DNA of 64,000 nt from Candidatus Bipolaricaulota bacterium. Lineage in GTDB: Bacteria > Bipolaricaulota > Bipolaricaulia > M55B111. Each line of letters starts with the position of its first letter. Position 1 is the first letter of the stretch. The stretch covers positions 44,940 through 108,939 of the forward strand of contig JAGYME010000001.1 in NCBI GenBank assembly GCA_018400715.1, read 5' to 3'. Below are positions 1 through 64,000 of this stretch, in pieces. The translations under genes and the position numbers were made by a program. Under the pieces are notes generated by a model. That model did no database searches. It saw nothing but the letters and a program-made list of their open reading frames with translations, and had not been told where the DNA came from.

Positions 1-697
1 AGACAGCAAAAAGGAAGGCCCGTGGCAGGTTCTTCTTCGCGTTTTTCGTGTCCTTGGCTGCGTTCGCCATGAGTTCAAAACCTTCGTATCCGAGGAAAAT
101 GATCATTCCTCCGGCCAGAAGGGTAGGAAATCCACTCCAGGCGGACGGCTCGAGCCGAGGCATGGATATGTTTATGGAGCCTACACCGATGAAAGCAAGG
201 AGTATCGTCAGTTTTATCCCCACGATCCACTTCTCCGCCTCCCCGACGAGCTTTGCTCCCATGCTGTTGAGGAGGGTAAACCCAACTATTACCGCGGAGA
301 TAAAGACGTGTCGCATGATCATCTGAGAGCCTTCGGGGAAGAAACTGGCCGCGTAACCACCGAAGGCGTAAGAGTATAGAGCGAGCATGACTACGTAACT
401 TACCCAGAGGAGGACGTTCAACCCACCTGTAAAGACTCCCCCGCCTAATCCTTTTACGAGAAACTTGACCGTACCTCCCTTGCTGGGAAAGGTCACGGAC
501 AAGCGTGCGTACGAGTAGCTAGTCAGTAGTGCAATTATTCCGGCAATGGCGAACGCGATCGGAGTACCGCCCCTTCCAAGTTTAACGGCAAGACCCAGTA
601 CCGCGAAGATTCCACCACCGACCATCCCACCAATTCCTATGGACACAACTTCGCCAAACCCCATCTTCCCTTCGCCCTGCTGCGACTTTTTCGACAT
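1..697 (-). CDS. APC-family amino acid permease (N-terminal part; gene continues beyond window start)
   Basis: Reverse-strand translation from ATG at 697: MSKKSQQGEGKMGFGEVVSIGIGGMVGGGIFAVLG..., Gly-rich TM1 typical of APC permeases. GGAGGT lies 3 nt upstream. No stop before position 1. Confidence 0.75.
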   Translation of the reverse strand, partial: MSKKSQQGEGKMGFGEVVSIGIGGMVGGGIFAVLGLAVKLGRGGTPIAFAIAGIIALLTSYSYARLSVTFPSKGGTVKFLVKGLGGGVFTGGLNVLLWVSYVVMLALYSYAFGGYAASFFPEGSQMIMRHVFISAVIVGFTLLNSMGAKLVGEAEKWIVGIKLTILLAFIGVGSINISMPRLEPSAWSGFPTLLAGGMIIFLGYEGFELMANAAKDTKNAKKNLPRAFLFAV

Positions 698-930
698 ATA
701 ACCTCCTTTAATGCAGTTAACGGGTTGAGGTCAAAAAGATACATTAGTAATACAAAAGCCCCGTAGGAGCCAGATAATCTCGTCTTGACCGTATCCCCAT
801 TGATGCAGGTTACTTCATTTGGGGTGGCTCCGTAAAAGATATATTTTAGTCAAAATGGGATATTTTGTATTATTATTGTTTATAACAGAAAAAAAGATAA
901 ATAACCAGAATCCGCGGTCTCGTTAACTTC

Positions 931-1560
931 TCAGAAGACCTTAACGGTGGAAAGGAGTTTTACGAAGACTTCTCTCTCCTCGGCCCGATTGAAATTGGGA
1001 GGGGGGTCGTCACCGTAAACATCCGGGTTACTGGACCTGAGGACGAAATCGAAGAGGTAGTAATAGCCCTCTGACCTGGTTAGGTATATCGTCGAGTCGT
1101 ATCTCGAACCGGCTGCGCCCTCACTCAGGCGGAATTTTTCGAATTCTTCCCCGGTTACCTCTACGAATTCGGACTCGCCTTCCTTGAGGCCCGTTAGAGG
1201 GACCTCTTCCACGAGGTCGAGGAAGGATTTTCTTACCAACAGAGAGAGGAACTTCCCAGTCAACAGGGTCCCCGATTCTTTCGGTAAGTCCAACCTTATC
1301 GACAGTTTGCCTGGCTCCATCCTCACGTCAAGAGTTCCCTGTGGAGGAAACTTGAACTCGATCCCAAACCTCTCGCTTCGGTAGGTGTTCCAGTCGGAGA
1401 AATCGTCGGAGTGAGGCCTTAAGTTCGTCTCCTCGGGGCAGGCGTTAACCGTCTTTTTTCTATCTCGGTGTGGGTGGGGGTTAGAAATGGAGGTCTGGCC
1501 CGTTAATGTTATCGCAAGCGTGGTCAAGAGCACGACAAGTAATAACTTTTTCTTTATCAT
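931..1560 (-). CDS. secreted hypothetical protein (209 aa, N-terminal signal peptide)
   Basis: ORF begins MIKKKLLLVVLLTTLAITLTGQ; no recognisable family. Confidence 0.6.
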   Translation of the reverse strand: MIKKKLLLVVLLTTLAITLTGQTSISNPHPHRDRKKTVNACPEETNLRPHSDDFSDWNTYRSERFGIEFKFPPQGTLDVRMEPGKLSIRLDLPKESGTLLTGKFLSLLVRKSFLDLVEEVPLTGLKEGESEFVEVTGEEFEKFRLSEGAAGSRYDSTIYLTRSEGYYYLFDFVLRSSNPDVYGDDPPPNFNRAEEREVFVKLLSTVKVF

Positions 1561-1592
1561 CGATTTGTGCCTCCCGCCCTTAGGTCAATTAT

Positions 1593-1937
1593 TCAATACA
1601 CAACTTCGTAAGCGGCGACGCTGTGGAGGGCCTTGATTAACCAGTAGTCCTGCCCACACGCCATATCCGTGTAAAAGCTCTGGTCAACGTTGGGCATAAC
1701 GACCGCAAGATCATAGGGTTCGACGTAACGTTCAATCGAACTCTTCCGTGACCAGGCCGATTGGTCGTTTGACAGACCGTGCAGGAGGTAGAGGGTAGAA
1801 AAGCCCCCTGTGGGGACTTTTCGTCGAGGCCCGATTTCCCCGGTTTCGTCCCGGGGAAAGGGGCGGGGTAGAATGACGTTAACGGGGTTTTCCATACCTA
1901 ACGTAGATGAACGATAGCTGAACTGAATTAGAGACAT
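1593..1937 (-). pseudogene. truncated esterase (PF00756 'putative esterase' family); N-terminal 114 aa only
   Basis: Contains LYLLHGLSNDQSAWSRKSSIERYVEPYDLAVVMPNVDQSFYTDM, conserved in the family. The ORF stops before the GxSxG nucleophile-elbow region. The next gene starts 32 bp downstream. Confidence 0.6.
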
Positions 1938-2103
1938 GTTCCTCCTGATGATTGAGCATAAGCTGGGTAGTCACTTACAGCAATTATCTTAAATCACTCT
2001 AAGTGATCAAGTTATTGATTCGAAGGCCCGATCCGTAGGTAAGGTTTGATGGGTCGTATTTGCGGAAAGAAAAAGATTTATTACAATTGAAACTAATACA
2101 GGA

Positions 2104-2568
2104 GTGATATCTTTGAGCAAGTTGAAACTCTTAGTTATTTCGACTATGGTACTTGGCTTGTTAATTTCTGGAGCGCTTGTCGTCCAGGCGAGTTACGGCG
2201 ATGAAGCGGGCAAGCTGCTCCAGGATGTCGGAAAGAAGATGCAGGATTTTAGCAAGAGCATGGAAGCGTTCAGGAAAGGCGAGGTAAAGCTGGACAAGGC
2301 AATCGAAACTGCCGAAAAGTACAAGAAAGGTGCCTTTGATGACCTGAAGAAGGCAGCCGAACTCAACGCAAAAGCGGATTCGTGGAAGCTACAGACGATA
2401 TTAATGAGTACCGCCGAAAGATGGTACTCGGCGACGGTCAAGTGGCATACCGCCCTCGCGGAAATGAGCGCGGAGCTGGAATCATTAGGGAAAGACATGA
2501 CCATCGTTGCAGAAAACATGAAAGGTATCGGAGAACTCGCCATGGAGAAGGAGGGAAGTTCCAATTAG
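2104..2568 (+). CDS. small secreted helical protein (154 aa; signal peptide). Start may be TTG at 2113.
   Basis: Hydrophobic N-terminus LKLLVISTMVLGLLISGALVVQA; AGGAG lies 8 nt before the TTG at 2113. The antisense ORF 2193..2564 is rejected. Confidence 0.6.
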   Translation: MISLSKLKLLVISTMVLGLLISGALVVQASYGDEAGKLLQDVGKKMQDFSKSMEAFRKGEVKLDKAIETAEKYKKGAFDDLKKAAELNAKADSWKLQTILMSTAERWYSATVKWHTALAEMSAELESLGKDMTIVAENMKGIGELAMEKEGSSN

Positions 2569-2614
2569 GACTTGACTCTCCTGGTTGGGGTTGGTTTAGT
2601 TTAGTTTAGCGGCA

Positions 2615-2650
2615 AGTCCCCGGGTAACGCGCCGGGGACTCCTATTTTGT
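2615..2650 (+). terminator. rho-independent terminator (9-bp GC stem AGTCCCCGG/CCGGGGACT plus CCTATTTTGT)
   Basis: Perfect inverted repeat 2615-2623 / 2632-2640 followed by a T-rich tract. It sits between convergent genes. Confidence 0.65.
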
Positions 2651-2700
2651 ATACCCTCCTGAAACAACCGCCGGTGCGGGGATCGGTCGGAAGAATATTC

Positions 2701-3600
2701 TTACGAAGTGGAAACGATAATCGCCCCGATTACTATGATCCCGGCGTTGATACCAATCCTCCAGTCAATCTCCTCGATTCCTTTTAAGAAGAGGTAGGTT
2801 AGCAGGACCGTGAATAGCGGCCCAACGCGCATGAGTGAGGCAAATACGACAGGTGATACGTACTCTATAGCAAATATCGCGAATATTGGCGACAGCGCCC
2901 ACGCAATACCCGCGAGGAAGTATCCCCAGATCCGTCTGTCAAGTTTAGACCTTACCCCGGAGCGGGATACTGCGAGGTAGGCAACGTAGAGGACGAAGCC
3001 AGTGGTGAACCTGATGAATGCCCCCTGTAGAGGGGTGGCACCCAGGTCGACGCCGAGCTTTCTCAGCACGGGATGAAAGCCGAACATAATCATACCGTAG
3101 AAGGCCAGGCCCAGGCCGAGCAGCCAGTTGATCTCCCCGGTTGCGGGTTTCTCGGGAGCCGCAGAGTCTTCCCTGTAGGCGATGAACGAGAGATAGGTTG
3201 CCCCCACTACGACTATGCCCGTCCCCACCCCAAGCTGGAAGCTGACTTGTTCTCCGAGAAACAGGACTCCGAATAGGGTGGTAACGAGGGGGCTAACCGA
3301 TGTAAAGGCGTGTGTCTTCGACGCGCCGATCTCGTTGGTCGCCCTGGTTATAGAGACCCGGGCCAGCAGTCCCCCGCCAAGCCCACCGGTAGCGAGGAAA
3401 GGAAGTGCCGCTTTAAGGGGGAGACCGCTTAAGCCGGCCCCAATTGTCCAGAGAAGCGCAGCGGAGATTGCGACGCCGATGAAGAGGCTGAGAACGATGA
3501 ATACCTTATAATCGGTCGATTCCAGCCCGTGTTTGACGGCGACGTACCCCACGGCGCTCAAAAACCCAGCGCCGAGGGAGAGAAATATTCCAATCAGCAT
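2701..3600 (-). CDS. EamA/DMT-family transporter (10 TM)
   Basis: 299 aa, two repeated 5-TM halves, Gly-rich helices typical of EamA. Confidence 0.75.
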   Translation of the reverse strand: MLIGIFLSLGAGFLSAVGYVAVKHGLESTDYKVFIVLSLFIGVAISAALLWTIGAGLSGLPLKAALPFLATGGLGGGLLARVSITRATNEIGASKTHAFTSVSPLVTTLFGVLFLGEQVSFQLGVGTGIVVVGATYLSFIAYREDSAAPEKPATGEINWLLGLGLAFYGMIMFGFHPVLRKLGVDLGATPLQGAFIRFTTGFVLYVAYLAVSRSGVRSKLDRRIWGYFLAGIAWALSPIFAIFAIEYVSPVVFASLMRVGPLFTVLLTYLFLKGIEEIDWRIGINAGIIVIGAIIVSTS

Positions 3601-3633
3601 AACGATGAACCGTATGGCACCCCTGGCTACTTT

Positions 3634-4488
3634 TCAACGATTTTTTGCTTCTCTGTTTTGTTCCAATGGAGCGGGAACGTAATCACCGGTCGGTCCCCGG
3701 TAACGAAACTTTCCCTCCGTAAATCTCGTGATTTGAATTGCTTCAACTGGACACTGGTGTAGACACCTGAGGCAGAAATAGCAGTCATCTCCAAACTCTA
3801 CCTTTCCCGCACGTACGGTGATGTTATCCGCCGGACAGATCCTCTCGCAGAGGCCACAGCCTATACAGCTGTCGTCCGCCCGAAACCTTCCCGTGAACCC
3901 CCGTTCAAATAACTTGAACAGAAACTTGGTTATCGGCGTCAGGAACCGGTAGAGTATGTGCTTTTGGGGTAGAACTGAGTCTCGTTCATCCCCGTTTTGG
4001 TTATTCCCTCCTTCGATTTGGTCCACCAGGTCCTTTACCCTCTCCACGATATCCGGCGACTCCTCGTAATCAGTGTTGAGCACCTTGTGGACCGTCTCAG
4101 AATCTTTGTCCATGATGGCGAGTCCGTCGTTTCCGGGCATCTTGAACTCCGCTGTTCCCACTACGTTAAATCCCAGGGCGGTTAATCTCTCCGCCGTCGT
4201 CCTCAGGGAGTTACCTCCGTCGTAACCCATGGTGTAGTACACGGCCGCGTTCCGACTCGAGGGGAGACTCATTTGCTCGAGGTAGTCGTTGAGAAAGTCG
4301 GGCATGTCGTAACCGTAGATAGGATACCCGAAGACGAGCAGTTCGTAGGAACCCACCTCTGTCGGTTTTAGTTTTTCAACAGAGGCCGGGGTGGCGCTGT
4401 GGCCTCTTTCTTCGAGTTCTACCCCTATCTTCCTGGCGATGAATTTAGTGTTTCCTGTACCGCTGAAGTACAAAATCAATACTTTCAT
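3634..4488 (-). CDS. flavodoxin-domain / 2x[4Fe-4S] ferredoxin fusion protein (EFR1-like)
   Basis: N-terminus MKVLILYFSGTGNTKFIARKI (flavodoxin). C-terminal CIGCGLCERICP and CYFCLRCLHQCP ferredoxin motifs. Confidence 0.8.
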   Translation of the reverse strand: MKVLILYFSGTGNTKFIARKIGVELEERGHSATPASVEKLKPTEVGSYELLVFGYPIYGYDMPDFLNDYLEQMSLPSSRNAAVYYTMGYDGGNSLRTTAERLTALGFNVVGTAEFKMPGNDGLAIMDKDSETVHKVLNTDYEESPDIVERVKDLVDQIEGGNNQNGDERDSVLPQKHILYRFLTPITKFLFKLFERGFTGRFRADDSCIGCGLCERICPADNITVRAGKVEFGDDCYFCLRCLHQCPVEAIQITRFTEGKFRYRGPTGDYVPAPLEQNREAKNR

Positions 4489-4780
4489 GTCTCACCAAAA
4501 CTTGCCGAGGAATCCCCGGATCTATCCCCGGGGAGAAATCGGACGGTTTTTGTTTATCACGTAAAAACCTACGTCAAGTTCTTTCGACGCTCAACTTAAA
4601 CCGCTGCCTCCGGGGCCGTGGTCGGGTTTCGCTGTCCCGAATACGTCAGGGGGATAAACGTGGCCGGGTACCATCTGCACTTCTTTCGTTTAACCTCCTC
4701 TGATCCGGTTTCTTGACAAAAATTCAGAACTAAGTTAACGTATGTTATGAATTATTTTCTCGCAGAGGAGGTACCTTCCA

Positions 4781-5434
4781 ATGCGAAATTCTAGGTTTGC
4801 ACTGCTCGCGATCGTCTTTCTATCGTTCATTTTTATAACAAGTTTTCCAGGCACCGGTCACGCCGCCGATGACAGGTTTTTTGACCTACGGGTTGGCGGC
4901 AAGTTTATCCCTGCTTTGTTCCAGCACGATATGTTTCTACCCAGCGTTGCCGCTAACCTGGGCCCTTTCGGTCTCGACGTGGCGGGCAACGTGACTGCCT
5001 TTTACCTGGACGAAAACTATACCCTCGGTTCAACTCAGTACACCGCTCAGGGTTCCGGATTCATTGACTACTATTCCGCGCACTTAAAGTACGTTCTCCC
5101 TTCTAATGGAGGCGTAGAACCCAGTTTCGGGGTCGGGGTTTTTGGCACCGGGACGAGTGGTGCGGTAAACATCTCTGAAGGAGGTGGGGGCGGCAACTTA
5201 ACGTCGAATCTATATACACGATTGGGCGGATTTGACTTCCTCTTTGGTGTAGATTTTTCCTTAAGAAGGTTTGGAATACCCCTTGTTCTAAGTGGTGGGT
5301 TTAATCATTACAACTACAATACTTTGATCATAAACGCCTCCGCTCAAAACGGATTCTCCGCAGAAATAGAGGAGAATATCAATTACTACCTCAGTTTCTT
5401 TCACTACTTCTTTGGAATTAGCTACGAGTTTTAA
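4781..5434 (+). CDS. outer-membrane beta-barrel protein (OmpW/OmpA-like), signal peptide, C-terminal ...SYEF
   Basis: GAGGAGGT RBS. Signal peptide MRNSRFALLAIVFLSFIFITSFPGTGHA. Alternating hydrophobic beta-strand pattern and terminal Phe. Confidence 0.65.
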   Translation: MRNSRFALLAIVFLSFIFITSFPGTGHAADDRFFDLRVGGKFIPALFQHDMFLPSVAANLGPFGLDVAGNVTAFYLDENYTLGSTQYTAQGSGFIDYYSAHLKYVLPSNGGVEPSFGVGVFGTGTSGAVNISEGGGGGNLTSNLYTRLGGFDFLFGVDFSLRRFGIPLVLSGGFNHYNYNTLIINASAQNGFSAEIEENINYYLSFFHYFFGISYEF

Positions 5435-5501
5435 GCCGTTTAACTCTCTTTAAGAGGCCCGCTCAACCCGAAAAGGTAATCCCCTGTCGGGCCTTAGAAT
5501 C

Positions 5502-6332
5502 CTAGAGAACGCTGAAAACGTTGACGAGCGAAGTGCTTCCCAGGACCGACCAGAAGGTGGCGATTTGATGAAATCCATCCGATCCGGTCCACAGGGGAAA
5601 CAGGATCCCCACGCCCAACGCCACCAGCTGGACCAGCCGTGCTCTCTTCCGTGGCGAGCGTACCTTTTCGACCGGTTTAATTGGCCTTTCGCTATATATT
5701 GCCCAGAGGTAGGTTACCGAGATCAGCGACACCAGGCCGATCTTCACCGGGTAGTTGACGAACCCGGGCCACGGTAGACCATCAAAAATAAGCAGGTAGA
5801 CAGCCCAGGAGGCGGAGAGGATGCCCGCGAGGAGATGACGGACCTTAGAGCTGTCAATAACCGCGTCCCCGATGAAGACTACCGCGCCAGCACCGGCGAT
5901 AACCCAGGAGAGTCGATGGCCGAGCCAGAGCGTCAGGGCCGTGGCGAAAACGGTGTCCACTACCCCCAGGACGTGAACCGCCGTTCTGTTCATTACCCGA
6001 AATAGGATAACGGCCCAGAGGGTCAATAACAGGTGGGGGGTCCAGAGCACCGCCACAATTATTACCTGCCCTAGTGACGCCAGGACCGGTGTCAGGCGAT
6101 GGTTCGGATCGACCTCCCTTCCCAGGACGCCAGCAAGGAATATCGAAAGAGAGGTCCGGACCCCGAAGGCGAGCGAATGGAACAGTGAGCCGGTCGAAAC
6201 GAGAAAGGCGAGGGTAAAGCCAAAAAAAGAGGCGGCAGAAATCACCAATAAGAACGTGTTCCTCGAAGAGAAGGCTAATAGTCGTCTGCCCAGGATAGAT
6301 ACTCCCCGCGAGGGCCTCGTCGTGGTCAACAT
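5502..6332 (-). CDS. polytopic membrane protein, hypothetical (276 aa; no Cys)
   Basis: About 8 predicted TM helices; no family recognised. Confidence 0.5.
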   Translation of the reverse strand: MLTTTRPSRGVSILGRRLLAFSSRNTFLLVISAASFFGFTLAFLVSTGSLFHSLAFGVRTSLSIFLAGVLGREVDPNHRLTPVLASLGQVIIVAVLWTPHLLLTLWAVILFRVMNRTAVHVLGVVDTVFATALTLWLGHRLSWVIAGAGAVVFIGDAVIDSSKVRHLLAGILSASWAVYLLIFDGLPWPGFVNYPVKIGLVSLISVTYLWAIYSERPIKPVEKVRSPRKRARLVQLVALGVGILFPLWTGSDGFHQIATFWSVLGSTSLVNVFSVL

Positions 6333-7037
6333 CTAATACCTCATGCCTGTCTGAAATTGTTCGTGAATTAAGTCGAGTCTAATTGCTTTCTCAATTGAAT
6401 TTAACGGTTTTTCCCGAGGTTTTTCAAGTTGTGAAGTAAGGGGGTGCGGCTGCCGAAATTACCCTGAACGGGCCCGTCCACGGATGAGTAAGGTCCAGTG
6501 GTAGATTAGAATGACGTGACTATCTCCGTGATTATGTCGTCACAAAACTCGTGAAACAATTCGTTGAGGCGAAGGCTGGATGAGGGAGGGAGGGATTGCT
6601 TAATTCCAAAGATATCTTCTTTGGTGTCGATCGTAATATTATCCAGGTCAATGGTCCCCGACAATTCCTGTAGATCGGCGGGACGTTGTTTGCTCCATTG
6701 GGAAACAACCTTATGGGAGACGTCTTCCCCGATCCTTTCCTGCCTGCTTTCGTTTAAATTCTTGAACCTGCTTATATTCATCGGTTCCAGGCCCTACCCT
6801 GTTGACTGGATTAATTTAGGTAACATTCGACGATTAACTTTATAAACATTTAATTATCATGCAGAAAGCCCGAAAATGCAAGGTTTCAGGGTCTCGGCAA
6901 TGGACAAAGGTGTAGTCATTTACGGCTGAATGGGAAGAAACGAGGTGGAAAAGTTTGACTTCGGTATTATATATAGAGTATACTGACGAAAGTTAACACG
7001 CCCAGGGTACTGCCAGGCAGCCCACAAGGAGGTAGCA

Positions 7038-9167
7038 ATGAAGAACAAGTTAATCAGGAGCATCTTTTTTCTATTCTTAACAATGTCCATCCTTATTGGG
7101 GGGATCAACGTCGTCCCCGCTGAGACCATAACGGTAATGGAGGAGGGGGGTTTATACGATTCAATTCAGAAGGGGATCGATGCGGCCAGTCCCGGAGATA
7201 CCCTTAGCATTAAAGGGGGAACGTACAGAGAAAACGTCAGGCTAGACAAGGACCTAACGCTGGAAGGGTCTGGAGGGGCGGAAATCGTTGCTCCGGACGA
7301 GGGTATAGGTCTGCCAGTCATCCTCCTCGGACCGTCCGACGTCTCGGTCCGAATAACTGGAATGAAGTTGATGGGGGCGTCAAAGGCGGAAAAGGGAGCC
7401 TGTCGCGATGCCGATGCCGGGCTCTGTCCCGCGGGAATCTCTGTTGTAGGTGAGGCGAGACTGACGATGTCGGATTCGGAGGTCTCGGGCAACTACCTGG
7501 CGGGAATATACGTTAGAGGTAAGGCGGGAGTCGTAGCCGGTGGTAACCGAATCTTGAACAACAATGGGTCTGGGGTCTACCTGAGGGGTTCATCTGATAG
7601 TGAGTTTTCTCAAAACGAAGTATCGGGAAACGGGAGGGGTTTCTACGTCAGGGCTGACGCACACATCGCCGCCGTAAAGAACTCCGTCGAGGGCAACGAG
7701 AGGGAAGGTTTTTTTGTGAGGGGTGACGCCGAGGTAACCGCTCGGGGAAACTCCGTCAAGGATAACGACGACGAGGGATTTCGCCTGGAGGATTCTTCCA
7801 CGGTAGCGGTCGTAGAAAACGACCTGGACGGAAACGGGGGAGGTATTTCAGTCCGTGGTTCGTCCAGCGCGCGGATCCTCGACAATAATATCCTCAACTG
7901 CGGTGCCGGAATTGGAGCCTTGGGCGAGGGGAGAATTACGGCGCAGGGCAACAGTATCTACGACCAGGGTGAGTCGGGAATAGGGATAGCCTTTCTCGAT
8001 TCTTCAGCTGGGGAGATAGATGGAAACGAGATCGAAGTCAACCTTATCGGGATTTATTCCTTTAGCCCGGAGAGCGTCACCGGAGAGGGAAACAGGGTCC
8101 TCGGTAACGGGGTCGAGCTGTTTGGAAACGTTGACGGGTCACTGCGGACGCCGCAGGCGACACAGAGAGTGAAAAAAATAACCTATCCGGACACAGATTA
8201 CCCTGACATGCAGACCGCGGTGGATTCGTTGATCCCAGGCGGAACTCTGGTTATCAACAACGGAGAATATTCCGAGAGTATCACGGTAACCAAAGATATC
8301 ACGGTAAAAGGAGAGGAACCCGGGAAAGTTATTATCCACGGGAGCTCCGTCGGGTTTTCGCTTGTCGGCCAGGCGGAGGCGATGATATCGGGTATCGAGT
8401 TTACAGAACTAATCGGAGACGCAGTCGCCCTGGGAAGGTCCTCGTCGGCAGTGATCGTAAACTGCGCAGTACAAGATGCTGGCGGCAGCGGCGTACGCCT
8501 TCTCGGCTCAGCAAATGCCTCACTCGAAAATTGCACGATTCAGGGGACAGAAGACGAAGCCCTGTGGCTGGAGGGGACTTCTAGCGTCGAAGTAACGGGT
8601 ACCAAAGTAATCGGCGCTCGCGGGGTTGGCATACGACTGTCCGACCAGGCGGAACTCGCCTTTCGGGATAGCACGATAACAGGGAGTAAGTACGAAGGTA
8701 TATCCCTCAAGGGCTCGTCCCGGGCGACGATCGTCGACAGTTACGTGATTAAGAACGGCGATGACGGGTTGAATCTCCGCGATTCCAGCATGGTAGAGCT
8801 CGAGAATGCGACTGTCAGGGGAAACGCGGGTCCGGGCCTGAAATTATCCGACTCAAGTACCCTGAAGCTGACCGGGAGCGAGATAACGGAAAACGAGGAA
8901 GAAGGTCTTTACCTGAAGGACGAAGTAACTGCTACCGTGACGGGGGGCACGATTGCCGGCAACGGTGACTCCGGGATATTCCTCATGGAAGAGGCGGGAC
9001 TTATCCTCGAGGACAATGAACTTACGGGGAATCCGATCGGACTCGAACTAAAATATCCGAACAGGTTTAAGGGTTCGGTAACCGGTTCAGGAAACGAGAT
9101 AACGGGAACGGAATCCGGCTTTGAAGGAATATCCGAAACCCTTCAGAAGGAACTTCTGAAAAATTAG
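7038..9167 (+). CDS. secreted right-handed parallel beta-helix repeat protein (NosD/CASH-like), 709 aa
   Basis: AAGGAGGT RBS and signal peptide. Many ~22-aa repeats of the form GNxxxGIyLxxSSxxxIxxNxI. Confidence 0.8.
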   Translation: MKNKLIRSIFFLFLTMSILIGGINVVPAETITVMEEGGLYDSIQKGIDAASPGDTLSIKGGTYRENVRLDKDLTLEGSGGAEIVAPDEGIGLPVILLGPSDVSVRITGMKLMGASKAEKGACRDADAGLCPAGISVVGEARLTMSDSEVSGNYLAGIYVRGKAGVVAGGNRILNNNGSGVYLRGSSDSEFSQNEVSGNGRGFYVRADAHIAAVKNSVEGNEREGFFVRGDAEVTARGNSVKDNDDEGFRLEDSSTVAVVENDLDGNGGGISVRGSSSARILDNNILNCGAGIGALGEGRITAQGNSIYDQGESGIGIAFLDSSAGEIDGNEIEVNLIGIYSFSPESVTGEGNRVLGNGVELFGNVDGSLRTPQATQRVKKITYPDTDYPDMQTAVDSLIPGGTLVINNGEYSESITVTKDITVKGEEPGKVIIHGSSVGFSLVGQAEAMISGIEFTELIGDAVALGRSSSAVIVNCAVQDAGGSGVRLLGSANASLENCTIQGTEDEALWLEGTSSVEVTGTKVIGARGVGIRLSDQAELAFRDSTITGSKYEGISLKGSSRATIVDSYVIKNGDDGLNLRDSSMVELENATVRGNAGPGLKLSDSSTLKLTGSEITENEEEGLYLKDEVTATVTGGTIAGNGDSGIFLMEEAGLILEDNELTGNPIGLELKYPNRFKGSVTGSGNEITGTESGFEGISETLQKELLKN

Positions 9168-9234
9168 ACACCGATGGATAGGCTGGGCGTGAATTCTCCC
9201 GGTTGAAAAACATGAAACCTCAAGGAGGGGCAAT

Positions 9235-11133
9235 GTGAATTCAAACTTCACCAGGAAATTCGAAACTAGACTTGTTCTCACAGCTTTAGTTGTTGTGGCT
9301 TTGTTCGTGACGGTTTATACCCCTGATATTCCTCTTTACGGTCAAGAGGAAGGTGTTTGGGTGTTAACCGAGGTAATTGACCGCGACGGAGAAGAAAGGA
9401 ACAGGAAGTTTAACGAGGAACACGAGGAACTTCACTATGAGGTAAATTACTCTCGCGGTAGTTTCACGCAAAGGAGAACCTATACGGGAAAAACAAAGAG
9501 CATGCACCCTTACTCCGACGCAGTTCACGGCGAATCTACGACACATAAAGCCGAGTGGAGCAGTCCGCCCAAAATAATGAGGCCCGGGGAGAAATACCCG
9601 CTTGACTTCTACCTCGGCATGGTCGAGGACAATTCTTCGTATTACTGGCTGACTGCGTGGGCCGCCACCTGGTTTAACGGTACCAAGCTGGAAAAATCCT
9701 ACGCAAAGTTAAACCATAAAAACAACTGGCGTCCGACGGACGAAACCCTGATATTAGATCCACCTGAAGGACGGGCAGAGGGCCAAGAGCTCGAACTGGT
9801 GCTATCCTTGGCCAACACATGGATGAAAACCATCTACGTTTACGAGTGGATGAACGCCTCGGATGCGTCCAAAGTGGAAGACCCGGCGCCCTACGAAAAA
9901 CCGGGACAAGAAAAGCCGCAACAAGATACTACCCCGGCTCAGGAACTGGACTACGAGGTACCGAAGGACGAAAACGGAAACTACATCGATTCCGGGATCA
10001 GGTTCAGTAACCTCCACGGGGAGGTAATGATAAGGCGCGGTGACGACCCAATCGGTTGGGAATTTGCCCAGCTCGACATGGTTATCTACGAGGGAGATCG
10101 CATCCGGACGGAGCATAATAGCGGTGTGGAAATGACCCTGAGCGACCTGACCACTTTCAAGATGAAGCCCGAATCCGAAATTATTGTCAATACCGGCGCA
10201 AAGAAAAAAAACAAGATGGTAATGCTCGCCGGCAAGATCTGGACCAACGTAAAGCAGATGGTCACCGAAGGGACGATGGACGTCGAGATGTCGCAGGCGG
10301 TTGCCGGGATAAAAGGGACTACCTTTATCGTGGAAGAAACCGGTTCGGAATCGGTCCTGAAGGTAATCGAAGGTGAAGTAGAGCTTAAAACCAATACGGG
10401 AGACACAGTGCTTGTAGCTGATGGAGTGATGGCTACCGTAAAAGAGGGAGACCCGGCCCGGGTCGAGTCGTTCTCAATAGAAAAGGAACTTAACTCCTGG
10501 GATCTGGAAAACCAGGCCTGGCAAAGTGCTGAAGACAACAAGAAAGTATATCAAGGCAAGGGTGACCAGGTTTATGTAACTACCGAAGGCGACCTCTACC
10601 CGCTAGCTTCCGACGACTTCAGATACAGTGTTCTTGAAGGCTGGGAGACTGTAAACGGAACCTGGAAAAACCAAAATGGAAGGTTGGTACAGACCTCAAA
10701 TTACTATAAGAAGGGTGACCTAAAAGGTGGTACCTACGCCATCACCGGTTCCCCCAACTGGACAGACTATTCAGTCTCAGCACGAATCATGTCCGAAGAT
10801 GACGATAGAATTGGTCTCGTATTTAGATACATTGACTCCGATAACTTCTACATATTAAGCTGGGGAAAAAAGTCTAAAAGAGACCTTCTTTTTACCAAGG
10901 TAGTAAATGGGGAAACAACAGAACTCGTACGTAAAGAGCTCGGCTATGAAGAAGAACAATGGTACCAACTACAAGTAGACGTAGTCGGTAACGAGATGAG
11001 TGCATATATAGACAACAAAAAGGTATTCTCCGTTACAGATGACGATCTCACTCGGGGAATGGCGGGGCTATACTGCTGGGCCAATGAAGGTAGCTACTTT
11101 GACAATTTTGAAGTCAAGGAGGTAGCGCCTTAG
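9235..11133 (+). CDS. membrane-anchored FecR-domain protein with C-terminal DUF1080 (3-keto-disaccharide hydrolase-like jelly-roll) domain
   Basis: GTG start after AAGGAGGGG. N-terminal TM, a central FecR-like segment (GIKGTTFIVEETGSESVLKVIEGEVEL) and a C-terminal GWETVNGTW...LVFRYIDSDNFY segment. Confidence 0.65.
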   Translation: MNSNFTRKFETRLVLTALVVVALFVTVYTPDIPLYGQEEGVWVLTEVIDRDGEERNRKFNEEHEELHYEVNYSRGSFTQRRTYTGKTKSMHPYSDAVHGESTTHKAEWSSPPKIMRPGEKYPLDFYLGMVEDNSSYYWLTAWAATWFNGTKLEKSYAKLNHKNNWRPTDETLILDPPEGRAEGQELELVLSLANTWMKTIYVYEWMNASDASKVEDPAPYEKPGQEKPQQDTTPAQELDYEVPKDENGNYIDSGIRFSNLHGEVMIRRGDDPIGWEFAQLDMVIYEGDRIRTEHNSGVEMTLSDLTTFKMKPESEIIVNTGAKKKNKMVMLAGKIWTNVKQMVTEGTMDVEMSQAVAGIKGTTFIVEETGSESVLKVIEGEVELKTNTGDTVLVADGVMATVKEGDPARVESFSIEKELNSWDLENQAWQSAEDNKKVYQGKGDQVYVTTEGDLYPLASDDFRYSVLEGWETVNGTWKNQNGRLVQTSNYYKKGDLKGGTYAITGSPNWTDYSVSARIMSEDDDRIGLVFRYIDSDNFYILSWGKKSKRDLLFTKVVNGETTELVRKELGYEEEQWYQLQVDVVGNEMSAYIDNKKVFSVTDDDLTRGMAGLYCWANEGSYFDNFEVKEVAP

Positions 11134-12554
11134 ACTCCTCTTGATACAGGTTCCTCGCCGGTAGTTTCCTCGATGGTGCGCTCCTTCCAGGAACCGGTGA
11201 GGAACCAGGAGAAGGCCATGATGCCGACTACGAAGTTGCTAGTAAACAGCCCGAGCCAGATACCGTCCGTGCCCAGGCTGACCCCGATTATCCCGAAAGC
11301 GAGGATGTAGGAGACGCCCACCCGGAGGGGAAGCAGGCGGATCAGAGAGAGGACCATCGGTGGGCGGGTATGTCCCGAGCCCCTAAACACGGAACTGCTT
11401 AGCCGGAAGACGCCGAAAAACGGTATCGACCAGAGGAATATGCTGAGAAACCGTGAGCCGACCTCCACGACCGCGGGGTCGTCGATAAATACCCTGAACA
11501 AGGGTTGCCTAAACAGAAAGATGAGTAACGCCAACGTCAGCAGGACCGAGAAGGACAGCCCGTAGGCCCGCTTTGCGATCGAAGAGGCCCGGTCCCTGTT
11601 CTGCGCACCGATGTTTTGCCCGATCATGGTTGTCAACGGAGCGGCCAGACCCCAAATCGCGACGTTGAGCAACCTGATTATCCTCTGTCCGATGCCGTAA
11701 GCGGATACGGGGACGACCCCCAGTCGAGAGATCAGACCCATGAGGAGGATGGACCCAACGGCTGTCCCCGCCTGGCCGATGGCTGAAGGTAACCCGATTT
11801 TTACGATCTGCCTGACCCACCTTAATTTCAGCATCAGGTCCTTCACGCCGAGGTGGATCTCGATCTTCCCCGAAAACAACAGGTAAACGGCGACGAAGGA
11901 GGCCAATCCTCTGCTCAATACCGTGGCCAGAGCGGCTCCGGCGACGCCGAGCTCGGGGAAGAACCAGGGGCCGAAGATGAGAAGCGGGTCCAGGAACATG
12001 TTGGTGGCAACCGAGACGCCGGTGACGATCATCGGCGTGATCATGTCCCCAATCCCCCTTATGAGCGCGCGAAAGGCGAAGAAGGAGAACATCAGCGGAA
12101 GACCAGAGAATATTATTCTGATGTAGGTTAACGCCTTGGGAAATACGTCCTCGGGTACTCCCATGAGGACCCGCAGAAGGCCCGGCGCGACCCCGAAACC
12201 AATCGCCGACAGGACGACCGAACTGATGAACATGAAGGATAGGACCTGCCCAGCGGCTTTGTTTGCGTTTTCCTCGCTGCCGGCGCCGGTATGCTGTGAC
12301 ACGAGAGATACGCCCGCGATCGAAAAGCCGAACCCGAGGGAGATGAGGAGGAATACGACGGGGAAGCCGACCGTGGGGGCGGCGACCGCTACCTTGCCGA
12401 TTTTGCCCAGCCAGTAGGTATCCACCAGGTTATAGAGCATCTGGAGGGCGTTGGAAATTATTACCGGCCACCCGAGTAGTAATAAGGTCTTGATTATCGG
12501 CCCGTTCAGTATGTCGTCCTTCAGGCGGTCTACCCGCGTCCCTCTTTTTCTCAT
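11130..12554 (-). CDS. MATE-family efflux transporter
   Basis: 474 aa, 12 TM, N-terminus ...IIKTLLLLGWPVIISNALQMLYNLVDTYWLGKIG typical of MATE. Overlaps the upstream convergent gene by 4 nt. Confidence 0.85.
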   Translation of the reverse strand: MRKRGTRVDRLKDDILNGPIIKTLLLLGWPVIISNALQMLYNLVDTYWLGKIGKVAVAAPTVGFPVVFLLISLGFGFSIAGVSLVSQHTGAGSEENANKAAGQVLSFMFISSVVLSAIGFGVAPGLLRVLMGVPEDVFPKALTYIRIIFSGLPLMFSFFAFRALIRGIGDMITPMIVTGVSVATNMFLDPLLIFGPWFFPELGVAGAALATVLSRGLASFVAVYLLFSGKIEIHLGVKDLMLKLRWVRQIVKIGLPSAIGQAGTAVGSILLMGLISRLGVVPVSAYGIGQRIIRLLNVAIWGLAAPLTTMIGQNIGAQNRDRASSIAKRAYGLSFSVLLTLALLIFLFRQPLFRVFIDDPAVVEVGSRFLSIFLWSIPFFGVFRLSSSVFRGSGHTRPPMVLSLIRLLPLRVGVSYILAFGIIGVSLGTDGIWLGLFTSNFVVGIMAFSWFLTGSWKERTIEETTGEEPVSRGV

Positions 12555-12781
12555 TTTTCAGCTATCGCCGGCCAGAGCGGCCGAATTTGCCCTAACATAC
12601 CCCCTCGAATAGACTGGAAGAGTTGTTCATGCTAACATAATAAACATCGGGGACAAGCCCTCGTCCTTCAACAGCTGCTAACTACTTCTTCCTGAACGTT
12701 CGTAAGGTCCCGGAACTCTTTGCATATTTCGGTAAAGAGGTATAAACTGAACCGTAAAGGGCATGGATTTGGGGGTTAAAG

Positions 12782-13402
12782 ATGGGACTCACTACCGTGA
12801 TTGCTTTTGCCGTTTATGGAGTATGCTTTATCATCTACCACCACCTTTACCTCTTTATTACAGTGCGAAGTCCCTCCCTGACGAAGAAAGGACGGATCAA
12901 CGCCTGCTCTTTTTCCTGGTTGAAGCGGTCAATTGAGGAGAGTGAGTACCTCCTCGTCGTCCATCAAATACGAAATATCATCATGAGCATTACCTTCCTC
13001 GCCTCGACGAGCGTGCTGCTTATCGGGTTCCTGCTGGCTTATGTGCTGACGGAGGTCCCTGAGACAAACGGCCTTCTTCTGGTGGAGTCGATCGATTATC
13101 CCGGTTGGCTCACGTTCTTTACGCTTACTTATTCCTTCTTAAACCTCCTTCTCGCGCTCCGACACCTCAACAACCTGACCGTCCTGATTAGAAGTGACGT
13201 TGACAAGCTGGAAGAAATCGAAGATCGGTCTGCGCTAGAGTACCTGGAGAAACTCTATATGAAGGGAAGCCAGCGCTACATGCTGGGAAGGCGGGGGTTT
13301 CTTTACGCCATAGTCGTTCTCTTCTGGTACGTGAACGTCTGGGTATTTGTAGCGTTGATAGCCTTGATGACAGTTTCTCTATCTTATCAACACGATTTCT
13401 AG
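12782..13402 (+). CDS. hypothetical membrane protein (206 aa)
   Basis: 4-5 TM segments; no family recognised. Confidence 0.45.
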   Translation: MGLTTVIAFAVYGVCFIIYHHLYLFITVRSPSLTKKGRINACSFSWLKRSIEESEYLLVVHQIRNIIMSITFLASTSVLLIGFLLAYVLTEVPETNGLLLVESIDYPGWLTFFTLTYSFLNLLLALRHLNNLTVLIRSDVDKLEEIEDRSALEYLEKLYMKGSQRYMLGRRGFLYAIVVLFWYVNVWVFVALIALMTVSLSYQHDF

Positions 13403-13427
13403 CCCCGTTAACGCCGTAGAGTCAACT

Positions 13428-13974
13428 TTATCCATCTCCGGAGGCCTTTACGATCGGGAGGATTTGTTTGAACTCGTCTGTGCCGGCTTCCCCGAGGAGT
13501 TCGTATATCGCCATTTCGGTCGACGTAATAGTGACCCCCGCGTCCCGACAGCGCTCTATCCCCAGGTCCGCGTCACGGCGTGAGCGTGAGGAGGTCGCGT
13601 CGGCAACGACCTGTGGTTTATAGTCCTCCAGTGCGGTGATCGCGGTCTGGGCGACACAGATGTGGGTTTCTATCCCAGTTAACAAAATGGTCCTTTTCCC
13701 CAGGGACTGTACTGCCTTGGCGAACGTTTCGTTCCGGAAGCAGTCGAAGCTCCTCTTCACAATCGGGTCCGGCAGGTCGGGGAGGTCCTCGACCGTGTTA
13801 CCCAGCTTCTTCTGCTCCGTCACCAGTAGGGGAACGTCGAGGATATTCGCCGTCCTGATCAACTTACGCGTATTTTCCAAAACCGAATCTCCGCCTTGAA
13901 TGGCGGGAAGTAGCCGGGACTGCATATCGATAACCAGGAGGAGGACGTCCTCTCTCTTCATAAGCCTACTTTTT
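13428..13974 (-). CDS. isochorismatase-family cysteine hydrolase
   Basis: LLLVIDMQ...ICVAQTA catalytic-triad context. Start chosen at the ATG (MDRKKSRLMKRE) with GGAGGT 6 nt upstream. The longer ORF start at 14114 is rejected. Confidence 0.8.
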
Positions 13975-14550
13975 TTACGGTCCATGTCGTTACCTCCATG
14001 ACTAAAGATTCCAGTACTTTGATTGGATCTTCTTGACTTCCTCGGGAACCTCCCCGTTTCTGATAATGACCTGGGGCGCAAATTCATCGGCAACGGGAAC
14101 AATGATTTCGCCAAAGACTACCCTGTAAGATTCATCTCCCGAGCCGGCTTGAAGGGTTACATTTACCGTGTACCCTTCTCCATATCCCTGGCCAACCTCG
14201 TCAGCAAAACCGGTGCCCGAGGCCAAAGTCGTCCTCGCTCAATTATTCCCAGTAGAAGATGGGGATTTTATCTCCGTCCGTGAATTTCCTTCTGCTGGTT
14301 ACAGCTCTCTCCATCCTGTTTAACCTCAGTATATATTTTAGAATTATCGTTTATAAGGAATTTCACCTATTAGGGATTACAAATTAATTAGGTAAATGAT
14401 AACCGCTATAGCCTAGATTAGAAAGTAACGTCAATTGGGCTCGCTAAAGGGAACTACGAGGTGAGGGTCCTCCCGGGTATAAGCTAAGGACCCTCGCTCG
14501 TTCCTTTCTCCCTCGCGCAAAAATCTGTATCATATAGAAGACAGGAGGTC

Positions 14551-14646
14551 ATGATGAGTTTAACAGTCCGTCATTTACGCGTAAATTTAAGAGACACTTA
14601 TACCTTATTGTTAAAGGGGACAACCGGGCAGGGTGGTCTCAGCTAG
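14551..14646 (+). CDS. 31-aa upstream ORF / leader peptide (MMSLTVRHLRVNLRDTYTLLLKGTTGQGGLS) abutting the FGGY kinase start
   Basis: Strong AGGAGGT 4 nt before the ATG. Its stop lies 3 nt before the kinase ATG at 14649. Confidence 0.3.
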   Translation: MMSLTVRHLRVNLRDTYTLLLKGTTGQGGLS

Positions 14647-14648
14647 CA

Positions 14649-16133
14649 ATGGATAAACAGCTATTATTAGGGATTGACGTGGGCACGACGAACATCAAGG
14701 TCGCCCTGTTTACAGCCGAGGGCGGGGAACTGGTCAACAGGGTCGCGGCCCCGACGCCGTGGTACCACCCGCAGGAATCACGGACCGAATGCAGGACGGA
14801 GGACCTATGGGAGAGGCTTAGCGAATTGATCAGAGAATGCTTAGAGCCAGTGGACCCGGGAGACTTGAAGGCCCTCTCCGTAACGGGCGTAGGGGAATCC
14901 GGAGTCCCGCTTAACTCCTCTGGAGAACCGTTGTACAACGTAATCTATTGGAGGGACCCCCGCTCCGTCCCGCAGTACGAAGAAATCGTCCGAGGCGTGG
15001 GAAGGGAGAAGTTGCGGAAGGTTACCGGTCTTAACCCCGCCCACATATTCACGTTAAACAAGTTCAAGTGGTTTCAGGAGGAAAGGCCGAAGCTCTTCTC
15101 CCAGCTGGATACCTGGCTTGACATCCCCGGCTGGGTCGTCTACAAGCTGACCGGAGAAAAGGTCATGGACTACTCGGAGGCGAGCCGGACGATGTGCCTT
15201 GATATCTGGAAGAAGGACTGGTCTGAAGAAATTGCGGACGAGTTGGGACTCTCCTTCGACTTCTTGCCCGACCTCGCCCCCGCAGGAACGCCCGTCGGAG
15301 GACCGCGTCCGGAGGTGGCTAGGGAAACTGGCCTGCCGGATGGAGTAACGGTTACCGTGGGAGCCCACGACCACATAGCGGCGGCCTACGGCCTGGGAAT
15401 TACCGGCGGTGAGGAGGTCCTTGGTTCCATGGGGACGACCGATTCCTTGCTTCTGGTGGGGTCAGGAGAGGACTTTTCTGGGCACCTGGATTGCCAGAGC
15501 ATGAACGTTGGCTGTCACATCACGTCGGAAGAGTACTACGGCCTTCTGGCGATACCCCAGGCGGGGGGACTGCTGGACTGGCTGATAAAGGACGTCCGGG
15601 GGTACCGGCTGGATAAAGGGTCACTCGAAGCTAGGGACGATGTCTATTCGTCGATACTGGATGAAGCTGCCACTCTTCCGCCACAGCTGGATAGGGGGCT
15701 TCTCGTTTCACCTACTGACGGCGCAAACGGAAACTCGGTCTTCACCGGAATATCGGCCGAGGTCACCCTACCACAGTTGACGCGTTCGCTGCTCGAAGGT
15801 CTCGCCTGTGAGTTAAGGTGGTTGCTGGACGGTTACCGCGGGGACCTATGGGACCGCGCCGACCGGTTAGTAGCCGTCGGTGGGGGCGCGAGAAACGACC
15901 TGTGGTTAAAGATCAAGTCCTGCGTACTCGACAAGCCGATTTCCGTTCCCAACACGCTCGACCTGACTACGTTTGGGGCCGCCATTCGGGCGGGAACGGG
16001 GACCGGGATCTGTCAGGACCCACGAGAAGTCGGGTACGGAGTCGTGGAAGAGGAACGCAGGGTCGAGCCCGACCCCGAGTGCGTTGCTGACTATATGAAG
16101 CAGTACGAGGTTTACGTTGAGCGGTTTAAGTGA
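14649..16133 (+). CDS. FGGY-family carbohydrate kinase (xylulokinase/glycerol-kinase-like)
   Basis: N-terminal LLGIDVGTTNIKVALF; 494 aa. Confidence 0.85.
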   Translation: MDKQLLLGIDVGTTNIKVALFTAEGGELVNRVAAPTPWYHPQESRTECRTEDLWERLSELIRECLEPVDPGDLKALSVTGVGESGVPLNSSGEPLYNVIYWRDPRSVPQYEEIVRGVGREKLRKVTGLNPAHIFTLNKFKWFQEERPKLFSQLDTWLDIPGWVVYKLTGEKVMDYSEASRTMCLDIWKKDWSEEIADELGLSFDFLPDLAPAGTPVGGPRPEVARETGLPDGVTVTVGAHDHIAAAYGLGITGGEEVLGSMGTTDSLLLVGSGEDFSGHLDCQSMNVGCHITSEEYYGLLAIPQAGGLLDWLIKDVRGYRLDKGSLEARDDVYSSILDEAATLPPQLDRGLLVSPTDGANGNSVFTGISAEVTLPQLTRSLLEGLACELRWLLDGYRGDLWDRADRLVAVGGGARNDLWLKIKSCVLDKPISVPNTLDLTTFGAAIRAGTGTGICQDPREVGYGVVEEERRVEPDPECVADYMKQYEVYVERFK

Positions 16134-16177
16134 GTTGCAATAAAATTTCACAGGGCAGCTGACGTAATGGAGGCCTG

Positions 16178-16558
16178 ATGAAGAAAACAGCGTATTTGGT
16201 TACCGTTACCCTTCTACTTGTCATCCTGATAGGTGGTCTATATTTGCAAAGGCGGGCGCCGGACGTGGTCCGTGATTCTGACCTGTGTGGTTACGACGAG
16301 CCGAATCAGGAGATTACGGAAGAGATACACCGGTTTGGCGACTTCCGCCTTGAAACCGGCGAGGTCTTCTCCCTGGTCAGGGCAGGCGACCCCGACAGGA
16401 CGGTGTTTAGGTTTAACCCCGGAAACTTCATCGGCGCCGCTCGGGCTGGCCACTTAGTAAGTGATAACGCCGGGTCCTTCAAGATCGACCAGAAAATTAC
16501 CCAGTCCTACCGGATCGAGGAGTGGCGGTTGTCGACTTTCTCGTCAGGCCGGTGGTGA
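16178..16558 (+). CDS. hypothetical membrane-anchored protein (126 aa); may be a non-functional ORF in a decayed region
   Basis: N-terminal TM; overlaps the GH31 remnant in another frame. Confidence 0.3.
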   Translation: MKKTAYLVTVTLLLVILIGGLYLQRRAPDVVRDSDLCGYDEPNQEITEEIHRFGDFRLETGEVFSLVRAGDPDRTVFRFNPGNFIGAARAGHLVSDNAGSFKIDQKITQSYRIEEWRLSTFSSGRW

Positions 16559-16752
16559 GCAAGGGCGTAGAAAGTGTCTCCTTATACCTGCCAAGTGGGT
16601 ACTGGGTCCACCTCTGGTCGGGAGAGGAGTTCTCCGGGGGGAGATCCGTTCGGGTTGATGCGCCGGTGGGGGAACCTCCCGTCTTCTACCGGGCGGACTC
16701 GGAAGTCGCCAGGAGCGTCGTTGAGAATCTCAAAGCGGAGGACCTAGTCTAG
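16465..16752 (+). pseudogene. remnant of a GH31 alpha-glucosidase/alpha-xylosidase gene (about 90 codons)
   Basis: VDFLVRPVVSKGVESVSLYLPSGYWVHLWSGEEFSGGRSVRVDAPVGEPPVFYRADSEV matches the conserved GH31 block LLVAPV...VYLPxGxWxDxWTGE...GGxxxxVDAPLxxIPLFVRxGS. The catalytic domain is absent upstream, where the FGGY kinase ends at 16133. Confidence 0.6.
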
Positions 16753-16898
16753 ACAAGCTGGTGTCATGATTTGTGGGTCCCCCGTTCACAATATATAATA
16801 AAGTTGGTTAGTAAACCCCTTTAAGCCTAGCGTACAACCGGTGAAAGGTCTTAGCCAGTGGGGATTAGGGGTACCGTCAACAAACCGGAGGTGTAGAT

Positions 16899-17918
16899 AT
16901 GAAGGACACCACAGGAGTACAGACGGCAAGGTGGGGAATCATGGGCACGGGGAACATCGCTCGGAAAGCTATGGTCCCCGCGATCAAAGAGTCGAGGGAA
17001 TGCGAGCTTCACGCGATCGCTTCGAGAAACATCGATCGGGCGAGGGCTTTTGCTGATGAGCACAAAATTCCCAGAGTCTACGGTTCATATCGCGACCTGC
17101 TGAAGGACCCCGACGTCGAGTTCGTGTATCTTCCCCTGCCCAACCACATCCATCACAAGTGGGTCGTCGACTGCGCGAAAAAAGGGAAGAACGTCCTCTG
17201 TGAAAAACCGATCGCGGTTAAGCCCGAGCAGGTAGAGGACATAATCGAGGTGGCCGGGGATTACGGCGTGACCGTGATGGAAGGGTTTATGTACAGGTTT
17301 CACCCGCAGACTCTGAGGGTAAAGGAGATGCTCGAGGAGGGGGAGATCGGCGACCCGGCTCTCTTCCGCGGCTGGTTTTCTTTTCCTTTAGCCTACCAGG
17401 ACAGGGAGGACGACATCAGGTGGAAGGAAGAAATGGGCGGAGGGAGTCTATTCGACCTGGGCACCTATCTGGTCAATACCGCCCGTTACACACTGGGTGA
17501 CGAGCCGACTGAGGTCTGGGCTGAACAGAGTTTTCATCCCGACCACAGCGCCGAGGCCGAGACGCGGGCGGTCCTTAAATTTCCCGGTGGCAGGACGGCA
17601 ATCATCGATTCCAGCTTCCGCCTCAACTACCAAGCGGCCTACGAGCTGGCGAGCGGTCGGGGGCGAATACGGGCCGAGAACGCATACAACCCTGGAAGGG
17701 GAACGGACGTGACGGTAGAGCTGACGAGCGACGGGGTCAGGAGGATGGAATCCTTCGGCAGGGTAAACGAGTACAGGAGGGAGGCCGAACATCTGGTTTC
17801 ATGTGCGAGAGACGGATCGACCCCGATGGTATCCCTGCAAGATAGTCTGAATAATACCCGGGTCCTAAAAGCTATTCGCCTGTCCGCCCGCCACGACAAG
17901 TGGATAAGCGTAAAGTAA
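16899..17918 (+). CDS. Gfo/Idh/MocA-family NAD(P)-dependent oxidoreductase
   Basis: WGIMGTGNIARKAMVPAI...EKP Rossmann motif with a GGAGGTG RBS. Confidence 0.85.
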   Translation: MKDTTGVQTARWGIMGTGNIARKAMVPAIKESRECELHAIASRNIDRARAFADEHKIPRVYGSYRDLLKDPDVEFVYLPLPNHIHHKWVVDCAKKGKNVLCEKPIAVKPEQVEDIIEVAGDYGVTVMEGFMYRFHPQTLRVKEMLEEGEIGDPALFRGWFSFPLAYQDREDDIRWKEEMGGGSLFDLGTYLVNTARYTLGDEPTEVWAEQSFHPDHSAEAETRAVLKFPGGRTAIIDSSFRLNYQAAYELASGRGRIRAENAYNPGRGTDVTVELTSDGVRRMESFGRVNEYRREAEHLVSCARDGSTPMVSLQDSLNNTRVLKAIRLSARHDKWISVK

Positions 17919-18021
17919 GATCCCCACGTTCCGTAGATGGCTCACGGGGTCGGGATTGACGTTGGTGTTCTGTCAGTTAAAATTTGAAATAACCTATCAC
18001 TCGCGCACGAGGTGAGCCGAA

Positions 18022-18504
18022 TTGGTTGAACTGAATACTAACTTGCCCCTACTAACCGAAGAGGGCCACGAAAGGATCTCAAAGAAAATGGAGAGGGTGC
18101 AGGAAAAGATTAAGAAGGCCAGGGAAGATATGAGCAGGACGGCAGAGAATGGAGATTTTAGCGAAAACGCCGGCTACATGGCGGCAAAGGAGTCGTATCA
18201 GTCGAACCGCAACCGACTTAACAAACTTGAGGATATCCTGGGAGGGGCGAGAGTGGTAAGCCCCGACGAGATAGATGCTGACAGGGTAGGATTTGGGACT
18301 ACGGTTACCGTAAAAAACCTGGACAGGGATAAGGAGTTTACGTACAGGATAGTCGGCAAGCACGAAGCGAGGTTCGAGAAGGGAGAGATCTCTGTCGAAT
18401 CGCCTGTAGCCAAGGGGTTGATGGACAGTAAGCCGGGAGACGTTGTTGAAATAGATACCCCAAGAGGAAAGACGAAGTACGAAGTCGTGGAAGTCACCAC
18501 ATAG
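18022..18504 (+). CDS. greA: transcription elongation factor GreA
   Basis: GDFSENAGYMAAKESYQSNRNRLNKLEDIL coiled-coil region plus an FKBP-like C-terminal domain. TTG start 6 nt after GAGGTGA. Confidence 0.8.
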   Translation: MVELNTNLPLLTEEGHERISKKMERVQEKIKKAREDMSRTAENGDFSENAGYMAAKESYQSNRNRLNKLEDILGGARVVSPDEIDADRVGFGTTVTVKNLDRDKEFTYRIVGKHEARFEKGEISVESPVAKGLMDSKPGDVVEIDTPRGKTKYEVVEVTT

Positions 18505-18562
18505 CAAGGAATTGTCATCCTAGTGGGATAAATCGTTAACTCTTGATTGTGGACGTTTGTCG

Positions 18563-18598
18563 GGGCTGGGCGGTTAACCCGGCCCCAGTTTACTGGAG
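18563..18598 (+). terminator. putative terminator hairpin GGGGCTGGGCGG-TTAA-CCCGGCCCC after greA
   Basis: GC-rich inverted repeat, but the downstream U-tract is weak. Confidence 0.35.
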
Positions 18599-18759
18599 AT
18601 GTTTCGGAAATAGTCTATCTTCCCACCGATTACCTTATTTGCCATTTGCCCGGCTTTTCAGTTTTTCATAATTTTGGTCAATAAGAAAAAGACATCCTTA
18701 GTTGGAATTAGTTGAAGTAGAGGTATCGTAGTGGCTTATAGACTTTTAAGGTGATAATC

Positions 18760-19071
18760 GTGGCGAATGAATCCGACTTAAACGATTTTGACGATTTAAG
18801 AAAAAAGGTACAGAACGTGAACGTCCCCGGGGAGGTTAACCTGGAGAAACTTTTTCCGGTGGGGTTCATGGCCGAGTATACCGATTACGAGATTATCGAG
18901 GATTTCCTGAAGGAGGGCAATTTGGACTCGGGCGAGGAAGACCTGTCCGAAAGACTCCTCAGGGACGACTGGGACGAGTTCGTCAGAGAAAATTCCGTGT
19001 TTAGCTCCTGGAAGGAGATGCTCGCCAAGGGTGGAGAGATCTGGATGGAGAGAAAGCTTTCCGACGGTTGA
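18760..19071 (+). CDS. small acidic hypothetical protein (about 104 aa)
   Basis: AAGGTGA RBS then GTG; very acidic (many D/E); no family recognised. Confidence 0.45.
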   Translation: MANESDLNDFDDLRKKVQNVNVPGEVNLEKLFPVGFMAEYTDYEIIEDFLKEGNLDSGEEDLSERLLRDDWDEFVRENSVFSSWKEMLAKGGEIWMERKLSDG

Positions 19072-19119
19072 ATTGGAGATTGAAACCCACTAATAAAGGT
19101 TGTAGGTTATAATTTTAAC

Positions 19120-19614
19120 TCAGGACTCGCAGCTCTCGCTTTCCCCGGTGGAGTAGTATTCCAGTTCCGCCGCCCGTTTGATCCTTCCGTATCTCCGGTA
19201 CGCCTTTGCCTCGTAACTTAGATCGAGTACCGGCACCTCTATTCCCTTGAAGTTAACGAACTTCTTGTAGCAGTCGATGTCTATGGGGTCTTCCCACTTT
19301 CCCTCGTAATACTTTTGAATCCCGCCCATTATCTCCACGGTCACGCCTTCCAGTTCAAACGCGCCAAAATGGGACTTAATCCTGTCGGTCGAGGAGAACT
19401 TTACCTCCCTGATCACCCTATCGGAGAAGGCCTCCTCTATCTCGTACGCCCCCGTCTCGTCCGTCTGGATGTCTATGTCGTTTGGGGTCAGGGGTACTCC
19501 CTGGAGGCAAAAGGAGACGCTGCCGGTCACCGCCCAATTCACATCCGAGCCGGACAGTCTGGCGTGGACCTTCTTTAGCGCCCTCTTGTGCTTTTCCGGA
19601 AGCATTTTCTCCAC
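19120..19614 (-). CDS. minimal nucleotidyltransferase (Pol-beta superfamily; ANT/Lnu-like)
   Basis: WAVTGSVSFCLQGVPLTPNDIDIQTD fits the GS-x(9-13)-DxD NTase signature; 164 aa. Confidence 0.6.
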   Translation of the reverse strand: MEKMLPEKHKRALKKVHARLSGSDVNWAVTGSVSFCLQGVPLTPNDIDIQTDETGAYEIEEAFSDRVIREVKFSSTDRIKSHFGAFELEGVTVEIMGGIQKYYEGKWEDPIDIDCYKKFVNFKGIEVPVLDLSYEAKAYRRYGRIKRAAELEYYSTGESESCES

Positions 19615-19792
19615 CTCATAATAAAAGTTGCCTTAAAGAACCTTCGACGAACTCAGCCCGCCAGGGAGGTTAATCTTAGAGTTAAATAACCTGACCGGCA
19701 TGACTTACCAAAGTAATTTTACCCTATTTTGTCAGCAAGTTTGAGTCTCGTTTCGTTTCGGCAAGACGAAGGGTGGAGAAAACAGGCGCTAG

Positions 19793-22165
19793 CTATCCGA
19801 GTGCCCCCAGGAAGCTTTCGTAATCGCCGCGGGATTCTCTGAAAGCCAGCCTTACGTCGTAGTTTCCATACTCGTCGAGAATATCTTCCGCCTCCCCCGG
19901 CTTTACTCCGAAGGAAACTATCATCCTCGAGACGAGCTTCTCGGAGCTGGAACCGGACTCGATGAGACGGCCAGCTATCGCTGCTCGTGGACTCTCCAGG
20001 CCGTTCTCCTCCATGTAGCCTAGGACCTTCTCCGGTTCCTCCGGGAGGAAAGGGCGATAATCTACGTCTCCGGTAATCTGGTCGGAGGGGTCGAGGTCTC
20101 CCCACCAGTTGAACTCGGCGTCCAACCGGCCATCACCGTCGTTGTGGACGGGACTTTGGAGGTCGTTCCAGTTGAGCGCTATGGTGGACGCGTCCACGCC
20201 CGTCCTTACGGTGACCTCTTCTCCGATCGTGAACCCTCTGGGAACGTAACCGCTTCTTGTGCCGATTGTCACGTTGGGGCCAGCAATGGTTATCTCAGAT
20301 CCCGAGGATTCATTGTTGATAAAGGTGTTTGGCGTCGAACCGGTCTCGCTGACCAGAGTGATTTCGCCCTGGAGCTCTTCGGTGAGTTCGTAAGTCCCGT
20401 GTTTCACGAGGACTTTAGCGGGGACGTCCACGTAGTTCGTCCCGGCGATAGCTCTGTTCAAGTAACCGGGGTCCCAGGTGCCGAGAGAGGGCTTGGGACC
20501 TATGTCGTCGACCACGACCGTAACCGGCGATGTCAACTGGACGCCGGGTTCGTCCAGGTCCCCGTCGGGGTCGGACCCCAGCCAGGGAGAGAAGGGTACC
20601 GACGCCTCTCCTTCGACGACGATCTCCTGTCCGTCTCCATGATAACCATACGCCGAAACGTTCGGACCTGATGCATCTCCCCACCAGTTTAACGTGGCGT
20701 CGACGTTCCTGGAATCGCCAGTTACCTTCAGGCCGGGGCCTCCGTTTCCCGTAACCCTGTTTCCGAGAATTTCTATATATTCGACGTCATCTAGGTCGAT
20801 GCCAGTACTCGCATTTCCTGTGACATTGTTGAATGTAATTTCAAGTTTTTCTACGTAGTCACTTTCAATACCCTCGTCCTCGTTGTCCACGATGTCGTTT
20901 CTCGTGATAACGTTATCGCTTGCTGCAGAGCCGAAGAGGTCGATACCGTCGTTGCGGTTTTCTTTGAATACGTTTCCAGAAATGTAATTTTTCGCAGAAT
21001 AACTAATGTGCATTCCGTCGAGGTTGTCGTAGATGACGTTGGAGGTTACCTCGTGGCCGGCTGAGTCGAGCAGGTATATTCCGTGTTCCTCGTTTCCGTA
21101 AATATTGTTGTCGAGAAGTTTATTGTAGTTCGACCAGAGGTTAATTATAACCCCGTCCTCTTCGTTGTCTTTAACCGTATTTCCGGAGATCGTGTTATAA
21201 TTATTCGAAGAAGCGAGGTTTATTCCCTTGGCATTTCCCGCGACCGTATTATTCTTGATTTTGTTGTCGTCTGAATACTTGAGGTAAACCCCGTCGCTTG
21301 TATTGTCGAAAATCTCGTTGTTATCCAGCGTGTTGTATGAGGATTCGTAGATGTAAATTCCGTGCTCAGAGTTCTCGTAGATCGTGTTTCCCTGTATCTT
21401 GTTTTCCGAGGACTCGTCTACACCGATACCGTTTTTATCGTTATTACTGACCGTATTTTTCAAAATAGCGTTACCTTCCGATTCTTTTATCCCCACCCCG
21501 TCCTCTCCGTTGTTTGAGATAATGCTGTCCCCGATCCCGGTTTTCCAGGAATTTAACAGGTGTATACCGTCTTTAGTATTGTCCTTAAGTTTTACGCCTG
21601 CTATGTAGTTCCTCTCTGACAACGCGAGTTTAATTCCGTGTTCTCCGCTGTCTTGGACCATTACTCCGTAGATTATGTTTCTATTGGAATAATCCAGGAA
21701 AATTCCGTTCTCCGCGCTCGAGTTGATCTCGGTATCCTGGACCGTGACGTACTCCGTCGAATAGAACTCTATTCCGTCTCCGTCTGACGAGTCGAGGAGT
21801 AAATCGACAACTACCCCTTCCTCTACTGAGTTATAGTAGATTAAATCGTCATGGATTGAGGAGGGTTCAACGTCAGAGGTTATCTTGGGGATCTCCTCGC
21901 CTTCTGTAATCCCAGCAATATGTAAGTCGCCCGACTCGACCTCGAACCTCCCGTAACCAGCGGAAGAAGGGTAGACGTCGATTTCGTCACCTGGACCTGC
22001 ATCGACGAGAGCGGCGGCAATCGTGCAGTAAGGGCCACCGGAAGTGTCGTTACAGTCCTCTGAATCTCCTTTGACCATTAATTCATCGGATAAGCCTAAG
22101 TTGGAAATCAATACAATTAATACCAGACCAATAAGGGCCACCTTAAATAGGAAAGTATACTTCAT
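19793..22165 (-). CDS. secreted right-handed parallel beta-helix repeat protein (NosD/CASH-like), about 790 aa
   Basis: Start taken at MKYTFLFKVALIGLVLIVLISN (signal/anchor). Long arrays of N-rich repeats such as NNxISxNxxDGIxLxxSxxN. The longer start at 22216 is possible. Confidence 0.75.
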   Translation of the reverse strand: MKYTFLFKVALIGLVLIVLISNLGLSDELMVKGDSEDCNDTSGGPYCTIAAALVDAGPGDEIDVYPSSAGYGRFEVESGDLHIAGITEGEEIPKITSDVEPSSIHDDLIYYNSVEEGVVVDLLLDSSDGDGIEFYSTEYVTVQDTEINSSAENGIFLDYSNRNIIYGVMVQDSGEHGIKLALSERNYIAGVKLKDNTKDGIHLLNSWKTGIGDSIISNNGEDGVGIKESEGNAILKNTVSNNDKNGIGVDESSENKIQGNTIYENSEHGIYIYESSYNTLDNNEIFDNTSDGVYLKYSDDNKIKNNTVAGNAKGINLASSNNYNTISGNTVKDNEEDGVIINLWSNYNKLLDNNIYGNEEHGIYLLDSAGHEVTSNVIYDNLDGMHISYSAKNYISGNVFKENRNDGIDLFGSAASDNVITRNDIVDNEDEGIESDYVEKLEITFNNVTGNASTGIDLDDVEYIEILGNRVTGNGGPGLKVTGDSRNVDATLNWWGDASGPNVSAYGYHGDGQEIVVEGEASVPFSPWLGSDPDGDLDEPGVQLTSPVTVVVDDIGPKPSLGTWDPGYLNRAIAGTNYVDVPAKVLVKHGTYELTEELQGEITLVSETGSTPNTFINNESSGSEITIAGPNVTIGTRSGYVPRGFTIGEEVTVRTGVDASTIALNWNDLQSPVHNDGDGRLDAEFNWWGDLDPSDQITGDVDYRPFLPEEPEKVLGYMEENGLESPRAAIAGRLIESGSSSEKLVSRMIVSFGVKPGEAEDILDEYGNYDVRLAFRESRGDYESFLGALG

Positions 22166-22446
22166 CTCACCCACCAACTTGTGTAGTTTGTTTAGTTTGT
22201 TTGGCCTTAGGACCAAATAAGAGATATAAAGCGGGTGTTGACTTCAGGTATCCTAGGTAGCTGCCCCCTTTATATCAAGTATAACGAAAACTATCATATT
22301 ATATTTGTGAATGTTTTTACGCGCAAGAATTCGCAGTTAGACCATCAGCTGATTAGGATAGTCCTGCCAACTCCACTGTGTTTTTTATCTCCCCTTCCAT
22401 ATACTTTCTGCAAGTTTGAAATTACCTATTCGCAGGAGAGGTTATA

Positions 22447-22622
22447 TGGCCGAAGAGAAAAAAGTTATCCTCGACGTCGACCTGAACTCTGGAATAGACT
22501 ACGGACGGACGGTCTGCGATTACTACGGGAGGAGCGGCAGGAAGGTCAACGCGGAGGTCGGTATCGACCTGAACGGTGAGCTATTCTGGGAAATCCTCCT
22601 CAGCAATCTGGAGAAGTACTAG
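22447..22622 (+). CDS. small hypothetical protein (58 aa)
   Basis: AGGAGAGGT RBS then ATG (MAEEKKVILDVDLNSGIDYGRTV...). Confidence 0.35.
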
Positions 22623-22624
22623 GC

Positions 22625-23680
22625 CTAACTTGCCGGCAGGACCTCACGGTAGACTCTCAGGATGTTTCCTCCGAGGATACCCTCCACCTCCGACGTCGAG
22701 TAGCCCCGGTCGATTAGACTCTTCGTTAGCCGGGGAAACTTGCTTATATCCGACAAGTCGGCCAGTCGGCCCCCGCCGTCGAAGTCGGACCCGATACCGA
22801 TATGGTCCGTTCCGACCAGGTCCTTGAGGTAATCTACGTGCTCGATTAGGTCGTCGATCGTAGCTCCCGCATCTTCCTCATCGGATCGCTCCCGGATGAA
22901 GTCTGATACGAAGCTTAAGCCGAGGACTCCACCCTTGTCGGCCAGCTCTCTTATCTGTTTGTCGGTCAGGTTCCTGTGGAATTCCACGAGGCCGTAGACG
23001 TTGGCGTGTGATACGATCACCGGGTCCTCGCTTGCCTCCAGCGCATCGAAGAATCCGTTACGGTTAATGTGCGCCAGATCTACTACCATACCCAAATCGT
23101 TCATCTCGGCAATGACCTCCCGCCCGAAGTCGGTCAGGCCGGACCCATAGTCCGCCCCGGACCCGTCTCCGAGAGCGTTTCTTCCGAAGTGGGTGAGGAT
23201 AAGGGAGGTGACGCCGAGCCGGTTTAGCGTCCGCAGGACCTCGACGCTTTCCTTCAGCGGGGACCCGCCCTCGATTGAGATGAGCGCCGCGATTTCCGAT
23301 TTCTCCAGAGCGTCCTCGATATCACGGTAACTCTTGGCAAGACTTATACCCTCCGCACCTTCTACTTCGCCCAGCAGGACGTCAAGGTATTGAATGAGCC
23401 TCCGGAGGGGGTCGGCGTAGCCGGGGGAGACGAAACAGGAAAAGACCAGACAGTTAACCTCGCCCTCAATTGCCCTCGGGAGGTCGATCCGGGCCTCATC
23501 CGAGCGTCTGGCAAGCGTCACCGGAGGGTTGAGTATTTCCTTTTTCCTGCCCATTACGTTCAGTTTGCCCCTCGTCGGGGTAACGAACGGCCCCTCCTCA
23601 ATCATCCGGAGGACGGTATCGTTGTGAGCGTCGAATACGACGGCGTTCTCGTGGATCTGTTTATAGTCCATTTGCTCCAT
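22625..23680 (-). CDS. membrane dipeptidase (peptidase family M19)
   Basis: VVFDAHNDT...HVDYLKDLVGTDHIGIGSDFDG motifs of renal-dipeptidase-like enzymes. Confidence 0.85.
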   Translation of the reverse strand: MEQMDYKQIHENAVVFDAHNDTVLRMIEEGPFVTPTRGKLNVMGRKKEILNPPVTLARRSDEARIDLPRAIEGEVNCLVFSCFVSPGYADPLRRLIQYLDVLLGEVEGAEGISLAKSYRDIEDALEKSEIAALISIEGGSPLKESVEVLRTLNRLGVTSLILTHFGRNALGDGSGADYGSGLTDFGREVIAEMNDLGMVVDLAHINRNGFFDALEASEDPVIVSHANVYGLVEFHRNLTDKQIRELADKGGVLGLSFVSDFIRERSDEEDAGATIDDLIEHVDYLKDLVGTDHIGIGSDFDGGGRLADLSDISKFPRLTKSLIDRGYSTSEVEGILGGNILRVYREVLPAS

Positions 23681-23753
23681 CTTAATTAAGGGGTCACGAC
23701 GAGGATCTAGTTTTGCCTGTACTCAGGATAATAAAGTTTAGTAGGCGGCTTTG

Positions 23754-24320
23754 CTAGTAAAATATCAGGTTCCTGACCTCCCGTGGTTTGACGACTACCT
23801 CCTGCACTCTGGAGTCAAAGAAGTTCTTGCTGTTGGCGGAGTGGATTAGCAGCGCGGTGTCGGCCCCGTCGCCCGTTCCCGCGATTGATAGCACGCTCTT
23901 GCCGGCCTCTACAAGGCCTGCATCAGCCGCCATGAGTACGCATTCCAGGGCGACCTTCGTCCCCTGGCCGAAGAGCCTCAACGTGTCCGCAACGAGGTCA
24001 CCACTGGAATACCCTTCCTTCTCTCCGATGGCGGAATTGATGTTATGGAAGATCATCGGCCCCACGAACACCTTTCCTCCCGCTTTCTCGATTTTTGCAA
24101 CTGCTGCCTCGGACAGTTCCTGTTCGTTAGTCCTGCCAAACCCGGTCGAATGGCCGACGACCACGACGTTGAATTTCTTTGGGTCGAAATGGTCAATGGT
24201 TTTTTCTCCAGTTTCTCCCCCGGTAGAGGCCACCACCACGTCATCGATACCGTGTTCTTCAGCGTATTTTTTTGATATTCCTAAGACTTCTGTAGTACTC
24301 AGTCCTTCGCTATTCTGCAT
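23754..24320 (-). CDS. pyruvate-kinase C-terminal alpha/beta-domain-like protein (COG1751-type), 188 aa
   Basis: Weak recall-based similarity (VVVASTGGETGEK...ALLIHSAN). Confidence 0.4.
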   Translation of the reverse strand: MQNSEGLSTTEVLGISKKYAEEHGIDDVVVASTGGETGEKTIDHFDPKKFNVVVVGHSTGFGRTNEQELSEAAVAKIEKAGGKVFVGPMIFHNINSAIGEKEGYSSGDLVADTLRLFGQGTKVALECVLMAADAGLVEAGKSVLSIAGTGDGADTALLIHSANSKNFFDSRVQEVVVKPREVRNLIFY

Positions 24321-24408
24321 GAAAACCCTCCATCGTCTGAGAAAAGTTTTGGTGAAACACCTACAACGATTATAGAATATCTTACCGGTATGGCAAAAAC
24401 CGGGGTTT

Positions 24409-24600
24409 TTATTGGAGTCCCCTTGTTAGACCGAGGTCCCGTGCTAATCTCAGAGCGTCTTCGTATTCCCTGAAGGTAATTGAGCGGCTCAATTTTTCAT
24501 ATTCCGCTGCCCTCCAGCAGGGCCGATACTGGTCTATTACTCTTTCTTCTACCTTCGATTCCGGAAACGGTAGATATGCTGGATCCGTTACGTTAGACCT
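24409..24600 (-). pseudogene. C-terminal remnant of a PflX/YjjW-type radical-SAM (PFL-activase-related) gene
   Basis: The ORF tail DQYRPCWRAAEYEKLSRSITFREYEDALRLARDLGLTRGLQ matches the conserved C-terminus (QYRPxxKAxxYPEINRRLTxEEYEEALEIAxELGL) of COG1313 proteins. No radical-SAM core lies upstream. Confidence 0.45.
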
Positions 24601-25027
24601 GAGATAAAGGGTAAAGAGAAAATGTAAGTCGAGAAAAGCGTTCAATGTTGTTTGACCAAGCATACATATATGTGATAACATAAGATGCTTTTAATGACCG
24701 TTCACCCAGGTCGGGGGTGTCTCGGGCGCCAGTTGGGAGGAAAAAGACTGGGGAAGGAGGCTAAACCCAGTCAAAAAACCCCCCAACTATCTTCCCCTTT
24801 CCTGGGTGAAATTGGTATTTCTCCGAGGGCAAAATTAACTTGAAACCTATCAGGCATAAAACGCTTGAAAACGGAGATGAACCTAACGTTGTTCCACTCG
24901 TCAAATAATTATAATAATCGGTTCTTACTCTTTCTAGGGTAAGCGTGAGAGACGTAACTCTCCTTTGATCGGGCATTCGGCCGGGTAAAAGGGGTGAGAT
25001 TAAGCGTCCGTTAGGTAGGACGACTTG

Positions 25028-25420
25028 TTATTTCCCTGATTCTTCCTGATTCATTTCCTCCTCTGCTTTCTCCATAACGGCCTTCACTCCCTCCATTCCC
25101 TCGTCGGTAAACAGCATCATCTCCCGTGCAAGTTTCTCCGTCGTCTGCTTGTATTCGAACAAAAGCTCGTACCAGATAGTAGCGATTTTGTTGTACCGTA
25201 CGGCCACGTCCACGGCCATCGACTGGAAGGTCTGAGCGAAACTCGACGAATCGATTCCGGCAATTTTTGCCTGAAGTGCCTTGCTCAATATCTCCATAGA
25301 GCTGTCCTCGTAACCCTCGGCCCTGTCCAGAAGTTTTTCTATTTGCTCGTTGCTTTTGGAAAAGGATTTCTCGCTATTCGCCTCGGAAAAAGCCTTCATG
25401 TCCTTTTGGATATTCTGCAT
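25028..25420 (-). CDS. small helical protein, hypothetical. Apparent N-terminal signal peptide is displaced by frameshift(s) at 25421-25567.
   Basis: ATG MQNIQKD... is the only in-frame start. An upstream MKRKFSLVIF / LLVLSLALLVSAAALA signal peptide is encoded in other frames across an A5 run. Paralogous in length and character to the 2104..2568 protein. Confidence 0.45.
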   Translation of the reverse strand: MQNIQKDMKAFSEANSEKSFSKSNEQIEKLLDRAEGYEDSSMEILSKALQAKIAGIDSSSFAQTFQSMAVDVAVRYNKIATIWYELLFEYKQTTEKLAREMMLFTDEGMEGVKAVMEKAEEEMNQEESGK

Positions 25421-25831
25421 TCCGGTCTGGAGTTCCTTGATGTATTTGTAGGTTTTTCTACGCCCGCCGGCGTAGAACTCTCGTCTTCAGCCTCAGCTAG
25501 GGCAGCCGCCGAAACCAGTAAAGCGAGAGACAACACTAGAAGATAACAAGTGAGAACTTCCGTTTCATGGTAATAAAACCTCCAAAATATTTGAGAACAT
25601 TATATATAATTATTTTCGCATGCAATTACCAGTTTAATCTTTTTCACCCCTCTCTCCATTAGAGTAAAATTGGTTATTGGCCCCGATAGAGATCACCTTT
25701 CGGCCAGTTTGCTTGCATTAGTATGGGGGCGGGTGGGAAAATGGACAAAAGGTCTGGTCCCAGACGTGACTGCCCGCCAGAAAGATCCAGTCGGGCAAAT
25801 TTCACTGCAAATAACTGGAGGAATATTATCA

Positions 25832-27022
25832 ATGAATATTACGGCTACGAAGCTGAAGACGGTTATGTTGCTGGGGATGTTCTTTTTTTTGCTCGCTTGC
25901 TCCGCTACGGTTTTTGGTCAGTCCTCCGATGACGGTTGGGGGCCATACCTCACTGTCGGGAAGGGTCCTGCAATAGTGGTCAACTGGAAGACCGATAAAC
26001 AATGGGCGGGAGAGGTCTCCTACTCGGCCGCATCCCCGGGTCCGGATGAGGAGAGTTTCACGAAATTGGAGAGAGAAACCGGGCCGGTCCAATTTCATCA
26101 CGTGCTGTTAGACGACCTGAAGGGAGGGACCGAATACGAATACGAGGTAAAGGGAAGTGAGGGTCCGTCTTCATATTACTTCAGAAGCCTCTCGGATGAC
26201 CCTCAAGAATTTGCGTTCTTCGTCTACGGCGATAATCGGACTTGCGTACAGAGACACCGGATGCTCTCCATCTGGATGGCGATGGATAGCTGGGACCCGA
26301 CCTTCATATTTCATACGGGAGACCTGGTAGAGCGGCCCACTCCCTCACGCTGGGCGGACTTCTTTTGGGCGATTGAACCGTTTAGCCGGTCTACCCCGCT
26401 GGTGCCCGTGCTGGGAAATCACGAAATGTATCACGGGAGCTATTTTGATGCCTTCTCTCTACCGACCGAAGACGGCGTCTATAAGAGAGGGTGGTATTCG
26501 TTCGAATACGGCCCGGTAAACTTCGTAATCCTAGACTCGAACGTAAATGAAATTGGATTATCCAAGTTCCTAGAGCAGACGGAATGGCTTAAGCGGGAGC
26601 TGGAAGGTCAGACGAGGGAGTACACCGTAGTCTTCTTTCATCACCCGATTTACTCCTCCGGATACTCGTCAGGTGTGGATTCCGGGCTGGCCGAGAGTTG
26701 GGGGAGCCTGTTTGAGAAACACGACGTCGACCTCGTCTTCAACGGACACGTGCACGCCTACGAGCGGCTCGTCAAGGACGGGGTAACCTACGTCGTCACC
26801 GGGGGCGGGGGCGCCCCCACGGACAACATATCTTCCAGGCTTGATATCTCCAAGGCGGCCCAGGGAGACTCCCTCCATTACGTCAGGGTCTCCGTTACGG
26901 AAACGGGGTTGGAACTTGAGACGGTGGAGGTCGCCCGGGTAAATCGCGAAGGAGAGTCCGGTAGAGTTGGGTGCGACGCCGAACTGTCTGAAGGTAGGGC
27001 GATAATCGACGATAATTATTAG
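25832..27022 (+). CDS. secreted metallophosphoesterase (purple-acid-phosphatase-like)
   Basis: GGAGGAA RBS and signal peptide MNITATKLKTVMLLGMFFFLLACSA. GDNR, HTGDLVE, GNHE, GHVHAYER metallophosphatase motifs. The TAG stop is completed by the first bases of the MITE. Confidence 0.85.
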   Translation: MNITATKLKTVMLLGMFFFLLACSATVFGQSSDDGWGPYLTVGKGPAIVVNWKTDKQWAGEVSYSAASPGPDEESFTKLERETGPVQFHHVLLDDLKGGTEYEYEVKGSEGPSSYYFRSLSDDPQEFAFFVYGDNRTCVQRHRMLSIWMAMDSWDPTFIFHTGDLVERPTPSRWADFFWAIEPFSRSTPLVPVLGNHEMYHGSYFDAFSLPTEDGVYKRGWYSFEYGPVNFVILDSNVNEIGLSKFLEQTEWLKRELEGQTREYTVVFFHHPIYSSGYSSGVDSGLAESWGSLFEKHDVDLVFNGHVHAYERLVKDGVTYVVTGGGGAPTDNISSRLDISKAAQGDSLHYVRVSVTETGLELETVEVARVNREGESGRVGCDAELSEGRAIIDDNY

Positions 27023-27125
27023 GGACGGTGCTTGACATTTTGACAATTTGGGCAAGTCCCTTTGCTAATTAATTCCCAATAGACCGGCTGTTTAGAATAA
27101 TGTCAAAATGTCAAGCACCGTCCCT
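27021..27125. mobile_element. MITE/REPIN-like element copy 1 (105 bp; 25-bp perfect TIRs AGGGACGGTGCTTGACATTTTGACA)
   Basis: Left end 27021-27045 equals the reverse complement of 27101-27125. The core is about 80% identical to copy 2. Confidence 0.9.
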
Positions 27126-27133
27126 CGATTTCA

Positions 27134-27544
27134 TCAATCGCAGATGTTTAACCTCTCGTCTTCGTCCACCGGTACCCCACAGGACTGGAGGAACTCCGGT
27201 TTGCGCTGGATTACTCTGCAGATCTCACATATCCTGCTGGGCAAGTCGTCAACCCGTCCTTCGACGAGGTCCCTGGCGAGCTTCTCTACCCTGCTGTATA
27301 CCTCCTCGTGTCTCGTGTAACTTCTTCCCCGTTTTTCCCTAACGTACTGGGAGACGCCGGCCTGACTTATGCCGAGTAGGTCGCCGACTTCCTGCTGGGT
27401 TATATCCATTCTTACCATCTCCCTGGCAAGACAGCCACGGATGCAGGGCACAATGTACCAAACGGCAACCTCGCAGGGTTGCTTGTGAACAAGTTTTTTT
27501 TCTTCTTCCTCCTGAGCCTTCTGTTCGTCGTTTGTTCCTGCCAT
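27134..27544 (-). CDS. XRE-type HTH transcriptional regulator with N- and C-terminal Cys pairs (putative metal/redox-binding)
   Basis: QQEVGDLLGISQAGVSQYVREKRG helix-turn-helix; CEVAVWYIVPCIRGC and CEICRVIQRKPEFLQSC motifs. Confidence 0.6.
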   Translation of the reverse strand: MAGTNDEQKAQEEEEKKLVHKQPCEVAVWYIVPCIRGCLAREMVRMDITQQEVGDLLGISQAGVSQYVREKRGRSYTRHEEVYSRVEKLARDLVEGRVDDLPSRICEICRVIQRKPEFLQSCGVPVDEDERLNICD

Positions 27545-27667
27545 ATATTGTTTTCTCCTTGTGAACGATGAATTAACCTATATCAAATGTTACGGCATAA
27601 CGTCAAAGCCTGACAAGAAAGGCTGAGTTCTCGGGGACAGAGTCTCCAGCCACCTAATCTCGCCAAG

Positions 27668-27695
27668 TTGACATTATTATTACAATTGTTATAAT
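27668..27695 (+). promoter_or_regulatory. sigma70-type promoter TTGACA-16-TATAAT with embedded palindrome ACAATTGT, upstream of 27823
   Basis: Consensus hexamers read directly. Followed by perfect palindromes ATTGCGATCGCAAT (27697-27710) and AATTTGCAAATT (27708-27719). Confidence 0.55.
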
Positions 27696-27822
27696 GATTG
27701 CGATCGCAATTTGCAAATTAACCCCGGGCCATTGTCTCGGGTGTTTCAGCCGAGCGCAGAGGGAAAACCGAAAACACTCAATCTGAGGAGATTGAACCAC
27801 TCAGGGTAGCTCGAATGAAAGG

Positions 27823-28407
27823 ATGAAAACTATACTAGATTTACAGACAACCGAAGAGGCAGCGAATAAGAGCGGGGGTGCCGAGGATGAGAAGATAGTC
27901 CGGTCGTTGACCCCCGTTATCATCGTCGGCCGCGAGGACCTCGCTGAAGAGTACGGTGAAGAGATAGAACTACCGGAAGTTAGACTAGAAGACCAAACCG
28001 GGGGAAATGGGAGGAGTAGAAACTCCCAGAAACCAGTGGAAGTTGACGTCGCCCGGGCGTGGAAGGCCGCAAACGAATGGATACAGGAACTCGTAGTGTA
28101 TCGGGACGAACGTGTACGGAAGAAAATCCACGAAAACCGGGTTAAGGACGAGACAAACCACTACCGAGGCGTAAAGACCGAAGAAAAGTTCAGATGGCAG
28201 TACGATGAAGAGACCATGAAGGACCTCAGGCCGATTTACCGACCGGTAAAGGAAAAGTTGATTGAGGATCTGGGCAATCCTAAGCGGTCAGCGTTTGCTT
28301 CCCTTTTCCCGCACGAGTTCGACGATTTGGGGCTCAGTGGCCGGGCCAGAAGAGCTGTCCGTGACCTGAAGGCAGTCTTTGGCGAGGATATTTTGTTGAA
28401 ATCTTAA
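27823..28407 (+). CDS. hypothetical protein (194 aa, charged, no signal peptide)
   Basis: ORF with AAGGA then ATG; no family recognised. Confidence 0.5.
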   Translation: MKTILDLQTTEEAANKSGGAEDEKIVRSLTPVIIVGREDLAEEYGEEIELPEVRLEDQTGGNGRSRNSQKPVEVDVARAWKAANEWIQELVVYRDERVRKKIHENRVKDETNHYRGVKTEEKFRWQYDEETMKDLRPIYRPVKEKLIEDLGNPKRSAFASLFPHEFDDLGLSGRARRAVRDLKAVFGEDILLKS

Positions 28408-28501
28408 TCTTTTTCAACGAGGGGTGATCCCATAGACCAACTCCCGACCCGGAGCATTATTTTGATTCATTCTTATACCAGAAACTTGGAGGTATTTTAA
28501 C

Positions 28502-29074
28502 ATGACAGAGAAGAAAGACGTAGAAACAGAAGGCGGCGTACTCGAAAACCTAAATCGCCGGGACTTTATTAAGGGTGCTGCCGCAGCAGTCGGCGGTCTG
28601 GCGTTTAGCTCGCTTGCGATTACGAACTTTGAGGCCGCTGCGGCGAACGGACAGGACTACGTTATAGTCACCGAGGTCGTTAAGGGAAGTGCGGGCGCCG
28701 TTGGCGCTCCCTGTGAGCTAACGAGCGTCTTCAAGAAGGGCGAGCAGGTCGTGTGGCACGCTGTCCTATTTAGCGGCAAGACGGGCGAAAAGCTAAACGA
28801 CCACGGGGAGATGCAAAAGCGCGGCGTAAAGGTCCAGGTAGAGCTGGAAAACGGAAAGACGATTGATATGCACCACGGGGAGCACCCGCCAAGCGGAAGC
28901 CCCAAGATCTACTACTGGGCTGGTGCCTGGAAGATCTCACCTGGTGCACCGACAGGCAAGATGACTTATAAGATTACGGCCAAGGACAAGGAAGGGCGGA
29001 CGGGGACCCTTAACATGTTTGGGAAAAAGGACGTAGACACCTTCCCAAGGGCGCTGACGATAGAGAATCGATAA
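28502..29074 (+). CDS. Tat-secreted hypothetical protein (190 aa)
   Basis: Twin-arginine signal NRRDFIKGAAAAVGGLAFSSLA. Confidence 0.6.
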   Translation: MTEKKDVETEGGVLENLNRRDFIKGAAAAVGGLAFSSLAITNFEAAAANGQDYVIVTEVVKGSAGAVGAPCELTSVFKKGEQVVWHAVLFSGKTGEKLNDHGEMQKRGVKVQVELENGKTIDMHHGEHPPSGSPKIYYWAGAWKISPGAPTGKMTYKITAKDKEGRTGTLNMFGKKDVDTFPRALTIENR

Positions 29075-29098
29075 AACGGCCAACAGGAACTCCTCGGT

Positions 29099-29140
29099 AA
29101 AGGGGGCCAGGTCTGGTCCTGGCCCCCTTTACCCTTTTAC
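29099..29140 (+). terminator. rho-independent terminator (13-bp stem AAAGGGGGCCAGG / CCTGGCCCCCTTT plus ACCCTTTTAC)
   Basis: Perfect inverted repeat with a 6-nt loop and a T-rich tail, directly after the stop of 28502..29074. Confidence 0.7.
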
Positions 29141-29154
29141 AAGGACGATATAAT

Positions 29155-30621
29155 ATGGACGAGAAGGACACAAACAGTGGAATAATTCGGGACTTGAACG
29201 AGATGCCCACTCCGGAGACCGGGTTTCAGGGACAGCTCAAGTGCAGTACGGACGAAGCGGAAGTAGGGGATACCGTTGAAATCACCGGTCTGGATCTGCC
29301 CGAGGAGGGTGAATTTCAGCTCCTGTGGAGGTCTTACAGCGTTGACTGGGATATGGAGAGACGGTCGGACGGAATTATCTGGAGGCGGTTCTTCGGGTTT
29401 GCGCACAGAGAAGTCCAGAGGTCCCTGGCTGAGGTGAGGACGGACCCGAACGGACGCTTTTCCCGGGAGTTTGCGGTACCGGAGGACTTCGGCGGACTTC
29501 ACGACATATATCTCATTGACGAAACGCGGCGGATCAACAAGGTCGGCCTCCGGATAGCCCCCAGTTTCGACGTCACTCCGGATTCAGTACCTTTGGGCCA
29601 ACCGATTACAATTACCGCCAAGGGGCTGCCACTTCCAGTTGCCGACTCCGTGGACAACCCCCCATATCACGTCTACTACGACAACAAGTACACGGGACTT
29701 ATAAGTCCCGTAACGCCGGACGGGACGACAAGTTTTACAATCCCTGCGACGGGGGAGAAGGGAACGCACGTGATCGACGTGGAGAGGTGCCCGTTTGGCA
29801 ACGCCCATTCCTACCGGCAGACCCATATAGGGTTGATATCCCTACCCGGGACCCCGGACCTGTCCTGGACATTTGAGTTGACGGGTGGCGAGCCGAACCT
29901 CCCCCCGCCGATCGAAGAGCAGACTCCCGCTCCGGTGATGAGACAGGGAGAAGAGGCGCCCGCAGAGAAGAATCCATCTCTGTGGACTGAGGAACGGGCG
30001 ATACCGGTAACCGGTACGGTGAACCTTAGCGGGGTTGGGTTCCCGCAGGACGCGGACGTAAAGATCGCCTGGTCACAGCTCGAGGGTAGTAACCTGCGCG
30101 AGGAGAGGTTTTCCGAGCGAGAAGCGGTCGTAGTCTGGGCGGAGGCCGACGGTGAGGGAAGATTTTCAGCGCAGATGGCCCCCATGCCGGCGACCGTCCA
30201 GGGTGGCCCCCATCCGATAAGCGCTTACGTTGAAGGAGAGAAGGTAGCAACTGCTTCAGTTATCGTCCTCCCCCAATTCAAGGAACTTGACCCCGATAGT
30301 GGACCCCCCGGGACGCAGATTACGGTAAACGGGGAGGGCGTGGGCTGGAACGAGATGTGGAATCAGGTGACGATCCTCTACGACAACTCCTACATAGGTT
30401 ACGTCTGTGGTGGGGATATCCCGGGGGTGGTAGAGGGAAAGCTCAGAGCGACGGGCCAGCCCGGCTGGCACATCATCGACCTCTACCCGACCATCCAGAA
30501 ACAGAGAAATTTCGCCGACGAGGCGTTTGAGATCCCGTTTATCTATCGGTTGCCGTTTTTAAACTGGGACTCCCACCCACAGGGTTATCATTTTAGGTAC
30601 GCGTTTCGGGTTGAAGAGTGA
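29155..30621 (+). CDS. hypothetical protein with Ig-like/IPT-like repeats (488 aa)
   Basis: Repeated ...GxPITITAKGLP... and GPPGTQITVNGEG segments; no signal peptide. Confidence 0.5.
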   Translation: MDEKDTNSGIIRDLNEMPTPETGFQGQLKCSTDEAEVGDTVEITGLDLPEEGEFQLLWRSYSVDWDMERRSDGIIWRRFFGFAHREVQRSLAEVRTDPNGRFSREFAVPEDFGGLHDIYLIDETRRINKVGLRIAPSFDVTPDSVPLGQPITITAKGLPLPVADSVDNPPYHVYYDNKYTGLISPVTPDGTTSFTIPATGEKGTHVIDVERCPFGNAHSYRQTHIGLISLPGTPDLSWTFELTGGEPNLPPPIEEQTPAPVMRQGEEAPAEKNPSLWTEERAIPVTGTVNLSGVGFPQDADVKIAWSQLEGSNLREERFSEREAVVVWAEADGEGRFSAQMAPMPATVQGGPHPISAYVEGEKVATASVIVLPQFKELDPDSGPPGTQITVNGEGVGWNEMWNQVTILYDNSYIGYVCGGDIPGVVEGKLRATGQPGWHIIDLYPTIQKQRNFADEAFEIPFIYRLPFLNWDSHPQGYHFRYAFRVEE

Positions 30622-31973
30622 GGTGGCTGACTTTGTGTGAAGACGACAAGAACACTGGAAAGAAATCCCTGACCAGACGGAGTTTGCTGAGGATAGCCGG
30701 CGGTAGCTTGCTCTCGCTATCCCTCCCATTTTACGCGGGTGAATTCGTCTCGGGTGCTGAGAACACGTTGAAGGTGGGGGGAATATTTTCCCTGACCGGG
30801 CCCAACTCTCCGGTGGGCAGGACTATACGGGATGGTGCGAAGTTGGCCATCCGGAGAGTAAATTCTTCCGGTGGAATATCCGGAACGATACCGCTGAAAC
30901 TGGACGTCAGGGATGGGGAGACGAGCCAAACCGGCGCCTCGGACGCGGCGCGGAAGCTAGCGAACCGGAAGGAGGTCAGCTTTGTCTTGGGCCCTCTAAT
31001 CGGCACTCATGGGGCAGCCAGCCAGCCGATCCTGGCCGCCGCCGGGATACCGCAAATCTTCTTCGGGACCGCGGTGGGGTTTACCGAGCGCCACGGGGAA
31101 TATCCGCTCTCGGTCCGGTTTGGAACACAGACTGCACTCCAGACCGCTCCCGTGTTGAAGTACGCCCTCAACGAACGAGGGGATGGAGATTTATTTTTGC
31201 TGGCCCCGAACAACCAGCAGGGCCGGGACTTCGACAGAGTTATCTCCGCCCAGACAGGGAGGTTGCAGGGTGCTGATCTTGTCGGTTCCGAGTACTACCC
31301 ACCGTTCAACCGAGACTTTTCTTCACTATTTGCGAAGGCAGTCAACTCCGGCGCTGATGGACTGATAGTCGGTACGGGCATTCCTGCGGACCTGGTCTCT
31401 CTCGCCAGGGAGTACCGTCGTCAGGGGGTAAGCTTCGATGACTTCGGTTATTACACTGGCCAGACGCCCAATGGATCGGTCGGTTTCTTCGAACAGGTCG
31501 TGGAGCGGGGACTTGGAGACGGGATAATTTTCTCCTGGCACTACGAGAGCGCGAATTACGCACGGGAGTTCGACCGCGATAATCCGCCCGAAGGAGTGGA
31601 GCTCATGGAGCGGGCGTTCCTGGAGGAATTTGGTTCTTACCCCGACTCCCCTCCTGCTGCCAGCTGGGGCTGGGGGAGTATAATGATTCTCAAGCAGGCG
31701 ATCGAAAGACTCGTCGAGGCCCGAGGAGAGGATTCGGTAGTTTCCTCCTTGAAAACTGGGAAACTCCCCCAAGATACTATCAACTACATCCTGCCCGAGC
31801 CCGGTACTGAAGTGACGGGACCGGTGTTTTACACGCCATTTGGCAACGCAGGATTTCTTAGCTGCGGTCAGTTTGACGTAAGGTTGGGGGTTGCCACGTT
31901 TAAAGACAGAGAGATATTGCTGCTCAAGGATCGGGGCTACGGTGAAGATATCATGGTGCCACTGTGTCCGTAG
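30618..31973 (+). CDS. ABC transporter substrate-binding protein, branched-chain amino acid (LivJ/LivK, cluster 4) family. Start may be TTG at 30633.
   Basis: Tat-like leader TRRSLLRIAGGSLLSLSLPFYAG; periplasmic-binding fold I motifs; GAGGTGG RBS before 30633. Confidence 0.75.
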   Translation: MRWLTLCEDDKNTGKKSLTRRSLLRIAGGSLLSLSLPFYAGEFVSGAENTLKVGGIFSLTGPNSPVGRTIRDGAKLAIRRVNSSGGISGTIPLKLDVRDGETSQTGASDAARKLANRKEVSFVLGPLIGTHGAASQPILAAAGIPQIFFGTAVGFTERHGEYPLSVRFGTQTALQTAPVLKYALNERGDGDLFLLAPNNQQGRDFDRVISAQTGRLQGADLVGSEYYPPFNRDFSSLFAKAVNSGADGLIVGTGIPADLVSLAREYRRQGVSFDDFGYYTGQTPNGSVGFFEQVVERGLGDGIIFSWHYESANYAREFDRDNPPEGVELMERAFLEEFGSYPDSPPAASWGWGSIMILKQAIERLVEARGEDSVVSSLKTGKLPQDTINYILPEPGTEVTGPVFYTPFGNAGFLSCGQFDVRLGVATFKDREILLLKDRGYGEDIMVPLCP

Positions 31974-31989
31974 ACGGAGAGGCCGACCG

Positions 31990-33903
31990 ATGAACCCAGC
32001 CCTTTTGCTGCCGAAGTTTTTGTTCGACGGTCTGTTTCTGGGTAGCTACTACGGCCTTATCGCCCTGGGTATTGCGATAATCTTTGGAATACTTAAAGTG
32101 GGAGACGTCGCTCAAGGTGGTCTGTTCGCTCTCGGTGCATATCTCACCTATACGACCGTGGAAACTCTAGGTCTGAACTACTTCTGGGCGCCGGCGGTAG
32201 TCCTGCCGGCCACGGCCGGATTAAGCGTCCTGTATGGAACGACAATTTATCGGAAGCTACGCAAAAACGGTATCGCGGCGACCTTCCTCGGGGCAGTTAG
32301 CCTCCTCTTAATTATTCAGAGCCTCCTTGCGGTCGGCTACGGCGAGAGGGTCAAGACGATTGAGTCCCCTCTCGTTCCCGCCAGCGTAAACGTCGGGGGC
32401 GCGTCGATCTACTCCCACAAAATTCTTGTAATCCTTGTTACCGCGGCGGTCGCCAGTCTCGTCTGGTACGGCGTGAGGAAGACAACCTGGGGCAGGTCAC
32501 TCCGTGCCCTGTCTCAAAACTACGAGATTGCCGTAATGTCGGGAATAAATCCAACGGTTACGGTCGGTGTCGCCTTTGCTCTTGCCGGCGGACTAGCGGG
32601 GTTTTCCGGGTTTTTGACCGCGCCCGTCTACTCGATTACACCGTTTACGGGAAGGTTGACGGTCCTAAAGGCATTCGTGGTCTCCCGAATCGGAGGCGGT
32701 TCGGTCCCCGCGGTACTCGGGCTGGCGCTGGCTCTGGGCCTGTCGGAATCGCTGACCTCCGCGTACTTTCTTGGTGAGTTGAGTAACCTCATTCCGTTTC
32801 TCCTCTTGATCGGGGTCGCGCTGTTCAGGCCGGGCGTCCTTGGTCCCGAGGAAAGAACGTGGATCGAAAGTTCGAAGGTTGAAGGCGAGAGTTCCGCCTT
32901 TCCTACCTTCGACGGATACCTGACCCTCTTGTTACCTGCGGTATTCCTGATACCGGTACTGGTTGACCTGCCCGCCTACTTTACCGACCTGGGGATCACC
33001 GTCGCGGCGTTATCGAGCGGGGTAATGAGCGTGGACCTTTTGTACGGCTACGTCGGGTTGCCCTCGCTCGTCCAGGGGGCCTTCTTCGGGGTCGGGGCCT
33101 ATGCGGCGACGACGGTAATCGTGGAAACGGGCGGTGGCCTGGCCTTAGCTCTCCTTGTCGCCGTTGTGTCCGCCTCCGTCCTCGGAGCCGTGGTGGGGGT
33201 TATGGGCCTGCGGGCGGGACGGCACTGGACCTCGTTTACGTTCATCATGACGATCGTCTTCACGGTCGTTGCCACGAATTTAGTCTCACTTACCGGTGGT
33301 CCCGGCGGGATCCCGGGGATAACGGAGGTTTTTATTCGGCTCCCTGTTCTGGGACGTGTCGACTTAAATCCGTTTACGAGCAGGTGGAGCTTCTATTTAA
33401 TCGTCGCCTCCGTCTTCGCGATTCTCTTCTGGCTGAAGGGCCTGATCGTGAGGTCACGGTTCGGCCACTCGCTCGAGGCGATACGGGAGGACGAGAGGCT
33501 GGCGGAATCGATAGGAATACCGGTCGGAAGGTACAAGCTAGTTGCCTTCACGATAAGCGCTGCCGTTGCCGGGATCGGGGGAGCGCTTTACGCCGGTTAC
33601 ACGACCTATATTAACCCGGAAATGTTTAACTTCGTTACCTCGTTCAGGTTCCTGATGATGGATAGGATAGGCGGGGTGGGGACCCCGCTCGGCCCCGTGG
33701 TGGGCCCTTTATTAATTACCCTGCTCGAGGACCTGACCGAACCCCTCAACTCCTATTTGGGTCAGATTATCTTTAGCGGAGCGCTGATCGTCACCCTCGC
33801 CTGGCTCCCGGGCGGGATTGTTGGTCTCGCCGGGCGGGTCCTGAGTAAGTTTTTCCCCGGCGGTAACGCGGGCGGTACGGCAGAAGAACGAGGGGGTGAG
33901 TAA
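31990..33903 (+). CDS. ABC transporter permease, fused LivH-LivM type (two BPD domains)
   Basis: MNPALLLPKFLFDGLFLGSYYGLIALGIAIIFG is a LivH-like start and a second LivM-like half follows. The longer ORF start at 31891 overlapping the SBP is rejected. Confidence 0.8.
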   Translation: MNPALLLPKFLFDGLFLGSYYGLIALGIAIIFGILKVGDVAQGGLFALGAYLTYTTVETLGLNYFWAPAVVLPATAGLSVLYGTTIYRKLRKNGIAATFLGAVSLLLIIQSLLAVGYGERVKTIESPLVPASVNVGGASIYSHKILVILVTAAVASLVWYGVRKTTWGRSLRALSQNYEIAVMSGINPTVTVGVAFALAGGLAGFSGFLTAPVYSITPFTGRLTVLKAFVVSRIGGGSVPAVLGLALALGLSESLTSAYFLGELSNLIPFLLLIGVALFRPGVLGPEERTWIESSKVEGESSAFPTFDGYLTLLLPAVFLIPVLVDLPAYFTDLGITVAALSSGVMSVDLLYGYVGLPSLVQGAFFGVGAYAATTVIVETGGGLALALLVAVVSASVLGAVVGVMGLRAGRHWTSFTFIMTIVFTVVATNLVSLTGGPGGIPGITEVFIRLPVLGRVDLNPFTSRWSFYLIVASVFAILFWLKGLIVRSRFGHSLEAIREDERLAESIGIPVGRYKLVAFTISAAVAGIGGALYAGYTTYINPEMFNFVTSFRFLMMDRIGGVGTPLGPVVGPLLITLLEDLTEPLNSYLGQIIFSGALIVTLAWLPGGIVGLAGRVLSKFFPGGNAGGTAEERGGE

Positions 33904-33924
33904 TCGTCTCGAGGGACAAAGCCT

Positions 33925-34596
33925 ATGTCTGAAATTCTGCGGGTGGAAGGGCTGAGCAAAGAGTTTGGAGGTCTAACGGCGGTGGACGGAGTTAACCTGA
34001 CCGTCAACGGTGGAAAGATCGTTGGTCTGGTGGGTCCAAATGGAGCGGGAAAGACGACATTGTTCAACCTGATCAGCGGGTTTCTCGCCCCTTCCTCCGG
34101 GGACATGTACTTTCGCGGGAAGAGAATTAACCGCTGGAGCGTCCGCAGGCGTGTTTTGGCGGGGATCACGAGGACGTTTCAGAAGAGCAGAGTATTTCCC
34201 GGTTTTTCCGTTAGGGAAAACGTACTCACCGCGGCCCACGGTTCCGGCGGCGGCGGCGAGTTCTACGATGAAAAGGACGACTTCCTTGACTGGCTGCTGG
34301 GAACGACGAAGCTTGCCGGTTACGGGGACCGGCACGCCCGGGACCTTTCCTTCAGTTACAGGCGGAGGCTGGAACTGACTATCGCGGTCGCCACCCGCCC
34401 TGAACTGCTCCTGCTCGACGAGCCCTTCGGCGGGACGGGGGTGGGAGACTTAAGCGATTTGTCCCGGCTCCTCCAGCTCCTCCGGGACGAGGGGATGACG
34501 TTACTTCTTGTTGAGCACAACATCTCCGCCGTGGCGGGGATCGCAGACAGGTTGATTTACATGGAGAAGGGGAGGTTGAGGATACCGAATGGATAG
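33925..34596 (+). CDS. ABC transporter ATP-binding protein (LivG-like) with degenerate signature motif
   Basis: Walker A GPNGAGKTT, Walker B LLLLDEP, H-loop VEHN. The signature region reads LSFSYRRRLE instead of LxYGQQRRLE. Confidence 0.8.
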   Translation: MSEILRVEGLSKEFGGLTAVDGVNLTVNGGKIVGLVGPNGAGKTTLFNLISGFLAPSSGDMYFRGKRINRWSVRRRVLAGITRTFQKSRVFPGFSVRENVLTAAHGSGGGGEFYDEKDDFLDWLLGTTKLAGYGDRHARDLSFSYRRRLELTIAVATRPELLLLDEPFGGTGVGDLSDLSRLLQLLRDEGMTLLLVEHNISAVAGIADRLIYMEKGRLRIPNG

Positions 34597-35254
34597 GGCT
34601 CTGGGCGTAACTGACGTGACTCTGGAATCGCCGGCCGGGAGGATACTTGACGGCGTGAACCTGGCGGTATCCTCTGGAGAGATCGTGGCACTGGTGGGGG
34701 AGAACGGCTCCGGGAAGACGATGACGCTGAGGTCGGTAGCCGGACTGGAGCCTCGAGCGTCTGGAAGGATCCGATTTATGAGCGAAGATATCACTGACCT
34801 TAGCCCTGAACGTAGGGTGAGGCGGGGAATAAGTTACTGTCCGTCGGAGGGGAACGTATTCCCGCGGATGAGCGTGAGGGAGAACCTGGCCACGGGAGCA
34901 GCCCTTCTCCCAGGAGACCTGGATGAGGGTATACGAGACGTTTATGAGATGTTTCCCTCTCTCGAGCGGTTAAGCACTCGTCGAGCTAGCTCCCTGAGCG
35001 GTGGCGAGCAGCAGGTCCTCGCGCTGGCCAGGGCGATAACGGTCAGCCCGGAGTTGCTCCTGCTTGACGAGTTCTCCCTCGGACTCTCACAGGTGGTCTT
35101 AAGTAGGATGGCGGGGGTGGTAAGGGAAATTAACGCATCAGGCGTTACGGTCCTCTTCGTGGAACAGAACCTACGCCTGGCTGCGGATTTGTCGGACCGA
35201 GACTACTACATGTACGAAGGTAGAGTTGTGGATGAAGACGTTCTGAGACCTTGA
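34589..35254 (+). CDS. ABC transporter ATP-binding protein (LivF-like)
   Basis: GENGSGKTM Walker A, LSGGEQQ signature, LLLLDEFS Walker B. Confidence 0.8.
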
Positions 35255-35270
35255 CGGTAAAAGGAGAAAT

Positions 35271-37001
35271 ATGGAGATATTCGAGCACGACTTGCTAATT
35301 GTTGGTGGCGGTGCGGCCGGGTTGAGGGCCGCGATTGCGGCTCGCGAGCACGTTGACGACGTCGGGATAATCTCGAAGGTCAACGTCTTACGGTCGCACT
35401 CGGTGACGGCCCAGGGAGGGATCTCTGCGCCACTGGGCAACACCGGCGAGGGCGTTGACGACAGTTGGAGGGTCCACTTTGAGGACACGGTCCGTGGTGG
35501 AGATGGACTCGTGGACCACGATGCCTGTGAGATTCTGACGAAGGGCGCGAGCGGAACGGTTTTAGAGCTGGATAACATGGGCGTGCCGTTCAATCGGACG
35601 GAGGACGGGAGGCTTGACCAGCGTCCCTTTGGTGGTCACAGCTTGCCGAGATCCCTGTATGCCGCGGACCGGACCGGCCACGGGATTACCTACGCTCTGT
35701 ACGGGGAAAACGTCCGGCTTGACAACGCCGTTTACAACGAGTTCTTCCTGCTTGACCTCGTGGCGGACGGGGCGAGAGTCAATGGGTTGACGGCTTATAA
35801 CATGAAGTCCGGGGAAGTGGTCGGTTTCAGGGGGAAGTCGGTCGTCCTTGCCACAGGTGGGTGCACTCAGGCGTTCGCGCATACCACAAGCGGGGCGGCT
35901 AGTACGGGAGACGGCCTAGGTATCGCGATGAGAAACGGGATACCGCTTGAGGATATGGAGTTCATCCAGTTTCATCCCACCGGACTTCCCGGAAGCGGGA
36001 TACTGATCTCGGAGGCCGCACGGGGTGAGGGCGGCTATCTGATTAACGACGACGGGGAAAGGTTCATGAAACGCTACGACCCCGAGAAGATGGAACTCTC
36101 ATCGCGGGACCGGGTCGTGCGGGGAATGCAGCGGGAAATCGAACGTGGTAAAGGGATCGACGGGGAGGACTACCTCCACCTTGACCTGACTCACCTATCC
36201 CGGCGTACTCTGGAAGAGAAGCTACCGACGATCAGCCAGATAGCTGAGGACTTTGCCAAGGTCGACCCTTCGGAGAGGCCGATTCCCGTGCGGCCGACCG
36301 CCCACTACTGCATGGGAGGAATACCCGTAACACTAAACGGCCGCGTCAAGGGGTCAAGTTGGGGAAACACCTGGGATAACCTGTTTGCGGCCGGAGAAGC
36401 TGCTTGTTTGAGCGTCCACGGGGCCAACCGGCTGGGGACTAACTCCCTGCTGGAGGCTGTGGTTTTCGGAAAGAGGATCGGGGCGGTGGCTGGAAGGACC
36501 GCGGAGGAGGGCAGTTTTGGTAAGTTGCCACGAGAGACGCTGAACCAGCAAGAAAAATATCTCACGGAGCTGAGGGAAAAAGATGGCACGGTCCGATTGG
36601 GAGAGATAAAGTCACGCCTGCGGGAGTTAACCTGGAATAAGTGCGGGGTGTTCAGAAATCAATCGGATCTGGAAGAAGCGAATGATGAGATTTATGAACT
36701 CAGGCGTACCTTCTCAGAAGAGCTTACCCTGGACGACCGGGGTTGTAAGTTCAACACCGAACTGCGCTCTGCTCTGGAGCTCCGTAATCTCCTGGAATTC
36801 GTCCCAGCAGTTCTTCTGGGCGCTTACAAGAGGACTGAAAGCCGGGGAGCCCATTACAGGGAGGACTATCCCGAGAAGGACGATGGAAACTGGGCGGTCC
36901 ATTCTTATGTTGTCAGGACAAACGAGGGACGCTACGGTGTGGACTATAGACCGGTCCGAAATGATACGGGCCGCGGAACAACAGACGAGGGAGGTGAGTG
37001 A
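35271..37001 (+). CDS. sdhA: succinate dehydrogenase / fumarate reductase flavoprotein subunit
   Basis: [17 protein letters not shown] fold, [10 protein letters not shown] covalent-FAD His region, HPTG and RLGTNSL catalytic motifs. AAGGAG RBS; 17 bp after the end of livF. Confidence 0.85.
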
Positions 37002-37002
37002 A

Positions 37003-37725
37003 GTGAAGGTTACGTTTAGGATAAGCCGCTACGACCCGGAAACGAACGAGGGCAGTTATGTTGAAGATTTTTTACTGGAGGTAGAGGAGTATGAACTCAC
37101 TGAGGTCACCGTACTTGACGCCTTAGTGGAGATAAAGGAGGACCAGGACGGAAGCCTTACGTTCAGGCACGGGTGCGGGCACGGTTCGTGTGGGTCATGC
37201 GCGGTCTTGATAAACGAAAAGAACCGCCTGGCCTGTGAGACGCATCTCGACGATCTGGAGTTGGATGAGAAAACCGTAGTGGAGGTGTCATCCCTGCCCG
37301 GGTTCCCGACGATAAAGGACCTGGTGGTGGACATGGATAACTTCTTTCGCAACGACAGGTTGGCCCGACCGTTCATCTCCGGCGAGGATGAGAGATCGGG
37401 ACCGACCGAGACTGAGCAGACTCCGGGCGAGCTAAGGAGGATATTGGAGGCGACCGAGTGCATTAACTGCGGAGCCTGCACCGCCTCTTGTCCGACTTAC
37501 TGGGAAAACGAGGGCTACCTGGGGCCGGCTGCGCTCGTCAGGGCCTATCGGTGGATGGAGGATAGCAGAAACTCCGAGATCGAGGAGCGGCTGGCCGCCC
37601 TCGATGACGAGAAGGACGGGGTCTGGGGGTGCAACAAGTTTTTCAACTGTCTCGAGGCCTGCCCCAAGGAGATAGATACGGTGGGAATTATCGAGGCGTT
37701 GAAGCGCTCGGTCATCACCTCTTAG
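37003..37725 (+). CDS. sdhB: succinate dehydrogenase / fumarate reductase iron-sulfur subunit
   Basis: CGHGSCGSCAV ([2Fe-2S]), CINCGACTASCP ([4Fe-4S]), CNKFFNCLEACP ([3Fe-4S]). GTG start after GGAGGTGA; the ORF-track N-terminal extension is rejected. Confidence 0.8.
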   Translation: MKVTFRISRYDPETNEGSYVEDFLLEVEEYELTEVTVLDALVEIKEDQDGSLTFRHGCGHGSCGSCAVLINEKNRLACETHLDDLELDEKTVVEVSSLPGFPTIKDLVVDMDNFFRNDRLARPFISGEDERSGPTETEQTPGELRRILEATECINCGACTASCPTYWENEGYLGPAALVRAYRWMEDSRNSEIEERLAALDDEKDGVWGCNKFFNCLEACPKEIDTVGIIEALKRSVITS

Positions 37726-37744
37726 GTTGGTAATAGCATGCTGA

Positions 37745-37764
37745 TATATTACAATTGTTATAAT
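37745..37764 (+). promoter_or_regulatory. extended -10 promoter TATATTACAATTGT-TATAAT (TGn-TATAAT), sharing an 18-bp motif with 27677-27695
   Basis: TATTACAATTGTTATAAT is identical at both loci; it lies 39 bp upstream of the 37803 start. Confidence 0.45.
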
Positions 37765-37802
37765 ATTGGTAAAGAATATGAGATGACTCGAGGAGGTTAA
37801 AA

Positions 37803-38300
37803 ATGGAAACGCGGACTGTGAACGCTGAAAGTTATTCCCTGGGGATGAGGTTTACCATGCTCCTGGCCAGGATCGGTACGGGGGCGAGTTTGATCGGAGT
37901 TGGTCTCAGGTTGCTCGTTGGGGGCGGTTGGGACGCCTGGAATGTGGTGGGCGTCTTCCTGCCGACTACGTACCCCCGCGGACCAGTCGGGAAGATACTT
38001 CTTAACTTCTGGGGCAACCCGGCCGTAATCCAGCTGTTGCTATGGGCTCTAGTCCTCGTTGGGCTGGCACTGGTCTTCGGGCTCGCGCTCAGACTGGCAA
38101 GCTACGGAGGGATGCTGATAATGCTGTTGATGTATCTGGCGGTCGTCCCCCCGGGATCGGCAATTATAAGCCAGCAGATCATTTACCTGTTTTTATTGAT
38201 GGTACTTGCGGTAGGGGAAGCTGGGACGGTATTAGGATTCGACTCGTTTCTCCTTCCACTGGAGGAAAAGTATCCATGGGTAAGGTACTTCCTCCGTTAA
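37803..38300 (+). CDS. DoxX-like small integral membrane protein (4 TM)
   Basis: 165 aa, four hydrophobic helices with a Gly-rich pattern resembling the DoxX/DoxD family; GAGGAGGT RBS. Confidence 0.45.
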   Translation: METRTVNAESYSLGMRFTMLLARIGTGASLIGVGLRLLVGGGWDAWNVVGVFLPTTYPRGPVGKILLNFWGNPAVIQLLLWALVLVGLALVFGLALRLASYGGMLIMLLMYLAVVPPGSAIISQQIIYLFLLMVLAVGEAGTVLGFDSFLLPLEEKYPWVRYFLR

Positions 38301-38364
38301 CTTGATATGGCCTTTATTATGCCAACGAAGTCAGAAAATCTGAATTTCTTTAGGAGCGTTGAAC

Positions 38365-39171
38365 ATGGAGAATAAAGGAAAGAAGACAGCCCTGATCACC
38401 GGGGCGTCACGGGGAATTGGTTACGAGATAGCGAAGCTCGCTGCTCAGAACGGCTACAATTTGGCCATCGTGAGTCGCTCTCTGGAAAACCTCGTCTCCG
38501 TTAAAAAGAAAATCGAGAGGGAGTACGGCGTCAACGTTGAGCCAATCGCGGGTGACTTAAGTTACACCGAGACGGCAGAGAGGATATTTGACCGCTTGAG
38601 CGGTGCGGATATGTGGGTTGATCTACTCGTAAACAACGCGGGTAGGGGTCAAATGGGGGAGTTCATCGAGACGGACTGGGAAGTAGACCGGGAGATGATG
38701 CGGTTAAACATGGACGCGGTGGTTTACCTGACCGACCTGTTCCTGCCACAGATGATAGAGAGGGGACAGGGAAAGATCTTAAACGTTTCATCGCTGGCCG
38801 CATTTGCTCCGGGTCCCCTCATGGCCCTCTATTACGCGACAAAGGCCTTCGTTCAGAATTTTTCCGAAGGACTGGCCGAGGAGGTCGCAGATAAGGGGGC
38901 GACCGTGACCGCCCTTTCTCCTGGACCGGTGGACACGGGGTTCGAGATAAAAGGAGTAAAGCCATCTGAGAACGGAAACAAATCTGTCAGGGTGTCCCCT
39001 GAGTTGGCCGCAAAAGTCGGATACAACGGCGTCATGAGCGGCAAGCGAGTCGTCGTCCCCGGCGGGGCGGTCTCAGTTGCCCCACAGCTGGCCCGCCTCT
39101 TACCGCGGAGGACAGTAAGCAGCTTCATCAGTTGGCTAAACAACCGCCTATTGTACAGGGACGGTGCTTGA
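38365..39171 (+). CDS. SDR-family oxidoreductase; last four codons and stop lie inside MITE copy 2
   Basis: TGASRGIG and NNAG motifs, S...YxxxK. AGGAG 8 nt before the ATG at 38365. The stop TGA at 39169-39171 is inside the TIR. Confidence 0.8.
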   Translation: MENKGKKTALITGASRGIGYEIAKLAAQNGYNLAIVSRSLENLVSVKKKIEREYGVNVEPIAGDLSYTETAERIFDRLSGADMWVDLLVNNAGRGQMGEFIETDWEVDREMMRLNMDAVVYLTDLFLPQMIERGQGKILNVSSLAAFAPGPLMALYYATKAFVQNFSEGLAEEVADKGATVTALSPGPVDTGFEIKGVKPSENGNKSVRVSPELAAKVGYNGVMSGKRVVVPGGAVSVAPQLARLLPRRTVSSFISWLNNRLLYRDGA

Positions 39172-39261
39172 CATTTTGACAATTTTGTCAAGTTCATTTG
39201 CTATGTAATTCCCTATAGGCCGTCTGTTTCGGATAATGTCAAAATGTCAAGCACCGTCCCT
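39157..39261. mobile_element. MITE/REPIN-like element copy 2 (105 bp)
   Basis: TIRs 39157-39181 and 39237-39261 are perfect inverted copies; same orientation and a similar core to copy 1. Confidence 0.9.
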
Positions 39262-39322
39262 CCATTAACTAGTTAATGGACTGTCGACTTAGCATGTCAC
39301 ATAGTGTTATTTGTGATATGAC

Positions 39323-40195
39323 ATGCGGACGGCAAGAAGAACATATAAGGGTGCCTTCCATCACGTAATGAACCGTGGTCACGAAGGCAAGATGATATTT
39401 TCTTCCAGAGGCCTCAAACGAAAGTTCCTAAAGTTCCTGGTCGATCAGGCCGACAAGACGAAGATTAGGGTATTTGCTTATTGCCTTATGAACAATCATT
39501 ATCATTTGGTCCTACAGAATAGTTCCGGGAAACTTTCTAACTTTATGCGCAATCTAAACGGATCCTTTGGGACGACGTATAGGAATAGGGAGGGAGGCAA
39601 AGGTTATGTCTTTCAGAACCGCTTCAAATCCACGCTTATCACGACAGATCATTATCTCTCGGCTGTAATAGCATATACGTTGTTGAATCCTCTTCGAGCT
39701 GGTCTGGTAGAAGATCCGTATAATTACGAATGGTCGAGTATCAATGAATACTTCTCTAACGACAAGAAGACCGTCACCGATAGGGAATTTGTTGAAAATC
39801 TCTTCATGTCCCAGGACGGGCTGAGAAGACATCTATCACATTGGGTTGGGAGAGAACTACCCGTGAAAGACACCGATCAAGGCGAAGTGATCGGCGAAGA
39901 GAAGGGGCCGATCAGAAGGACGGGGATCATTGACAGGGCAAAAGAGGATGTGCAAAGATTTCCCAAGGTACAGGTTGTTATCGCCAGATTCGAAATGGAG
40001 AAAGGTGTCGAGTTGAGCGATATAGATCTCTCCAGCCACAATGGAAAGCGATTGAGGGCGGAGCTATTGGTTCGCCTCAAGGACGATGCCGGACTAACTT
40101 ATAGAGAGATCAGTGAAATGTCGATATTTGAAACTCTGAGTTATTCTTCTCTTGGGAAAATATATCAGCGAACGAAGAGAAGACTGGCAACGTAG
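39323..40195 (+). CDS. IS200/IS605-family HuH Y1 transposase (TnpA), REP-associated tyrosine transposase (RAYT)-like, 290 aa with C-terminal HTH-like extension
   Basis: YHVMNRGHEG...AYCLMNNHYHLVLQ (HuH motif)...YVFQNRFKS...YTLLNPLRAGLV...YEWSS (catalytic Tyr region). Flanked by MITE copies 2 and 3. Confidence 0.8.
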   Translation: MRTARRTYKGAFHHVMNRGHEGKMIFSSRGLKRKFLKFLVDQADKTKIRVFAYCLMNNHYHLVLQNSSGKLSNFMRNLNGSFGTTYRNREGGKGYVFQNRFKSTLITTDHYLSAVIAYTLLNPLRAGLVEDPYNYEWSSINEYFSNDKKTVTDREFVENLFMSQDGLRRHLSHWVGRELPVKDTDQGEVIGEEKGPIRRTGIIDRAKEDVQRFPKVQVVIARFEMEKGVELSDIDLSSHNGKRLRAELLVRLKDDAGLTYREISEMSIFETLSYSSLGKIYQRTKRRLAT

Positions 40196-40331
40196 AATGG
40201 GTTAGGTAAAACAAAAAGCTCGTCCTCCTCCACATATCCAATTTGTTTTTTCCTTTGATTTATTCCGCGGTCACCCATATAAAATATCGTTAACTAGATA
40301 TGAAAATTACAATCCTAAAGGGTGAAAAATA

Positions 40332-40625
40332 ATGAAGAATAATGTTGAAGATAATGACCAGGGCTTACAGCTGGCCTCCCCCGTGGTAGTTTCCTGTCGT
40401 GATGAAAACGGAATGACAATGCGCTGGTAGTTGCATACGCGTCCAACTGTAGTTTTGACCCCCCCAATGTTAATTGTTGGCATCGTCCCTTCTAGATATT
40501 CATATCATATGGTAAAAGAAACTGGTGCCTACGTGGTTAACCTGGTATCTGAAGACCTCAAGGAAGAATTTGATTATCTCGGGCACAATAGCGGCCGAGA
40601 TGTGTTTAGTAGGGACGGGGCTTGA
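40332..40625 (+). pseudogene. flavin-reductase-like (FMN-binding split-barrel) gene remnant; in-frame TAG at 40428 and truncated by MITE copy 3
   Basis: SPVVVSCRDENGMTMRW-stop-LHTRPTVVLTPPMLIVGIVPSRYSYHMVKETGAYVVNLVSEDLKEEFDYLG resembles the N-terminal half of flavin reductases. The reading frame terminates ...RDGA* inside the TIR. Confidence 0.5.
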
Positions 40626-40715
40626 CAGTTTGACATTTCTAGCAACTCCCGTTGCTGTAAGCGTTTCGCTGTAATTCGACCGTAAAATATTGTCAAAATG
40701 TCAAGCCCCGTCCCT
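40611..40715. mobile_element. MITE/REPIN-like element copy 3 (105 bp; TIR variant GGGG on both arms)
   Basis: AGGGACGGGGCTTGACA...TGTCAAGCCCCGTCCCT; core unrelated to copies 1 and 2. Confidence 0.9.
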
Positions 40716-40723
40716 ACTTTTTC

Positions 40724-40751
40724 TTGACATTCTTCTAATCTGTGATATACT
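40724..40751 (+). promoter_or_regulatory. sigma70-type promoter TTGACA-16-TATACT upstream of the GntR-family gene
   Basis: Consensus -35 at 40724-40729 and -10 at 40746-40751, 9 bp past the MITE end. Confidence 0.55.
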
Positions 40752-40806
40752 ACAGTTGAAATGTAATATATCAACTCACCATTTTTCTTACATTTGCGTG
40801 ATACAT

Positions 40807-41451
40807 ATGGTACTTAACAAGCAGAGCCTGGCGGACCAAATATACCACGAAATTAGGGACCTGATAATTAACGTGGAGGTCGAGCCGGGCGAAAAAATCG
40901 ATGTCTCCGTTCTGGAGGAAAAATACGAAGTAAGTAGGGCACCGATCCGCGAAGCCTTAAACCGCCTGGCAAATCAGGGACTGGTTGAGGTACGTCCGAG
41001 GGTTGGTTATTTCGCCGTGGAACTCTTACCTAATCAAGTACGGGATATTTGTGAGCTGAGGAAACTCTTTGAGACGTACGCTCTCCAGCAGTCGGTCGAG
41101 GAGGTAGACAAGGACGACCTGAAAGAACTCCTTGAGGAGTCTCTTGAATTAAAACACGATGGACTGGACCCAAAGGAGCTTAGGTTCCGTTTTGACCAGA
41201 CGGATGAAAGGCTGCATAAGTTGATAATCACTCACGCCGACAACGAGCTGCTCGAGGAGTTTACCGAGCGGATCCATAACCTGATCGGCCTCACTAGACA
41301 CCTTAACGAGAGAATTCAGGAAGCGATTGACGAGCACGTTATCCTACTACGGGCGATGATCAATCGAAACAGTGAAAGGGCGAAAAAGGCGTTAAGCAAG
41401 CATCTAGATAACGTCGAGGAAGAAATTTTGAGGTCAATTAATTCCGGCTAG
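40807..41451 (+). CDS. GntR-family transcriptional regulator (FadR/FCD subfamily)
   Basis: N-terminal wHTH QIYHEIRDLIINVEVEPGEKIDVSVLEEKYEVSRAPIREALNRLANQGLVEVRPRVGYFV plus a helical FCD-type C-terminal domain. The ORF-track N-terminal extension is translated MITE sequence. Confidence 0.8.
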   Translation: MVLNKQSLADQIYHEIRDLIINVEVEPGEKIDVSVLEEKYEVSRAPIREALNRLANQGLVEVRPRVGYFAVELLPNQVRDICELRKLFETYALQQSVEEVDKDDLKELLEESLELKHDGLDPKELRFRFDQTDERLHKLIITHADNELLEEFTERIHNLIGLTRHLNERIQEAIDEHVILLRAMINRNSERAKKALSKHLDNVEEEILRSINSG

Positions 41452-41624
41452 ATATGTCATATGGAGAATTACTCGTTACTTTTTCAAATATTTTTGTGTA
41501 ATTGTGAATCACACTTTTTCTTAACTACGAAGAAGTTATAAGAAGGGGGTGTTAACCCGCAAATAAGAACGAAGAATAGGCCGGAGGAAATTTAACTAAA
41601 TCAAATCCACTAAAGGGTGATATC

Positions 41625-42968
41625 ATGACAAAAAATAGCCTAAAGTTGATTATTGGTTTAACGCTGGTAACGCTGCTAGCGATGCCGTTTGCAGCGTCAG
41701 GCGAGGATGTTGACTGGAATGCGCCGAATTCTATCGAAGAGAGAATTATCGGGCCGAATTATCAGCTTCCGGAGAACTGGGAATCTTTGGTAGAGGGAAC
41801 CGACGAGATAAGCCACTTTAACTACGGTGCTATGGAGTACGATCCAGCGACGGAGAGAAACGGAGACATCTTCGAGGCACTAACGGGAGTCAAGGTTATT
41901 CACCAGGTAGTCTCCTTTAACGACATGGCACAGAAGATTGCGACCACGCTACTCGGAAGGTCACCAAACCCCGACCTCTTTCAGATTGAGAGGAACTACG
42001 TGAGAAACGCCCGAGCCGGCAACCTGGTAAACGTCGACGAGCTTTGGTCTGAAGAAGCATGGACTCACTATCCTGACTGGGTTAAAAACGACATCGAGGT
42101 TGACGGTCACTACTACGCGGTCCCTCAGTTGGGTCAACAGTCAGGCTTTTACTATCGACCGAGCTTACTGGAGGAGGCCGGATACGACGAACCTCCTAAG
42201 ACCAAGGAGGAGCTAGTTGAGATAGCGCAAGCGGTAACGACGGATGACGTCTACGGTTACGGATTCGCCGCCGGTGACAACTTTGCCGCATACGAGAGCT
42301 TCCTTTCCGCCCTCTACATGCAGGATGGACGACTCGTCCACGACGAAAAGCCCGACGTAACTACCGACAAAGCCAAGGCCGCCCTGCAGTTTCTAGTTGA
42401 CCTCGTTCACGAGTACGAGGTGGCTCCGCCAGCGGCTGGTCAGATGAAGGAAGCGGAACTCGGCGACATGTTCGTCGGAGGCAGCGTGGCGATGATGATT
42501 CAATGGGATTATCACTTTGCTCGCGCAACTGACCCGGAACAGTCAACGATTGCTGACGACGTGGAATTCACCGTCGTCCCGAGTTGGGACGAGGACACGA
42601 AAGGTAAAGCACTCGCTGATTTCCAGATATTAGCAATCAATAGCTACAGCAACAACATTCCAGCTGCAAAACTGTTCTTGGACTACATGAGGTCCGAGCA
42701 GGCACTGGCGAACGAAATGATTCTCGAAGGAAACAACAGCTTGGTGTTGGATGTCTTCGATTCCCCGGCTGCGGAAACCGAGATGGACCCGGGTTTCCTC
42801 GAGGCGAAGAAAAAGCTCGCAGGAAGTTCGATGAGGGAGAACTACCCGCACATGGCAGAGGTAGTTGACACCCTCGGTAGTCAGGTAAGGGCTGCAGTAA
42901 CGCAGGCAAAGAGCGTGGACAAGGCGCTAGAGGCTGCACAGAATAACATTGACAAAGTCATGGACTAA
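41625..42968 (+). CDS. ABC transporter sugar-binding protein (SBP family 1)
   Basis: Signal peptide; 447 aa, typical size and composition of CUT1 sugar-binding proteins. Confidence 0.8.
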   Translation: MTKNSLKLIIGLTLVTLLAMPFAASGEDVDWNAPNSIEERIIGPNYQLPENWESLVEGTDEISHFNYGAMEYDPATERNGDIFEALTGVKVIHQVVSFNDMAQKIATTLLGRSPNPDLFQIERNYVRNARAGNLVNVDELWSEEAWTHYPDWVKNDIEVDGHYYAVPQLGQQSGFYYRPSLLEEAGYDEPPKTKEELVEIAQAVTTDDVYGYGFAAGDNFAAYESFLSALYMQDGRLVHDEKPDVTTDKAKAALQFLVDLVHEYEVAPPAAGQMKEAELGDMFVGGSVAMMIQWDYHFARATDPEQSTIADDVEFTVVPSWDEDTKGKALADFQILAINSYSNNIPAAKLFLDYMRSEQALANEMILEGNNSLVLDVFDSPAAETEMDPGFLEAKKKLAGSSMRENYPHMAEVVDTLGSQVRAAVTQAKSVDKALEAAQNNIDKVMD

Positions 42969-42994
42969 TCAGTCAACCTAAACCTTTATGTACC

Positions 42995-43030
42995 GCAAGG
43001 GGGGCAGAATTTCGCCCCCCCTTGCTTTTC
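42995..43030 (+). terminator. rho-independent terminator/attenuator (GCAAGGGGGGC-8 nt-GCCCCCCTTGC-TTTTC) between the SBP and permease genes
   Basis: Perfect 11-bp GC stem and U-tract read directly. Confidence 0.75.
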
Positions 43031-43048
43031 TAAATAAAAAATTGGGAT

Positions 43049-43942
43049 GTGATCGTTTTGCTCTTAGATTGGCTGAATCGACTCTCGCCCGTTCAATTTG
43101 CGCTGATACTGGTTATGCCGAGTATTATTCTGCTGTTTGCCATAATTGGATACCCGTTCGTTAACCTAATATACAGCAGTCTTTCCGCCTACGATATGCA
43201 GCTAACGCCTCACTTTACCGGCGTGAGTAACTATGTCACAGTATTCTCTGATCCCGCCTTCTGGGGAGATTTGGCAAACTCGTTTATTTATACCATTGGC
43301 TCGGTGATTACCTTCTTTCTCGTCGGGTTTGCCGTGGCCCTATCGCTGAACAAAATAAATATTTTTCAAACTCCACTCCGGGGAATTAGTCTTATCCCCT
43401 GGGCCATTCCACCAGTCACCGCAGCGATGATGTGGAGGTGGGCGTTAAATACGCAGTACGGCGTGGTCAACGACCTGCTAATGCGCGTTGGCTTGGTCTC
43501 TCAACCAATTCAGTGGCTGTCAAGCGGAAAACTGGCAATGGGGGTCCTCATATTCGTCGATGCCTGGATCAGGATACCTTTTGTCGCGTTGCTTCTGCTG
43601 GCAGGTCTGAAGGCTATACCGGGGGAGCTCTACGAGAGTGCTTCTATTGATGGGGCTGGCGTATATCAGCGGTTTCGCTATATTACCCTCCCGAACCTGC
43701 GTTACCCGATATCAATCGTCCTCAGCCTGCAGACGATGTTCGCGTTCCGGACATACGCGATTATGTCGGTGTTGACCGGTGGTGGTCCGGGGACGTCGAC
43801 CGAGTTATTGGTCAAGTATATCTACGACTCGGCATTTCAAGCCTACAACTTCGGGATTGCTGCCGCAGTATCCGTGATAATGTTTATATTCTGTCTGATT
43901 TTCGTCGCATTCTACTGGAATGCGCTGAGGATTGAGGTGTAA
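43049..43942 (+). CDS. ABC transporter permease (CUT1, MalF/UgpA-like)
   Basis: 6 TM, EAA-like loop region (ASIDGAGVYQRFRYITLP); GTG start. Confidence 0.8.
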   Translation: MIVLLLDWLNRLSPVQFALILVMPSIILLFAIIGYPFVNLIYSSLSAYDMQLTPHFTGVSNYVTVFSDPAFWGDLANSFIYTIGSVITFFLVGFAVALSLNKINIFQTPLRGISLIPWAIPPVTAAMMWRWALNTQYGVVNDLLMRVGLVSQPIQWLSSGKLAMGVLIFVDAWIRIPFVALLLLAGLKAIPGELYESASIDGAGVYQRFRYITLPNLRYPISIVLSLQTMFAFRTYAIMSVLTGGGPGTSTELLVKYIYDSAFQAYNFGIAAAVSVIMFIFCLIFVAFYWNALRIEV

Positions 43943-43944
43943 CT

Positions 43945-44808
43945 ATGGCTGAGAAAAGAAGTGGACTGTTATCGTGGTGGCGGAACCGTGACAAGTCGGT
44001 CTATTTGGCCTACTTTGTCATTGCCGTTTACCTCTTTTTTGTCCTGTTGCCGTTTTTCTTTACCTTCATTACTTCGATCAAGACGAGCAAGGAACTGACT
44101 ACGACCCCGGTAACCTACATCGTAAAGACGCCGACGTGGCAGCCATATTATTCGGTCCTGTTCGAGAGGGCGTACGGAAAGTACCTTCTAAATACCTTAG
44201 TGGTCTCGCTTTCCGTGGTTGCATTGTGTGCACTTTTTGGTGTCCCGGCTGCCTATGCTTTGGCAAAATACCGGTTGCCGTTCAAGACGGGAATGCTCAT
44301 ATCGACGATTTCGGTGCGGTTAATCCCGCCCATAAGCCTTATAGTTCCGTTCTTTCTGCTGATAAGGGCTATAAATGCGCTAGATTCGCTGCAGTCTCTG
44401 ATTATCGTTAATTTCCTCATGAACCTACCCTTCTTCATCTGGATAGCGTGGGGATTCCTCAAGGAACTTCCCGCCGAACTCGAGGAGGCGGCGTTGATAG
44501 ATGGCTGTACGAGGATTGAGGCGCTGTGGAAGGTCGTTATCCCCATTGCATCGCCGGGGCTAGGAGCGGCAGCGATTGTGAGTTTCTTGTTTACCTGGAA
44601 CGAATATCTCTTTGCTCTGACGTTTACGCAGACGGCTGCGTCCAAGACAATATCCGTGGGAATATCTGACTTCGTTGGCGACGTTTTCGTCCGCTGGAAC
44701 ATGATTTCCGCCGCGGGAATTCTTACTACGATTCCCGCTCTCATATTCGTATTTGCTTTCCAGAAATATATCGTAGAAGGTCTGACGGCCGGAAGCGTGA
44801 AAGGTTAA
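43945..44808 (+). CDS. ABC transporter permease (CUT1, MalG/UgpE-like)
   Basis: 6 TM, EAALIDGCTRIEALWKVVIP EAA motif. Confidence 0.8.
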   Translation: MAEKRSGLLSWWRNRDKSVYLAYFVIAVYLFFVLLPFFFTFITSIKTSKELTTTPVTYIVKTPTWQPYYSVLFERAYGKYLLNTLVVSLSVVALCALFGVPAAYALAKYRLPFKTGMLISTISVRLIPPISLIVPFFLLIRAINALDSLQSLIIVNFLMNLPFFIWIAWGFLKELPAELEEAALIDGCTRIEALWKVVIPIASPGLGAAAIVSFLFTWNEYLFALTFTQTAASKTISVGISDFVGDVFVRWNMISAAGILTTIPALIFVFAFQKYIVEGLTAGSVKG

Positions 44809-44828
44809 TTATAGGTAGGTGTTATTTA

Positions 44829-45842
44829 ATGAAGAGCGTCGTGTTTGAAGAAACCGAGAAGATAAAGTTAGTGGACAGGCCCGTCCCCGAGAGGTCGGAC
44901 GGTGAGGTACTGGTCAAGATCAAGTACGTTGGTATCTGTGGCTCCGACTATCATTCCTACAAGGGGTCCAACCCCTTCGTCAGCTATCCATATACGCCGG
45001 GACACGAGAGCTCGGCGGAGGTCGTCGAAGCTGACACCGACAGCGTTCTCGAAGCTGGAGACACGGTGGTAATCGATCCCGTCCTCTCCTGCGGGGCGTG
45101 CTATCCCTGTTCGGTCGGCAGACCTAACGTTTGCGAGAACCTGCGTGTAATCGGTGCCTCCGCTGAAGGGCTAATGCAGGAATACGCGGTGCTGCCCGAG
45201 AAAAATGTCCATAAGGCTCCGGAAGGGCTAACGTCGCTCGATCTGGTGTTTACCGAACCGTTGAGTATAGGCGCGCAGGCAAACTTTCGTGCAGGTGTCG
45301 AAAAAAATGAGCTAGTGACGGTTATCGGTGCGGGCACCATTGGTATAGCAGGTCTGCTTATAGCTCGCTGGACGAGTGACGTAAAGTCGCTCGTCGTCGA
45401 ACCAAACATCACGAGAAGGGAGATCGTCGAGGACATGGGCGCGGACGTGACGGTGGACCCAACGGAAGATTCTGTGACTGAAGTCCTAGAACGGGAGTTT
45501 TCCCGAAAGAGTTCACCGGTTGTAATCGAAGCGGTAGGCACGGAGGGTACGATAAACCTAGCGCTCGATACCGTCTCTTCAGCCGGAAGGGTCGTCGTTC
45601 AGGGTATTGTCGGAGAGAAGATAACGATAGACTCCGATGTCCTAATAGAGAAAGAAATCGACCTGTTGGGATCGAGGTTGAGCACGAACCAGTTTCCTAA
45701 CGTGGTTAAACTGATGGGAGAGAACGTCGAGGAGCTGCGCCGGATTCCCAAAAAGGGCTTCCCCGTTGACGACATCGAGGACGCCTTTGCTTGCTATGAG
45801 TCACGAAAGGACCTGATGAAGGTTTATTTGGAGTTTGATTGA
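44829..45842 (+). CDS. zinc-dependent alcohol/polyol dehydrogenase (MDR family)
   Basis: GICGSDYHSY...GHESSAEVVE catalytic Zn, C..C..C structural Zn, GAGTIG Rossmann motif. Confidence 0.85.
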   Translation: MKSVVFEETEKIKLVDRPVPERSDGEVLVKIKYVGICGSDYHSYKGSNPFVSYPYTPGHESSAEVVEADTDSVLEAGDTVVIDPVLSCGACYPCSVGRPNVCENLRVIGASAEGLMQEYAVLPEKNVHKAPEGLTSLDLVFTEPLSIGAQANFRAGVEKNELVTVIGAGTIGIAGLLIARWTSDVKSLVVEPNITRREIVEDMGADVTVDPTEDSVTEVLEREFSRKSSPVVIEAVGTEGTINLALDTVSSAGRVVVQGIVGEKITIDSDVLIEKEIDLLGSRLSTNQFPNVVKLMGENVEELRRIPKKGFPVDDIEDAFACYESRKDLMKVYLEFD

Positions 45843-45918
45843 TAAGTAGGAACATTTGCCATTACTAAATGAATAGCGCTAACCTGCATTCCAGAGAGCC
45901 AATCCGAGGAGGAGTTTG

Positions 45919-46719
45919 ATGACGGAGAGAGTGAGTCAATATTCGTATAACGGTATCGGTTTAACCGATAAAGTGATAATCGTTACTGGAGGGCCGACAG
46001 GAATAGGACGTGGAATTACCCTGGCTCTTGCCCACGAAGGGGGTATTCCTGTACCGACAAATCCCTATCGTGATGATGTGGAAGACGTCCTTAGGGTGCT
46101 GGGTGAAAAAGGAGTAACCGGAGTCCCGGAGGTAACGGTTGATGTGACTAGTTCTGAGTCGATCGAGAAACTGAGGGACGCGGTCATGGATGAGTACGGA
46201 AGGATAGACGGCTTGGTCAATTGTGCTGGTGTCCACCTAAAGAAGCCGACCGTGGATACGACGACTGATGAGTTCAACCGGGTTCTGGACGTGCACCTCG
46301 GAGGGACCTTTAGGACATGTAAGGTCGTCGGAGAGGCGATGATAGAACAGGGGTCCGGGAGCATCGTCAACATCGGGTCGATTACCTCGTTTATGGGGAT
46401 GTACCAGGTGTCAGCCTACGGGGCCGCAAAAGGTGGTGTGGTAACAATGACGAAGTCGCTTGCAGGGGAATGGGCCGAGTACGGGATAAACGTGAACGCG
46501 ATCGCTCCCGGATTCATACTGACCGACATGAACAGGACCCTGCTCGACGAGAACGAAGACAGGCTAAACATGATACTAAATAACACACCGATGGGTACAC
46601 TGGGTAACCCCGACGACGTGGCCGGGGCGGCGGTTTTCCTGTTGTCGGACGCGTCGAATTTTATCACCGGCACTTCTATATTAGTCGACGGAGGTTTTCT
46701 CAATTGTTCTTCGCGATAA
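45919..46719 (+). CDS. SDR-family oxidoreductase
   Basis: TGGPTGIGRG, NCAG, YxxxK motifs; GAGGAGGAG RBS. Confidence 0.8.
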   Translation: MTERVSQYSYNGIGLTDKVIIVTGGPTGIGRGITLALAHEGGIPVPTNPYRDDVEDVLRVLGEKGVTGVPEVTVDVTSSESIEKLRDAVMDEYGRIDGLVNCAGVHLKKPTVDTTTDEFNRVLDVHLGGTFRTCKVVGEAMIEQGSGSIVNIGSITSFMGMYQVSAYGAAKGGVVTMTKSLAGEWAEYGINVNAIAPGFILTDMNRTLLDENEDRLNMILNNTPMGTLGNPDDVAGAAVFLLSDASNFITGTSILVDGGFLNCSSR

Positions 46720-46735
46720 CTACAGGTAGTAACCG

Positions 46736-47767
46736 ATGAAGGTCGAGCAGTGGAAAAGCCTCTCACGGGCGGCAAGACACGAAAATGAATCACCGATCCT
46801 TGCCCTCATAGTTGATAGCCCGTGGATACCGGATTATTACGGGATAGATCACCTGGACTACTATGTATACCCGGAGATTTGGACGGAGTCGAATCTAGAG
46901 CTGTACGAGCGGTTTGAGGAGATAATCTTTGTGCCCGGCTTCTGGGTGGAATATGGGATGGCTGCCGAGCCGTCAGGTTTCGGTTCCAGGGTCACCTGGC
47001 CATCTGACAGCACGCCCGTACCACACGCGGTGGATGCGGACTTAGAAGTATTGATAGATAACGGACCCCCCAACCCGGAAAAGGACGGTCTAATGGCCTG
47101 GGTCCTTAAGCGCTACGAAGACCTGGAAGAGGAGTTAGCGGGGACTTCCCACCGGGTAAAGATGGTCGCGACCAGAGGTCCGCTGGCGATTGCCTCCTGG
47201 ATACGGGGCGTCGAGGGACTGCTGCTTGACATAAAGAAGACTCCGGATCAAGCCAAGGACCTAATTGAGATCACCACGCGCACGGCCATATCCAGGCTGG
47301 AGGCGCAGATAAACGTTCTCAGCGAGGTGGACGGGATCCTCCTCCTGGACGACATAGTGGGGTTCTTTTCACCTGAGGATTACCGGGAATTCTGTGAGCC
47401 GTATCTTCAGAGGATATTTACGCGTTTTGACGATAAACTGCGGATATATCACAACGACTCCGAGGTAGGAGGCATACTGGGCGAAATGGCTGAACTTGAC
47501 ATGGACGTATTTAACTTCTCTCACAAGCTTGATTTCAACGCGGTGAGAGAGGCCTCGTCCGGGCGCTGGGCGTTAATGGGGAATATTCCCCCCGTGGAAG
47601 TGCTGACCAGGGGGTCCCGTGAGGAAGTGATATCCGCGGTAGACGATCTACTGGAGAGTCTCCAGGATACGTCAGGCGTAATCCTCTCTGCCGGTGGTGG
47701 GGTTGCACCCGACACTCCGGTGGAGAACGTTGAAGCCATGCTGGAAGGGTTCAGGAAGTATGCATGA
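46736..47767 (+). CDS. uroporphyrinogen-decarboxylase (URO-D)/MtaA-like family protein, paralogue 1
   Basis: 343 aa TIM-barrel family protein with URO-D-like length and composition; tandem with two paralogues. Confidence 0.65.
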   Translation: MKVEQWKSLSRAARHENESPILALIVDSPWIPDYYGIDHLDYYVYPEIWTESNLELYERFEEIIFVPGFWVEYGMAAEPSGFGSRVTWPSDSTPVPHAVDADLEVLIDNGPPNPEKDGLMAWVLKRYEDLEEELAGTSHRVKMVATRGPLAIASWIRGVEGLLLDIKKTPDQAKDLIEITTRTAISRLEAQINVLSEVDGILLLDDIVGFFSPEDYREFCEPYLQRIFTRFDDKLRIYHNDSEVGGILGEMAELDMDVFNFSHKLDFNAVREASSGRWALMGNIPPVEVLTRGSREEVISAVDDLLESLQDTSGVILSAGGGVAPDTPVENVEAMLEGFRKYA

Positions 47768-47798
47768 ACCTATTTTGACCTATTGACAGAGGAGAACG

Positions 47799-48950
47799 AT
47801 GAACTCCAGACAGAGAGTGCTAACTGCAATTAATCACAGAGAGCCGGACAGGGTCCCCTTCGACTTTGGAGCGGCCAGTACGTCGGGAATAATCAGGGAC
47901 GCATATCAACAGCTCGCCGACCACCTTAATTACGGGCGAGAAGATATTGAACTTATCGATAAAAAGTATCAGACCGTCCAGCTCGATTACAGCTTTTCTC
48001 AGTTGGCCGGGTCCGACGCGTTTGGTCTGTACCCGTCGTATACCGACGACTGGCAGATTTCGGTGGAAGAGAATGAGCAGGGCGGTACCTTCTTAATCGA
48101 TGAGTGGGGAATCAGGTACAAGAAGATGAAGGACGGTTCGTTTATCAACTATCGAGGACCGCTTGAGGATACCTGGCTTGACGATGGTATAGAGACTCTC
48201 AAATGGCCGGAGCCCGTCGATCCCAGGCGTTTAACGCGGGTCCACGAAAGGTTGGAAGGTCTCCCCGAGGATGAAGGCACGACGAAGGTGATGAACTTCT
48301 TTACGCAGGGACTTTTTGAACTCTCCACCTGGCTTGTCGGCTACGAGGAGTTTCTCACGGGGCTCATCCGTCAGCCCGAGAAAGCCTGCTCGTTGCTGGA
48401 CCGGCTGGTGGAGATCAAGAAAGTTTTCTGGGGATGGGCCCTTGATGAGCTTGGCGGCTCCATCGACGTGATAAAACAGAACGATGACCTCGGAGAAAAG
48501 CAGAAACCGTTGATCTCACCCGACCTCTATAGAAAGTATCTCAAGCCGAGACATAAGGAACTTCATCGGTTCATAAAGAAGCACGCTGAAGGGGATGTAT
48601 ACATCCTGTTTCATTCGGACGGCTCGATTCTGGATTTGATAGAGGATTTCATCGAGACCGGGGTAGACATACTCAACCCCATTCAGTTGAGTGCGAACAA
48701 GATGGACCCTAAGGTGTTGAAGAAGAGGTTTGGCGACTCCGTCGTTTTCTGGGGCGGGGGGATAGACGTTTCAACAGAACTTCCCGCAAAGACTCCGTCC
48801 GAGATCAAGGATATCATCAAGAGACGGCTAGATATCTTTGCTCCTGATGGTGGTTTCGTTTTCGCCCCGACCCAGTCGATTCAAAGCGACGTACCTCCCG
48901 AGAACGTTGTAGCGACCTGGGAAGCGGTAAAGGAATATGGCAAATATTAG
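47799..48950 (+). CDS. URO-D/MtaA-like family protein, paralogue 2
   Basis: 383 aa; ...FWGGGIDVSTELP... block shared with paralogue 3 (FWGGGCDTQGTLP). Confidence 0.65.
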   Translation: MNSRQRVLTAINHREPDRVPFDFGAASTSGIIRDAYQQLADHLNYGREDIELIDKKYQTVQLDYSFSQLAGSDAFGLYPSYTDDWQISVEENEQGGTFLIDEWGIRYKKMKDGSFINYRGPLEDTWLDDGIETLKWPEPVDPRRLTRVHERLEGLPEDEGTTKVMNFFTQGLFELSTWLVGYEEFLTGLIRQPEKACSLLDRLVEIKKVFWGWALDELGGSIDVIKQNDDLGEKQKPLISPDLYRKYLKPRHKELHRFIKKHAEGDVYILFHSDGSILDLIEDFIETGVDILNPIQLSANKMDPKVLKKRFGDSVVFWGGGIDVSTELPAKTPSEIKDIIKRRLDIFAPDGGFVFAPTQSIQSDVPPENVVATWEAVKEYGKY

Positions 48951-48974
48951 AACCTTGGAGGATAGATTTCGTTC

Positions 48975-50105
48975 ATGAATTCAAGAGAAAAGACTCGCGC
49001 TACACTTAACCACGAAAAGACCGACTGCTTCCCGATTGACCTGGGAAGCATAGCCACTACGTTCGAACTGGATGCATACTTTGACCTGCTGGAATATTTG
49101 GAACCGGAAGACTGCAGAGTAAAAATATTTAGGTCCGACCATGTCGACCTAAACCCCTGCGAATATCTGCTGGAGAGGTTTCACGTAGACACGAGATACG
49201 TCCACTTTAAACGCCCTCAGGACCCTCTTGAAGGAAACACTTTCGTTGACGAATGGGGGATAACCTGGACGAAGACTGGATTTTATTTCGACGCAAAGAA
49301 ACCCACCTTCGATGCTCCCGACCTTCATCTCCTGGAGGAGTTCGACTGGCCACACGACATGTGCAGGGACAACGTGGATTACTGGACGGACCGCGCCAAA
49401 GACCTTTACGAAAATACGGATAAGGCGGTAGTGGCAAACGCGATCGGCCTTGGAATTTTTGAGCAGGCGACCTGGATGAGGGGAATAGAGGAGTTCTACA
49501 AGGACCTGTACATCAATGAGAGGTTCGCTGAAAAACTTTTGGAAAAGGTGCTGGAGACTCACATGGAGGTATTCGATCGGTTCCTCGGGGCGGTCGGTAA
49601 ATACGTGGACGCCGTGTGGGTCCTTGATGATCTCGGACACCAGGAGGGCTTGATCGTCTCCCCGGAAAAATACAGGAGGTTGATAAAGCCGAGGCAGAAG
49701 AGGCTATTTGACTTCATTAAAGAACGGGTCGACGCTAGTTTGATCCTGCATTCGGACGGAGCGATAAGGCCGGTGATCGAGGATTTAATTGATATCGGTG
49801 TCGATGCGTTAAACCCGGTCCAGTTCACGGCTAAAGGGATGGACATAAGGGAACTTAAACGGGAATACGGTAACCGTCTTGTCTTCTGGGGAGGGGGTTG
49901 TGACACGCAGGGAACGCTGCCCTTTGGGGGTGAACAGGAGATAAGAAAAGAGGTTAGAGAACAGGTAAAAATGCTTAACGACGGGGGAGGTTTCGTCTTT
50001 GCCCCCGTCCACAACGTTCAGCCGAACACGCCCGCCGCCAACGTCGTCGCGATGATGGAAGAGGCTGTTAAGTGTAGCGAAGAAGGTTCGGGTATGGAAA
50101 TCTAA
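48975..50105 (+). CDS. URO-D/MtaA-like family protein, paralogue 3
   Basis: 376 aa; clear paralogy with 47799..48950 (LNPIQLSA / LNPVQFTA, DGGFVFAP blocks). Confidence 0.65.
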   Translation: MNSREKTRATLNHEKTDCFPIDLGSIATTFELDAYFDLLEYLEPEDCRVKIFRSDHVDLNPCEYLLERFHVDTRYVHFKRPQDPLEGNTFVDEWGITWTKTGFYFDAKKPTFDAPDLHLLEEFDWPHDMCRDNVDYWTDRAKDLYENTDKAVVANAIGLGIFEQATWMRGIEEFYKDLYINERFAEKLLEKVLETHMEVFDRFLGAVGKYVDAVWVLDDLGHQEGLIVSPEKYRRLIKPRQKRLFDFIKERVDASLILHSDGAIRPVIEDLIDIGVDALNPVQFTAKGMDIRELKREYGNRLVFWGGGCDTQGTLPFGGEQEIRKEVREQVKMLNDGGGFVFAPVHNVQPNTPAANVVAMMEEAVKCSEEGSGMEI

Positions 50106-50163
50106 CCGTGTAGGTGGTCATAATTGTTGAGAGGAGATAGAGAGACATGGAGGAATTATCCAT

Positions 50164-50991
50164 ATGAGCGAGAGGATTAATAGTTACGATTTGACGGACA
50201 GAGTTGTCGTAATTACTGGCGGTGCTGGAGTGCTGTGTTCTAAAATAACGAAGGAGCTGGGGAATTCTGGAGCAAGGGTAGCGGCCCTCGATATTGACCG
50301 GGATGGTCTAGACGAGTTAAGTGGCGAGTTAACACAGGCAAGTGTTAAGCACCTGGCGCTCGAGACCGACGTGCTCGACAGAAAAAGTCTGACAGATGCC
50401 GCGGACGTCGTAAAGCAGAGGTTTGGTAAGGTCGACGTCTTAATCAACGGAGCGGGTGGAAACAGCCCGGAGGCCACGACGGGACCGGAGCAGTCGTTTT
50501 TTGACCTCCCCGCGGAGGGCGTGCAGAAGGTCTTCAACCTCAACTTCCTCGGTACCTTCCTCGCCTCACAGGTATTCGGCGAAGTTTTTGCCGAGCAGGG
50601 AGAGGGCGTGATCCTGAACGTCTCGTCGATGAACGCATTCACTCCGCTGACAAAGATCCCTGCGTACTCGGCTGCGAAGGCCGCCGTGAGCAACTTCACC
50701 AGGTGGCTCGCCGTCCACATGTCGCAGAACTATTCCACAGACATCCGGGTAAACGCCATCGCCCCTGGATTTCTCCTCACAGAGCAGAACAGGTACCTGC
50801 TCCTCGATGAGGAGACGGGTGAATTAACCCCCAGGGGAAAGACGATCATCGAGCATACACCGATGGACAGGTTCGGGGACCCGAAAGATCTGGTCTCAAC
50901 GGTCCTCTGGCTGATCGCGCCCGGTTCGGAGTTCGTCCACGGCACGGTTATACCCATTGACGGCGGATTCTCTGCGTTTAGTGGCGTATAG
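50164..50991 (+). CDS. SDR-family oxidoreductase (mannonate/polyol oxidoreductase-like)
   Basis: ITGGAGVLC, NGAG, S...YSAAK motifs. Confidence 0.8.
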   Translation: MSERINSYDLTDRVVVITGGAGVLCSKITKELGNSGARVAALDIDRDGLDELSGELTQASVKHLALETDVLDRKSLTDAADVVKQRFGKVDVLINGAGGNSPEATTGPEQSFFDLPAEGVQKVFNLNFLGTFLASQVFGEVFAEQGEGVILNVSSMNAFTPLTKIPAYSAAKAAVSNFTRWLAVHMSQNYSTDIRVNAIAPGFLLTEQNRYLLLDEETGELTPRGKTIIEHTPMDRFGDPKDLVSTVLWLIAPGSEFVHGTVIPIDGGFSAFSGV

Positions 50992-51004
50992 ACCTGGAGG
51001 TAAT

Positions 51005-52408
51005 ATGAAACGCAATAACGACATCGGGCTGATAGGCATGGCCGTCATGGGCCAGAACCTGGCGTTGAACTTGGAAGCGAAAGGTTACAGCGTCTCGGTA
51101 TACAACCGGACTTCCTCGAGAACGGAGGAGTTCGTGGAGTCACTCGAGGAAGTCCGGGAGATCAACCCTACCTATTCGATCGAGGAGCTAGTCGCGTCGC
51201 TGGCGAGACCCCGCAAGGTAATGATGATGGTCAAGGCTGGTGACCCCGTGGACGCCGTAATAGATGATTTACTTCCCCACCTGGACCCCGGTGACGTCGT
51301 CATCGACGGGGGAAACTCTCACTTTCCTGACACAGACAGGAGGTTATCTGACCTTGAAGATAAGGGGATAAATTATCTGGGGACGGGGGTAAGCGGCGGC
51401 GAATACGGGGCCCTGCACGGCCCCTCGATCATGCCCGGTGGCCACCGCAAGGCCTATGACGAGGTCGGAGGGCTGCTAGAGGACGCCGCGGCGGAGACGG
51501 AGCTCGGCCCCTGCTGTACATACCTCGGCCCGGGTTCCGCCGGCCACTACGTAAAGATGGTCCACAACGGGATCGAGTACGGCGTGATGGAGGCCATTGC
51601 CGAAGCGTACTGGTTTATGCGCGAACTCCTCGAGATGGGTCCTGAAGAGATGGCAGGCGCCTTTGCGGACTGGAACGAGGGCCTAAATTCTTACCTGATG
51701 GAGATAACCGTCGACATCCTCTGTAAAGACGACGAGGAGACCGGTAAACCTCTGATAGATATGATCCTGGACAAGGCGAAACAGAAGGGGACCGGCAAGT
51801 GGAGCGTCCAGTCCTCACTCGACCTTGGAATCCCGATCCCGACGATCACGGCTGGCGTGCAGGGCCGAATCCTCTCCGCCCATAAACGGGAGCGCGAAAA
51901 ACTTGCCGATAGAATCGATTGGAAACTATCCCGGCCGAAAGCTTTTGACCTGGAGTTACTTGGACGAAGCCTTGATCTCGTCACAATCTCTGCCTATGCG
52001 CAGGGAATGAAGCTCCTCTCTGAGGCCTCTGAAGAATTCGATTACGGTCTGGAGTTGGACGAGGTCGCCAGGATATGGATGGACGGGTGTATTATCAGGT
52101 CCCACCTCCTTAAGGAAATAAGGAGGGCTTACTCCGAAGAAGCCGCCCAGGACAATTTGTTTCTGGATGAATCATTTGAAGGGGACCTCAAGAAGGAGAT
52201 TAGGCCGTTGAGGAAGACCGTCCGCGAAGCGAAGAAATGGGGACTTCCCTTCGTCGCCTTCAACAGCACCCTCGACTACCTGGATTCAATGGTCTCGGAG
52301 AAGCTTCCCGCGAACATGATTCAGGCACAGCGAGACTACTTTGGCGCGCACACCTACGAGAGGGTAGACAGGAATGGCCGATTTCACACGGACTGGCTGG
52401 ACGGGTGA
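51005..52408 (+). CDS. gnd: 6-phosphogluconate dehydrogenase (decarboxylating)
   Basis: IGLIGMAVMGQNLALN NADP fold, GxSGGE, HNGIEYG motifs; GGAGGT RBS at the ATG at 51005. Confidence 0.9.
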   Translation: MKRNNDIGLIGMAVMGQNLALNLEAKGYSVSVYNRTSSRTEEFVESLEEVREINPTYSIEELVASLARPRKVMMMVKAGDPVDAVIDDLLPHLDPGDVVIDGGNSHFPDTDRRLSDLEDKGINYLGTGVSGGEYGALHGPSIMPGGHRKAYDEVGGLLEDAAAETELGPCCTYLGPGSAGHYVKMVHNGIEYGVMEAIAEAYWFMRELLEMGPEEMAGAFADWNEGLNSYLMEITVDILCKDDEETGKPLIDMILDKAKQKGTGKWSVQSSLDLGIPIPTITAGVQGRILSAHKREREKLADRIDWKLSRPKAFDLELLGRSLDLVTISAYAQGMKLLSEASEEFDYGLELDEVARIWMDGCIIRSHLLKEIRRAYSEEAAQDNLFLDESFEGDLKKEIRPLRKTVREAKKWGLPFVAFNSTLDYLDSMVSEKLPANMIQAQRDYFGAHTYERVDRNGRFHTDWLDG

Positions 52409-52459
52409 AGGGTATGAGAGAATTTATGCTTCTCAATCACCTACGAGGTGAAGGTCTTT

Positions 52460-53488
52460 ATGTCTACCGATGACGGCAACGCGAGGATCACGGTTGTAAA
52501 CTCCAGCAGCTTCGGGGTGCATTTCCCCTACTGCCTCGACGAGCTGGAGTCGATCGGGGAGGTAAACAGAATAAACGTGCCCCCGGGAATATCCGGCGAA
52601 AGACTCGCCCGCAAGCTCCAGGGGGCGGAATACGTGATCGCCAGCGTGACCCCAGACTTTCCCAGGTCTTTCTTCGAACGGATCGACGACCTCAAGCTGA
52701 TCGCAAGGCATGGAATTGGCTGCGACAACGTCGACCTCGACGCCGCCACGGAGGCAGGCGTTCTGGTTACCAGGGTGTCCGGAGACAGCGAAAGGGACGC
52801 GGTGGCAGAGCTGGCGGTAGCACTGATGACAAGCTGCGTCAGGGACGTCGTCCCCGCGGGGAAGGCTGTCGAGTACGGCCGCTGGGAGAAGAGGTCGGAG
52901 TTCGTCGGACTGGAGATATCCGGCAGCACGGTTGGAGTCGTGGGGTATGGCAACATCGGCAGCCGCGTAGGAGAAATAGCGAAGTGGGGGTTTGGAGCGG
53001 AGGTCTTAGCCTACGACCCGAATATTGCGGACCCCGTAATCCAAAATTGTGGCGTCGAACCCGTGTCATTTGTTGAGGTCCTCTCCAGATCGGACATCAT
53101 CTCGTTTAACGCCTCGCACAACCGGGATAATTACCACTTCATCGGAAAAGAGGAGTTCGGGATGATGAAGGATGGGGTGGTAATCGTCAATACCGCCCGC
53201 GGAGAATTGATCGAAGAGGACCCATTTGCGGAAGCGCTTAAGTCGGGCAAGGTGCGAGCTGCCGGGATAGACGTGATGGAAGAGGAACCGTTGAACGAGG
53301 AGAGTCCCCTGGTCGGCCTGGACAATTTGATTATCCTTCCGCACGTCGGCAGTTACACGGAGAGGTCGCTACGTGAGATGGACGAGAAGATGGTTGAGGA
53401 CGTTAAGCGGGTCAGGGAAGGGCTGAGGCCGGACGAGGTCGTCAACGGTAAGGTATTGAATAGGTCCAACAGGGCGGGAATAGAATGA
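52460..53488 (+). CDS. D-isomer-specific 2-hydroxyacid dehydrogenase (PGDH/glyoxylate-reductase-like)
   Basis: GVVGYGNIGSRVG Rossmann motif and catalytic R/E/H context. Confidence 0.8.
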   Translation: MSTDDGNARITVVNSSSFGVHFPYCLDELESIGEVNRINVPPGISGERLARKLQGAEYVIASVTPDFPRSFFERIDDLKLIARHGIGCDNVDLDAATEAGVLVTRVSGDSERDAVAELAVALMTSCVRDVVPAGKAVEYGRWEKRSEFVGLEISGSTVGVVGYGNIGSRVGEIAKWGFGAEVLAYDPNIADPVIQNCGVEPVSFVEVLSRSDIISFNASHNRDNYHFIGKEEFGMMKDGVVIVNTARGELIEEDPFAEALKSGKVRAAGIDVMEEEPLNEESPLVGLDNLIILPHVGSYTERSLREMDEKMVEDVKRVREGLRPDEVVNGKVLNRSNRAGIE

Positions 53489-54987
53489 GTTCTGTAGTGG
53501 TGGTCGACGTCGGCACGAGTAACGTCAAGGTGGGAGTGGTGAACCAGAAGGGAGAACTGCTGGCTCACGGCAGCAGGGAGCTGCCCGTAGAGCGCCCGGA
53601 GAAGGGAGCGGCCGAACACGACCCCGAAACCATGTTCGAGGGGCTCCTGTCGCTCCTGAAAGAGATAATAGGGGAGAGCAGGAAAGCGGTGGAGGGTTTA
53701 GTACTATCTGGTTATCACGGTGGTTTTCTCCCCCTTGATTCCGAGATGGTGCCGCTCACCGGGTTGATCACCCTCCTTGATACGCGGACGAAGGTCGTCA
53801 TGGACGAATTCGAGCGGGAGTTTCCTATGGAGGAGATATACAGAAAGACGGGCTGTCCTTCGCTCTTCATCTACTCCCTGCCCAGGATTTACTGGCTGCG
53901 GCGGGAAAAGCCGGAGCTGTTTGGAAAAAGCGCCTACTTCAGTGACGTCAAGGGCTACCTGCTCTACCGCCTCGCCGGTAGCTTCTGCACGGAGCCGAGC
54001 GTGGCATCCGCGACCCAGCTATTGAATATAAGGGAGAACGACTGGGACGAAGCCGTCCTGGAAATGGTCGGAATTGATAAAGGGGCTCTTCCCGAGGTCG
54101 TCGACGGAGACAGCGTAGTAGGAGAAGTTAGTCCGGAGTTGGCAAGCGCAACTGGCATGTCTGAGGGGACTCCGGTAATTTCCGGGGTCTACGACGGCGG
54201 TTCGATGATACTCGGAATGGGAGGGTTCTCCGGCGACGTGGGGATATGCAATATCGGAACGACCGCTATGATCAGGACGTCGGCCTCGGAGCCGGTGCTC
54301 GACTCAGACCGGCCCCCCAGACTGCAGACCTACTCCCTCTTACCGGGGAAATGGGCAATAGGCGGGGCCGTAAACAACGCGGGAGTCTCGCTGAAGTGGT
54401 TCCGCGACACACTTTCCATCGACGACGGCTACAAGAGCATAATTGACCGCGCTGAGACCGTGGGGCCTGGCGCCGACGGCGTTTTCTGTCTACCGTTTTT
54501 GACGGGCGAAAGGGACCCACGGGTGGGCAACATGGCGTCCGGCGTATTCTTTGGAATCAAGGATTATCATTCATCGGGTCATCTGAGCAGGTCTATACTG
54601 GAGGGAGTCGCATACAGCCTGCGCATGGTGCTGGAGTCCCTCCGGGATAACGGAATTGACGTCGATTCACTCCGGATCGGCGGTTCCGGGGCCAAGTCTG
54701 ACCTCTGGCCTTCCATCGTTGCCGACGTCTTGAACGTACCAGTAACGAAGTCAATGACTCCGGACGCCACCCTTATAGGTAGCGCGATGGTCGCCTTCAC
54801 CCGACTTGGTGAGTTTTCTTCGCTCGACGAGGCAACCGATAGTATGGTAAGGACGGGTGACGTCTTCACCCCTGAGCATGCTAGACGGAAACGCTACGAG
54901 GAGGCCTACGACTTCTTCGTCGAGTTGATATCGACCATCAGGAACCTCTATCCCACCCACGCGGCGAAGTTTTTGGGAACAGAGTGA
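53485..54987 (+). CDS. FGGY-family carbohydrate kinase
   Basis: VVVDVGTSNVKVGVV N-terminus; 500 aa; 4-nt overlap with the upstream gene. Confidence 0.85.
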   Translation: MSSVVVVDVGTSNVKVGVVNQKGELLAHGSRELPVERPEKGAAEHDPETMFEGLLSLLKEIIGESRKAVEGLVLSGYHGGFLPLDSEMVPLTGLITLLDTRTKVVMDEFEREFPMEEIYRKTGCPSLFIYSLPRIYWLRREKPELFGKSAYFSDVKGYLLYRLAGSFCTEPSVASATQLLNIRENDWDEAVLEMVGIDKGALPEVVDGDSVVGEVSPELASATGMSEGTPVISGVYDGGSMILGMGGFSGDVGICNIGTTAMIRTSASEPVLDSDRPPRLQTYSLLPGKWAIGGAVNNAGVSLKWFRDTLSIDDGYKSIIDRAETVGPGADGVFCLPFLTGERDPRVGNMASGVFFGIKDYHSSGHLSRSILEGVAYSLRMVLESLRDNGIDVDSLRIGGSGAKSDLWPSIVADVLNVPVTKSMTPDATLIGSAMVAFTRLGEFSSLDEATDSMVRTGDVFTPEHARRKRYEEAYDFFVELISTIRNLYPTHAAKFLGTE

Positions 54988-55171
54988 ACTATTTGTAATT
55001 TATCCCCTGGAAACCTGCGACGTTCATTTCTCAAAGTAGATAAACCATGATTCATAGTCATATCCAGCCCTTGTACGTCGGACCAAATGATTTTATACTA
55101 GGTGGAAGAACGGGTGGACGGCGACTACCACGGTTAACATAAAGAAGACTGGAGGTAAACAGCTGATAGAC

Positions 55172-56092
55172 ATGGGGAATAACAATACTCTCCCGGGTTC
55201 AATTGGAAATACCCCTCTCATTAGACTGAAGAGCATAGAGGGTGATAACGGGGGAAAGATCTACGGCAAGTACGAGGGGGGAAACCCCGGTGGGTCGGTC
55301 AAGGACAGGCCAGCCTACTACATGATAGCTAAGGCGGAAGAGTCAGGCAAACTGACCCCGGACAAGGAAATCATCGAACCGACTTCCGGCAACACCGGCA
55401 TCGGTCTCGCCATGATCGGGACCGCCAAGGGTTACCGGGTTACGCTGGTCATGCCCGAGTGTGCCAGCCTGGAGAGAAGGCGGATCCTGGAGGCGTTTGG
55501 GGCAAACCTCGTTTTGACCCCTGGCGAGAAGAAGACGGACGGGGCTATAGAGGAAGCTCTCAGGCGCGTGGAGGAGGACCCGGGCAGGTACTTCATGCCC
55601 AATCAGTTCGTCAACGGAGCCAACCCCCTGGCGCATTACGAGACGACCGGTCCGGAAATTCTTGACCAGACGGACGGTGAAATAGACGTGCTCGTGGCGG
55701 GGCTGGGAACGTCGGGAACGATCATGGGGCTGGCCAGGTATTTTAAAGAACATAAACCAACCGTTACCATCACGGCCGTCGAACCACAGGTGGGCCACGG
55801 GGTTCAGGGATTAAAGAACATGGAGGAGGCGATCACCCCTGAAATATATGACCCCGAGATGCTTGATGACAAGATCACGGTCGCCGACGAGGACGCCTTC
55901 GAGATGGCCCGAAGGATTGCCAGCCAGGAGGGTTTGCTCGTGGGGGCCTCCAGCGGAGCTGCCGTCGCCGGAGCCGTCCGGGTGCTGGAGGAAATGGACT
56001 CCCCAACAGTAGTCGCTATCCTCCCGGACAGGGGCGACCGCTACCTGAGCACCAACCTGTTCAAGTCCGTCTGCACCGAGTGTCCTCCATAA
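55172..56092 (+). CDS. cysK: cysteine synthase / O-acetylserine sulfhydrylase (PLP fold type II)
   Basis: GNTPLIRL...GGSVKDRPA (PLP lysine)...GNTGIGLA...GTSGT motifs. Confidence 0.8.
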   Translation: MGNNNTLPGSIGNTPLIRLKSIEGDNGGKIYGKYEGGNPGGSVKDRPAYYMIAKAEESGKLTPDKEIIEPTSGNTGIGLAMIGTAKGYRVTLVMPECASLERRRILEAFGANLVLTPGEKKTDGAIEEALRRVEEDPGRYFMPNQFVNGANPLAHYETTGPEILDQTDGEIDVLVAGLGTSGTIMGLARYFKEHKPTVTITAVEPQVGHGVQGLKNMEEAITPEIYDPEMLDDKITVADEDAFEMARRIASQEGLLVGASSGAAVAGAVRVLEEMDSPTVVAILPDRGDRYLSTNLFKSVCTECPP

Positions 56093-56101
56093 CCTCAATT
56101 A

Positions 56102-56752
56102 TCAAGTGGAGTGAGCTTTTTCACTAATTTCCTTTACCTTACCACATACCGCCATACCCAGTTTCTCATGCTCTTCCCTTTCCAGGTGGATGCCGTCCAC
56201 CTCGCTCGATCTAACGTGGTCACCAGCGTCGAGGAGATACGTACCCCTCTCGCCAGCAACTCGCTTAAATTGTTCGGAGAAGCCCAGGGATTTATCCCTG
56301 GCACCGGAGAAGACCTGCTCGTACTCGGTCAGCTTTGCAATTGGGGGTGGCGCGATGAGAAGAATCTCCGGAGTCCCGTCTTCTCTACCGGTCTCGCTTT
56401 TTTTGATTATATCAACCAGGGTCCCTGCCCCCTCGGCCACGTCGTAAGCGGTGACGGAAAAGCGAGTCTTCAGGTCGTTTGTCCCCAGCATGAGGACGAC
56501 GAGATCCAGCGGCTTGTGCGTCTCCAGGCAGGGTACAAGGTAGTTCTTTCCCGATTTGAACCCCTCTATGGGGTCCTCCCATACGGTCGTCCGCCCGTTT
56601 AGGCCCTCTTCGATGACCAGGAACCCGTCTCCGAGTTCCTTCCGTAGCACCCCCGTCCAGCGGCTGTCCCTGTCGTAGCGGCCTTCGGAGCCGGGGACTG
56701 CCCCCCAGGTATTTGAATCGCCGTAACAGAGTATCTTGTACAAGTAGATCAC
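56102..56752 (-). CDS. SGNH/GDSL-family hydrolase
   Basis: ILCYGDSNTWG (block I Ser), LMLGTNDL (block III); 216 aa. Confidence 0.8.
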   Translation of the reverse strand: MIYLYKILCYGDSNTWGAVPGSEGRYDRDSRWTGVLRKELGDGFLVIEEGLNGRTTVWEDPIEGFKSGKNYLVPCLETHKPLDLVVLMLGTNDLKTRFSVTAYDVAEGAGTLVDIIKKSETGREDGTPEILLIAPPPIAKLTEYEQVFSGARDKSLGFSEQFKRVAGERGTYLLDAGDHVRSSEVDGIHLEREEHEKLGMAVCGKVKEISEKAHST

Positions 56753-56988
56753 CTCATCCCCTTATCTTACGGAAAAAGATGAATCCAGGAAAGAAATGCA
56801 GCTGATATTCCCGTTAAATGCTTTACCGAAGATAAATGTCTTTTGGTTAGTTCTGTAAATATTACTTGTATAACAATTTAAATATATTAATATGATTAGT
56901 AACTGTAGTATCTTCAACTAGCCCTCATAATTGAGGGATACGTATTATCCTACCAGAGAACAATCTTAATAAATGGGAGTTGAGAACA

Positions 56989-57171
56989 ATGACTAGACGC
57001 GTAAGTCTGGCTGTAGTAGTCGGTCTGGTCGTTGGATTAATAGTTGGTGGAGTAGTGGGCCTTGCTCAAGAGGAAAACGAAGCAACCGACATGGACCCAT
57101 CGGTCTTCGTGATAGAGAACGAAAGCAAATATGATTTCGACGAGACAGTCGAGATGATCCACGTATTATAA
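56989..57171 (+). CDS. small membrane protein (60 aa), hypothetical
   Basis: Single TM (LAVVVGLVVGLIVGGVVGL) followed by an acidic tail. Confidence 0.35.
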   Translation: MTRRVSLAVVVGLVVGLIVGGVVGLAQEENEATDMDPSVFVIENESKYDFDETVEMIHVL

Positions 57172-57187
57172 CAGGGACGATTATAAC

Positions 57188-57291
57188 AGGGACGGGGCTT
57201 GACATTTTGACAATATATCCAGGTTAATTTTACGGTAAGGGCGGCTGGTTGGCCTTCACAAAAAAATGTCAAAATGTCAAGCTCCGTCCCT
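57188..57291. mobile_element. MITE/REPIN-like element copy 4 (104 bp; one TIR mismatch)
   Basis: AGGGACGGGGCTTGACATTTTGACA ... TGTCAAAATGTCAAGCTCCGTCCCT. Preceded by a 15-bp tandem duplication ATTATAACAGGGACG. Confidence 0.85.
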
Positions 57292-57434
57292 CTATTGTTC
57301 TTGCCATGTGACCAGATTCCAGTATATTTTGTATCGAAAAACTACCAGCATCCTCCGGGGTGATTAACCGAGCTTTTCCACCGTAGAGGGTAGCGTGGTA
57401 GGCTAAAGATAATATTTAAAGGTGATAATCAACT

Positions 57435-58541
57435 ATGAAGAGATCGTGGATATTTTTATTCATTCTGCTGTTTGTGTTTATGTCCTTTGCGGCTTCTGCT
57501 GAAGGGGGAGAGGAGGGCGTCCCGCTCGAGGAGAAGATCGGCCAGATGCTGATGGTCGGCTTTCGTGGTCTGACCGTTGACGAGGATTCACAGATCGCCA
57601 GGGATATATCGGCCGGACGGGTCGGAGGCGTAATTCTGTTCGACTACGACGTGGCACTCGACTCTTCCGTAAGAAACATATCATCTCCGGAGCAGGTCCG
57701 GGAGTTAGTCTCTACTTTAAAGAGCTTTTCCGACGACCCCCTGTTCGTCGCCGTCGACCAGGAAGGCGGAAAGGTCAGCCGTCTGAAGGAGAAATATGGC
57801 TTTCCGGCGACTGTATCGCAGGAGTACCTCGGCGAGGAGGACGACCCGGAGCTAACCCGATACTACGCCGCCCGCACGGCGAATGCCCTGGCTGATATGG
57901 GGTTCAACTTAAACTTCGCCCCCGTAGTAGACTTGAACGTCAACCCAGACAACCCGGCGATAGGTAAACTGGAAAGGAGTTTCTCCGCTGAACCCGATGT
58001 CGTGTTGAGAAACGCGGAGATAGTTATAGAGGAGCTTTACAAGAAGGGAATAAAGTCATGCCTGAAGCACTTTCCCGGTCATGGGAGCTCAGCCGGGGAC
58101 AGCCACGAGGGCATAACGGACGTCACCGAGACGTGGAGCGAGGTAGAACTGGAACCCTACCGGCAGATCATCTCAGGCGGGAAAGCCGACTTCATCATGA
58201 CGGCACACATCTTCAACCGGAACTGGGACCCAAAATATCCCGCTACGCTGTCCAGGGACGTGATCACGGGGATATTGCGGGACGAGCTCGGCTTCGACGG
58301 GGTTGTCTTCTCAGACGATTTGAACATGGGGGCTATACGAGAGCAGTACTCCCTCGAGGAGACTATCCGCCTGGCAATTAATGCAGGAGTTGATGTGCTA
58401 ATCTTCGCCAACAACCTTACCTACGACGAGATGATCGCCGTCAAGGCGGTAGATATTATTCAGAAATTGGTAGAAGAAGGTGAAATACCGGAATCAAGGA
58501 TTGACGAGTCCTACAGCAGGATCATGGAGGCCAAGAATTAG
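57435..58541 (+). CDS. nagZ: secreted glycoside hydrolase family 3 beta-N-acetylhexosaminidase (NagZ-like)
   Basis: Signal peptide; VAVDQEGGKVSRL and KHFPGHG catalytic motifs. Confidence 0.75.
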   Translation: MKRSWIFLFILLFVFMSFAASAEGGEEGVPLEEKIGQMLMVGFRGLTVDEDSQIARDISAGRVGGVILFDYDVALDSSVRNISSPEQVRELVSTLKSFSDDPLFVAVDQEGGKVSRLKEKYGFPATVSQEYLGEEDDPELTRYYAARTANALADMGFNLNFAPVVDLNVNPDNPAIGKLERSFSAEPDVVLRNAEIVIEELYKKGIKSCLKHFPGHGSSAGDSHEGITDVTETWSEVELEPYRQIISGGKADFIMTAHIFNRNWDPKYPATLSRDVITGILRDELGFDGVVFSDDLNMGAIREQYSLEETIRLAINAGVDVLIFANNLTYDEMIAVKAVDIIQKLVEEGEIPESRIDESYSRIMEAKN

Positions 58542-58600
58542 TCAAAGCTCGCCTTATAGACCTCAGCTTTGGAGGGTGGGAAAGGACTTAGTATTCCCCG

Positions 58601-59635
58601 TCATTCCGCCTTTACCTGCTCGTAGAACTGGTCCGGTTTTAGCTCGCGGAAATCCCCGTGCTCGTGCAGGTGGGTCCTGAGGTCCGTGCACAGGTGGCAC
58701 TTCGAGTAATAGCCGTCCCTGGCGCGGTATCCGTATCCCCTCGCCAGGTCGTACAGGCCGGCCATGTCGTCTTCGATGAGGAGGGAGAGTACGGGGTACT
58801 CTTCTGCCGGTAAGCCTTCGTCCATTAGGCGGGGAAGGTCTTCTATCTTGCCGAACGATAGGCCACCGCAGTATCCCGGGACGTAGTTTCCGTAGTTGTC
58901 GACGTGGTCGTGCCATTCGCGCAGGAGGGACGTCGGGCAACTTTTGTCAAACCAGTACTCGGCTGGCCGGGTCTCCAGGCCGGAGACTCCGTAGTCCGGG
59001 ACCTCGTAAGGGGCCCTGCCGGAGAGGAAGAACTCGGCTCCGCGCAGCAGTTTACCCTCCCTGCCTTTCACGTAATCGGACAGGTCGAGCGTACCTTCGA
59101 GACCTGCCCTCTCGAACTCCTGCAGGTAGGACTCCTGGTAGACGATCGCGTCATCTCCGTAGACCTCCCGACCAAATTTGACTGCCCGCTTGGTGTTCTC
59201 GAAAGGAACGTATTCGGCGTAGAAGGGGTTGACCGAAACCATTATCCCGTCCAATCCGGCCTCCGAAAGCTCGATTAACTTCTGACGCGTCGTTTCGGGG
59301 TCGACGGCCCAGAAGGAGTTGGTCTCGACGAACAGAGACGGTATCTCGTATTCCCTTGCAAGCCTCGTTGCATCCAGGAGCCTATCGTAGTGGAGAAAGG
59401 GCTCACCACCGGTCAGATGGAGGCCGTGATTTAGGCCGATGGACCTCCGCCCCCGGGGACTGGGGACGATGTGGTCCGAGAGGATCGAAAGCGTTTCTCT
59501 TAATTCATCCTGGCTCATGAGGTCGGCGTCCCAATCGGGACTGCAGAAGTAAATGCAGTGGGCGCAGTGGGCTGTACAGCGGTAACTCAGGATAAGCCCT
59601 ACTGACTTAGGCTCTGGGACTGGTATTCTATTCAT
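58601..59635 (-). CDS. radical SAM protein, unassigned subfamily (344 aa)
   Basis: CTAHCAHC (Cx3Cx2C) and LTGGEPFL SAM-binding motif. The C-terminus has extra Cys (GYCGG, KCHLC) but no clear SPASM domain. Confidence 0.7.
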   Translation of the reverse strand: MNRIPVPEPKSVGLILSYRCTAHCAHCIYFCSPDWDADLMSQDELRETLSILSDHIVPSPRGRRSIGLNHGLHLTGGEPFLHYDRLLDATRLAREYEIPSLFVETNSFWAVDPETTRQKLIELSEAGLDGIMVSVNPFYAEYVPFENTKRAVKFGREVYGDDAIVYQESYLQEFERAGLEGTLDLSDYVKGREGKLLRGAEFFLSGRAPYEVPDYGVSGLETRPAEYWFDKSCPTSLLREWHDHVDNYGNYVPGYCGGLSFGKIEDLPRLMDEGLPAEEYPVLSLLIEDDMAGLYDLARGYGYRARDGYYSKCHLCTDLRTHLHEHGDFRELKPDQFYEQVKAE

Positions 59636-59709
59636 AATAATGGGTTTCGAAAAGTACCCCCTCCCGGCTTACCAGGAGGGGGTACAAAATTGTACTTCCT
59701 CAAGCCTCC

Positions 59710-61812
59710 CTATTCGATTATAACCCTATCTTCTGCGACGTTTTCGCCGATCACGTCAACCCCATCCAGGTATTCGAACAGCATCTCCTGCTCTGTTAAC
59801 TCGGTCTCGCCGTCCTTGGTGAAGCCCGGCACCGGAGCGTAGTCTCCGCCGTAGGCGTAGGAATTGAAGGAGACAGAATAGGTCTTGTCACGCTTGAGGT
59901 CGGTCTCTATTCCCGTTACCTTACCGTCTTCCGCCTGATAGGTAACGTTGACTCCCGAGACCTGCAGGTCCACGTTATCGTAGGCCTGTCCTCGCTCCAG
60001 CAGGAACTCTTCTAAGTGTTTGCCCGAGATTTCTCCCCATACTGCCTTGTTCTCGTTGATGTAATTTCCGTAAAGCGTAAGCAGCTGCGGCTGTCTAACT
60101 TCGCTCCCGGCGCTGATCGAGTCTGCACCAGCGTTTAGGCCGGAGTAACTGGGGAACGTTGCCACGTCAACACCCGTTACCGCCTTTATGGCGTCGGCCA
60201 TGAGGTTTCCGGCAGAAGTAGATCCCTCCGTCTTGCCCTCAGAGCTGAGTTTGACTTCGGTCTCGGCAAGGGGCACACCTTCGCCGACAAAAGACTTGGA
60301 AGTCCTGTCGAGGTTCCCGTAGGTGTGGTTTAGTTCGAACTCACCTATCACGTCCTCGAGGAAGGTCACTATGGCGTCGTTGACCCTGACGTGCGCGTTC
60401 TCTCCCTCGTTCCTGGCGGAAAAGTCGTAGGAGCTGGCGATGTATTCGTTCATCGCCACCGTGTACGTCTCCTCCTCCGGTAGGTCCTCCCCGTAGTAGT
60501 TGTAGAGCTTAACTTCCTCCACCTCGTTTTCCGGGCTTATCAGGACCTTGTAAGTCATGCCGGAGACCTTGAGGTCCGTCGGGCCGTGGTCGTCGAAGTC
60601 GTTTCTGATTACAGACTTGATATCGTCCGTCGTCATCTCGTAGACGATTATGTCGTTGCCGAACGGCTCCAGGTCGAATACGTCCCCTACGGTCACGTCA
60701 CCGGGCCCCAGGGCACCGATCCTGATGCCGCCGCTGTTCTGGAAGGCTATATCCACGTCGTATCCCATTTCCTCGAGTTTGGGTGACCTGACTACCGCGT
60801 CGGTCATCAGGCACCCGAGGTTCTCCGTCCCGTCGATTGGCTCGTCTAAGTGGTTTATCTTCCGGGAGAAGATCTTATCGAGTTCGGCCCTGTATCCCTC
60901 GATGACTTCCTTAACTTCATCGTCCGAGCCCTCAATCTCCGTTACCTTAACCAGCTTGCCGGACCTTTCTACGATCTCGTTTTCCTCGTTGAACTCGATC
61001 GTCACCTGCCCGAGGAACTCGAGGTCCTCGCCCGCCTGGACGATCAGGACGTCGTTTGTGAGTCCGGGCTCGGCGATGGCGGTGGCAGAGTTTCCCCCGA
61101 TGATAACGTCGAACCCGCCGACTTCCTCGGCCAGTTCGCGGTCCCATTCGTAACCGAGGTGGGTGAGGCCGATGTAGGCGTCGAACTCATCCGTGAGATA
61201 AGAATACTCCTTTGCCGTCGCCACGGGGTCGTTGAACGTCAGCCCGTACAGGTTCGTGGGCAAGGTAGCGGGGTATTTGTCCCTGACCTCTACCAGGCCG
61301 AGGAACGCCAGCTCCGCACCGAAGCTGGTCTCCATTTTTACGTAGGCGGGAGGTAATTCCACCTCCGCAACTTCCTCGTCGACCTCGAGGTTGGCGAGGA
61401 TGAACTCGAAGTCCGCGTTTTCTGCGTTCGCCTGCAACCGTTTCTGACCGTAATCGAACTCGTGATTTCCTATGACCGATAGGTCTACTCCGACCTCATT
61501 CAAAACGTCGACCATCGGTTTTCCCCTGAGGTTTTCTCCATCAATTACGTACTCGTCCACTATCGCGTTGCCGGTGAAGATATCTCCGGCGGTCACGGTC
61601 AATACTTCATCGTACTCTTCTTCGAGCTTCTGTTTGTACCAGCTTACCCTGTCCAAGTTCTCCAATACTCCGTGGACGTCGTTTACGTGGAGTATGGCGA
61701 GGCTGTGCCCGCCGTCGGCGTGACCTGCGGACAGGGAAGTAACCCCCAACAAAAAGACCGCCATCAGTACTGCGACTCCAGCGACTTTGGCGTTAAATTT
61801 TGACGTTTTCAT
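59710..61812 (-). CDS. secreted bifunctional metallophosphatase / 5'-nucleotidase (UshA-like)
   Basis: Signal peptide; ILHVNDVHG, GNHEFD metallophosphatase motifs; C-terminal 5'-nucleotidase domain; 700 aa. Confidence 0.85.
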   Translation of the reverse strand: MKTSKFNAKVAGVAVLMAVFLLGVTSLSAGHADGGHSLAILHVNDVHGVLENLDRVSWYKQKLEEEYDEVLTVTAGDIFTGNAIVDEYVIDGENLRGKPMVDVLNEVGVDLSVIGNHEFDYGQKRLQANAENADFEFILANLEVDEEVAEVELPPAYVKMETSFGAELAFLGLVEVRDKYPATLPTNLYGLTFNDPVATAKEYSYLTDEFDAYIGLTHLGYEWDRELAEEVGGFDVIIGGNSATAIAEPGLTNDVLIVQAGEDLEFLGQVTIEFNEENEIVERSGKLVKVTEIEGSDDEVKEVIEGYRAELDKIFSRKINHLDEPIDGTENLGCLMTDAVVRSPKLEEMGYDVDIAFQNSGGIRIGALGPGDVTVGDVFDLEPFGNDIIVYEMTTDDIKSVIRNDFDDHGPTDLKVSGMTYKVLISPENEVEEVKLYNYYGEDLPEEETYTVAMNEYIASSYDFSARNEGENAHVRVNDAIVTFLEDVIGEFELNHTYGNLDRTSKSFVGEGVPLAETEVKLSSEGKTEGSTSAGNLMADAIKAVTGVDVATFPSYSGLNAGADSISAGSEVRQPQLLTLYGNYINENKAVWGEISGKHLEEFLLERGQAYDNVDLQVSGVNVTYQAEDGKVTGIETDLKRDKTYSVSFNSYAYGGDYAPVPGFTKDGETELTEQEMLFEYLDGVDVIGENVAEDRVIIE

Positions 61813-61857
61813 TGCTCGTACCCCCCTGTTAGTGTTGTTTGTCCAAAGGATTTACCG

Positions 61858-62094
61858 CTAACCCTGACTCCCATCTTGAAGGTCCTCCCGACCCCCACTT
61901 GCTTCGACGATCGTCAGTTTCTCCCGCCCCGTGAGTTCTCCGCCTAATTGAACCTCGTTGCCGGCCTCGTCCACCACCAGTCTTTTCCCTGCGTTGATTA
62001 ACCGGTAGTCTTCCAGTGAATAACTCATGATTGCATGGCGTACGCGGGCCCCGGAAAACACCTTGACCGGTTCGCCGTTGACCTCAACTTCCAT
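61858..62094 (-). CDS. ThiS/MoaD-like beta-grasp sulfur-carrier-type protein with C-terminal extension after Gly-Gly
   Basis: MEVEVNGEPVKV...LTIVEASGG-REDLQDGSQG. The GG lies 10 residues before the C-terminus. Confidence 0.45.
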   Translation of the reverse strand: MEVEVNGEPVKVFSGARVRHAIMSYSLEDYRLINAGKRLVVDEAGNEVQLGGELTGREKLTIVEASGGREDLQDGSQG

Positions 62095-62415
62095 CTTCTT
62101 CTCCAGTCACGTTTTCGTCTTTCAAGCTTCAAGCCGGAAATCGCTTAACCCCCGGTAAATTTATTATACAAAAACGAGGGGTGTTTGAAAAATCCCGGCT
62201 TTTGCCTGTTTTCGTGATCTGGCTCCACAACCACCGGAGGTCACCTGTTTTCGTCGTTTTGAAGTAACCACAAGTTGCACTAACTGGCTCAATCGATATG
62301 CTTATTATCGTTGTCTTTTTCTTATAATTGATAAGGATCTTTGTGTTTCTTGGCAAGTCTACCCGGTTGTTACGGTTGAAAAATTAAAAAACGTCTGACG
62401 TTTGGAGGTAACGTT

Positions 62416-63312
62416 ATGTCAGTCCCGGCCGTATTTAATGATATATGGCAGACTTTGCAGCAGCCCCTGTTCAAAATAGGTGGGCACGGGATATCCCTGA
62501 TATCCTTCATCTACTTTGCCATCCCCATTGTCGTCTCATTGCTCGTCTCCAGGCTGGTCATAGGTATTCTCAAGCGAAAAGTTTATTCGAAGACGGAACT
62601 GGCGGAGGGTGCGCAGTACACCCTCTCCCGGCTGATTAAGTACATAATCGTGGGGCTGGGTCTACTAACCGGCCTCCAGATGATCGGGTTTAACCTGACG
62701 ACCATCCACATCTTCGGCGGTCTGTTCGGGGTCGGGGTGGGGTTTGGCCTGCAGAACATCTTTTCAAATTTTTTCTCTGGGGTCATCCTGCTGTTGGAGC
62801 GACCGATTCAGGTGGGAGATATCATTGAAATTGACGGTGAGTTCTGCCACGTGCGGGAGATCAAGTTCCGGGTGACCGCCGTGACCACGTTTGACAACGA
62901 GACGGTCCTGGTGCCGAACACGAAGTTGGCCAGCGAAGAGGTGACGAACTGGTCCTACGGCGGGGACACGACCCTTAGGCTGCACATACCCATCGGCGTC
63001 GGTTACGACTCCGACGTAAAGCAGGTAAAGAAGTTTTTGACCGAAATCGCCGACTCCGAAGATAACGTGGTCGACCACCCGAAGCCGAGGGCGTATTTCA
63101 AGGAGCACGGCGATTCCTCCCTGAACTTTGAGCTACTGGCATGGGTCAATAACCCGGTCAACGTCATTCCTGTCAGGGACTCCATCAGGGAGAAGATTGA
63201 CGAGAAGTTCAGAAAGGAAAACATAGAGATCCCGTACCCCAAGCGGGACAACAACCTATTTCCTCAGGGAAAGTTCGAAGGGCTGGCGCCGGATTCCCCC
63301 TCAGAAAATTAA
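62416..63312 (+). CDS. mechanosensitive ion channel (MscS family)
   Basis: 3 TM plus the conserved ...GDIIEIDGEFCHVREIKFRVTAVTTFDNETVLVPNTKL beta-domain. Confidence 0.85.
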   Translation: MSVPAVFNDIWQTLQQPLFKIGGHGISLISFIYFAIPIVVSLLVSRLVIGILKRKVYSKTELAEGAQYTLSRLIKYIIVGLGLLTGLQMIGFNLTTIHIFGGLFGVGVGFGLQNIFSNFFSGVILLLERPIQVGDIIEIDGEFCHVREIKFRVTAVTTFDNETVLVPNTKLASEEVTNWSYGGDTTLRLHIPIGVGYDSDVKQVKKFLTEIADSEDNVVDHPKPRAYFKEHGDSSLNFELLAWVNNPVNVIPVRDSIREKIDEKFRKENIEIPYPKRDNNLFPQGKFEGLAPDSPSEN

Positions 63313-63409
63313 AGTACGCTACAAAACTTGACTAAATTACCGTAAATATGATATAAAGAACTATTATGCATCGATAGAAAATCGAAAAACCTACGGGATG
63401 TGAATATAC

Positions 63410-64000
63410 ATGACCGACGAGTTCCTCTCCGAGTTCAAATCTCTCAAGACATTTGTAATCTTGTTCGGCAGCCTGTTCGTGCTCGCCATGATACTAAACA
63501 TAATTCAGCCGGTTTTCCAAATCTTTCTTATGCTCTTCATGGGTATACTCGTTTCTGTCTTACTCAGCGGACTCGGATTTCTGGTCAAATCAAGGATAAA
63601 CGTTTCCTATCGAACGGGGGTAACGATAGTTATCCTGGCCCTGTTCGTCCTGTCGCTTTTGGGTGGCTGGTTCATGGGAAGGCAGGCGATAAAGGAGTTC
63701 TCGGAGATGATAAAGAAGCTTCCCAAGGCGGAACAGACGATTCAGGACGAGCTGAACAAGCACGAATGGGGGAAGTCTCTGCTCCACCTATCCTCTGAGA
63801 GGGATAAGATCCTCTCGTTGCGGGGTGGTATGCTTAAGAACCTGACCGGGCTCTTCTCGGAGACTATAGGACAGGCCGTTTCCGTGGCAATCATTCTGGT
63901 AATAGGTATTTACATGGCACTTAACCCGACCCTGTATTTGAAAGGTGCGATCAAGTTGTTCCCCATGGAAAAGCGGGACAGGGCCAGGGACACGCTGAGT
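63410..64000 (+). CDS. AI-2E/PerM-family transporter (N-terminal part; continues beyond window end)
   Basis: Open frame from ATG at 63410 to the window end; TM-rich with ...FPMEKRDRARD... characteristic of AI-2E permeases. The ORF-track 63400..63798 frame is rejected. Confidence 0.6.
   Translation, partial: MTDEFLSEFKSLKTFVILFGSLFVLAMILNIIQPVFQIFLMLFMGILVSVLLSGLGFLVKSRINVSYRTGVTIVILALFVLSLLGGWFMGRQAIKEFSEMIKKLPKAEQTIQDELNKHEWGKSLLHLSSERDKILSLRGGMLKNLTGLFSETIGQAVSVAIILVIGIYMALNPTLYLKGAIKLFPMEKRDRARDTLS

Follow-up and report, generated by a model that had tools for sequence, protein, structure and literature searches.

The names TIRYT and TIRtron were introduced by Di Nocera et al. (2013; PMC3733652), and the group was equated with TnpA_Y1 subclass 2.1 by Quentin et al. 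(2018; PMC6006769). TIRYTs are widespread; about 15% of the strains in the 2018 survey have subclass 2.1. Many, but not all, of the published TIRs have a GGGGWSAS motif in common (PMC3733652). On the protein side, a serine motif is described for the subclasses 2.1, 2.2, 2.3 and 2.6, and the extension of subgroup 2.1.2 combines this Ser motif with an HTH (Bac_DnaA_C, HTH_23 or HTH_28-like). Some TIRYTs carry a DnaA_C-like domain, the role of which was left open in 2018 (PMC6006769). No experimental work on TIRYTs was found in the literature searched, in which only two papers use the name.

Here we describe a locus from a window of 64 kb (the whole stretch of DNA that was analysed). Positions 39157-40715 probably form a TIRtron-type block, in which a gene for a TIR-associated Y1/HUH tyrosine 'transposase' (TIRYT, TnpA_Y1 subclass 2.1-like) lies between two copies of the family's non-coding TIR doublet, together with half of a flavin-reductase passenger gene. 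An earlier note on this DNA had considered an undescribed RAYT/REPIN class. This did not hold, as the TIRYT/TIRtron class was named in 2013 and appears as TnpA_Y1 subclass 2.1 in 2018 (PMC6006769).

Architecture of the block

The TIRYT gene (39323-40195, plus strand) is present in one copy in the window and encodes a 290-aa Y1/HUH 'tyrosine transposase' with a C-terminal HTH domain, as judged from the Pfam Y1_Tnp profile, homologues, phmmer, an AF2 model and a PDB fold match. Its ATG lies 61 nt behind TIR doublet 2 (39157-39261; arms 39157-39181 and 39237-39261, 55-nt loop), and 415 nt separate its stop codon from TIR doublet 3 (40611-40715; arms 40611-40635 and 40691-40715). The ORF, the motifs and both gaps (61 and ~415 nt) given in the earlier note were reproduced on re-measurement. 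In doublet 3 arm position 9 shows a T-to-G exchange with a compensating change in the opposite arm. Two more doublets are located outside the block: doublet 1 (27021-27125) between two convergent genes, where the TAG stop codon of the gene upstream ends in the first bases of the doublet, and doublet 4 (57188-57291) between two divergent genes. Doublets 1 and 2 are both found at 3' gene ends.

The 24-nt arm pattern occurs eight times in the window, corresponding to the four doublets, while none is expected from 100 shuffles. The arms are 25 nt long, 96-100% complementary and 54-55 nt apart, and every one of them contains TTGACAnTTTGACA; the loops of doublets 1 and 2 are 89% identical. As single-stranded DNA the doublets are predicted to fold into a 25-bp stem (-30 to -38 kcal/mol, z = -9 to -11). 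A lone arm folds no better than its shuffles (z = 0.04 to 0.76), being neither hairpin nor palindrome, and the GTAG tag is absent from the arms.

The left arm of doublet 2 reaches into the upstream SDR gene and provides its stop codon and the final codons before it (RDGA), as seen by comparing the SDR C-terminus with that of the syntenic relative L160. Between the TIRYT gene and doublet 3 lies the 5' half of a flavin-reductase-like gene (40332-40625, plus strand; Pfam Flavin_Reduct E = 2.3e-10, profile positions 9-81 of 153), which has an in-frame TAG at 40428-40430 and is truncated by the left arm of doublet 3.

Two candidate features were tried and rejected. One was degenerate proximal arms at the window gene, with a GGAC located 46 nt ahead of the ATG and a stretch like GGAGGACGAGC behind the stop codon; shuffled sequences give local alignments to the arm that are just as good (p = 0.43 and 0.52). 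A trapped piece of native intergenic DNA in the loop of doublet 2 was dismissed in the same way, as its similarity to the intergenic region of the relative is not significant (p = 0.65).

Relation of the protein to TIRYTs and RAYTs

The Y1_Tnp profile of Pfam scores 30.1 bits against the window protein, above the cut-off of 23. The view of the earlier note that this is a RAYT-like Y1/HUH protein and not an IS200 TnpA was right. The HUH motif H59-Y60-H61 (39497-39505, plus strand) is contained in NNHYHLVLQ (aa 57-65), with H59 and H61 invariant in 52 aligned homologues. The predicted catalytic tyrosine is Y118 (39674-39676, plus strand) in AYTLLNP, likewise invariant and aligned to Y115 of the E. 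coli TnpA_REP structure 4ER8. The catalytic tyrosine had before been placed in YEWSS (aa 135-139, 39725-39739, plus strand); this has to be corrected, as YEWSS is the serine motif downstream of the core, in which Y135, S138 and S139 are invariant among the 52 homologues. In total, 466 homologues of about 300 aa were found.

Single-query phmmer searches were run against the sequences from Additional file 5 of PMC3733652. The best match is the TIRYT gbm_2474 (1.8e-30), twelve TIRYTs of the main group score between 1.8e-30 and 1.2e-16, and the E-values against the published TIRYTs overall range from 1e-17 to 1e-30. The best classical RAYT reaches 6.8e-13, and the E. coli RAYT was not detected by phmmer with the window protein as single query. 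By sequence comparison, classical RAYTs and IS200 TnpA are therefore more distant from the window protein than are the TIRYTs of Di Nocera et al. (2013), which correspond to TnpA_Y1 subclass 2.1 in Quentin et al. (2018).

These data also bear on a classical REPIN-RAYT system, possibly of a new RAYT group, in which a domesticated single-copy RAYT would recognize REP hairpins and copy REP doublets. The locus has hairpin-forming doublets on both sides of a Y1 gene, the relatives have one gene, many doublets and vertical inheritance, and the best PDB fold match of the AF2 model of the full protein (pLDDT 84.8) is 4ER8, the TnpA_REP of E. coli and thus a RAYT. However, the RAYT equivalog model of NCBIfam (NF047646, REP_Tyr_transpos), a profile comparison that the earlier note had suggested, gives 64.2 bits and stays under its cut-off of 80, phmmer favours TIRYTs over RAYTs by at least 17 orders of magnitude, and RAYTs lack the 150-aa C-terminal extension. 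From the REPIN-RAYT-like arrangement seen earlier it stands that hairpin-forming doublets bracket the gene and that they are the cognate repeats of the family, but the arms are not REPs, since a single arm has no palindrome or hairpin and no GTAG tag. Taken together, a classical REPIN-RAYT system is quite unlikely, and the TIRtron-type reading is kept in the following.

The C-terminal domain

The extra helical, HTH-like tail noticed earlier corresponds to an HTH domain (aa 212-290; 39956-40192, plus strand), which is modelled with high confidence (AF2 pLDDT 96.6). The top Foldseek matches are structures of DnaA domain IV (8btg, 3pvp and 1j1v) with TM 0.72-0.77 and rmsd 2.3-2.5 over about 78 aa, although for such a small domain the E-values are weak (0.45-1.1). 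According to the model, the C-terminal ~80 aa share the fold of DnaA domain IV. A link to DnaA at the level of sequence was looked for and rejected: Pfam Bac_DnaA_C matches none of the 52 members, and a profile search of PDB sequences returned nothing relevant, so that the fold comparison is the sole support. The last helix (aa 268-288; 40124-40186, plus strand) is the likely recognition helix, because co-variation with the arm repeats, described below, peaks there.

Intact units and their derivatives in relatives

In relatives the intact unit has a size of ~990 bp and consists of an arm, about 20 nt, the gene for a ~298-aa homologue, another 20 nt or so and the inverted arm. At eight genome loci arms about 965 bp apart enclose a full-length homologue and nothing else. 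Inverted flanking arms were also present at most of 36 loci that had been retrieved via the protein alone, and the closest homologues have them likewise. At two loci (L027 and L040) only the last ~45 codons remain between the arms. Judged from these sequences, the 105-bp doublets are internal-deletion derivatives of the ~990-bp unit that have lost the gene.

This leaves very little room for the idea that the doublets are MITEs of an unrelated transposon, e.g., of the DDE type, and lie near the Y1 gene by coincidence. They do resemble classical MITEs in their 25-bp terminal inverted repeats, and a proximal arm is lacking at the window gene. Nevertheless, the same type of arm flanks TIRYT homologues at the loci just described, the deletion derivatives retain TIRYT codons, the parent element encodes a Y1 protein alone and target-site duplications are not seen, with no direct repeats flanking 47 doublets. 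A coincidental association is thus extremely improbable. A clean target motif for the doublets was rejected too; the flanks show only a weak AAG|GGGG...CCCC|CTT tendency and an occasional complementarity of up to 9 nt. A or T runs occur in several doublet flanks.

Comparison with L160 shows the block as a whole. In this relative the SDR stop codon is followed by the GntR promoter within about 72 nt and the whole 1559-bp block is absent, its limits coinciding with the outer ends of the arms. About 70 nt of the L160 intergenic DNA have no counterpart in the window, which means either that more than a simple insertion took place or that this site diverged afterwards between the two lineages. In three WOR-3 genomes the unit is located at the same site, and the identity of the TIRYTs (78%) is like that of the flanking genes (75-79%), with arms that are 100% identical. 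These sequence data indicate that the unit is inherited vertically in the relatives. In five genomes the dispersed arms share the A/T variant of the unit in their own genome. In the genome STB_17 the doublet loops form subfamilies (75-93% identity) in both orientations and with perfect arms, which speaks for doublets being copied as such, and no identical copies were seen in this comparison.

An ordinary selfish IS of an unrecognized TIR-bearing Y1 family, which spreads horizontally with its MITEs and is not domesticated, would account for the compact ~990-bp element with TIRs and one ORF, for the MITE-like deletion derivatives and for the absence of the block from L160. It would also fit the near-identical arms in WOR-3, Stahlbacteria, Aminicenantes, Omnitrophota, TA06 and the window, six lineages in which the proteins are only about 50% identical. 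However, in a scan of the relatives restricted to exact arm matches each genome, including two complete chromosomes, had one full-length unit next to up to ~30 doublets. In addition, the shared site and the host-like divergence in the three WOR-3 genomes and the lack of identical doublet copies speak against it. Carriage on plasmids is rare (14 of 72,556 records, none of them full length with the HTH domain) and so is carriage on phages (one record, again not full length with the HTH domain). We consider a selfish IS unlikely and retain the vertically inherited TIRYT unit with dispersed doublets.

Two modules in the arm

The arms can be divided into two modules. The first one is a near-invariant outer tip, GGGGACGG; in the form (G/A)GGGACGG it matches the published GGGGWSAS motif at seven of eight positions, with G for A at position 7. 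The second one comprises two tandem 8-bp repeats ('iterons') that vary between lineages and read TTGACAtT in the window. An example of foreign iterons is GTTCAAACGTTCAAAC. A tandem 8-mer matching at 7/8 positions or more was found in 22 of 36 distinct arms, compared with a mean of 0.3 in shuffles.

The distance between arm repeats correlates best with the distance within aa 268-288 (r = 0.55-0.57), whereas values elsewhere in the protein do not exceed 0.44. A partial Mantel test gave r = 0.52 (p = 2e-4). The co-variation is confounded by shared ancestry, for which the scan within the protein controls only partly. In the window protein, the K that is usual in the recognition helix of TTGACA-type relatives is replaced by S, and ~10 aa of a basic linker found in relatives are missing. 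In view of these two changes the window TIRYT may be in decay, and the doublets could have their active partner outside the window.

In most homologues the left arm ends close to the gene, with a TATAAT-like box 6-8 nt before the start codon and 16-17 nt past the first iteron, and no Shine-Dalgarno sequence is found at this arm-borne promoter and start. The left arm of most homologues is thus predicted to hold a promoter that leaves no room for a leader. At the window gene the canonical proximal arms and this promoter are absent, and its flanks do not align significantly to the arm. No site within doublets 2 or 3 came out of a consensus scan for promoters and terminators (38900-41000), and an Rfam search of the whole window gave no match.

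A further reading is that the protein no longer moves DNA. It might instead be a DNA-binding regulator or nuclease with the arms as operators, and the doublets might be host-selected hairpins (terminators, mRNA stabilizers or protein-binding sites). Such a role would agree with the promoter of the gene lying in the arm of the homologues, with the position of doublets 1 and 2 at the 3' ends of genes, in one case within a convergent pair, with the A or T runs in several flanks and with arms that stay 100% conserved where the flanking genes diverged by 22%. It does not explain why the HUH motif and the tyrosine are invariant in 52 homologues, nor why doublet subfamilies exist in both orientations. 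The block is moreover present or absent between lineages with the arm ends as its limits and a passenger gene fragment inside, and neither the consensus scan nor Rfam lends support to host-selected hairpins. A protein that no longer moves DNA is hence improbable, and we continue with a TIRYT that acts on its arms.

For such a TIRYT we infer DNA binding, a cleavage site, mobilization and autoregulation as follows. The HTH domain would dock on the iterons of duplex DNA or on those of the 25-bp stem into which a single-stranded doublet folds. Docking would position the HUH domain (H59, H61, Y118) to nick and rejoin one strand at or beside the tip GGGGACGG, and doublets, or anything else between two arms, could thereby be moved in trans. 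The leader-less promoter of canonical units would have the first iteron as its -35 box, and binding of the HTH would therefore repress transcription of the gene itself. The doublets persist as a small population of dispersed copies. As a whole we put forward only tentatively, as a possibility somewhat short of even, that a DnaA-IV-like HTH reads two lineage-specific 8-bp iterons per arm and aims the HUH nuclease at GGGGACGG, a re-targetable two-module end recognition in which the iterons serve at the same time as -35 box and lead to autorepression.

Discussion

The locus and its relatives provide a compact and testable model of end recognition with a conserved tip, a variable pair of 8-bp boxes and one co-varying helix. 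If true, it would settle the question of 2018 about the purpose of the DnaA-like domain in subclass 2.1. The near-identity of TTGACA-type arms across at least six phyla despite ~50% protein identity might find an explanation too, because the arm would then be constrained both as protein site and as promoter. For annotation, proteins of about 300 aa that are called 'RayT/transposase' in candidate phyla are members of the TIRYT class, and ~100-bp hairpin repeats around such genes are TIRYT derivatives, which can rewrite gene ends as seen for the SDR C-terminus.

Like the published TIRYT/TIRtron systems, the present family has a RAYT-like Y1/HUH protein with a long C-terminal extension, and its gene is flanked by long TIRs instead of REPs. 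The TIR starts with a GGGG-rich motif, and its copies lie scattered singly, as dimers and in groups. The window gene is bracketed by whole doublets as inverted arms, whereas the homologues have single arms ~20 nt from the gene ends. The published TIRYTs that were compared are 216-238 aa long and end at a basic KRGRPRK tail; here a domain of ~80 aa is added, which is not detected by Pfam Bac_DnaA_C. Tandem 8-bp repeats, their co-variation with the HTH and the promoter in the arm also set the family apart from the descriptions in PMC3733652 and PMC6006769. Its hosts are candidate phyla (Bipolaricaulota-like, WOR-3, Stahlbacteria and Aminicenantes).

REPIN-RAYT systems (Nunvar, 2010; Bertels and Rainey, 2011) likewise combine a Y1/HUH gene flanked by cognate repeats with ~100-bp hairpin doublets, and the relatives studied here share with them one gene per many doublets, vertical inheritance and gene-specific repeat variants. 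Unlike in REPIN-RAYT, the repeat unit by itself forms no palindrome and lacks a GTAG tag, the protein has double the length and does not reach the cut-off of the RAYT equivalog model, and copy numbers are low, with four in the 64 kb of the window and about 30 recovered in the richest genome. With IS200/IS605 TnpA (IS608, ISDra2) the protein shares the HUH/Y1 fold and the catalytic residues. However, IS200/IS605 elements have no TIRs, carry subterminal hairpins on one strand, encode a TnpA of about 130-150 aa without HTH and are usually multi-copy, whereas the window has 25-nt TIRs and one copy of a gene for a 290-aa protein.

In the case of DnaA domain IV on its DnaA boxes, the fold is the same (TM 0.72-0.77) and the proposed targets are short repeated boxes as well, but these are 8-mers such as TTGACAtT and not TTATNCACA, and similarity at the sequence level was not detected.

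Rep-type HUH initiators act at origins made of iterons and a nick site, as known for the Rep of geminiviruses and circoviruses and for AAV Rep at the RBE and trs of its hairpinned ITR. Unlike these initiators, the TIRYT has no helicase domain and shows no sign of replication, its specificity module would be a separate DnaA-IV-like HTH and its nick site is predicted. By analogy, both would use lineage-specific tandem repeats beside an invariant site, read by a specificity module of the HUH protein, and for AAV Rep these repeats sit in hairpin-forming terminal repeats. If the model holds, the domesticated transposases of the RAYT world would be linked to the iteron logic of Rep proteins.

Organization of the TIRYT gene and its repeats

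The central gene of the locus is a plus-strand ORF of 290 aa (39323-40195), read from the sequence, with the HUH motif NNHYHLVLQ at aa 57-65 and the motif YEWSS at aa 135-139. It encodes a TIR-associated Y1/HUH tyrosine transposase (TIRYT) and lies between the second and third of four intergenic doublets, i.e., pairs of inverted arms separated by a loop. These are doublet 1 (27021-27125), doublet 2 (39157-39261), a 105-bp inverted-repeat unit 61 nt upstream of the ORF start, doublet 3 (40611-40715), 415 nt past the ORF end, and doublet 4 (57188-57291). The coordinates, ORF length, motifs and distances to the doublets in the earlier note were all confirmed in the sequence. Eight copies of the 24-nt arm pattern GGGACGGKGCTTGACAKTTTGACA are present in the window and make up the four doublets, versus none in 100 shuffles. 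The arms are 25 nt long, 96-100% complementary and 54-55 nt apart, and when folded as single strands the four doublets form a 25-bp stem (z = -9 to -11). In doublet 3, arm position 9 is changed from T to G with the complementary change in the partner arm. Doublets 1 and 2 have loops that share 89% identity; the loops in doublets 3 and 4 are unrelated. Directly 3' of doublet 2, and 5' of the TIRYT gene, lies a perfect 18-bp palindrome, CCATTAACTAGTTAATGG (39262-39279).

The protein combines a Y1 domain with a DnaA-like C-terminus

In profile searches, the window protein scored above the cut-off for Pfam Y1_Tnp (30.1 vs 23 bits) but below that of the NCBIfam equivalog for REP-associated tyrosine transposases (64 vs 80 bits). 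With the sequences printed in the supplement of PMC3733652 as reference, main-group TIRYTs gave phmmer E-values of 1e-17 to 1e-30, and RAYTs reached 7e-13 at best. A database search yielded 466 homologues. The best 120 of these are 275-348 aa long and 44-53% identical to the window protein, except for P0001 (100%); they are annotated at source as 'transposase' or 'RayT', and their named hosts are WOR-3, TA06, Aminicenantes, Elusimicrobia and others. The public gene call P0001 (275 aa) appears to miss the first 15 codons (window 39323-39367); the 15 residues that they encode, MRTARRTYKGAFHHV, align with residues conserved in all homologues (R5, H13, H14).

Residues H59, H61, Y111, Y118, N122, Y135, S138 and S139 are invariant in 52 aligned members, the two histidines being those of the HUH motif reported earlier. 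The best hit in a profile search of solved structures was E. coli TnpA_REP (4ER8), where Y118 (AYTLLNP) falls on the catalytic Y115. Therefore YEWSS, previously taken as the catalytic-Tyr region, is a conserved motif after the core and does not hold the active-site tyrosine. By alignment, the protein has a HUH/Y1 nuclease domain with intact catalytic residues. In an AlphaFold model (pLDDT 84.8) the N-terminal domain matches 4ER8 first, followed by IS608/ISDra2 TnpA. Residues 194-213 are disordered, and the basic linker is about 10 residues shorter than in the homologues. When modelled in isolation, the C-terminal 79 residues (pLDDT 96.6) best match DnaA domain IV (8btg, 3pvp and 1j1v; TM 0.72-0.77, rmsd 2.3-2.5 over about 78 residues), with weak E-values as expected at so small a domain size; sequence methods did not detect this link to DnaA. 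The extra HTH-like tail recognized in the earlier note is thus modelled as a DnaA domain IV-like HTH.

Gene and arms form one unit in relatives

An exact-arm scan of one genome per species gave 79 loci from WOR-3, Stahlbacteria, Aminicenantes, Omnitrophota, TA06 and unclassified MAGs. In eight of them a plus and a minus arm lie about 965 bp apart with a full-length TIRYT homologue as sole content, in the order arm, about 20 nt, ORF, about 20 nt, inverted arm. In a second sample, which was retrieved by the protein only and is therefore unbiased as to arms, inverted arms again flank most full-length genes, and they are also found around the genes of the closest homologues of the window protein. 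Two loci (L027, 1320-1536; L040, 7102-7485) are deletion intermediates, with arms 190 and 360 nt apart and only the last ~45 TIRYT codons inside, which indicates that internal deletion of the ~990-bp unit gave rise to the short doublets. In five genomes the A/T variant of the dispersed arms is that of their own unit. The richest genome, STB_17, has one unit and at least 25 doublets, whose loops form subfamilies (75-93% identity) that occur in either orientation, with perfect arms throughout. The hairpin-forming doublets are therefore copied as doublets, with the arms under constraint.

Some STB_17 doublets (L012, L035, L038, L067, L076) have mutually complementary outer flanks of 5-9 nt, e.g., TTAAAGG...CCTTTAA, so that the hairpin is lengthened by non-conserved bases; possible explanations are that the targets were palindromes or that the element ends vary. 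Perfectly conserved solo arms are numerous (L020, L037, L039, L042, L059, L063 and L069 of WOR-3 Kmv43, and other loci) and lack an inverted arm in the adjacent 260 nt; an identical GC-rich hairpin, GCGGGGGAGATTCGTCTCCCCGC, comes after the arm in both L037 and L069. One arm of a TIRYT unit in Kmv43 (L071, 5262-5352) is 'stuttered' at its outer end, GGGGACGGGGGACGGTGCTTGGGGACGGGGGACGGTGCTTGACA, with the tip repeated several times, possibly a trace of recurrent cutting and rejoining there. Two metagenome loci (L082, L083) carry nested arms, two plus upstream and two minus downstream of one TIRYT gene, and resemble the doublet-gene-doublet layout of the window.

Three WOR-3 genomes carry the unit at one shared position, with an MBL-fold gene on one side and an anti-sigma gene on the other; there TIRYT identity (78%) is on a par with that of the flanking genes (75-79%), yet the arms are 100% identical. 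Mobile replicons seldom carry homologues: 14 of 72,556 plasmid records, none of full length, and one phage record. The behaviour in relatives is domestication-like.

Arm architecture, co-variation and putative promoter

Across 36 distinct arms there is hardly any variation in the outer tip GGGACGG (usually GGGGACGG), which starts 44-46 nt upstream of the start codon. The arms of this set were located by searching for the tip itself; the same tip had been found earlier and independently in a de novo inverted-repeat search. It is followed by a variable spacer of 3 nt and two tandem direct repeats, with a period of 8 in 29 of the 36 arms. The two 8-mers match at 7 or more of 8 positions in 22/36 arms (shuffle mean 0.3, maximum 2) and are lineage-specific, for example TTGACAtT, TTGAAAAT, TTGTAAAC, CTTGTTTT, GTGCGAGT, GTTCAAAC and ATAACAAT. 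In a sliding-window scan along the protein, the correlation with divergence of the variable arm region was highest at residues 268-288 (r = 0.55-0.57; next window 0.44), which form the last helix of the DnaA-like domain. A partial Mantel analysis controlled for the N-terminal domain gave r = 0.52 (p = 2e-4). Such arm-protein correlations are inflated by shared ancestry, and the argument rests on the contrast inside one protein. The arms thus consist of a conserved tip and lineage-specific tandem 8-mers that co-vary with the last HTH helix.

Most lineages have a TATAAT-like box that ends 6-8 nt 5' of the start codon and lies 16-17 nt past the first 8-mer, and no Shine-Dalgarno sequence accompanies it upstream of TIRYT genes. 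An extended -10 is frequent in lineages whose 8-mer makes a weak -35 box. From this position and spacing, the left arm appears to contain the promoter of the TIRYT gene, with no room for a leader.

The atypical window copy and its absence in a relative

The window gene has whole doublets on either side in place of proximal arms: no canonical proximal arm was found, alignments of its flanks to the arm were not significant, and no arm-type promoter was detected. The DNA between gene and doublet 3 holds a flavin-reductase-like pseudogene reduced to its 5' half (40332-40625; Pfam Flavin_Reduct, E = 2.3e-10, positions 9-81 of 153) with an in-frame TAG at 40428-40430. Its truncation point coincides with the left arm of doublet 3, into which the reading frame continues as ...RDGA*.

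In the syntenic relative L160, a Logan contig, the SDR protein is 79% identical to that of the window and the gene order SdhA-SdhB-165-aa gene-SDR is shared. About 72 nt after the SDR stop, L160 matches window 40718-40752 (p < 0.0005), the GntR promoter immediately 3' of doublet 3, so the whole 1559-bp block 39157-40715 is absent there. The limits of this presence/absence difference are, to a few nucleotides, the outer ends of doublets 2 and 3. About 70 nt of the L160 spacer have no counterpart in the window, which means that this was not a clean simple insertion or that the lineages diverged later. The simplest explanation would be that a pair of arms can mobilize whatever DNA they enclose, here the gene and a piece of a previously interrupted gene.

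Arms also rewrite gene ends. The last residues RDGA and the stop codon of the SDR gene (38359-39171) come from doublet 2, giving ...LLYRDGA* (window 39145-39171) versus the native ...LLEE* in L160. At doublet 1, the TAG stop of the gene ending at 27022 shares the doublet's first two bases (window 27017-27022). The GntR/FCD regulator gene has a strong sigma-70-like promoter 9 nt past doublet 3 (40724-40751; TTGACA, 16 nt, TATACT; 11/12 matches, with TG), which is conserved in L160. Its -35 box, TTGACATT, equals the arm's 8-mer, which may or may not be a coincidence.

Proposed mechanism and relation to known systems

We propose that the HTH binds the 8-mers and that the HUH domain would nick and rejoin one strand at or next to the tip. 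Doublets would be mobilized in trans, probably single-stranded at the replication fork as with other Y1 enzymes, and binding to the left arm may repress the TIRYT gene. Rep-type HUH systems have iterons beside the nick site, and the arm 8-mers and tip may be a parallel to this arrangement.

RAYT-like genes with long terminal inverted repeats in place of REPs have been described, their proteins being named TIRYTs and their units TIRtrons; a GGGGWSAS motif is shared by many of the repeats, and the repeat families are moderately abundant, as singles, dimers and groups (Di Nocera et al. 2013, PMC3733652). Most TIRYTs belong to TnpA_Y1 subclass 2.1, with C-terminal HTH domains, some of them DnaA_C-like, whose role was left unclear as the TIR motif is unlike the DnaA box (Quentin et al. 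2018, PMC6006769). In the literature searched, the term occurs in these two papers only, and neither contains a TIRYT experiment. The window locus belongs to this known kind. The possible undescribed RAYT/REPIN class of the earlier note falls, since the kind already has a name (PMC3733652) and the protein scores nearer TIRYTs than RAYTs. The REPIN-RAYT reading is supported in part: its doublet-gene-doublet layout stands, but the protein is a TIRYT below the RAYT equivalog cut-off. Three features go beyond the published TIRtron descriptions, and we offer them as computational leads: the two modules of the arm, the co-variation of the arm with the last helix of the DnaA-like domain, and the predicted promoter within the arm.

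Follow-up and report, generated by a model that had tools for sequence, protein, structure and literature searches.

Insertion sequences of the IS200/IS605 family, such as IS608 and ISDra2, carry subterminal hairpins and no terminal inverted repeats (TIRs), insert on the 3′ side of one fixed tetra- or pentanucleotide and occur as complete elements in multiple copies. Among the Y1 transposases, the TIR-associated tyrosine transposases (TIRYT), which define the TIRtrons, were described by Di Nocera, De Gregorio & Rocco (2013; PMC3733652) and correspond to subclass 2.1 of the TnpA-Y1 proteins of Quentin et al. (2018; PMC6006769). TIRYT genes are RAYT-like and are associated with long TIRs, most of which, not all, start with GGGGWSAS, and dimers of the TIRs are dispersed in some genomes (PMC3733652, PMC6006769). 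Subclass 2.1 proteins have a C-terminal HTH-like domain (Bac_DnaA_C, HTH_23 or HTH_28) (PMC6006769). Among the works searched, only two name the TIRYT/TIRtron class, and none reports experiments on it. The related REPIN-RAYT systems are represented by the work of Bertels & Rainey (2011; PMC3116915) and Nunvar (2010) and by structure 4ER8 of the E. coli TnpA-REP. Small repeats at gene ends are also on record: the GTAG termini of REPs supply TAG stops (PMC3733652), and QMITE1 and QMITE2 of Coxiella burnetii overlap gene 3′ ends by 1–50 bp (PMC5896051).

Here, a 64,000-nt stretch of DNA (the window) was analysed, in which a 105-nt hairpin element occurs four times. The elements and the genes next to them are as follows.

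25832..27022, + strand: metallophosphoesterase gene, 396 aa; its TAG (27020–27022) straddles the boundary of copy 1
27021..27125, no strand: copy 1, a 105-nt TIR doublet occupying the spacer between the phosphoesterase gene and a convergent HTH gene
27134–27544, minus strand: the HTH gene convergent with the phosphoesterase gene
38365..39171, + strand: SDR (adh_short) gene, 268 aa; copy 2 contains its four final codons and its stop
39157..39261, no strand: copy 2, a 105-nt TIR doublet of 25-nt arms and a 55-nt core
39157..39181, + strand: left arm (25-nt TIR) of copy 2, holding the SDR codons R-D-G-A and TGA (39169–39171)
39323..40195, + strand: TIRYT gene between copies 2 and 3, encoding a 290-aa, RAYT-like Y1/HUH tyrosine transposase
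40332..40625, + strand: flavin-reductase remnant, a single frame with an in-frame TAG (40428–40430)
40611..40715, no strand: copy 3, a 105-nt TIR doublet with a core unlike those of the other copies
40718..40752, + strand: promoter-like region of a GntR gene (TTGACA, 16 nt, TATACT), directly after copy 3
57188..57291, no strand: copy 4, a 104-nt TIR doublet

Each copy is 104–105 nt long and is bounded by two arms of 25 nt, which are terminal inverted repeats of AGGGACGGnGCTTGACAtTTTGACA. Complementarity between the two arms is perfect in copies 1 and 2; in copies 3 and 4 a single mismatch or G-T pair interrupts it. A 55-nt core is common to copies 1 and 2, which are 89% identical over the full element; the cores of copies 3 and 4 are unrelated. 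The boundaries are sharp: all eight ends read A-GGGACGG, and the adjoining outward base is variable. Folding of each copy as single-stranded DNA predicted a hairpin with a 25-bp stem at −30 to −34 kcal/mol and a z of about −9.5 (copy 2, −29.8 kcal/mol, z −9.6). The arm, GGGGACGGTGCTTGACATTTTGACA, contains a direct TTGACA repeat, with no internal palindrome and no GTAG, and Rfam matched no family anywhere in the window. Whichever way the arm is oriented, one phase meets a TGA at position 13 and a second phase meets one at position 21, and therefore rapid termination is built in for two of the three phases. At the left junction of copy 4, a 15-nt tandem duplication (57165–57179 and 57180–57194) was observed, composed of 8 nt of flank and nucleotides 1–7 of the arm.

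According to the preliminary description, the SDR gene terminates inside the TIR of copy 2, and this proved true: the reading frame ends ...LLYRDGA*, with AGG GAC GGT GCT TGA being element positions 1–15. That description did not mention copy 4, the Y1 transposase gene between copies 2 and 3 or the stops that the arm offers in two phases. Comparison with orthologues, the check proposed there, showed that the RDGA ending occurs in none of the 29 aligned SDR orthologues. The nearest of them (P0002, 79% identity) ends ...RLNQKLLEE*, as against ...WLNNRLLYRDGA* in the window. The 107 nt of contig sequence downstream of the SDR stop at the P0002 locus (L080) contain no element, and homology between L080 and the window resumes at 40718, in the GntR promoter (score 34, maximum 26 in 200 shuffles). 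Positions 39157–40715 are therefore extra DNA in the window, a block that consists of copy 2, TIRYT, the flavin-reductase remnant and copy 3. Approximately 80 nt of native sequence, including the native SDR stop, are absent from the window. The net effect on the SDR is that at most 2–3 native residues were replaced and that the protein is 3 residues longer than its nearest orthologue, a tiny change. The SDR tail and stop are thus encoded by the element, as had been stated. The fusion may have been made by the insertion or by a later deletion, the L080 relative being one that lacks the whole block. As the loci of more distant SDR orthologues (L091–L093) are not syntenic, they shed no light on where the flavin-reductase fragment came from. 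The stops read here are also those of the NCBI protein records P0001 and P0121.

The phosphoesterase gene ends TAT TAG, and the AG of its stop is positions 1–2 of copy 1, as had been stated before. The inference drawn from this, that its 3′ end was rebuilt, did not hold, as an element-free orthologue of 80% identity (P0122) stops at the same aligned codon, which is also TAG. At the P0122 locus (L081) the spacer measures 40 nt and contains no element; in its place the window has the element and 8 nt. The length of the phosphoesterase is thus unchanged, the gene merely having two stop bases in common with the element. The flavin-reductase remnant does end ...SRDGA* inside copy 3 (stop 40623–40625), as described; however, it covers only positions 9–81 of the 153 in the Pfam model, with copy 3 truncating it at 81, and together with the in-frame TAG this marks it as a pseudogene and rules out a remodelled protein. 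Across the three window genes, the outcome lies between no effect and a gain of three residues.

The protein encoded between copies 2 and 3 was matched by Pfam Y1_Tnp above the cutoff (E 6e-7). The NCBIfam model NF047646 (REP_Tyr_transpos) gave 64.2 bits, below its curated 80-bit cutoff, in an alignment that covers model positions 4–146 of 146 and TIRYT residues 5–138; the L051 protein scored 59.6 bits. The residues H59-Y-H61, Y118 (within Y-x-L-x-N-P-x-R) and W137-S-S139 are invariant in 32 homologues. The AlphaFold (AF2) model of TIRYT has a pLDDT of 84.5, and its top PDB match is 4er8 (TM 0.70), the E. coli TnpA-REP bound to a REP hairpin; the next fold matches are the TnpA proteins of IS608 and ISDra2. 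A phmmer search of TIRYT against the PDB sequences returned no match, 4er8 being reached by profile and fold searches only. The C-terminal helical block is conserved (G241...Y281; pLDDT 82–95). Pfam HTH models matched the C-terminal domain in none of the 32 TIRYT members, and hhalign of this domain against an approximate DnaA C-terminal sequence was negative. Doublets flank the window TIRYT 61 nt upstream and 415 nt downstream. Degenerate private arms beside the gene were considered and rejected, as 0.56 and 0.82 of shuffles reach the local-alignment score, and no significant remnant of canonical arms was found 20 nt before the window TIRYT start codon; the gene is flanked by doublets only. 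The closest homologue of the window TIRYT (P0243) is 53% identical.

The arm was searched for in 185,579 species genomes by exact pattern, a sample biased towards well-conserved copies. The scan yielded 79 loci in approximately 20 MAGs with the same 24-nt arm, hosted by WOR-3, Stahlbacteria, Aminicenantes, Omnitrophota, TA06 and unclassified MAGs, whose taxonomy may be imperfect. Together with the window, these loci contain 143 arms, which form 56 inward-facing pairs. Short doublets of 73–386 nt account for 48 of the pairs (4 in the window and 44 elsewhere), and the other 8 are full units of 983–994 nt, consisting of an arm, a TIRYT gene for 298–312 aa and an inverted arm. Every long unit with these arms encodes a Y1 protein only. 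Two short pairs, of 219 and 386 nt, keep C-terminal codons of the TIRYT gene, and these remnants are deletion intermediates. In five genomes the full unit is syntenic, lying between the same beta-CASP and anti-sigma genes, and the TIRYT proteins of these genomes are 61–95% identical to one another. Among the loci fetched from each genome, TIRYT occurs once. The arm ends exactly 20 nt before the TIRYT start codon in six of the eight full units and also in the P0243 unit, and the layout upstream of TIRYT reads TTGACA, 16 nt, a TACAAT-like box, 6 nt and the start codon, suggesting that a leaderless TIRYT mRNA may take its −35 box from the arm. Across the pairs, arm position 18 is T/T in 44, A/A in 8 and mixed in 4, to which lineage effects may contribute, and in the window position 9 is T paired with A in copies 1 and 2 and G paired with C in copy 3. 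The two arms of a doublet thus seem to covary, as in REPIN hairpins, and lineage effects may share in this.

These features resemble those of the described TIRYT systems: an approximately 300-aa RAYT-like Y1 protein with an HUH motif, a tyrosine and a serine motif and a conserved C-terminal extension, and a gene bounded by long inverted repeats that begin with a run of G and that also occur as dispersed dimers. The arm start GGGGACGG agrees with GGGGWSAS at 7/8 positions in most genomes, and AGGGACGG at 6/8 in the window; motif position 7 is G here and not A. Further differences are that an arm of 25–29 nt, not only the 8-nt motif, is common to the lineages, that complete doublets, not single arms, flank the window gene, that the Pfam HTH models are unmatched, and that the host lineages (a Bipolaricaulota-like window and WOR-3, Stahlbacteria, Aminicenantes and Omnitrophota MAGs) are new. 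The likeness to REPIN-RAYT systems lies in non-autonomous inverted-repeat doublets that form a long hairpin, flank a Y1 transposase and lie at gene 3′ ends, in the best structural match of TIRYT being TnpA-REP, and in a transposase that is syntenic across five genomes. In contrast to REPs, the arms here are not short and self-palindromic and have no GTAG (or CGTC) tag, and TIRYT differs from RAYTs in scoring 64 bits, below the cutoff of 80, and in being about twice as long.

No target-site duplications were found at any of 55 pairs when direct repeats of 2–10 nt at the boundaries were looked for, and shifting the boundary by 1–2 nt produced only chance-level 2-mers. The flanks are enriched in G at −1 and rich in A at −2 to −6, which is a weak preference; a fixed insertion target was rejected, the flank profile containing no tetranucleotide. 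A single fixed nick site, as might be read from junction duplications, was not supported either, the breakpoints lying 6–14 nt into the arm. With IS200/IS605 elements the present ones share a Y1/HUH catalytic domain and the lack of target-site duplication, and recognition of single-stranded hairpins would be expected in both; they differ in having TIRs, only the weak A-rich/G flank preference and a full unit at a fixed locus. The label MITE, used in the preliminary description, is apt for the shape of the element, but a classical DDE-derived MITE would not be expected to lack target-site duplications and a DDE parent, and the only gene that the arms bound is that of a Y1/HUH transposase.

The recurrence of the tail at gene ends was examined over the 79 loci and the window, where 87 long inward-reading ORFs, counted over all arm ends, end between −150 and +110 nt from the boundary. 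The stop lies inside the arm in 20 of the 87 (17 at position 13 and 3 at position 21), straddles the boundary in 5, lies outside within 50 nt in 38, lies outside by more than 50 nt in 20 and falls in the element core in 4. At arm position 13, x-D-G-A/S-stop is the ending of 13 genes that were validated by Pfam and come from six genomes or bins, namely those for SpoU, two glycosyltransferases, a GGDEF protein, a CDF transporter, RnpA, Ddl, LysRS, AbiEii, GH5, an integrase-SAM-like protein, DUF3795 and the window SDR, so that the same tail does recur, as had been proposed; seven of the 13 come from one MAG, STB_17, which has the most copies, though they are different genes. By phase, the validated read-in genes number 13 (position 13), 1 (position 21) and 0 (third phase), and for 12 of 13 to share one given phase the probability is 1.7e-5. 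For ORFs whose stop lies just short of the arm, the counts by phase are 6, 10 and 11, without bias, and the bias is therefore specific to ORFs that read into the arm. This favours selection on the tail over insertion in a particular phase.

The Ddl gene offers a view of how a fusion arises. Four Stahlbacteria-type sequences have a Ddl that ends ...ILKTSLHRF*, its TAA lying 18–44 nt outside the arm; at L023 the native stop was lost through a small indel, and the protein now ends ...ILKTARNSPGDGA* at the TGA of the arm. The L023 fusion is thus secondary to a resident element and not a product of insertion. It had been claimed that insertion of the element donates the tail, and this stands in so far as the SDR tail is element-encoded; insertion is not the sole route. 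In-silico excision of doublets was also tried as a way to recover native C-termini, and the frames do not close quickly (1–53 codons), which gives no support to a clean insertion either at the native stop or ahead of it.

Could the pattern arise from ordinary intergenic palindromes or terminators that happen to lie at gene ends, the common tail being an artefact of how ORFs are called? In favour of such a reading, no Pfam domain was found in five of the 17 ORFs that stop at position 13 in the first survey, and these look like antisense artefacts. Against it, the arm pattern is matched 8 times in the window, as 4 doublets, and never in 100 dinucleotide-preserving shuffles, it recurs at the 79 loci in approximately 20 MAGs, the records P0001 and P0121 have the same stops, and in the 13 fused genes the Pfam domains reach nearly as far as the junction. 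Coincidence is refuted by these arm and gene counts, and we regard it as hardly conceivable.

A conventional MITE, that is, a derivative of a DDE-type IS whose insertion itself swaps C-termini for its own tail and stop, would account for the anatomy (25-nt TIRs, approximately 105 nt, non-coding, multicopy), for the element-derived SDR tail and for its recurrence in 13 genes, and the SDR insertion and the loss of approximately 80 nt of native sequence were possibly one event. This explanation is nevertheless improbable: target-site duplications are absent from all 55 pairs and the arms bound only a Y1/HUH enzyme, the phosphoesterase kept its length and stop position, the flavin-reductase piece is a pseudogene, the Ddl fusion post-dates insertion and came about by an indel, and arm and ORF are in unbiased phase where the stop lies outside the arm.

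Taken together, the data are probably best explained by a TIRtron with REPIN-like doublets, for which TIRYT would be the cognate enzyme and in which genes that lose their stops are read into the arm, phase-0 tails being tolerated. The element would be a head-to-head doublet of the TIRs that flank the TIRYT gene in related genomes, and TIRYT and its repeats would form a TIRtron with a REPIN-like repeat family. By analogy with IS200/IS605 and RAYT, TIRYT is the presumed mobilising enzyme and would move the doublets via single-stranded hairpin DNA. The doublets occupy short spacers behind genes of these compact genomes, with native spacer DNA being trimmed away, as the two empty-site comparisons (L080 and L081) show. 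Where a gene loses its own stop, by an indel or by the insertion itself, translation would enter the arm, which reads inward from either end as (A/G)GG GAC GGN GCT TGA. Phase 0 would then give x-D-G-A-stop, phase 2 x-G-R-C-L-T-F/I-stop, and phase 1 ten or more mostly hydrophobic residues. Surviving fusions are nearly all in phase 0, presumably because the short polar tail is tolerated and the others are selected against.

Another explanation is that the doublet is a 3′-end module selected by the host, in which a bidirectional RNA hairpin ends or stabilises convergent transcripts and supplies fail-safe stops, with x-DGA-stop being favoured; TIRYT would in that case be a maintenance enzyme passed on by vertical inheritance, a view that has been put forward for REPIN-RAYT systems. 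The arms are conserved at 24–25 of 25 nt, far more than the enzyme (44–63% protein identity), the unit is syntenic in five genomes, and the stop of the anti-sigma gene straddles the arm in three of them (L010, L051 and L071). Genes end on both sides of 12/43 doublets, convergent neighbours both stop inside the two arms of one element at L002, L008 and L013, and, where two genes converge, REPs are reported to lie no more than 20 bp from the 3′ end of each (PMC3733652). However, among the four copies only copy 3 has a T-run behind it, and a terminator scan of 38900–41000, which spans copies 2 and 3, called neither. Recognition by the enzyme and an arm-borne −35 box explain the arm conservation equally well, and the exact-pattern search inflates it; the arms appear slow-evolving yet not invariant, those of the P0243 unit differing at 3/25 positions. 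In addition, 17/43 doublets have no long ORF ending nearby. We therefore consider host selection of such a module unlikely. A bolder version, that the doublets are a domesticated bidirectional "gene-end cassette" spread across deep lineages and that the phase bias reflects positive selection in streamlined genomes, is improbable. If it were true, the arm would at once be the site that TIRYT recognises, supply the −35 box for a leaderless mRNA of this enzyme and provide any abutting gene with a stop and a harmless tail of four residues, and convergent genes could share a zero-length spacer.

With QMITEs and GTAG REPs, the TIRtron doublets have in common that small hairpin repeats at the 3′ ends of functional genes donate a stop or a few residues. 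The repeat family and the presumed mobilising enzyme differ, and so does the strong phase bias to one four-residue tail, of which no description was seen in PMC5896051 or PMC3733652. As published REPs and QMITEs already donate stops, the kind of event is known; its effects on the proteins are tiny, and the present findings do not reveal a new mechanism. New are the lineages that host the element, an arm that is both long and conserved, the bias in phase and the intermediates left by deletion.

For the hardly studied TIRYT/TIRtron class, these loci place full units, remnants of deletion in situ and dispersed doublets side by side in uncultured lineages. They also bear on annotation, since a repeat can encode the final codons of genuine genes together with their stop (SDR, LysRS, Ddl, RnpA and others), and repeat masking, or a strictly intergenic treatment of repeats, leads to mis-called gene ends. 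Finally, the 13:1:0 phase bias amounts to a clean experiment of nature that tells tolerated C-terminal tails from others.

Gene ends next to full TIRtrons (arm, tyrosine transposase [TIRYT] gene, arm) were found to use arm sequence. The results showed that the stop codon of an anti-sigma gene, either TAA or TAG, straddles the arm boundary of a full unit in three WOR-3 genomes, at the following positions:

L010 2365-2389: anti-sigma gene stop across the arm boundary of a full TIRtron
L051 2802-2826: anti-sigma gene stop across the arm boundary of a full TIRtron
L071 4296-4320: anti-sigma gene stop across the arm boundary of a full TIRtron

The TIRYTs of these three genomes share an identity of only 62-78%, indicating that the junction between stop codon and arm can evidently remain stable across long divergence. 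In the unit at L050 6118-7102, no stop interrupts the TIRYT ORF ahead of the right arm of that unit, and the frame continues through the arm (...GKMSKCQAPS); the 3′ end of the transposase gene itself is therefore arm sequence.

In the window, the left junction of copy 4 (57188-57291), one of the hairpin doublets of 25-nt inverted arms, carries a 15-nt tandem duplication at 57165-57194 (ATTATAACAGGGACG, present twice), the unit of which comprises 8 nt of flank and arm nucleotides 1-7. Prior to this duplication, the TAA of a small ORF (56989-57171) would have been located 1 nt from the arm. Similar partial-arm repeats near junctions were observed in L087 (three copies), L069, L071, L025 and L084; their breakpoints fall between 6 and 14 nt inside the arm.

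In full units, the upstream arm ends exactly 20 nt upstream of the TIRYT start codon (L051 1836-1883; L010, L054, L057, L071 and L015; L095 820-866). A TTGACA inside the arm is separated by 16 nt from a TACAAT-like box, and a further 6 nt separate this box from the GTG or ATG of TIRYT. Judged from this layout, the arm looks like one with an embedded promoter for a leaderless TIRYT mRNA. The window TIRYT (39323-40195) is without this layout.

The window TIRYT lies in a 1,559-nt block (39157-40715) composed of copy 2, the transposase gene, a flavin-reductase remnant (40332-40625) and copy 3. This block is not present in the SDR-GntR spacer of the closest relative (L080 6799-6905). Either the block may represent a composite unit with a gene fragment carried along, or it may have been lost from the relative. 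SDR orthologues more distant than that of L080 showed no synteny with this locus.

Position 9 of the arms is a T-A pair in copies 1 and 2 (27021-27125 and 39157-39261), a G-C pair in copy 3 (40611-40715), and a G facing a T in copy 4. The arms of one doublet vary jointly within one genome, which is compatible either with a hairpin constraint or with one arm having been copied from its partner. A T-run, ACTTTTTC, directly follows copy 3, making it the only window doublet that resembles an intrinsic terminator. Also directly after copy 3 is a near-consensus sigma-70-type promoter sequence (40724-40751; TTGACA, 16 nt, TATACT, with TG upstream), which precedes the gene for a GntR/FCD regulator (40807-41451) and shows conservation in L080.

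P0243 (L095; 53% identity), the homologue closest to the window TIRYT, is encoded by a gene bounded by the variant arm GGGGACGGGGGTTGACATTGTGACA (820-845 and 1776-1800). This variant shows co-divergence of arm and enzyme in other lineages, implying that the loci obtained by the exact arm-pattern scan under-sample the family.

Arm-bounded remnants of TIRYT units were found as follows:

L027 1319-1537: TIRYT remnant, 219-220-nt class
L083 3983-4201: TIRYT remnant, 219-220-nt class
L087 6947-7166: TIRYT remnant, 219-220-nt class
L090 3314-3532: TIRYT remnant, 219-220-nt class
L040 7101-7486: TIRYT remnant, 386 nt

Both size classes still encode the final ~42-45 residues of TIRYT. The 219-nt form, which occupies an identical Ddl-adjacent position in several Stahlbacteria-type sequences, is an old in-situ deletion derivative and illustrates a route by which a full unit can give rise to a doublet.

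Follow-up and report, generated by a model that had tools for sequence, protein, structure and literature searches.

Three tandem URO-D-fold paralogues in a uronate/aldonate operon and their possible role in corrinoid-dependent sugar O-demethylation

MtvB, OdmB, VdmB, MtoB, CdmB, and CmuA, the MT1 enzymes of O-demethylases and dehalogenases with three components, belong to the UroD superfamily (PMC13222342, PMC10418091), and CdmB and MtvB contain no zinc (PMC13222342). MtvB, OdmB, VdmB, MtoB, and CdmB are known to act on aryl methyl ethers or halomethanes; carbohydrates are not among their known substrates. Characterized acetogen MT1 genes usually adjoin their own corrinoid protein gene. Carbohydrate demethylation is carried out by a cytochrome P450 enzyme encoded in sugar-utilization loci, which removes the catabolism-blocking O-methyl group of 6-O-methyl-D-galactose in an oxidative, O2-dependent reaction that yields formaldehyde (PMC6292453). 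A route from mannonate to gluconate or 6-phosphogluconate and on to Gnd has also been published, and its operons contain no URO-D-like gene (PMC3750489, PMC7583248, PMC6978723).

The three URO-D-fold genes of this study, g1 (46736–47767), g2 (47799–48950), and g3 (48975–50105), belong to a 12-gene operon of the window, which is the whole 64 kb stretch of DNA analyzed. All genes of the operon lie on the + strand, with intergenic gaps of −4 to 80 nt and RBS-like motifs at most genes. A GntR/FCD-family regulator (40808–41451; Pfam GntR 66.8 bits, FCD 57.2 bits) is probably the repressor of the operon. ATG 40808 is a likelier start for it than the TTG at 40690 in the ORF list, and a promoter-like TTGACA-16-TATACT is found at 40724–40751. 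A CUT1-type ABC uptake system (41625–44808) follows, composed of a substrate-binding protein (SBP, 41625–42968; SBP_bac_1 108.8 bits) and two permeases (43049–43942 and 43945–44808; both BPD_transp_1), with a GC-rich stem-loop at 42999–43020, 3' of the SBP gene, and no ATPase gene for the transporter within the operon. The ligand cannot be predicted from the closest SBPs of solved structure, which bind trehalose/maltose or sorbitol. A Zn-dependent alcohol/polyol/aldonate dehydrogenase (44829–45842; ADH_N, ADH_zinc_N) has PRK10083 as its top NCBIfam match (240.6 bits, under the cut-off) and is also similar to IolM and L-idonate 5-dehydrogenase. The first SDR oxidoreductase (45916–46719; adh_short_C2 209 bits) resembles KduD, gluconate 5-dehydrogenase, and glucose 1-dehydrogenase, and passes no NCBIfam cut-off (KduD 213.6 bits against 369; glucose 1-dehydrogenase 208.7 against 215).

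Downstream of g3, the second SDR (50164–50991) is of the D-mannonate oxidoreductase/fructuronate reductase type (UxuB/UxaD-like) and passes NF006132 with 368.9 bits (cut-off 281). Gnd, a decarboxylating 6-phosphogluconate dehydrogenase (51005–52408), passes NF006765 with 622.8 bits (cut-off 413); its start is likelier at ATG 51005, which has a GGAGG RBS, than at TTG 50957 of the ORF list. These are followed by a D-isomer-specific 2-hydroxyacid dehydrogenase (52448–53488; 2-Hacid_dh_C 181 bits), for which the NCBIfam matches PGDH, glyoxylate reductase, and GhrB-like all fall under their cut-offs, and by an FGGY-family sugar-acid or pentulose kinase (53485–54987; FGGY_N, FGGY_C) that is gluconokinase/xylulokinase-like (XylB 302.9 bits, GntK_FGGY 277.4 bits, both under the cut-off). 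Pfam and NCBIfam thus recovered every neighbor named in the original prediction: the CUT1 transporter, Zn-ADH, two SDRs, gnd, 2-hydroxyacid dehydrogenase, and FGGY kinase. The order GntR-SBP-perm-perm-ZnADH-SDR-UROD-UROD-UROD is repeated on independent metagenome contigs (L006–L009) at 57–66% identity, and is therefore no chance arrangement. The same type of regulator heads L006 and the g1-family loci L010 and L173.

The operon shares Zn-ADH (aldH-like), Gnd, a UxaD/UxuB-type SDR, an FGGY kinase, and a GntR-family regulator with the published mannonate/gluconate operons. UxaC, UxaE, the LarA-type epimerase GntE, and GH67 are missing from it, whereas related g1 operons also have UxaC, UxaE, and GntE. 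The 2-hydroxyacid dehydrogenase occupies the slot that GntE takes in those operons (cf. PMC7583248), and may serve as a 2-keto-aldonate reductase or carry out a redox C2 epimerization of mannonate to gluconate. The original label of a sugar/polyol catabolic cluster holds for sugar and sugar-acid catabolism, but it is too generic, and the operon is better described as a uronate/aldonate route to 6-phosphogluconate.

The claim of three paralogues of the URO-D/MtaA fold proved accurate, with exact ORFs and mutual homology. All three exceed the PF01208 gathering score of 23.9, with 140.6 bits (E 8e-41) for g1, 66.9 for g2, and 86.4 for g3. g2 and g3 share 33% identity over their full length (E 7e-62), while g1 shares 24% with g3 (E 9e-17) and 21% with g2 (E 2e-10), and so g1 forms a separate subfamily. 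For g1 and g3, MtaA/MtbA is closest in sequence and structure (4ay7; g1 E 3e-11, TM 0.82; g3 E 3e-6, TM 0.65–0.72). The AF2 model of g1 (pLDDT 91.9) matches MtaA best, followed by HemE (TM 0.75–0.80), and the g3 model (pLDDT 93.8) also has MtaA 4ay7 as its top match. The residue check proposed in the original prediction showed that all three proteins keep the His of MtaA's H-x-C zinc motif, whereas the Cys is replaced to give H-x-D, and the second zinc-binding Cys is Gly, His, or Gln. In g1, H239-N240-D241 and S318-A-G-G-G322 are invariant among 21 homologues. The corresponding motifs are FHSDGS and TQSIQ in g2, and LHSDGA and VHNVQ in g3. Most members of the g2/g3 family retain the Cys, which g1, g2, and g3 lack, and a neighbor-joining tree without branch support places the gain of Asp in g2 and g3 as independent events. 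Orthologues of g2 in the syntenic L006 and L009 are 65–66% identical. Apart from these, g2 is closest to Cys-type proteins (45%), some of them partners of g1-type genes in L127, L134, and L144. In L001 and L002, the closest Cys-type relatives of g3 (44%) have a corrinoid protein gene 24–244 bp away.

As originally predicted, no cobalamin-binding gene lies nearby. Pfam scans of 40 window ORFs revealed no B12-binding domain, and tblastn searches of the 64 kb window gave a best E of 0.07 with corrinoid proteins, RACo, MtaB, pterin-type MT2, and homocysteine-methyltransferase MT2 as queries. No cobalamin riboswitch was found in the window. Corrinoid protein, RACo, MT2, MtaB, and a cobalamin riboswitch are absent from the 46 kb upstream and 14 kb downstream, and likewise from those stretches of the syntenic contigs L006–L009 that could be viewed. 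Both ends of the operon fall within the window, so the search for a corrinoid gene just outside it, in the same operon, is moot.

A survey of 160 related loci, with 80 GTDB loci for the g2/g3 family and 80 loci for the g1 family (only 40 of the latter 80 being at least 8 kb long), placed g1–g3 in two large families of sugar and uronic-acid clusters, which are uncharacterized, as the original prediction had stated. Zn-ADH is a repeated neighbor of both. The g1 subfamily is tightly conserved with an invariant YHND, and its neighbors include GH67, UxaC, UxaE, LarA-like proteins, and gnd, with corrinoid protein, MT2, and RACo in L119. GH67 alpha-glucuronidase lies directly upstream of the g1 homologue in L104, L105, L147, and L175, the g1 homologue is followed immediately by UxaC in nine loci, and the order g1-UxaC-UxaE-SDR-LarA-like-gnd recurs. 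The g2/g3 subfamily is larger and occupies sugar loci in many phyla, next to GalK/GalT, fucose and arabinose isomerases, GH106 rhamnosidase, and glycyl-radical enzymes (GRE). The sugars handled by the GalK/GalT, fucose/arabinose isomerase, and GH106 loci occur in O-methylated form. URO-D paralogues often form tandem arrays of three to five that include no corrinoid protein (L014, L127, L138).

The absence of a corrinoid partner had been taken to indicate a non-methyltransferase role (decarboxylation or epimerization, for instance), and the neighborhood survey does not bear this out. Both subfamilies occur beside corrinoid protein, RACo, and MT2 in sugar loci, Asp-type members adjoin such systems at least as often as Cys-type members, and zinc-free MT1 enzymes exist in the superfamily (PMC13222342). 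A small corrinoid protein lies within 10 kb, mostly within 3 kb, in 12 of the 80 g2/g3-family loci. RACo is present in L035, L040, L053, and L060 of this family, pterin-binding MT2 in L053 and L066, and homocysteine S-methyltransferase in L035, L040, and L060. Systems of corrinoid protein, MT2, and RACo were called complete in L119, L053, L035, L040, and L066, where relatives of g1–g3 hold the MT1 position, as do MtvB, OdmB, VdmB, MtoB, and CdmB, with which g1–g3 share superfamily and TIM-barrel fold. In L053, an HTDG-type URO-D gene is separated by 4 bp from the corrinoid protein gene, followed by MT2 and, further on, RACo. In L035, an HTDG-type gene lies 66 bp from the corrinoid protein gene, and a 2-hydroxyacid dehydrogenase and two Zn-ADH genes follow. 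L017, L033, L079, and L036 have three URO-D genes (C, D, and C' types, in this order) before the corrinoid protein gene. In the g1 family, the order is ZnADH-AKR-UROD-g1-CP-pterin MT2-RACo in L119 (CP, corrinoid protein), g1-CP in L136, and CP-RACo-MtaB-GH67-g1 in L105 (MtaB 558.6 bits). The YHND and S[AF]GGG motifs are the same in g1 homologues with and without corrinoid protein linkage.

The reading tentatively preferred here, at somewhat below even chances, is that g1–g3 are the substrate-specific MT1 parts of a corrinoid-dependent O-demethylase for methyl-sugars or methyl-uronates, feeding a route from mannonate/gluconate to 6-phosphogluconate. The substrate of each protein would be an O-methylated sugar or uronic acid, and for g1, a candidate O-methyl-uronate or O-methyl-sugar demethylating enzyme, 4-O-methyl-D-glucuronate is the leading candidate. 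A bound metal or general-acid catalysis in the conserved His-x-Asp/Asp-Asp pocket would make the ether oxygen reactive, and the Co(I) corrinoid of a separate protein would take the methyl group in an SN2 attack. That protein, MT2, and the RACo activase would presumably come from elsewhere in the genome. The demethylated product may be converted to D-mannonate or D-gluconate by Zn-ADH, the two SDRs (one UxuB type), and the 2-hydroxyacid dehydrogenase, then phosphorylated by the FGGY kinase and decarboxylated by Gnd from 6-phosphogluconate to ribulose-5-phosphate. This proposal is supported by the corrinoid associations of both subfamilies, Asp-types included, the zinc-free CdmB and MtvB, the GH67/UxaC genes beside g1 homologues and genes for methylatable sugars beside g2/g3 relatives, the match of the back half of the operon to the published mannonate route, and the MtaA-like folds of the g1 and g3 models. 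Against it, the window has no corrinoid machinery, corrinoid protein linkage is the exception (about 15% of g2/g3-family and 3 of 80 g1-family loci), likeness to characterized MT1 enzymes is remote (g1 and CdmB 9rui, E 9e-4), and the lack of the Cys in all three proteins, with an apparently independent gain of Asp in g2 and g3, could be a sign of changed chemistry. With neither UxaC nor GH67 in the operon, the substrate may be something other than 4-O-methyl-glucuronate, and the corrinoid protein and RACo of L105 can be explained by the adjacent MtaB instead of g1. To our knowledge, there is no biochemical example of a UroD-fold enzyme that demethylates an alkyl, as opposed to aryl, methyl ether by SN2 attack.

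The main rival, which is rather unlikely, holds that g1–g3, and g1 above all, need no corrinoid and split methanol directly off an O-methylated uronate or sugar acid. A possible mechanism is beta-elimination of the 4-methoxy group beside the acidic C5-H of a uronate or C3-H of a keto-uronate, after which the adjacent KduD-like SDR and Zn-ADH would reduce the unsaturated or keto-deoxy product. Such elimination from 4-O-methyl-glucuronate is chemically facile, as in hexenuronic acid formation, and KduD is indeed the top score of the SDR immediately upstream of g1. Methanol release would also fit the very acidic conserved pocket that results from Asp replacing a soft Zn-thiolate ligand. It would likewise fit the family counts, since a nearby corrinoid protein is lacking in more than 90% of g1-family loci and roughly 85% of g2/g3-family loci, among them the window and the contigs syntenic with it. 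Where MtaB, MtaC, and RACo adjoin GH67-g1, as in a few genomes, that system would capture the methanol, as suggested by the MtaB between RACo and GH67-g1 in L105. However, L119, L136, L053, L035, and the Chloroflexia modules pair URO-D proteins, Asp-types included, with corrinoid protein and MT2 and without MtaB, leaving the URO-D protein as the sole MT1 candidate. UxaC, the next enzyme in most g1 operons, uses an intact uronate, and the KduI/KdgK/KdgA set is missing. Elimination is also unworkable on the neutral methyl sugars (Gal, Fuc, Rha) where g2/g3 relatives occur, and we know of no lyase activity in the UroD fold.

A role as cofactor-independent decarboxylases, epimerases, or isomerases of a sugar acid, without any methyl chemistry, is less probable still. 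URO-D itself decarboxylates without a cofactor, tandem arrays lacking a corrinoid protein are widespread, the conserved pockets are polar and Asp/Trp-rich like carbohydrate-binding sites, and the operon has the UxuB-type SDR, kinase, and Gnd but no UxaC, UxaE, or LarA-type epimerase for some steps, which g1–g3 might replace. Yet g1 shares operons with UxaC, UxaE, and LarA-like genes and is thus not their replacement, Gnd already provides decarboxylation, and the repeated corrinoid protein, MT2, RACo, and MtaB neighbors would be left unexplained. The failed HemE score and missing HemE N-terminal motif count against this role as well as against ordinary HemE or MtaA/MtbA (MT2) orthologues placed in a sugar operon by chance, a view that is effectively refuted. 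Orthology is suggested by the Pfam URO-D matches, by MtaA and HemE as top PDB sequence and fold matches, and by public annotation of homologues as 'uroporphyrinogen decarboxylase' or 'MtaA/CmuA family'. However, every NCBIfam equivalog and subfamily score lies far under its cut-off: g1, g2, and g3 score 81, 31, and 47 bits as MtaA (NCBIfam cut-off 400; 8–37% of the cut-offs across MtaA/MtbA models), with replaced zinc ligands, and 62 bits, no match, and 19 bits as HemE (TIGR01464 cut-off 303). The HemE N-terminal motif P-x-W-x-M-R-Q-A-G-R, Arg-rich and substrate-related, is missing from all three sequences when read directly. Three copies in one conserved catabolic operon outside any haem operon, and carbohydrate-related neighborhoods in many phyla, also oppose orthology. 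Coenzyme M metabolism is not expected here, and the catabolic sugar context speaks against a thiol-methylating MT2.

Corrinoid-dependent O-demethylation by g1–g3 would differ from the known MT1 systems in its context of sugar-acid catabolism instead of acetogenesis, and in having three different tandem paralogues with corrinoid protein, MT2, and RACo neither in nor near the operon. It would share the task of the P450 demethylase with an unrelated fold and chemistry, as an anaerobic system that keeps the methyl group on the corrinoid. A literature search on corrinoid-dependent sugar demethylation found no publication. If the proposal is true, these families would represent B12-linked anaerobic removal of methyl groups from methylated sugars, which would be new for carbohydrates.

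The three URO-D-fold genes named in the original prediction are present at exactly the positions claimed, on the + strand: g1 at 46736-47767, g2 at 47799-48950, and g3 at 48975-50105. Their claimed fold and mutual paralogy also hold. Pfam PF01208 matches g1, g2, and g3 with 140.6, 66.9, and 86.4 bits against a gathering score of 23.9, and all pairs match by BLASTP (E 7e-62 to 2e-10). In pairwise searches, g2 and g3 align from end to end at 33% identity (E 7e-62), whereas g1 aligns with each of them at only 21-24% in the C-terminal two thirds (E 2e-10 and 9e-17). Judged by sequence, the trio falls into two subfamilies, with g1 apart and g2 and g3 together. These genes belong to a 12-gene + strand run, which has a GntR/FCD regulator ahead of it, intergenic gaps of -4 to 80 nt, and RBS-like motifs before most of its genes. 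The run comprises a substrate-binding protein (SBP; start 41625), two permeases (start 43049), a Zn-ADH (start 44829), SDR-1 (start 45916), the trio, SDR-2 (start 50164), gnd (start 51005), a 2-hydroxyacid dehydrogenase (start 52448), and an FGGY kinase (end 54987). As called mechanically, the gnd ORF runs from TTG 50957 and so shares sequence with the last part of SDR-2; ATG 51005, which has GGAGG ahead of it and fits the NCBIfam alignment (from residue 20 on), is the likelier start. The regulator probably starts at ATG 40808 and not at TTG 40690. Gene order from the regulator through SBP, both permeases, Zn-ADH, SDR, and three URO-D genes recurs on metagenome contigs L006-L009, where the orthologues are 57-66% identical.

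Promoter and terminator scans of the 40-57.5 kb region gave counts that were not above shuffled expectation (16 vs 12.3 and 18 vs 16.9), and only a promoter-like site of the GntR gene and a stem-loop after the SBP gene were noteworthy. The closest solved structures to SBP are trehalose/maltose or sorbitol binders (E 1e-22 to 1e-14); prediction of the transported ligand from this homology was dropped, as the solved relatives are uninformative. Just upstream of the regulator, an IS200/IS605-type Y1 transposase-like ORF (39323-40195; PF01797, 30 bits) lies at the border of a low-GC stretch (0.44 at 40-42 kb vs about 0.52-0.59 around it). Elsewhere in the window, degradation of polysaccharides as a way of life is indicated by right-handed beta-helix/NosD-like proteins of 709 and 807 aa (7038-9167 and 19793-22216, - strand) and by a protein with FecR and 3-keto-disaccharide-hydrolase domains (9235-11133). 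The interval between the two beta-helix genes contains a second FGGY kinase (14649-16133) and a GFO/IDH/MocA oxidoreductase (16899-17918). At 30618-37725, where GC is the highest of the window (0.57-0.59), a branched-chain-amino-acid-type ABC system (Peripla_BP_6, two ATPases, and a fused permease of 670 aa) stands directly ahead of genes for a 576-aa fumarate reductase/succinate dehydrogenase flavoprotein and its Fe-S subunit, which is an unusual pairing.

The genes around the trio can be related to hexuronate catabolism. SDR-2 scores 368.9 bits with the curated D-mannonate oxidoreductase (fructuronate reductase-type) model NF006132, cut-off 281, and Gnd scores 622.8 bits with the equivalog model NF006765, cut-off 413. 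The FGGY kinase is under the GntK cut-off (277 vs 649 bits). In the published hexuronate branch, fructuronate is converted to D-mannonate, then to D-gluconate or 6-phosphogluconate, which enters Gnd (PMC3750489, PMC7583248, PMC6978723). An example is the T. maritima operon aldH-pelB-gnd-uxaRED-gntEK (PMC3750489); GntE, a LarA-type D-gluconate 2-epimerase, was shown biochemically (PMC7583248), and L. suebicus uses a mannonate kinase together with 6-phosphomannonate 2-epimerase (PMC6978723). The window shares Zn-ADH, a UxaD/UxuB-type SDR, an FGGY kinase, Gnd, and a GntR regulator with these operons. Unlike them, it contains no UxaC, UxaE, or LarA-like gene and has the 2-hydroxyacid dehydrogenase, which occupies the position of the epimerase (LarA-type GntE) in related operons and could epimerize C2 by redox chemistry. 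SDR-2, Gnd, the 2-hydroxyacid dehydrogenase, and the FGGY kinase (50164-52408, 52448-54987) look like a variant of the route from mannonate to 6-phosphogluconate, the inferred end product, and inversion at C2 would proceed through oxidation and reduction. An L-idonate/5-ketogluconate reading of Zn-ADH, SDR, kinase, and gnd is possible but lacks curated support (IdnD, 132 vs 469 bits).

The trio belongs to the UroD superfamily at the level of fold, with PF01208 above its gathering score and a UroD/MtaA-type TIM barrel. AF2 models of g1 and g3 (pLDDT 92 and 94) have MtaA and HemE as top Foldseek matches (E 1e-15 to 1e-16); in this ranking, from a search without CdmB 9rui, MtaA is best or joint-best, HemE is next, and MetE is only remote. 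The NCBIfam models for MtaA, MtbA, the MtaA/CmuA subfamily, and HemE gave weak matches far under their cut-offs. With the HemE equivalog TIGR01464 (302.95 bits), g1 scored 62.1, g3 scored 19.4, and g2 had no match. With the MtaA/MtbA models (cut-offs of 400 bits for NF040654, 235.4 for TIGR01463, and 244 for NF004889), the top scores were 89.4 for g1, 43.1 for g2, and 55.7 for g3, and g1 reached 81 bits with the MtaA model, cut-off 400. Direct reading of the translations revealed in g1, g2, or g3 no P-x-W-x-M-R-Q-A-G-R, the Arg-rich, N-terminal substrate-binding signature of HemE (PROSITE PS00906). The g1 N-terminus reads DSPWIPDYYG without the MRQAGR portion, and g2 and g3 have LNH[RE][EK]xD...P[FI]D[FL]G in this region instead. 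In MtaA, a Zn site of the form H-x-C...C activates the thiol acceptor. The comparison of zinc residues suggested with the original prediction found this site kept in none of the three. The lHiCg of M. mazei MtaA (4ay7) aligns with yHnDs in g1 and lHsDg in g3, and pgCgi, with the second zinc Cys, aligns with agGgv (Gly) in g1 and pvHnv (His) in g3; g2 has FHSDGS and TQSIQ at these positions. As both the curated scores and the zinc and N-terminal motifs fail, it is highly improbable, despite the shared fold, that the trio are true HemE or MtaA enzymes.

The claim that no cobalamin-binding gene lies nearby was borne out by a Pfam scan of 40 window ORFs, which gave zero B12-binding matches. A cognate corrinoid protein (CP; B12-binding_2 plus B12-binding) was found neither in the 64 kb window nor in the available parts of the syntenic contigs L006-L009. 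Searching the window by tblastn with CPs, ATP-dependent corrinoid activases (RACo), MtaB, and both kinds of methyltransferase II (MT2) from related loci gave a best E of 0.07. No Rfam match reached the gathering threshold, indicating the absence of a cobalamin riboswitch. This differs from corrinoid O-demethylase systems, in which methyltransferase I (MT1) is normally encoded with its cognate CP.

A neighborhood survey of both families, as also suggested with the original prediction, placed CP, MT2, and RACo systems beside some homologues. For annotation of the neighborhoods, stop-to-stop ORFs were clustered by BLAST, and representatives of the clusters were scanned against Pfam. A missing neighbor is weak evidence, because short loci are numerous among those from metagenomes. 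The g1 family comprises 91 clusters at 50% identity (E <= 1e-30). Among 21 homologues from many phyla, Y-H-N-D and S-A-G-G-G are invariant, DSPW, EYGMAxEPS, LDD, and ARGP are likewise shared, and the zinc cysteines are never present. The g1 survey covered 82 non-redundant loci (80 from the metagenome scan plus context look-ups), with a median length of 7 kb and only 40 of at least 8 kb. Neighbors included GFO/IDH/MocA oxidoreductases (13/82 loci), UxaC glucuronate isomerase (12), UxaE tagaturonate epimerase and SDRs (11 each), Opp-type SBP_5 ABC systems (8-9), LarA-like proteins (7), Zn-ADH (6), and GH67 alpha-glucuronidase, gnd, and TRAP transporters (4 each). GH67 lies directly upstream of g1 and overlaps it in L104, L105, L147, and L175/L176, and UxaC lies directly downstream in L127, L128, L132, L133, L140, L142, L163, L164, and L171. 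Five loci (L142, L171, L137, L122, and L118) have the gene order g1-UxaC-UxaE-SDR-LarA-like(-gnd) in common as an operon. GH67 frees 4-O-methyl-D-glucuronate from xylo-oligosaccharides, and UxaC isomerizes the free uronate. Standing between these two, the g1-type protein is a natural candidate for removal of the 4-O-methyl group. At the motif level, the window g1 belongs to the same SAGGG subclade as the GH67-linked members.

Pairs of g1-type and g2/g3-type genes occur in L127, L134, L138, L144, L150, and L154; as such pairing is frequent, multi-paralogue arrays like the window trio are a recurring design. A third, divergent URO-D subfamily (about 41 bits with Pfam URO-D in L119 and L127) also occurs beside g1-type genes, possibly as a second methyltransferase or as a subunit that partners them. 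This subfamily lies directly upstream of them in at least nine loci (L119:8901-9950 and L127:4644-5807; also L117, L122, L128, L132, L133, L144, and L165) and is absent from the window.

A small CP is present in 3/80 g1-family loci (L119, L136, and L105), where the usual g1 motifs are kept. L119 is the clearest case, with the classical MT1/CP/MT2/activase layout: an SBP5/Opp ABC system, Zn-ADH, AKR, another URO-D, g1, CP, a pterin-binding MT2, and RACo. In L136, the CP follows g1 after a gap of 36 bp. L105 has the order Opp ABC-CP-RACo-MtaB-GH67-g1, in which a bona fide MtaB (PF12176, 558.6 bits), an MtaC-like CP, and RACo stand directly upstream of GH67 and the g1-type gene (L105:4161-11038). 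The presence of a methanol methyltransferase system among genes for xylan side chains suggests 4-O-methyl-glucuronate as the source of a harvested methyl group or of methanol. L105 is ambiguous, because it ties GH67-g1 to methyl-corrinoid chemistry, yet its CP could serve MtaB while g1 makes methanol.

Homologues of g3 number more than 3,000 and those of g2 more than 6,800. Eighty GTDB loci of this family were surveyed, from groups including Chloroflexota, Planctomycetota, Spirochaetota, Armatimonadota, Verrucomicrobiota, Atribacterota, Halanaerobiales, and Desulfobacterota. Neighbors were counted over 87 non-redundant loci (the 80 GTDB loci, context loci, and the window) and included ABC ATPases (25/87), CUT2 permeases (19), Peripla_BP_4 sugar-binding proteins (15), CPs (14, by clustering and with context loci counted in), Zn-ADH (10), FGGY kinases (9), CUT1 permeases (8), TRAP DctP (6), glycyl-radical enzymes (GRE) with activase (5), GH106 (4), and L-arabinose isomerase (3), as well as fucose-isomerase-like proteins. 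Among the 80 GTDB loci, 12 have a small CP within 10 kb, mostly within 3 kb, and four of these also have RACo (L035, L040, L053, and L060). A pterin-binding MT2 adjoins g2/g3 relatives in L053 and L066, and a homocysteine S-methyltransferase does so in L035, L040, and L060; together with L119 and L105, these loci have MT2 and/or RACo beside the URO-D gene. The homocysteine S-methyltransferases are stand-alone PF02574 proteins that adjoin CP and RACo (L035:19561-20583, L040:7211-8218, and L060:7202-8218), a split MetH-like arrangement through which a substrate-derived methyl group could reach methionine. P0070 and P0047, both 44% identical to g3, have a CP 24-244 bp away, and the P0047 locus is a sugar locus with fucose isomerase, PfkB, and GRE. 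P0244, 45% identical to g2, lies in a locus with double sugar-ABC, GalT, GalK, and CP. An Armatimonadota MAG carries five clustered URO-D-fold genes of Asp, Asp, Cys, Cys, and Asp types (L014:7580-13595) with no CP within 10 kb, and is an extreme partner-less multi-paralogue array.

In a 20-member alignment of the g2/g3 subfamily, the zinc-motif consensus is H-[STCG]-C-G, and H-S-D-G is found only in g2, g3, their syntenic orthologues, and an Actinobacteria homologue (P0119). The idea that the Cys-to-Asp change marks lost corrinoid dependence was rejected, as Asp-types are at least as often CP-linked: among loci that have an Asp-type copy, about 7 of 17 have a CP close by, vs about 9 of 65 Cys-type-only loci. 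Asp-type paralogues regularly form a second member in clusters of the Cys type (L017, L019, L020, L023, L024, L033, L036, L079, and L012), and the Asp-type protein is the primary match in L031, L035, L037, L070, and L073. In L053, an HTDG-type URO-D lies 4 bp from a CP, followed by a pterin MT2 and, farther on, RACo. L035 has a Cys-type URO-D, a hydrolase, an HTDG-type URO-D, CP, a 2-hydroxyacid dehydrogenase, and two Zn-ADHs, an enzyme set resembling that of the window operon. A Chloroflexia module contains a CUT2 sugar ABC system, Cys-, Asp-, and second Cys-type URO-Ds, CP, GRE activase, GRE, and AraA (L017:9953-17026, L033:9944-18422, and L079:10200-17556; Zn-ADH and FGGY then follow in L033). 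Like the window, it has three tandem URO-D paralogues, but a CP is present, so that a B12 methyltransferase set is coupled to a GRE within a sugar locus. By BLASTP and an approximate NJ tree without support values, the g2 and g3 clades lie apart, each inside the Cys-type radiation, with g3 nearest the CP-adjacent L001/L002 group and g2 nearest L012 and Cys-types paired with g1-type genes. Because of these separate placements, g2 and g3 seem to have undergone the Cys-to-Asp change independently of each other, and it seems to have happened elsewhere on at least four further occasions. Consistent with published work, some MT1 enzymes of the UroD superfamily can do without zinc: CdmB and MtvB are zinc-free, and veratrol and vanillate O-demethylases contain zinc (PMC13222342). 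Of the characterized MT1 enzymes CdmB, MtvB, OdmB, VdmB, and MtoB, the sequence comparison covered CdmB (9rui); its match to g1 is weak (E 8.9e-4, 21 bits), and g3 did not match it at E 0.01 or better.

These data can be read in several ways. With a likelihood a little under even, g1, g2, and g3 may be MT1-type methyl-sugar/methyl-uronate:corrinoid methyltransferases, in which a His-x-Asp/Asp-Asp pocket would activate the ether oxygen and CP, MT2, and RACo would be supplied in trans from putative loci elsewhere in the genome. More broadly, and still tentatively, both subfamilies could be the long-missing anaerobic carbohydrate O-demethylases, acting as corrinoid-dependent MT1 across Chloroflexota, Planctomycetota, Spirochaetota, Atribacterota, and other groups. 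The g1 type would demethylate 4-O-methyl-glucuronate, at a step between those of GH67 and UxaC, and the g2/g3 type would do so with methylated galactose, fucose, rhamnose, or arabinose. The methyl group would then pass to a shared corrinoid protein and on to tetrahydrofolate or homocysteine. The window trio would be a derived, all-Asp form that uses corrinoid machinery in trans or free cobamide directly.

The main rival, prompted by the possibility that the L105 CP serves MtaB, is corrinoid-independent release of methanol, for example by beta-elimination from a 4-O-methyl uronate. It accounts for the scarcity of CP neighbors and for MtaB in L105, but it leaves L119, L053, L035, and the neutral-sugar contexts unexplained and is considered unlikely. 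The role proposed in the original prediction, that of a decarboxylase, epimerase, or isomerase acting in a sugar operon without corrinoid partner, is less probable again, since UxaC, UxaE, and LarA-like genes occur alongside g1, and the methyl-transfer neighbors would remain unexplained. The remaining probability lies with functions outside the explanations named.

In a literature search, no paper described URO-D-like proteins from carbohydrate loci or corrinoid-dependent sugar demethylation, and nothing apt on 4-O-methyl-glucuronate demethylation appeared. The sole carbohydrate O-demethylase it returned is an aerobic, O2-dependent P450 (PMC6292453), and the O-, S-, and halogen-demethylases listed in UroD-superfamily surveys include none with a carbohydrate substrate (PMC10418091, PMC13222342). 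On this search, and from comparative genomics alone, what would be new here is a class of substrate for an MT1 of the UroD superfamily, together with an unusual trio that is all-Asp and partner-less.

Glycans of plants, algae, and bacteria carry O-methyl groups that block standard catabolism; the 4-O-methyl-glucuronate of xylan is one example, and methylated forms of galactose, fucose, and rhamnose are others. From this locus and its relatives, two large families with a wide phylogenetic spread, now annotated as 'uroporphyrinogen decarboxylase', emerge as candidates, with concrete and testable substrate predictions based foremost on the GH67-g1-UxaC order. If methanol is instead released without a corrinoid, this would be new chemistry for the UroD fold. 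If carbohydrate O-demethylation by corrinoid-dependent MT1 is true, thousands of misannotations would be corrected, O2-free demethylases would become available for biomass conversion, and demand for B12, C1 metabolism, and methionine metabolism would be tied to polysaccharide degradation in anoxic sediments, soils, and guts.
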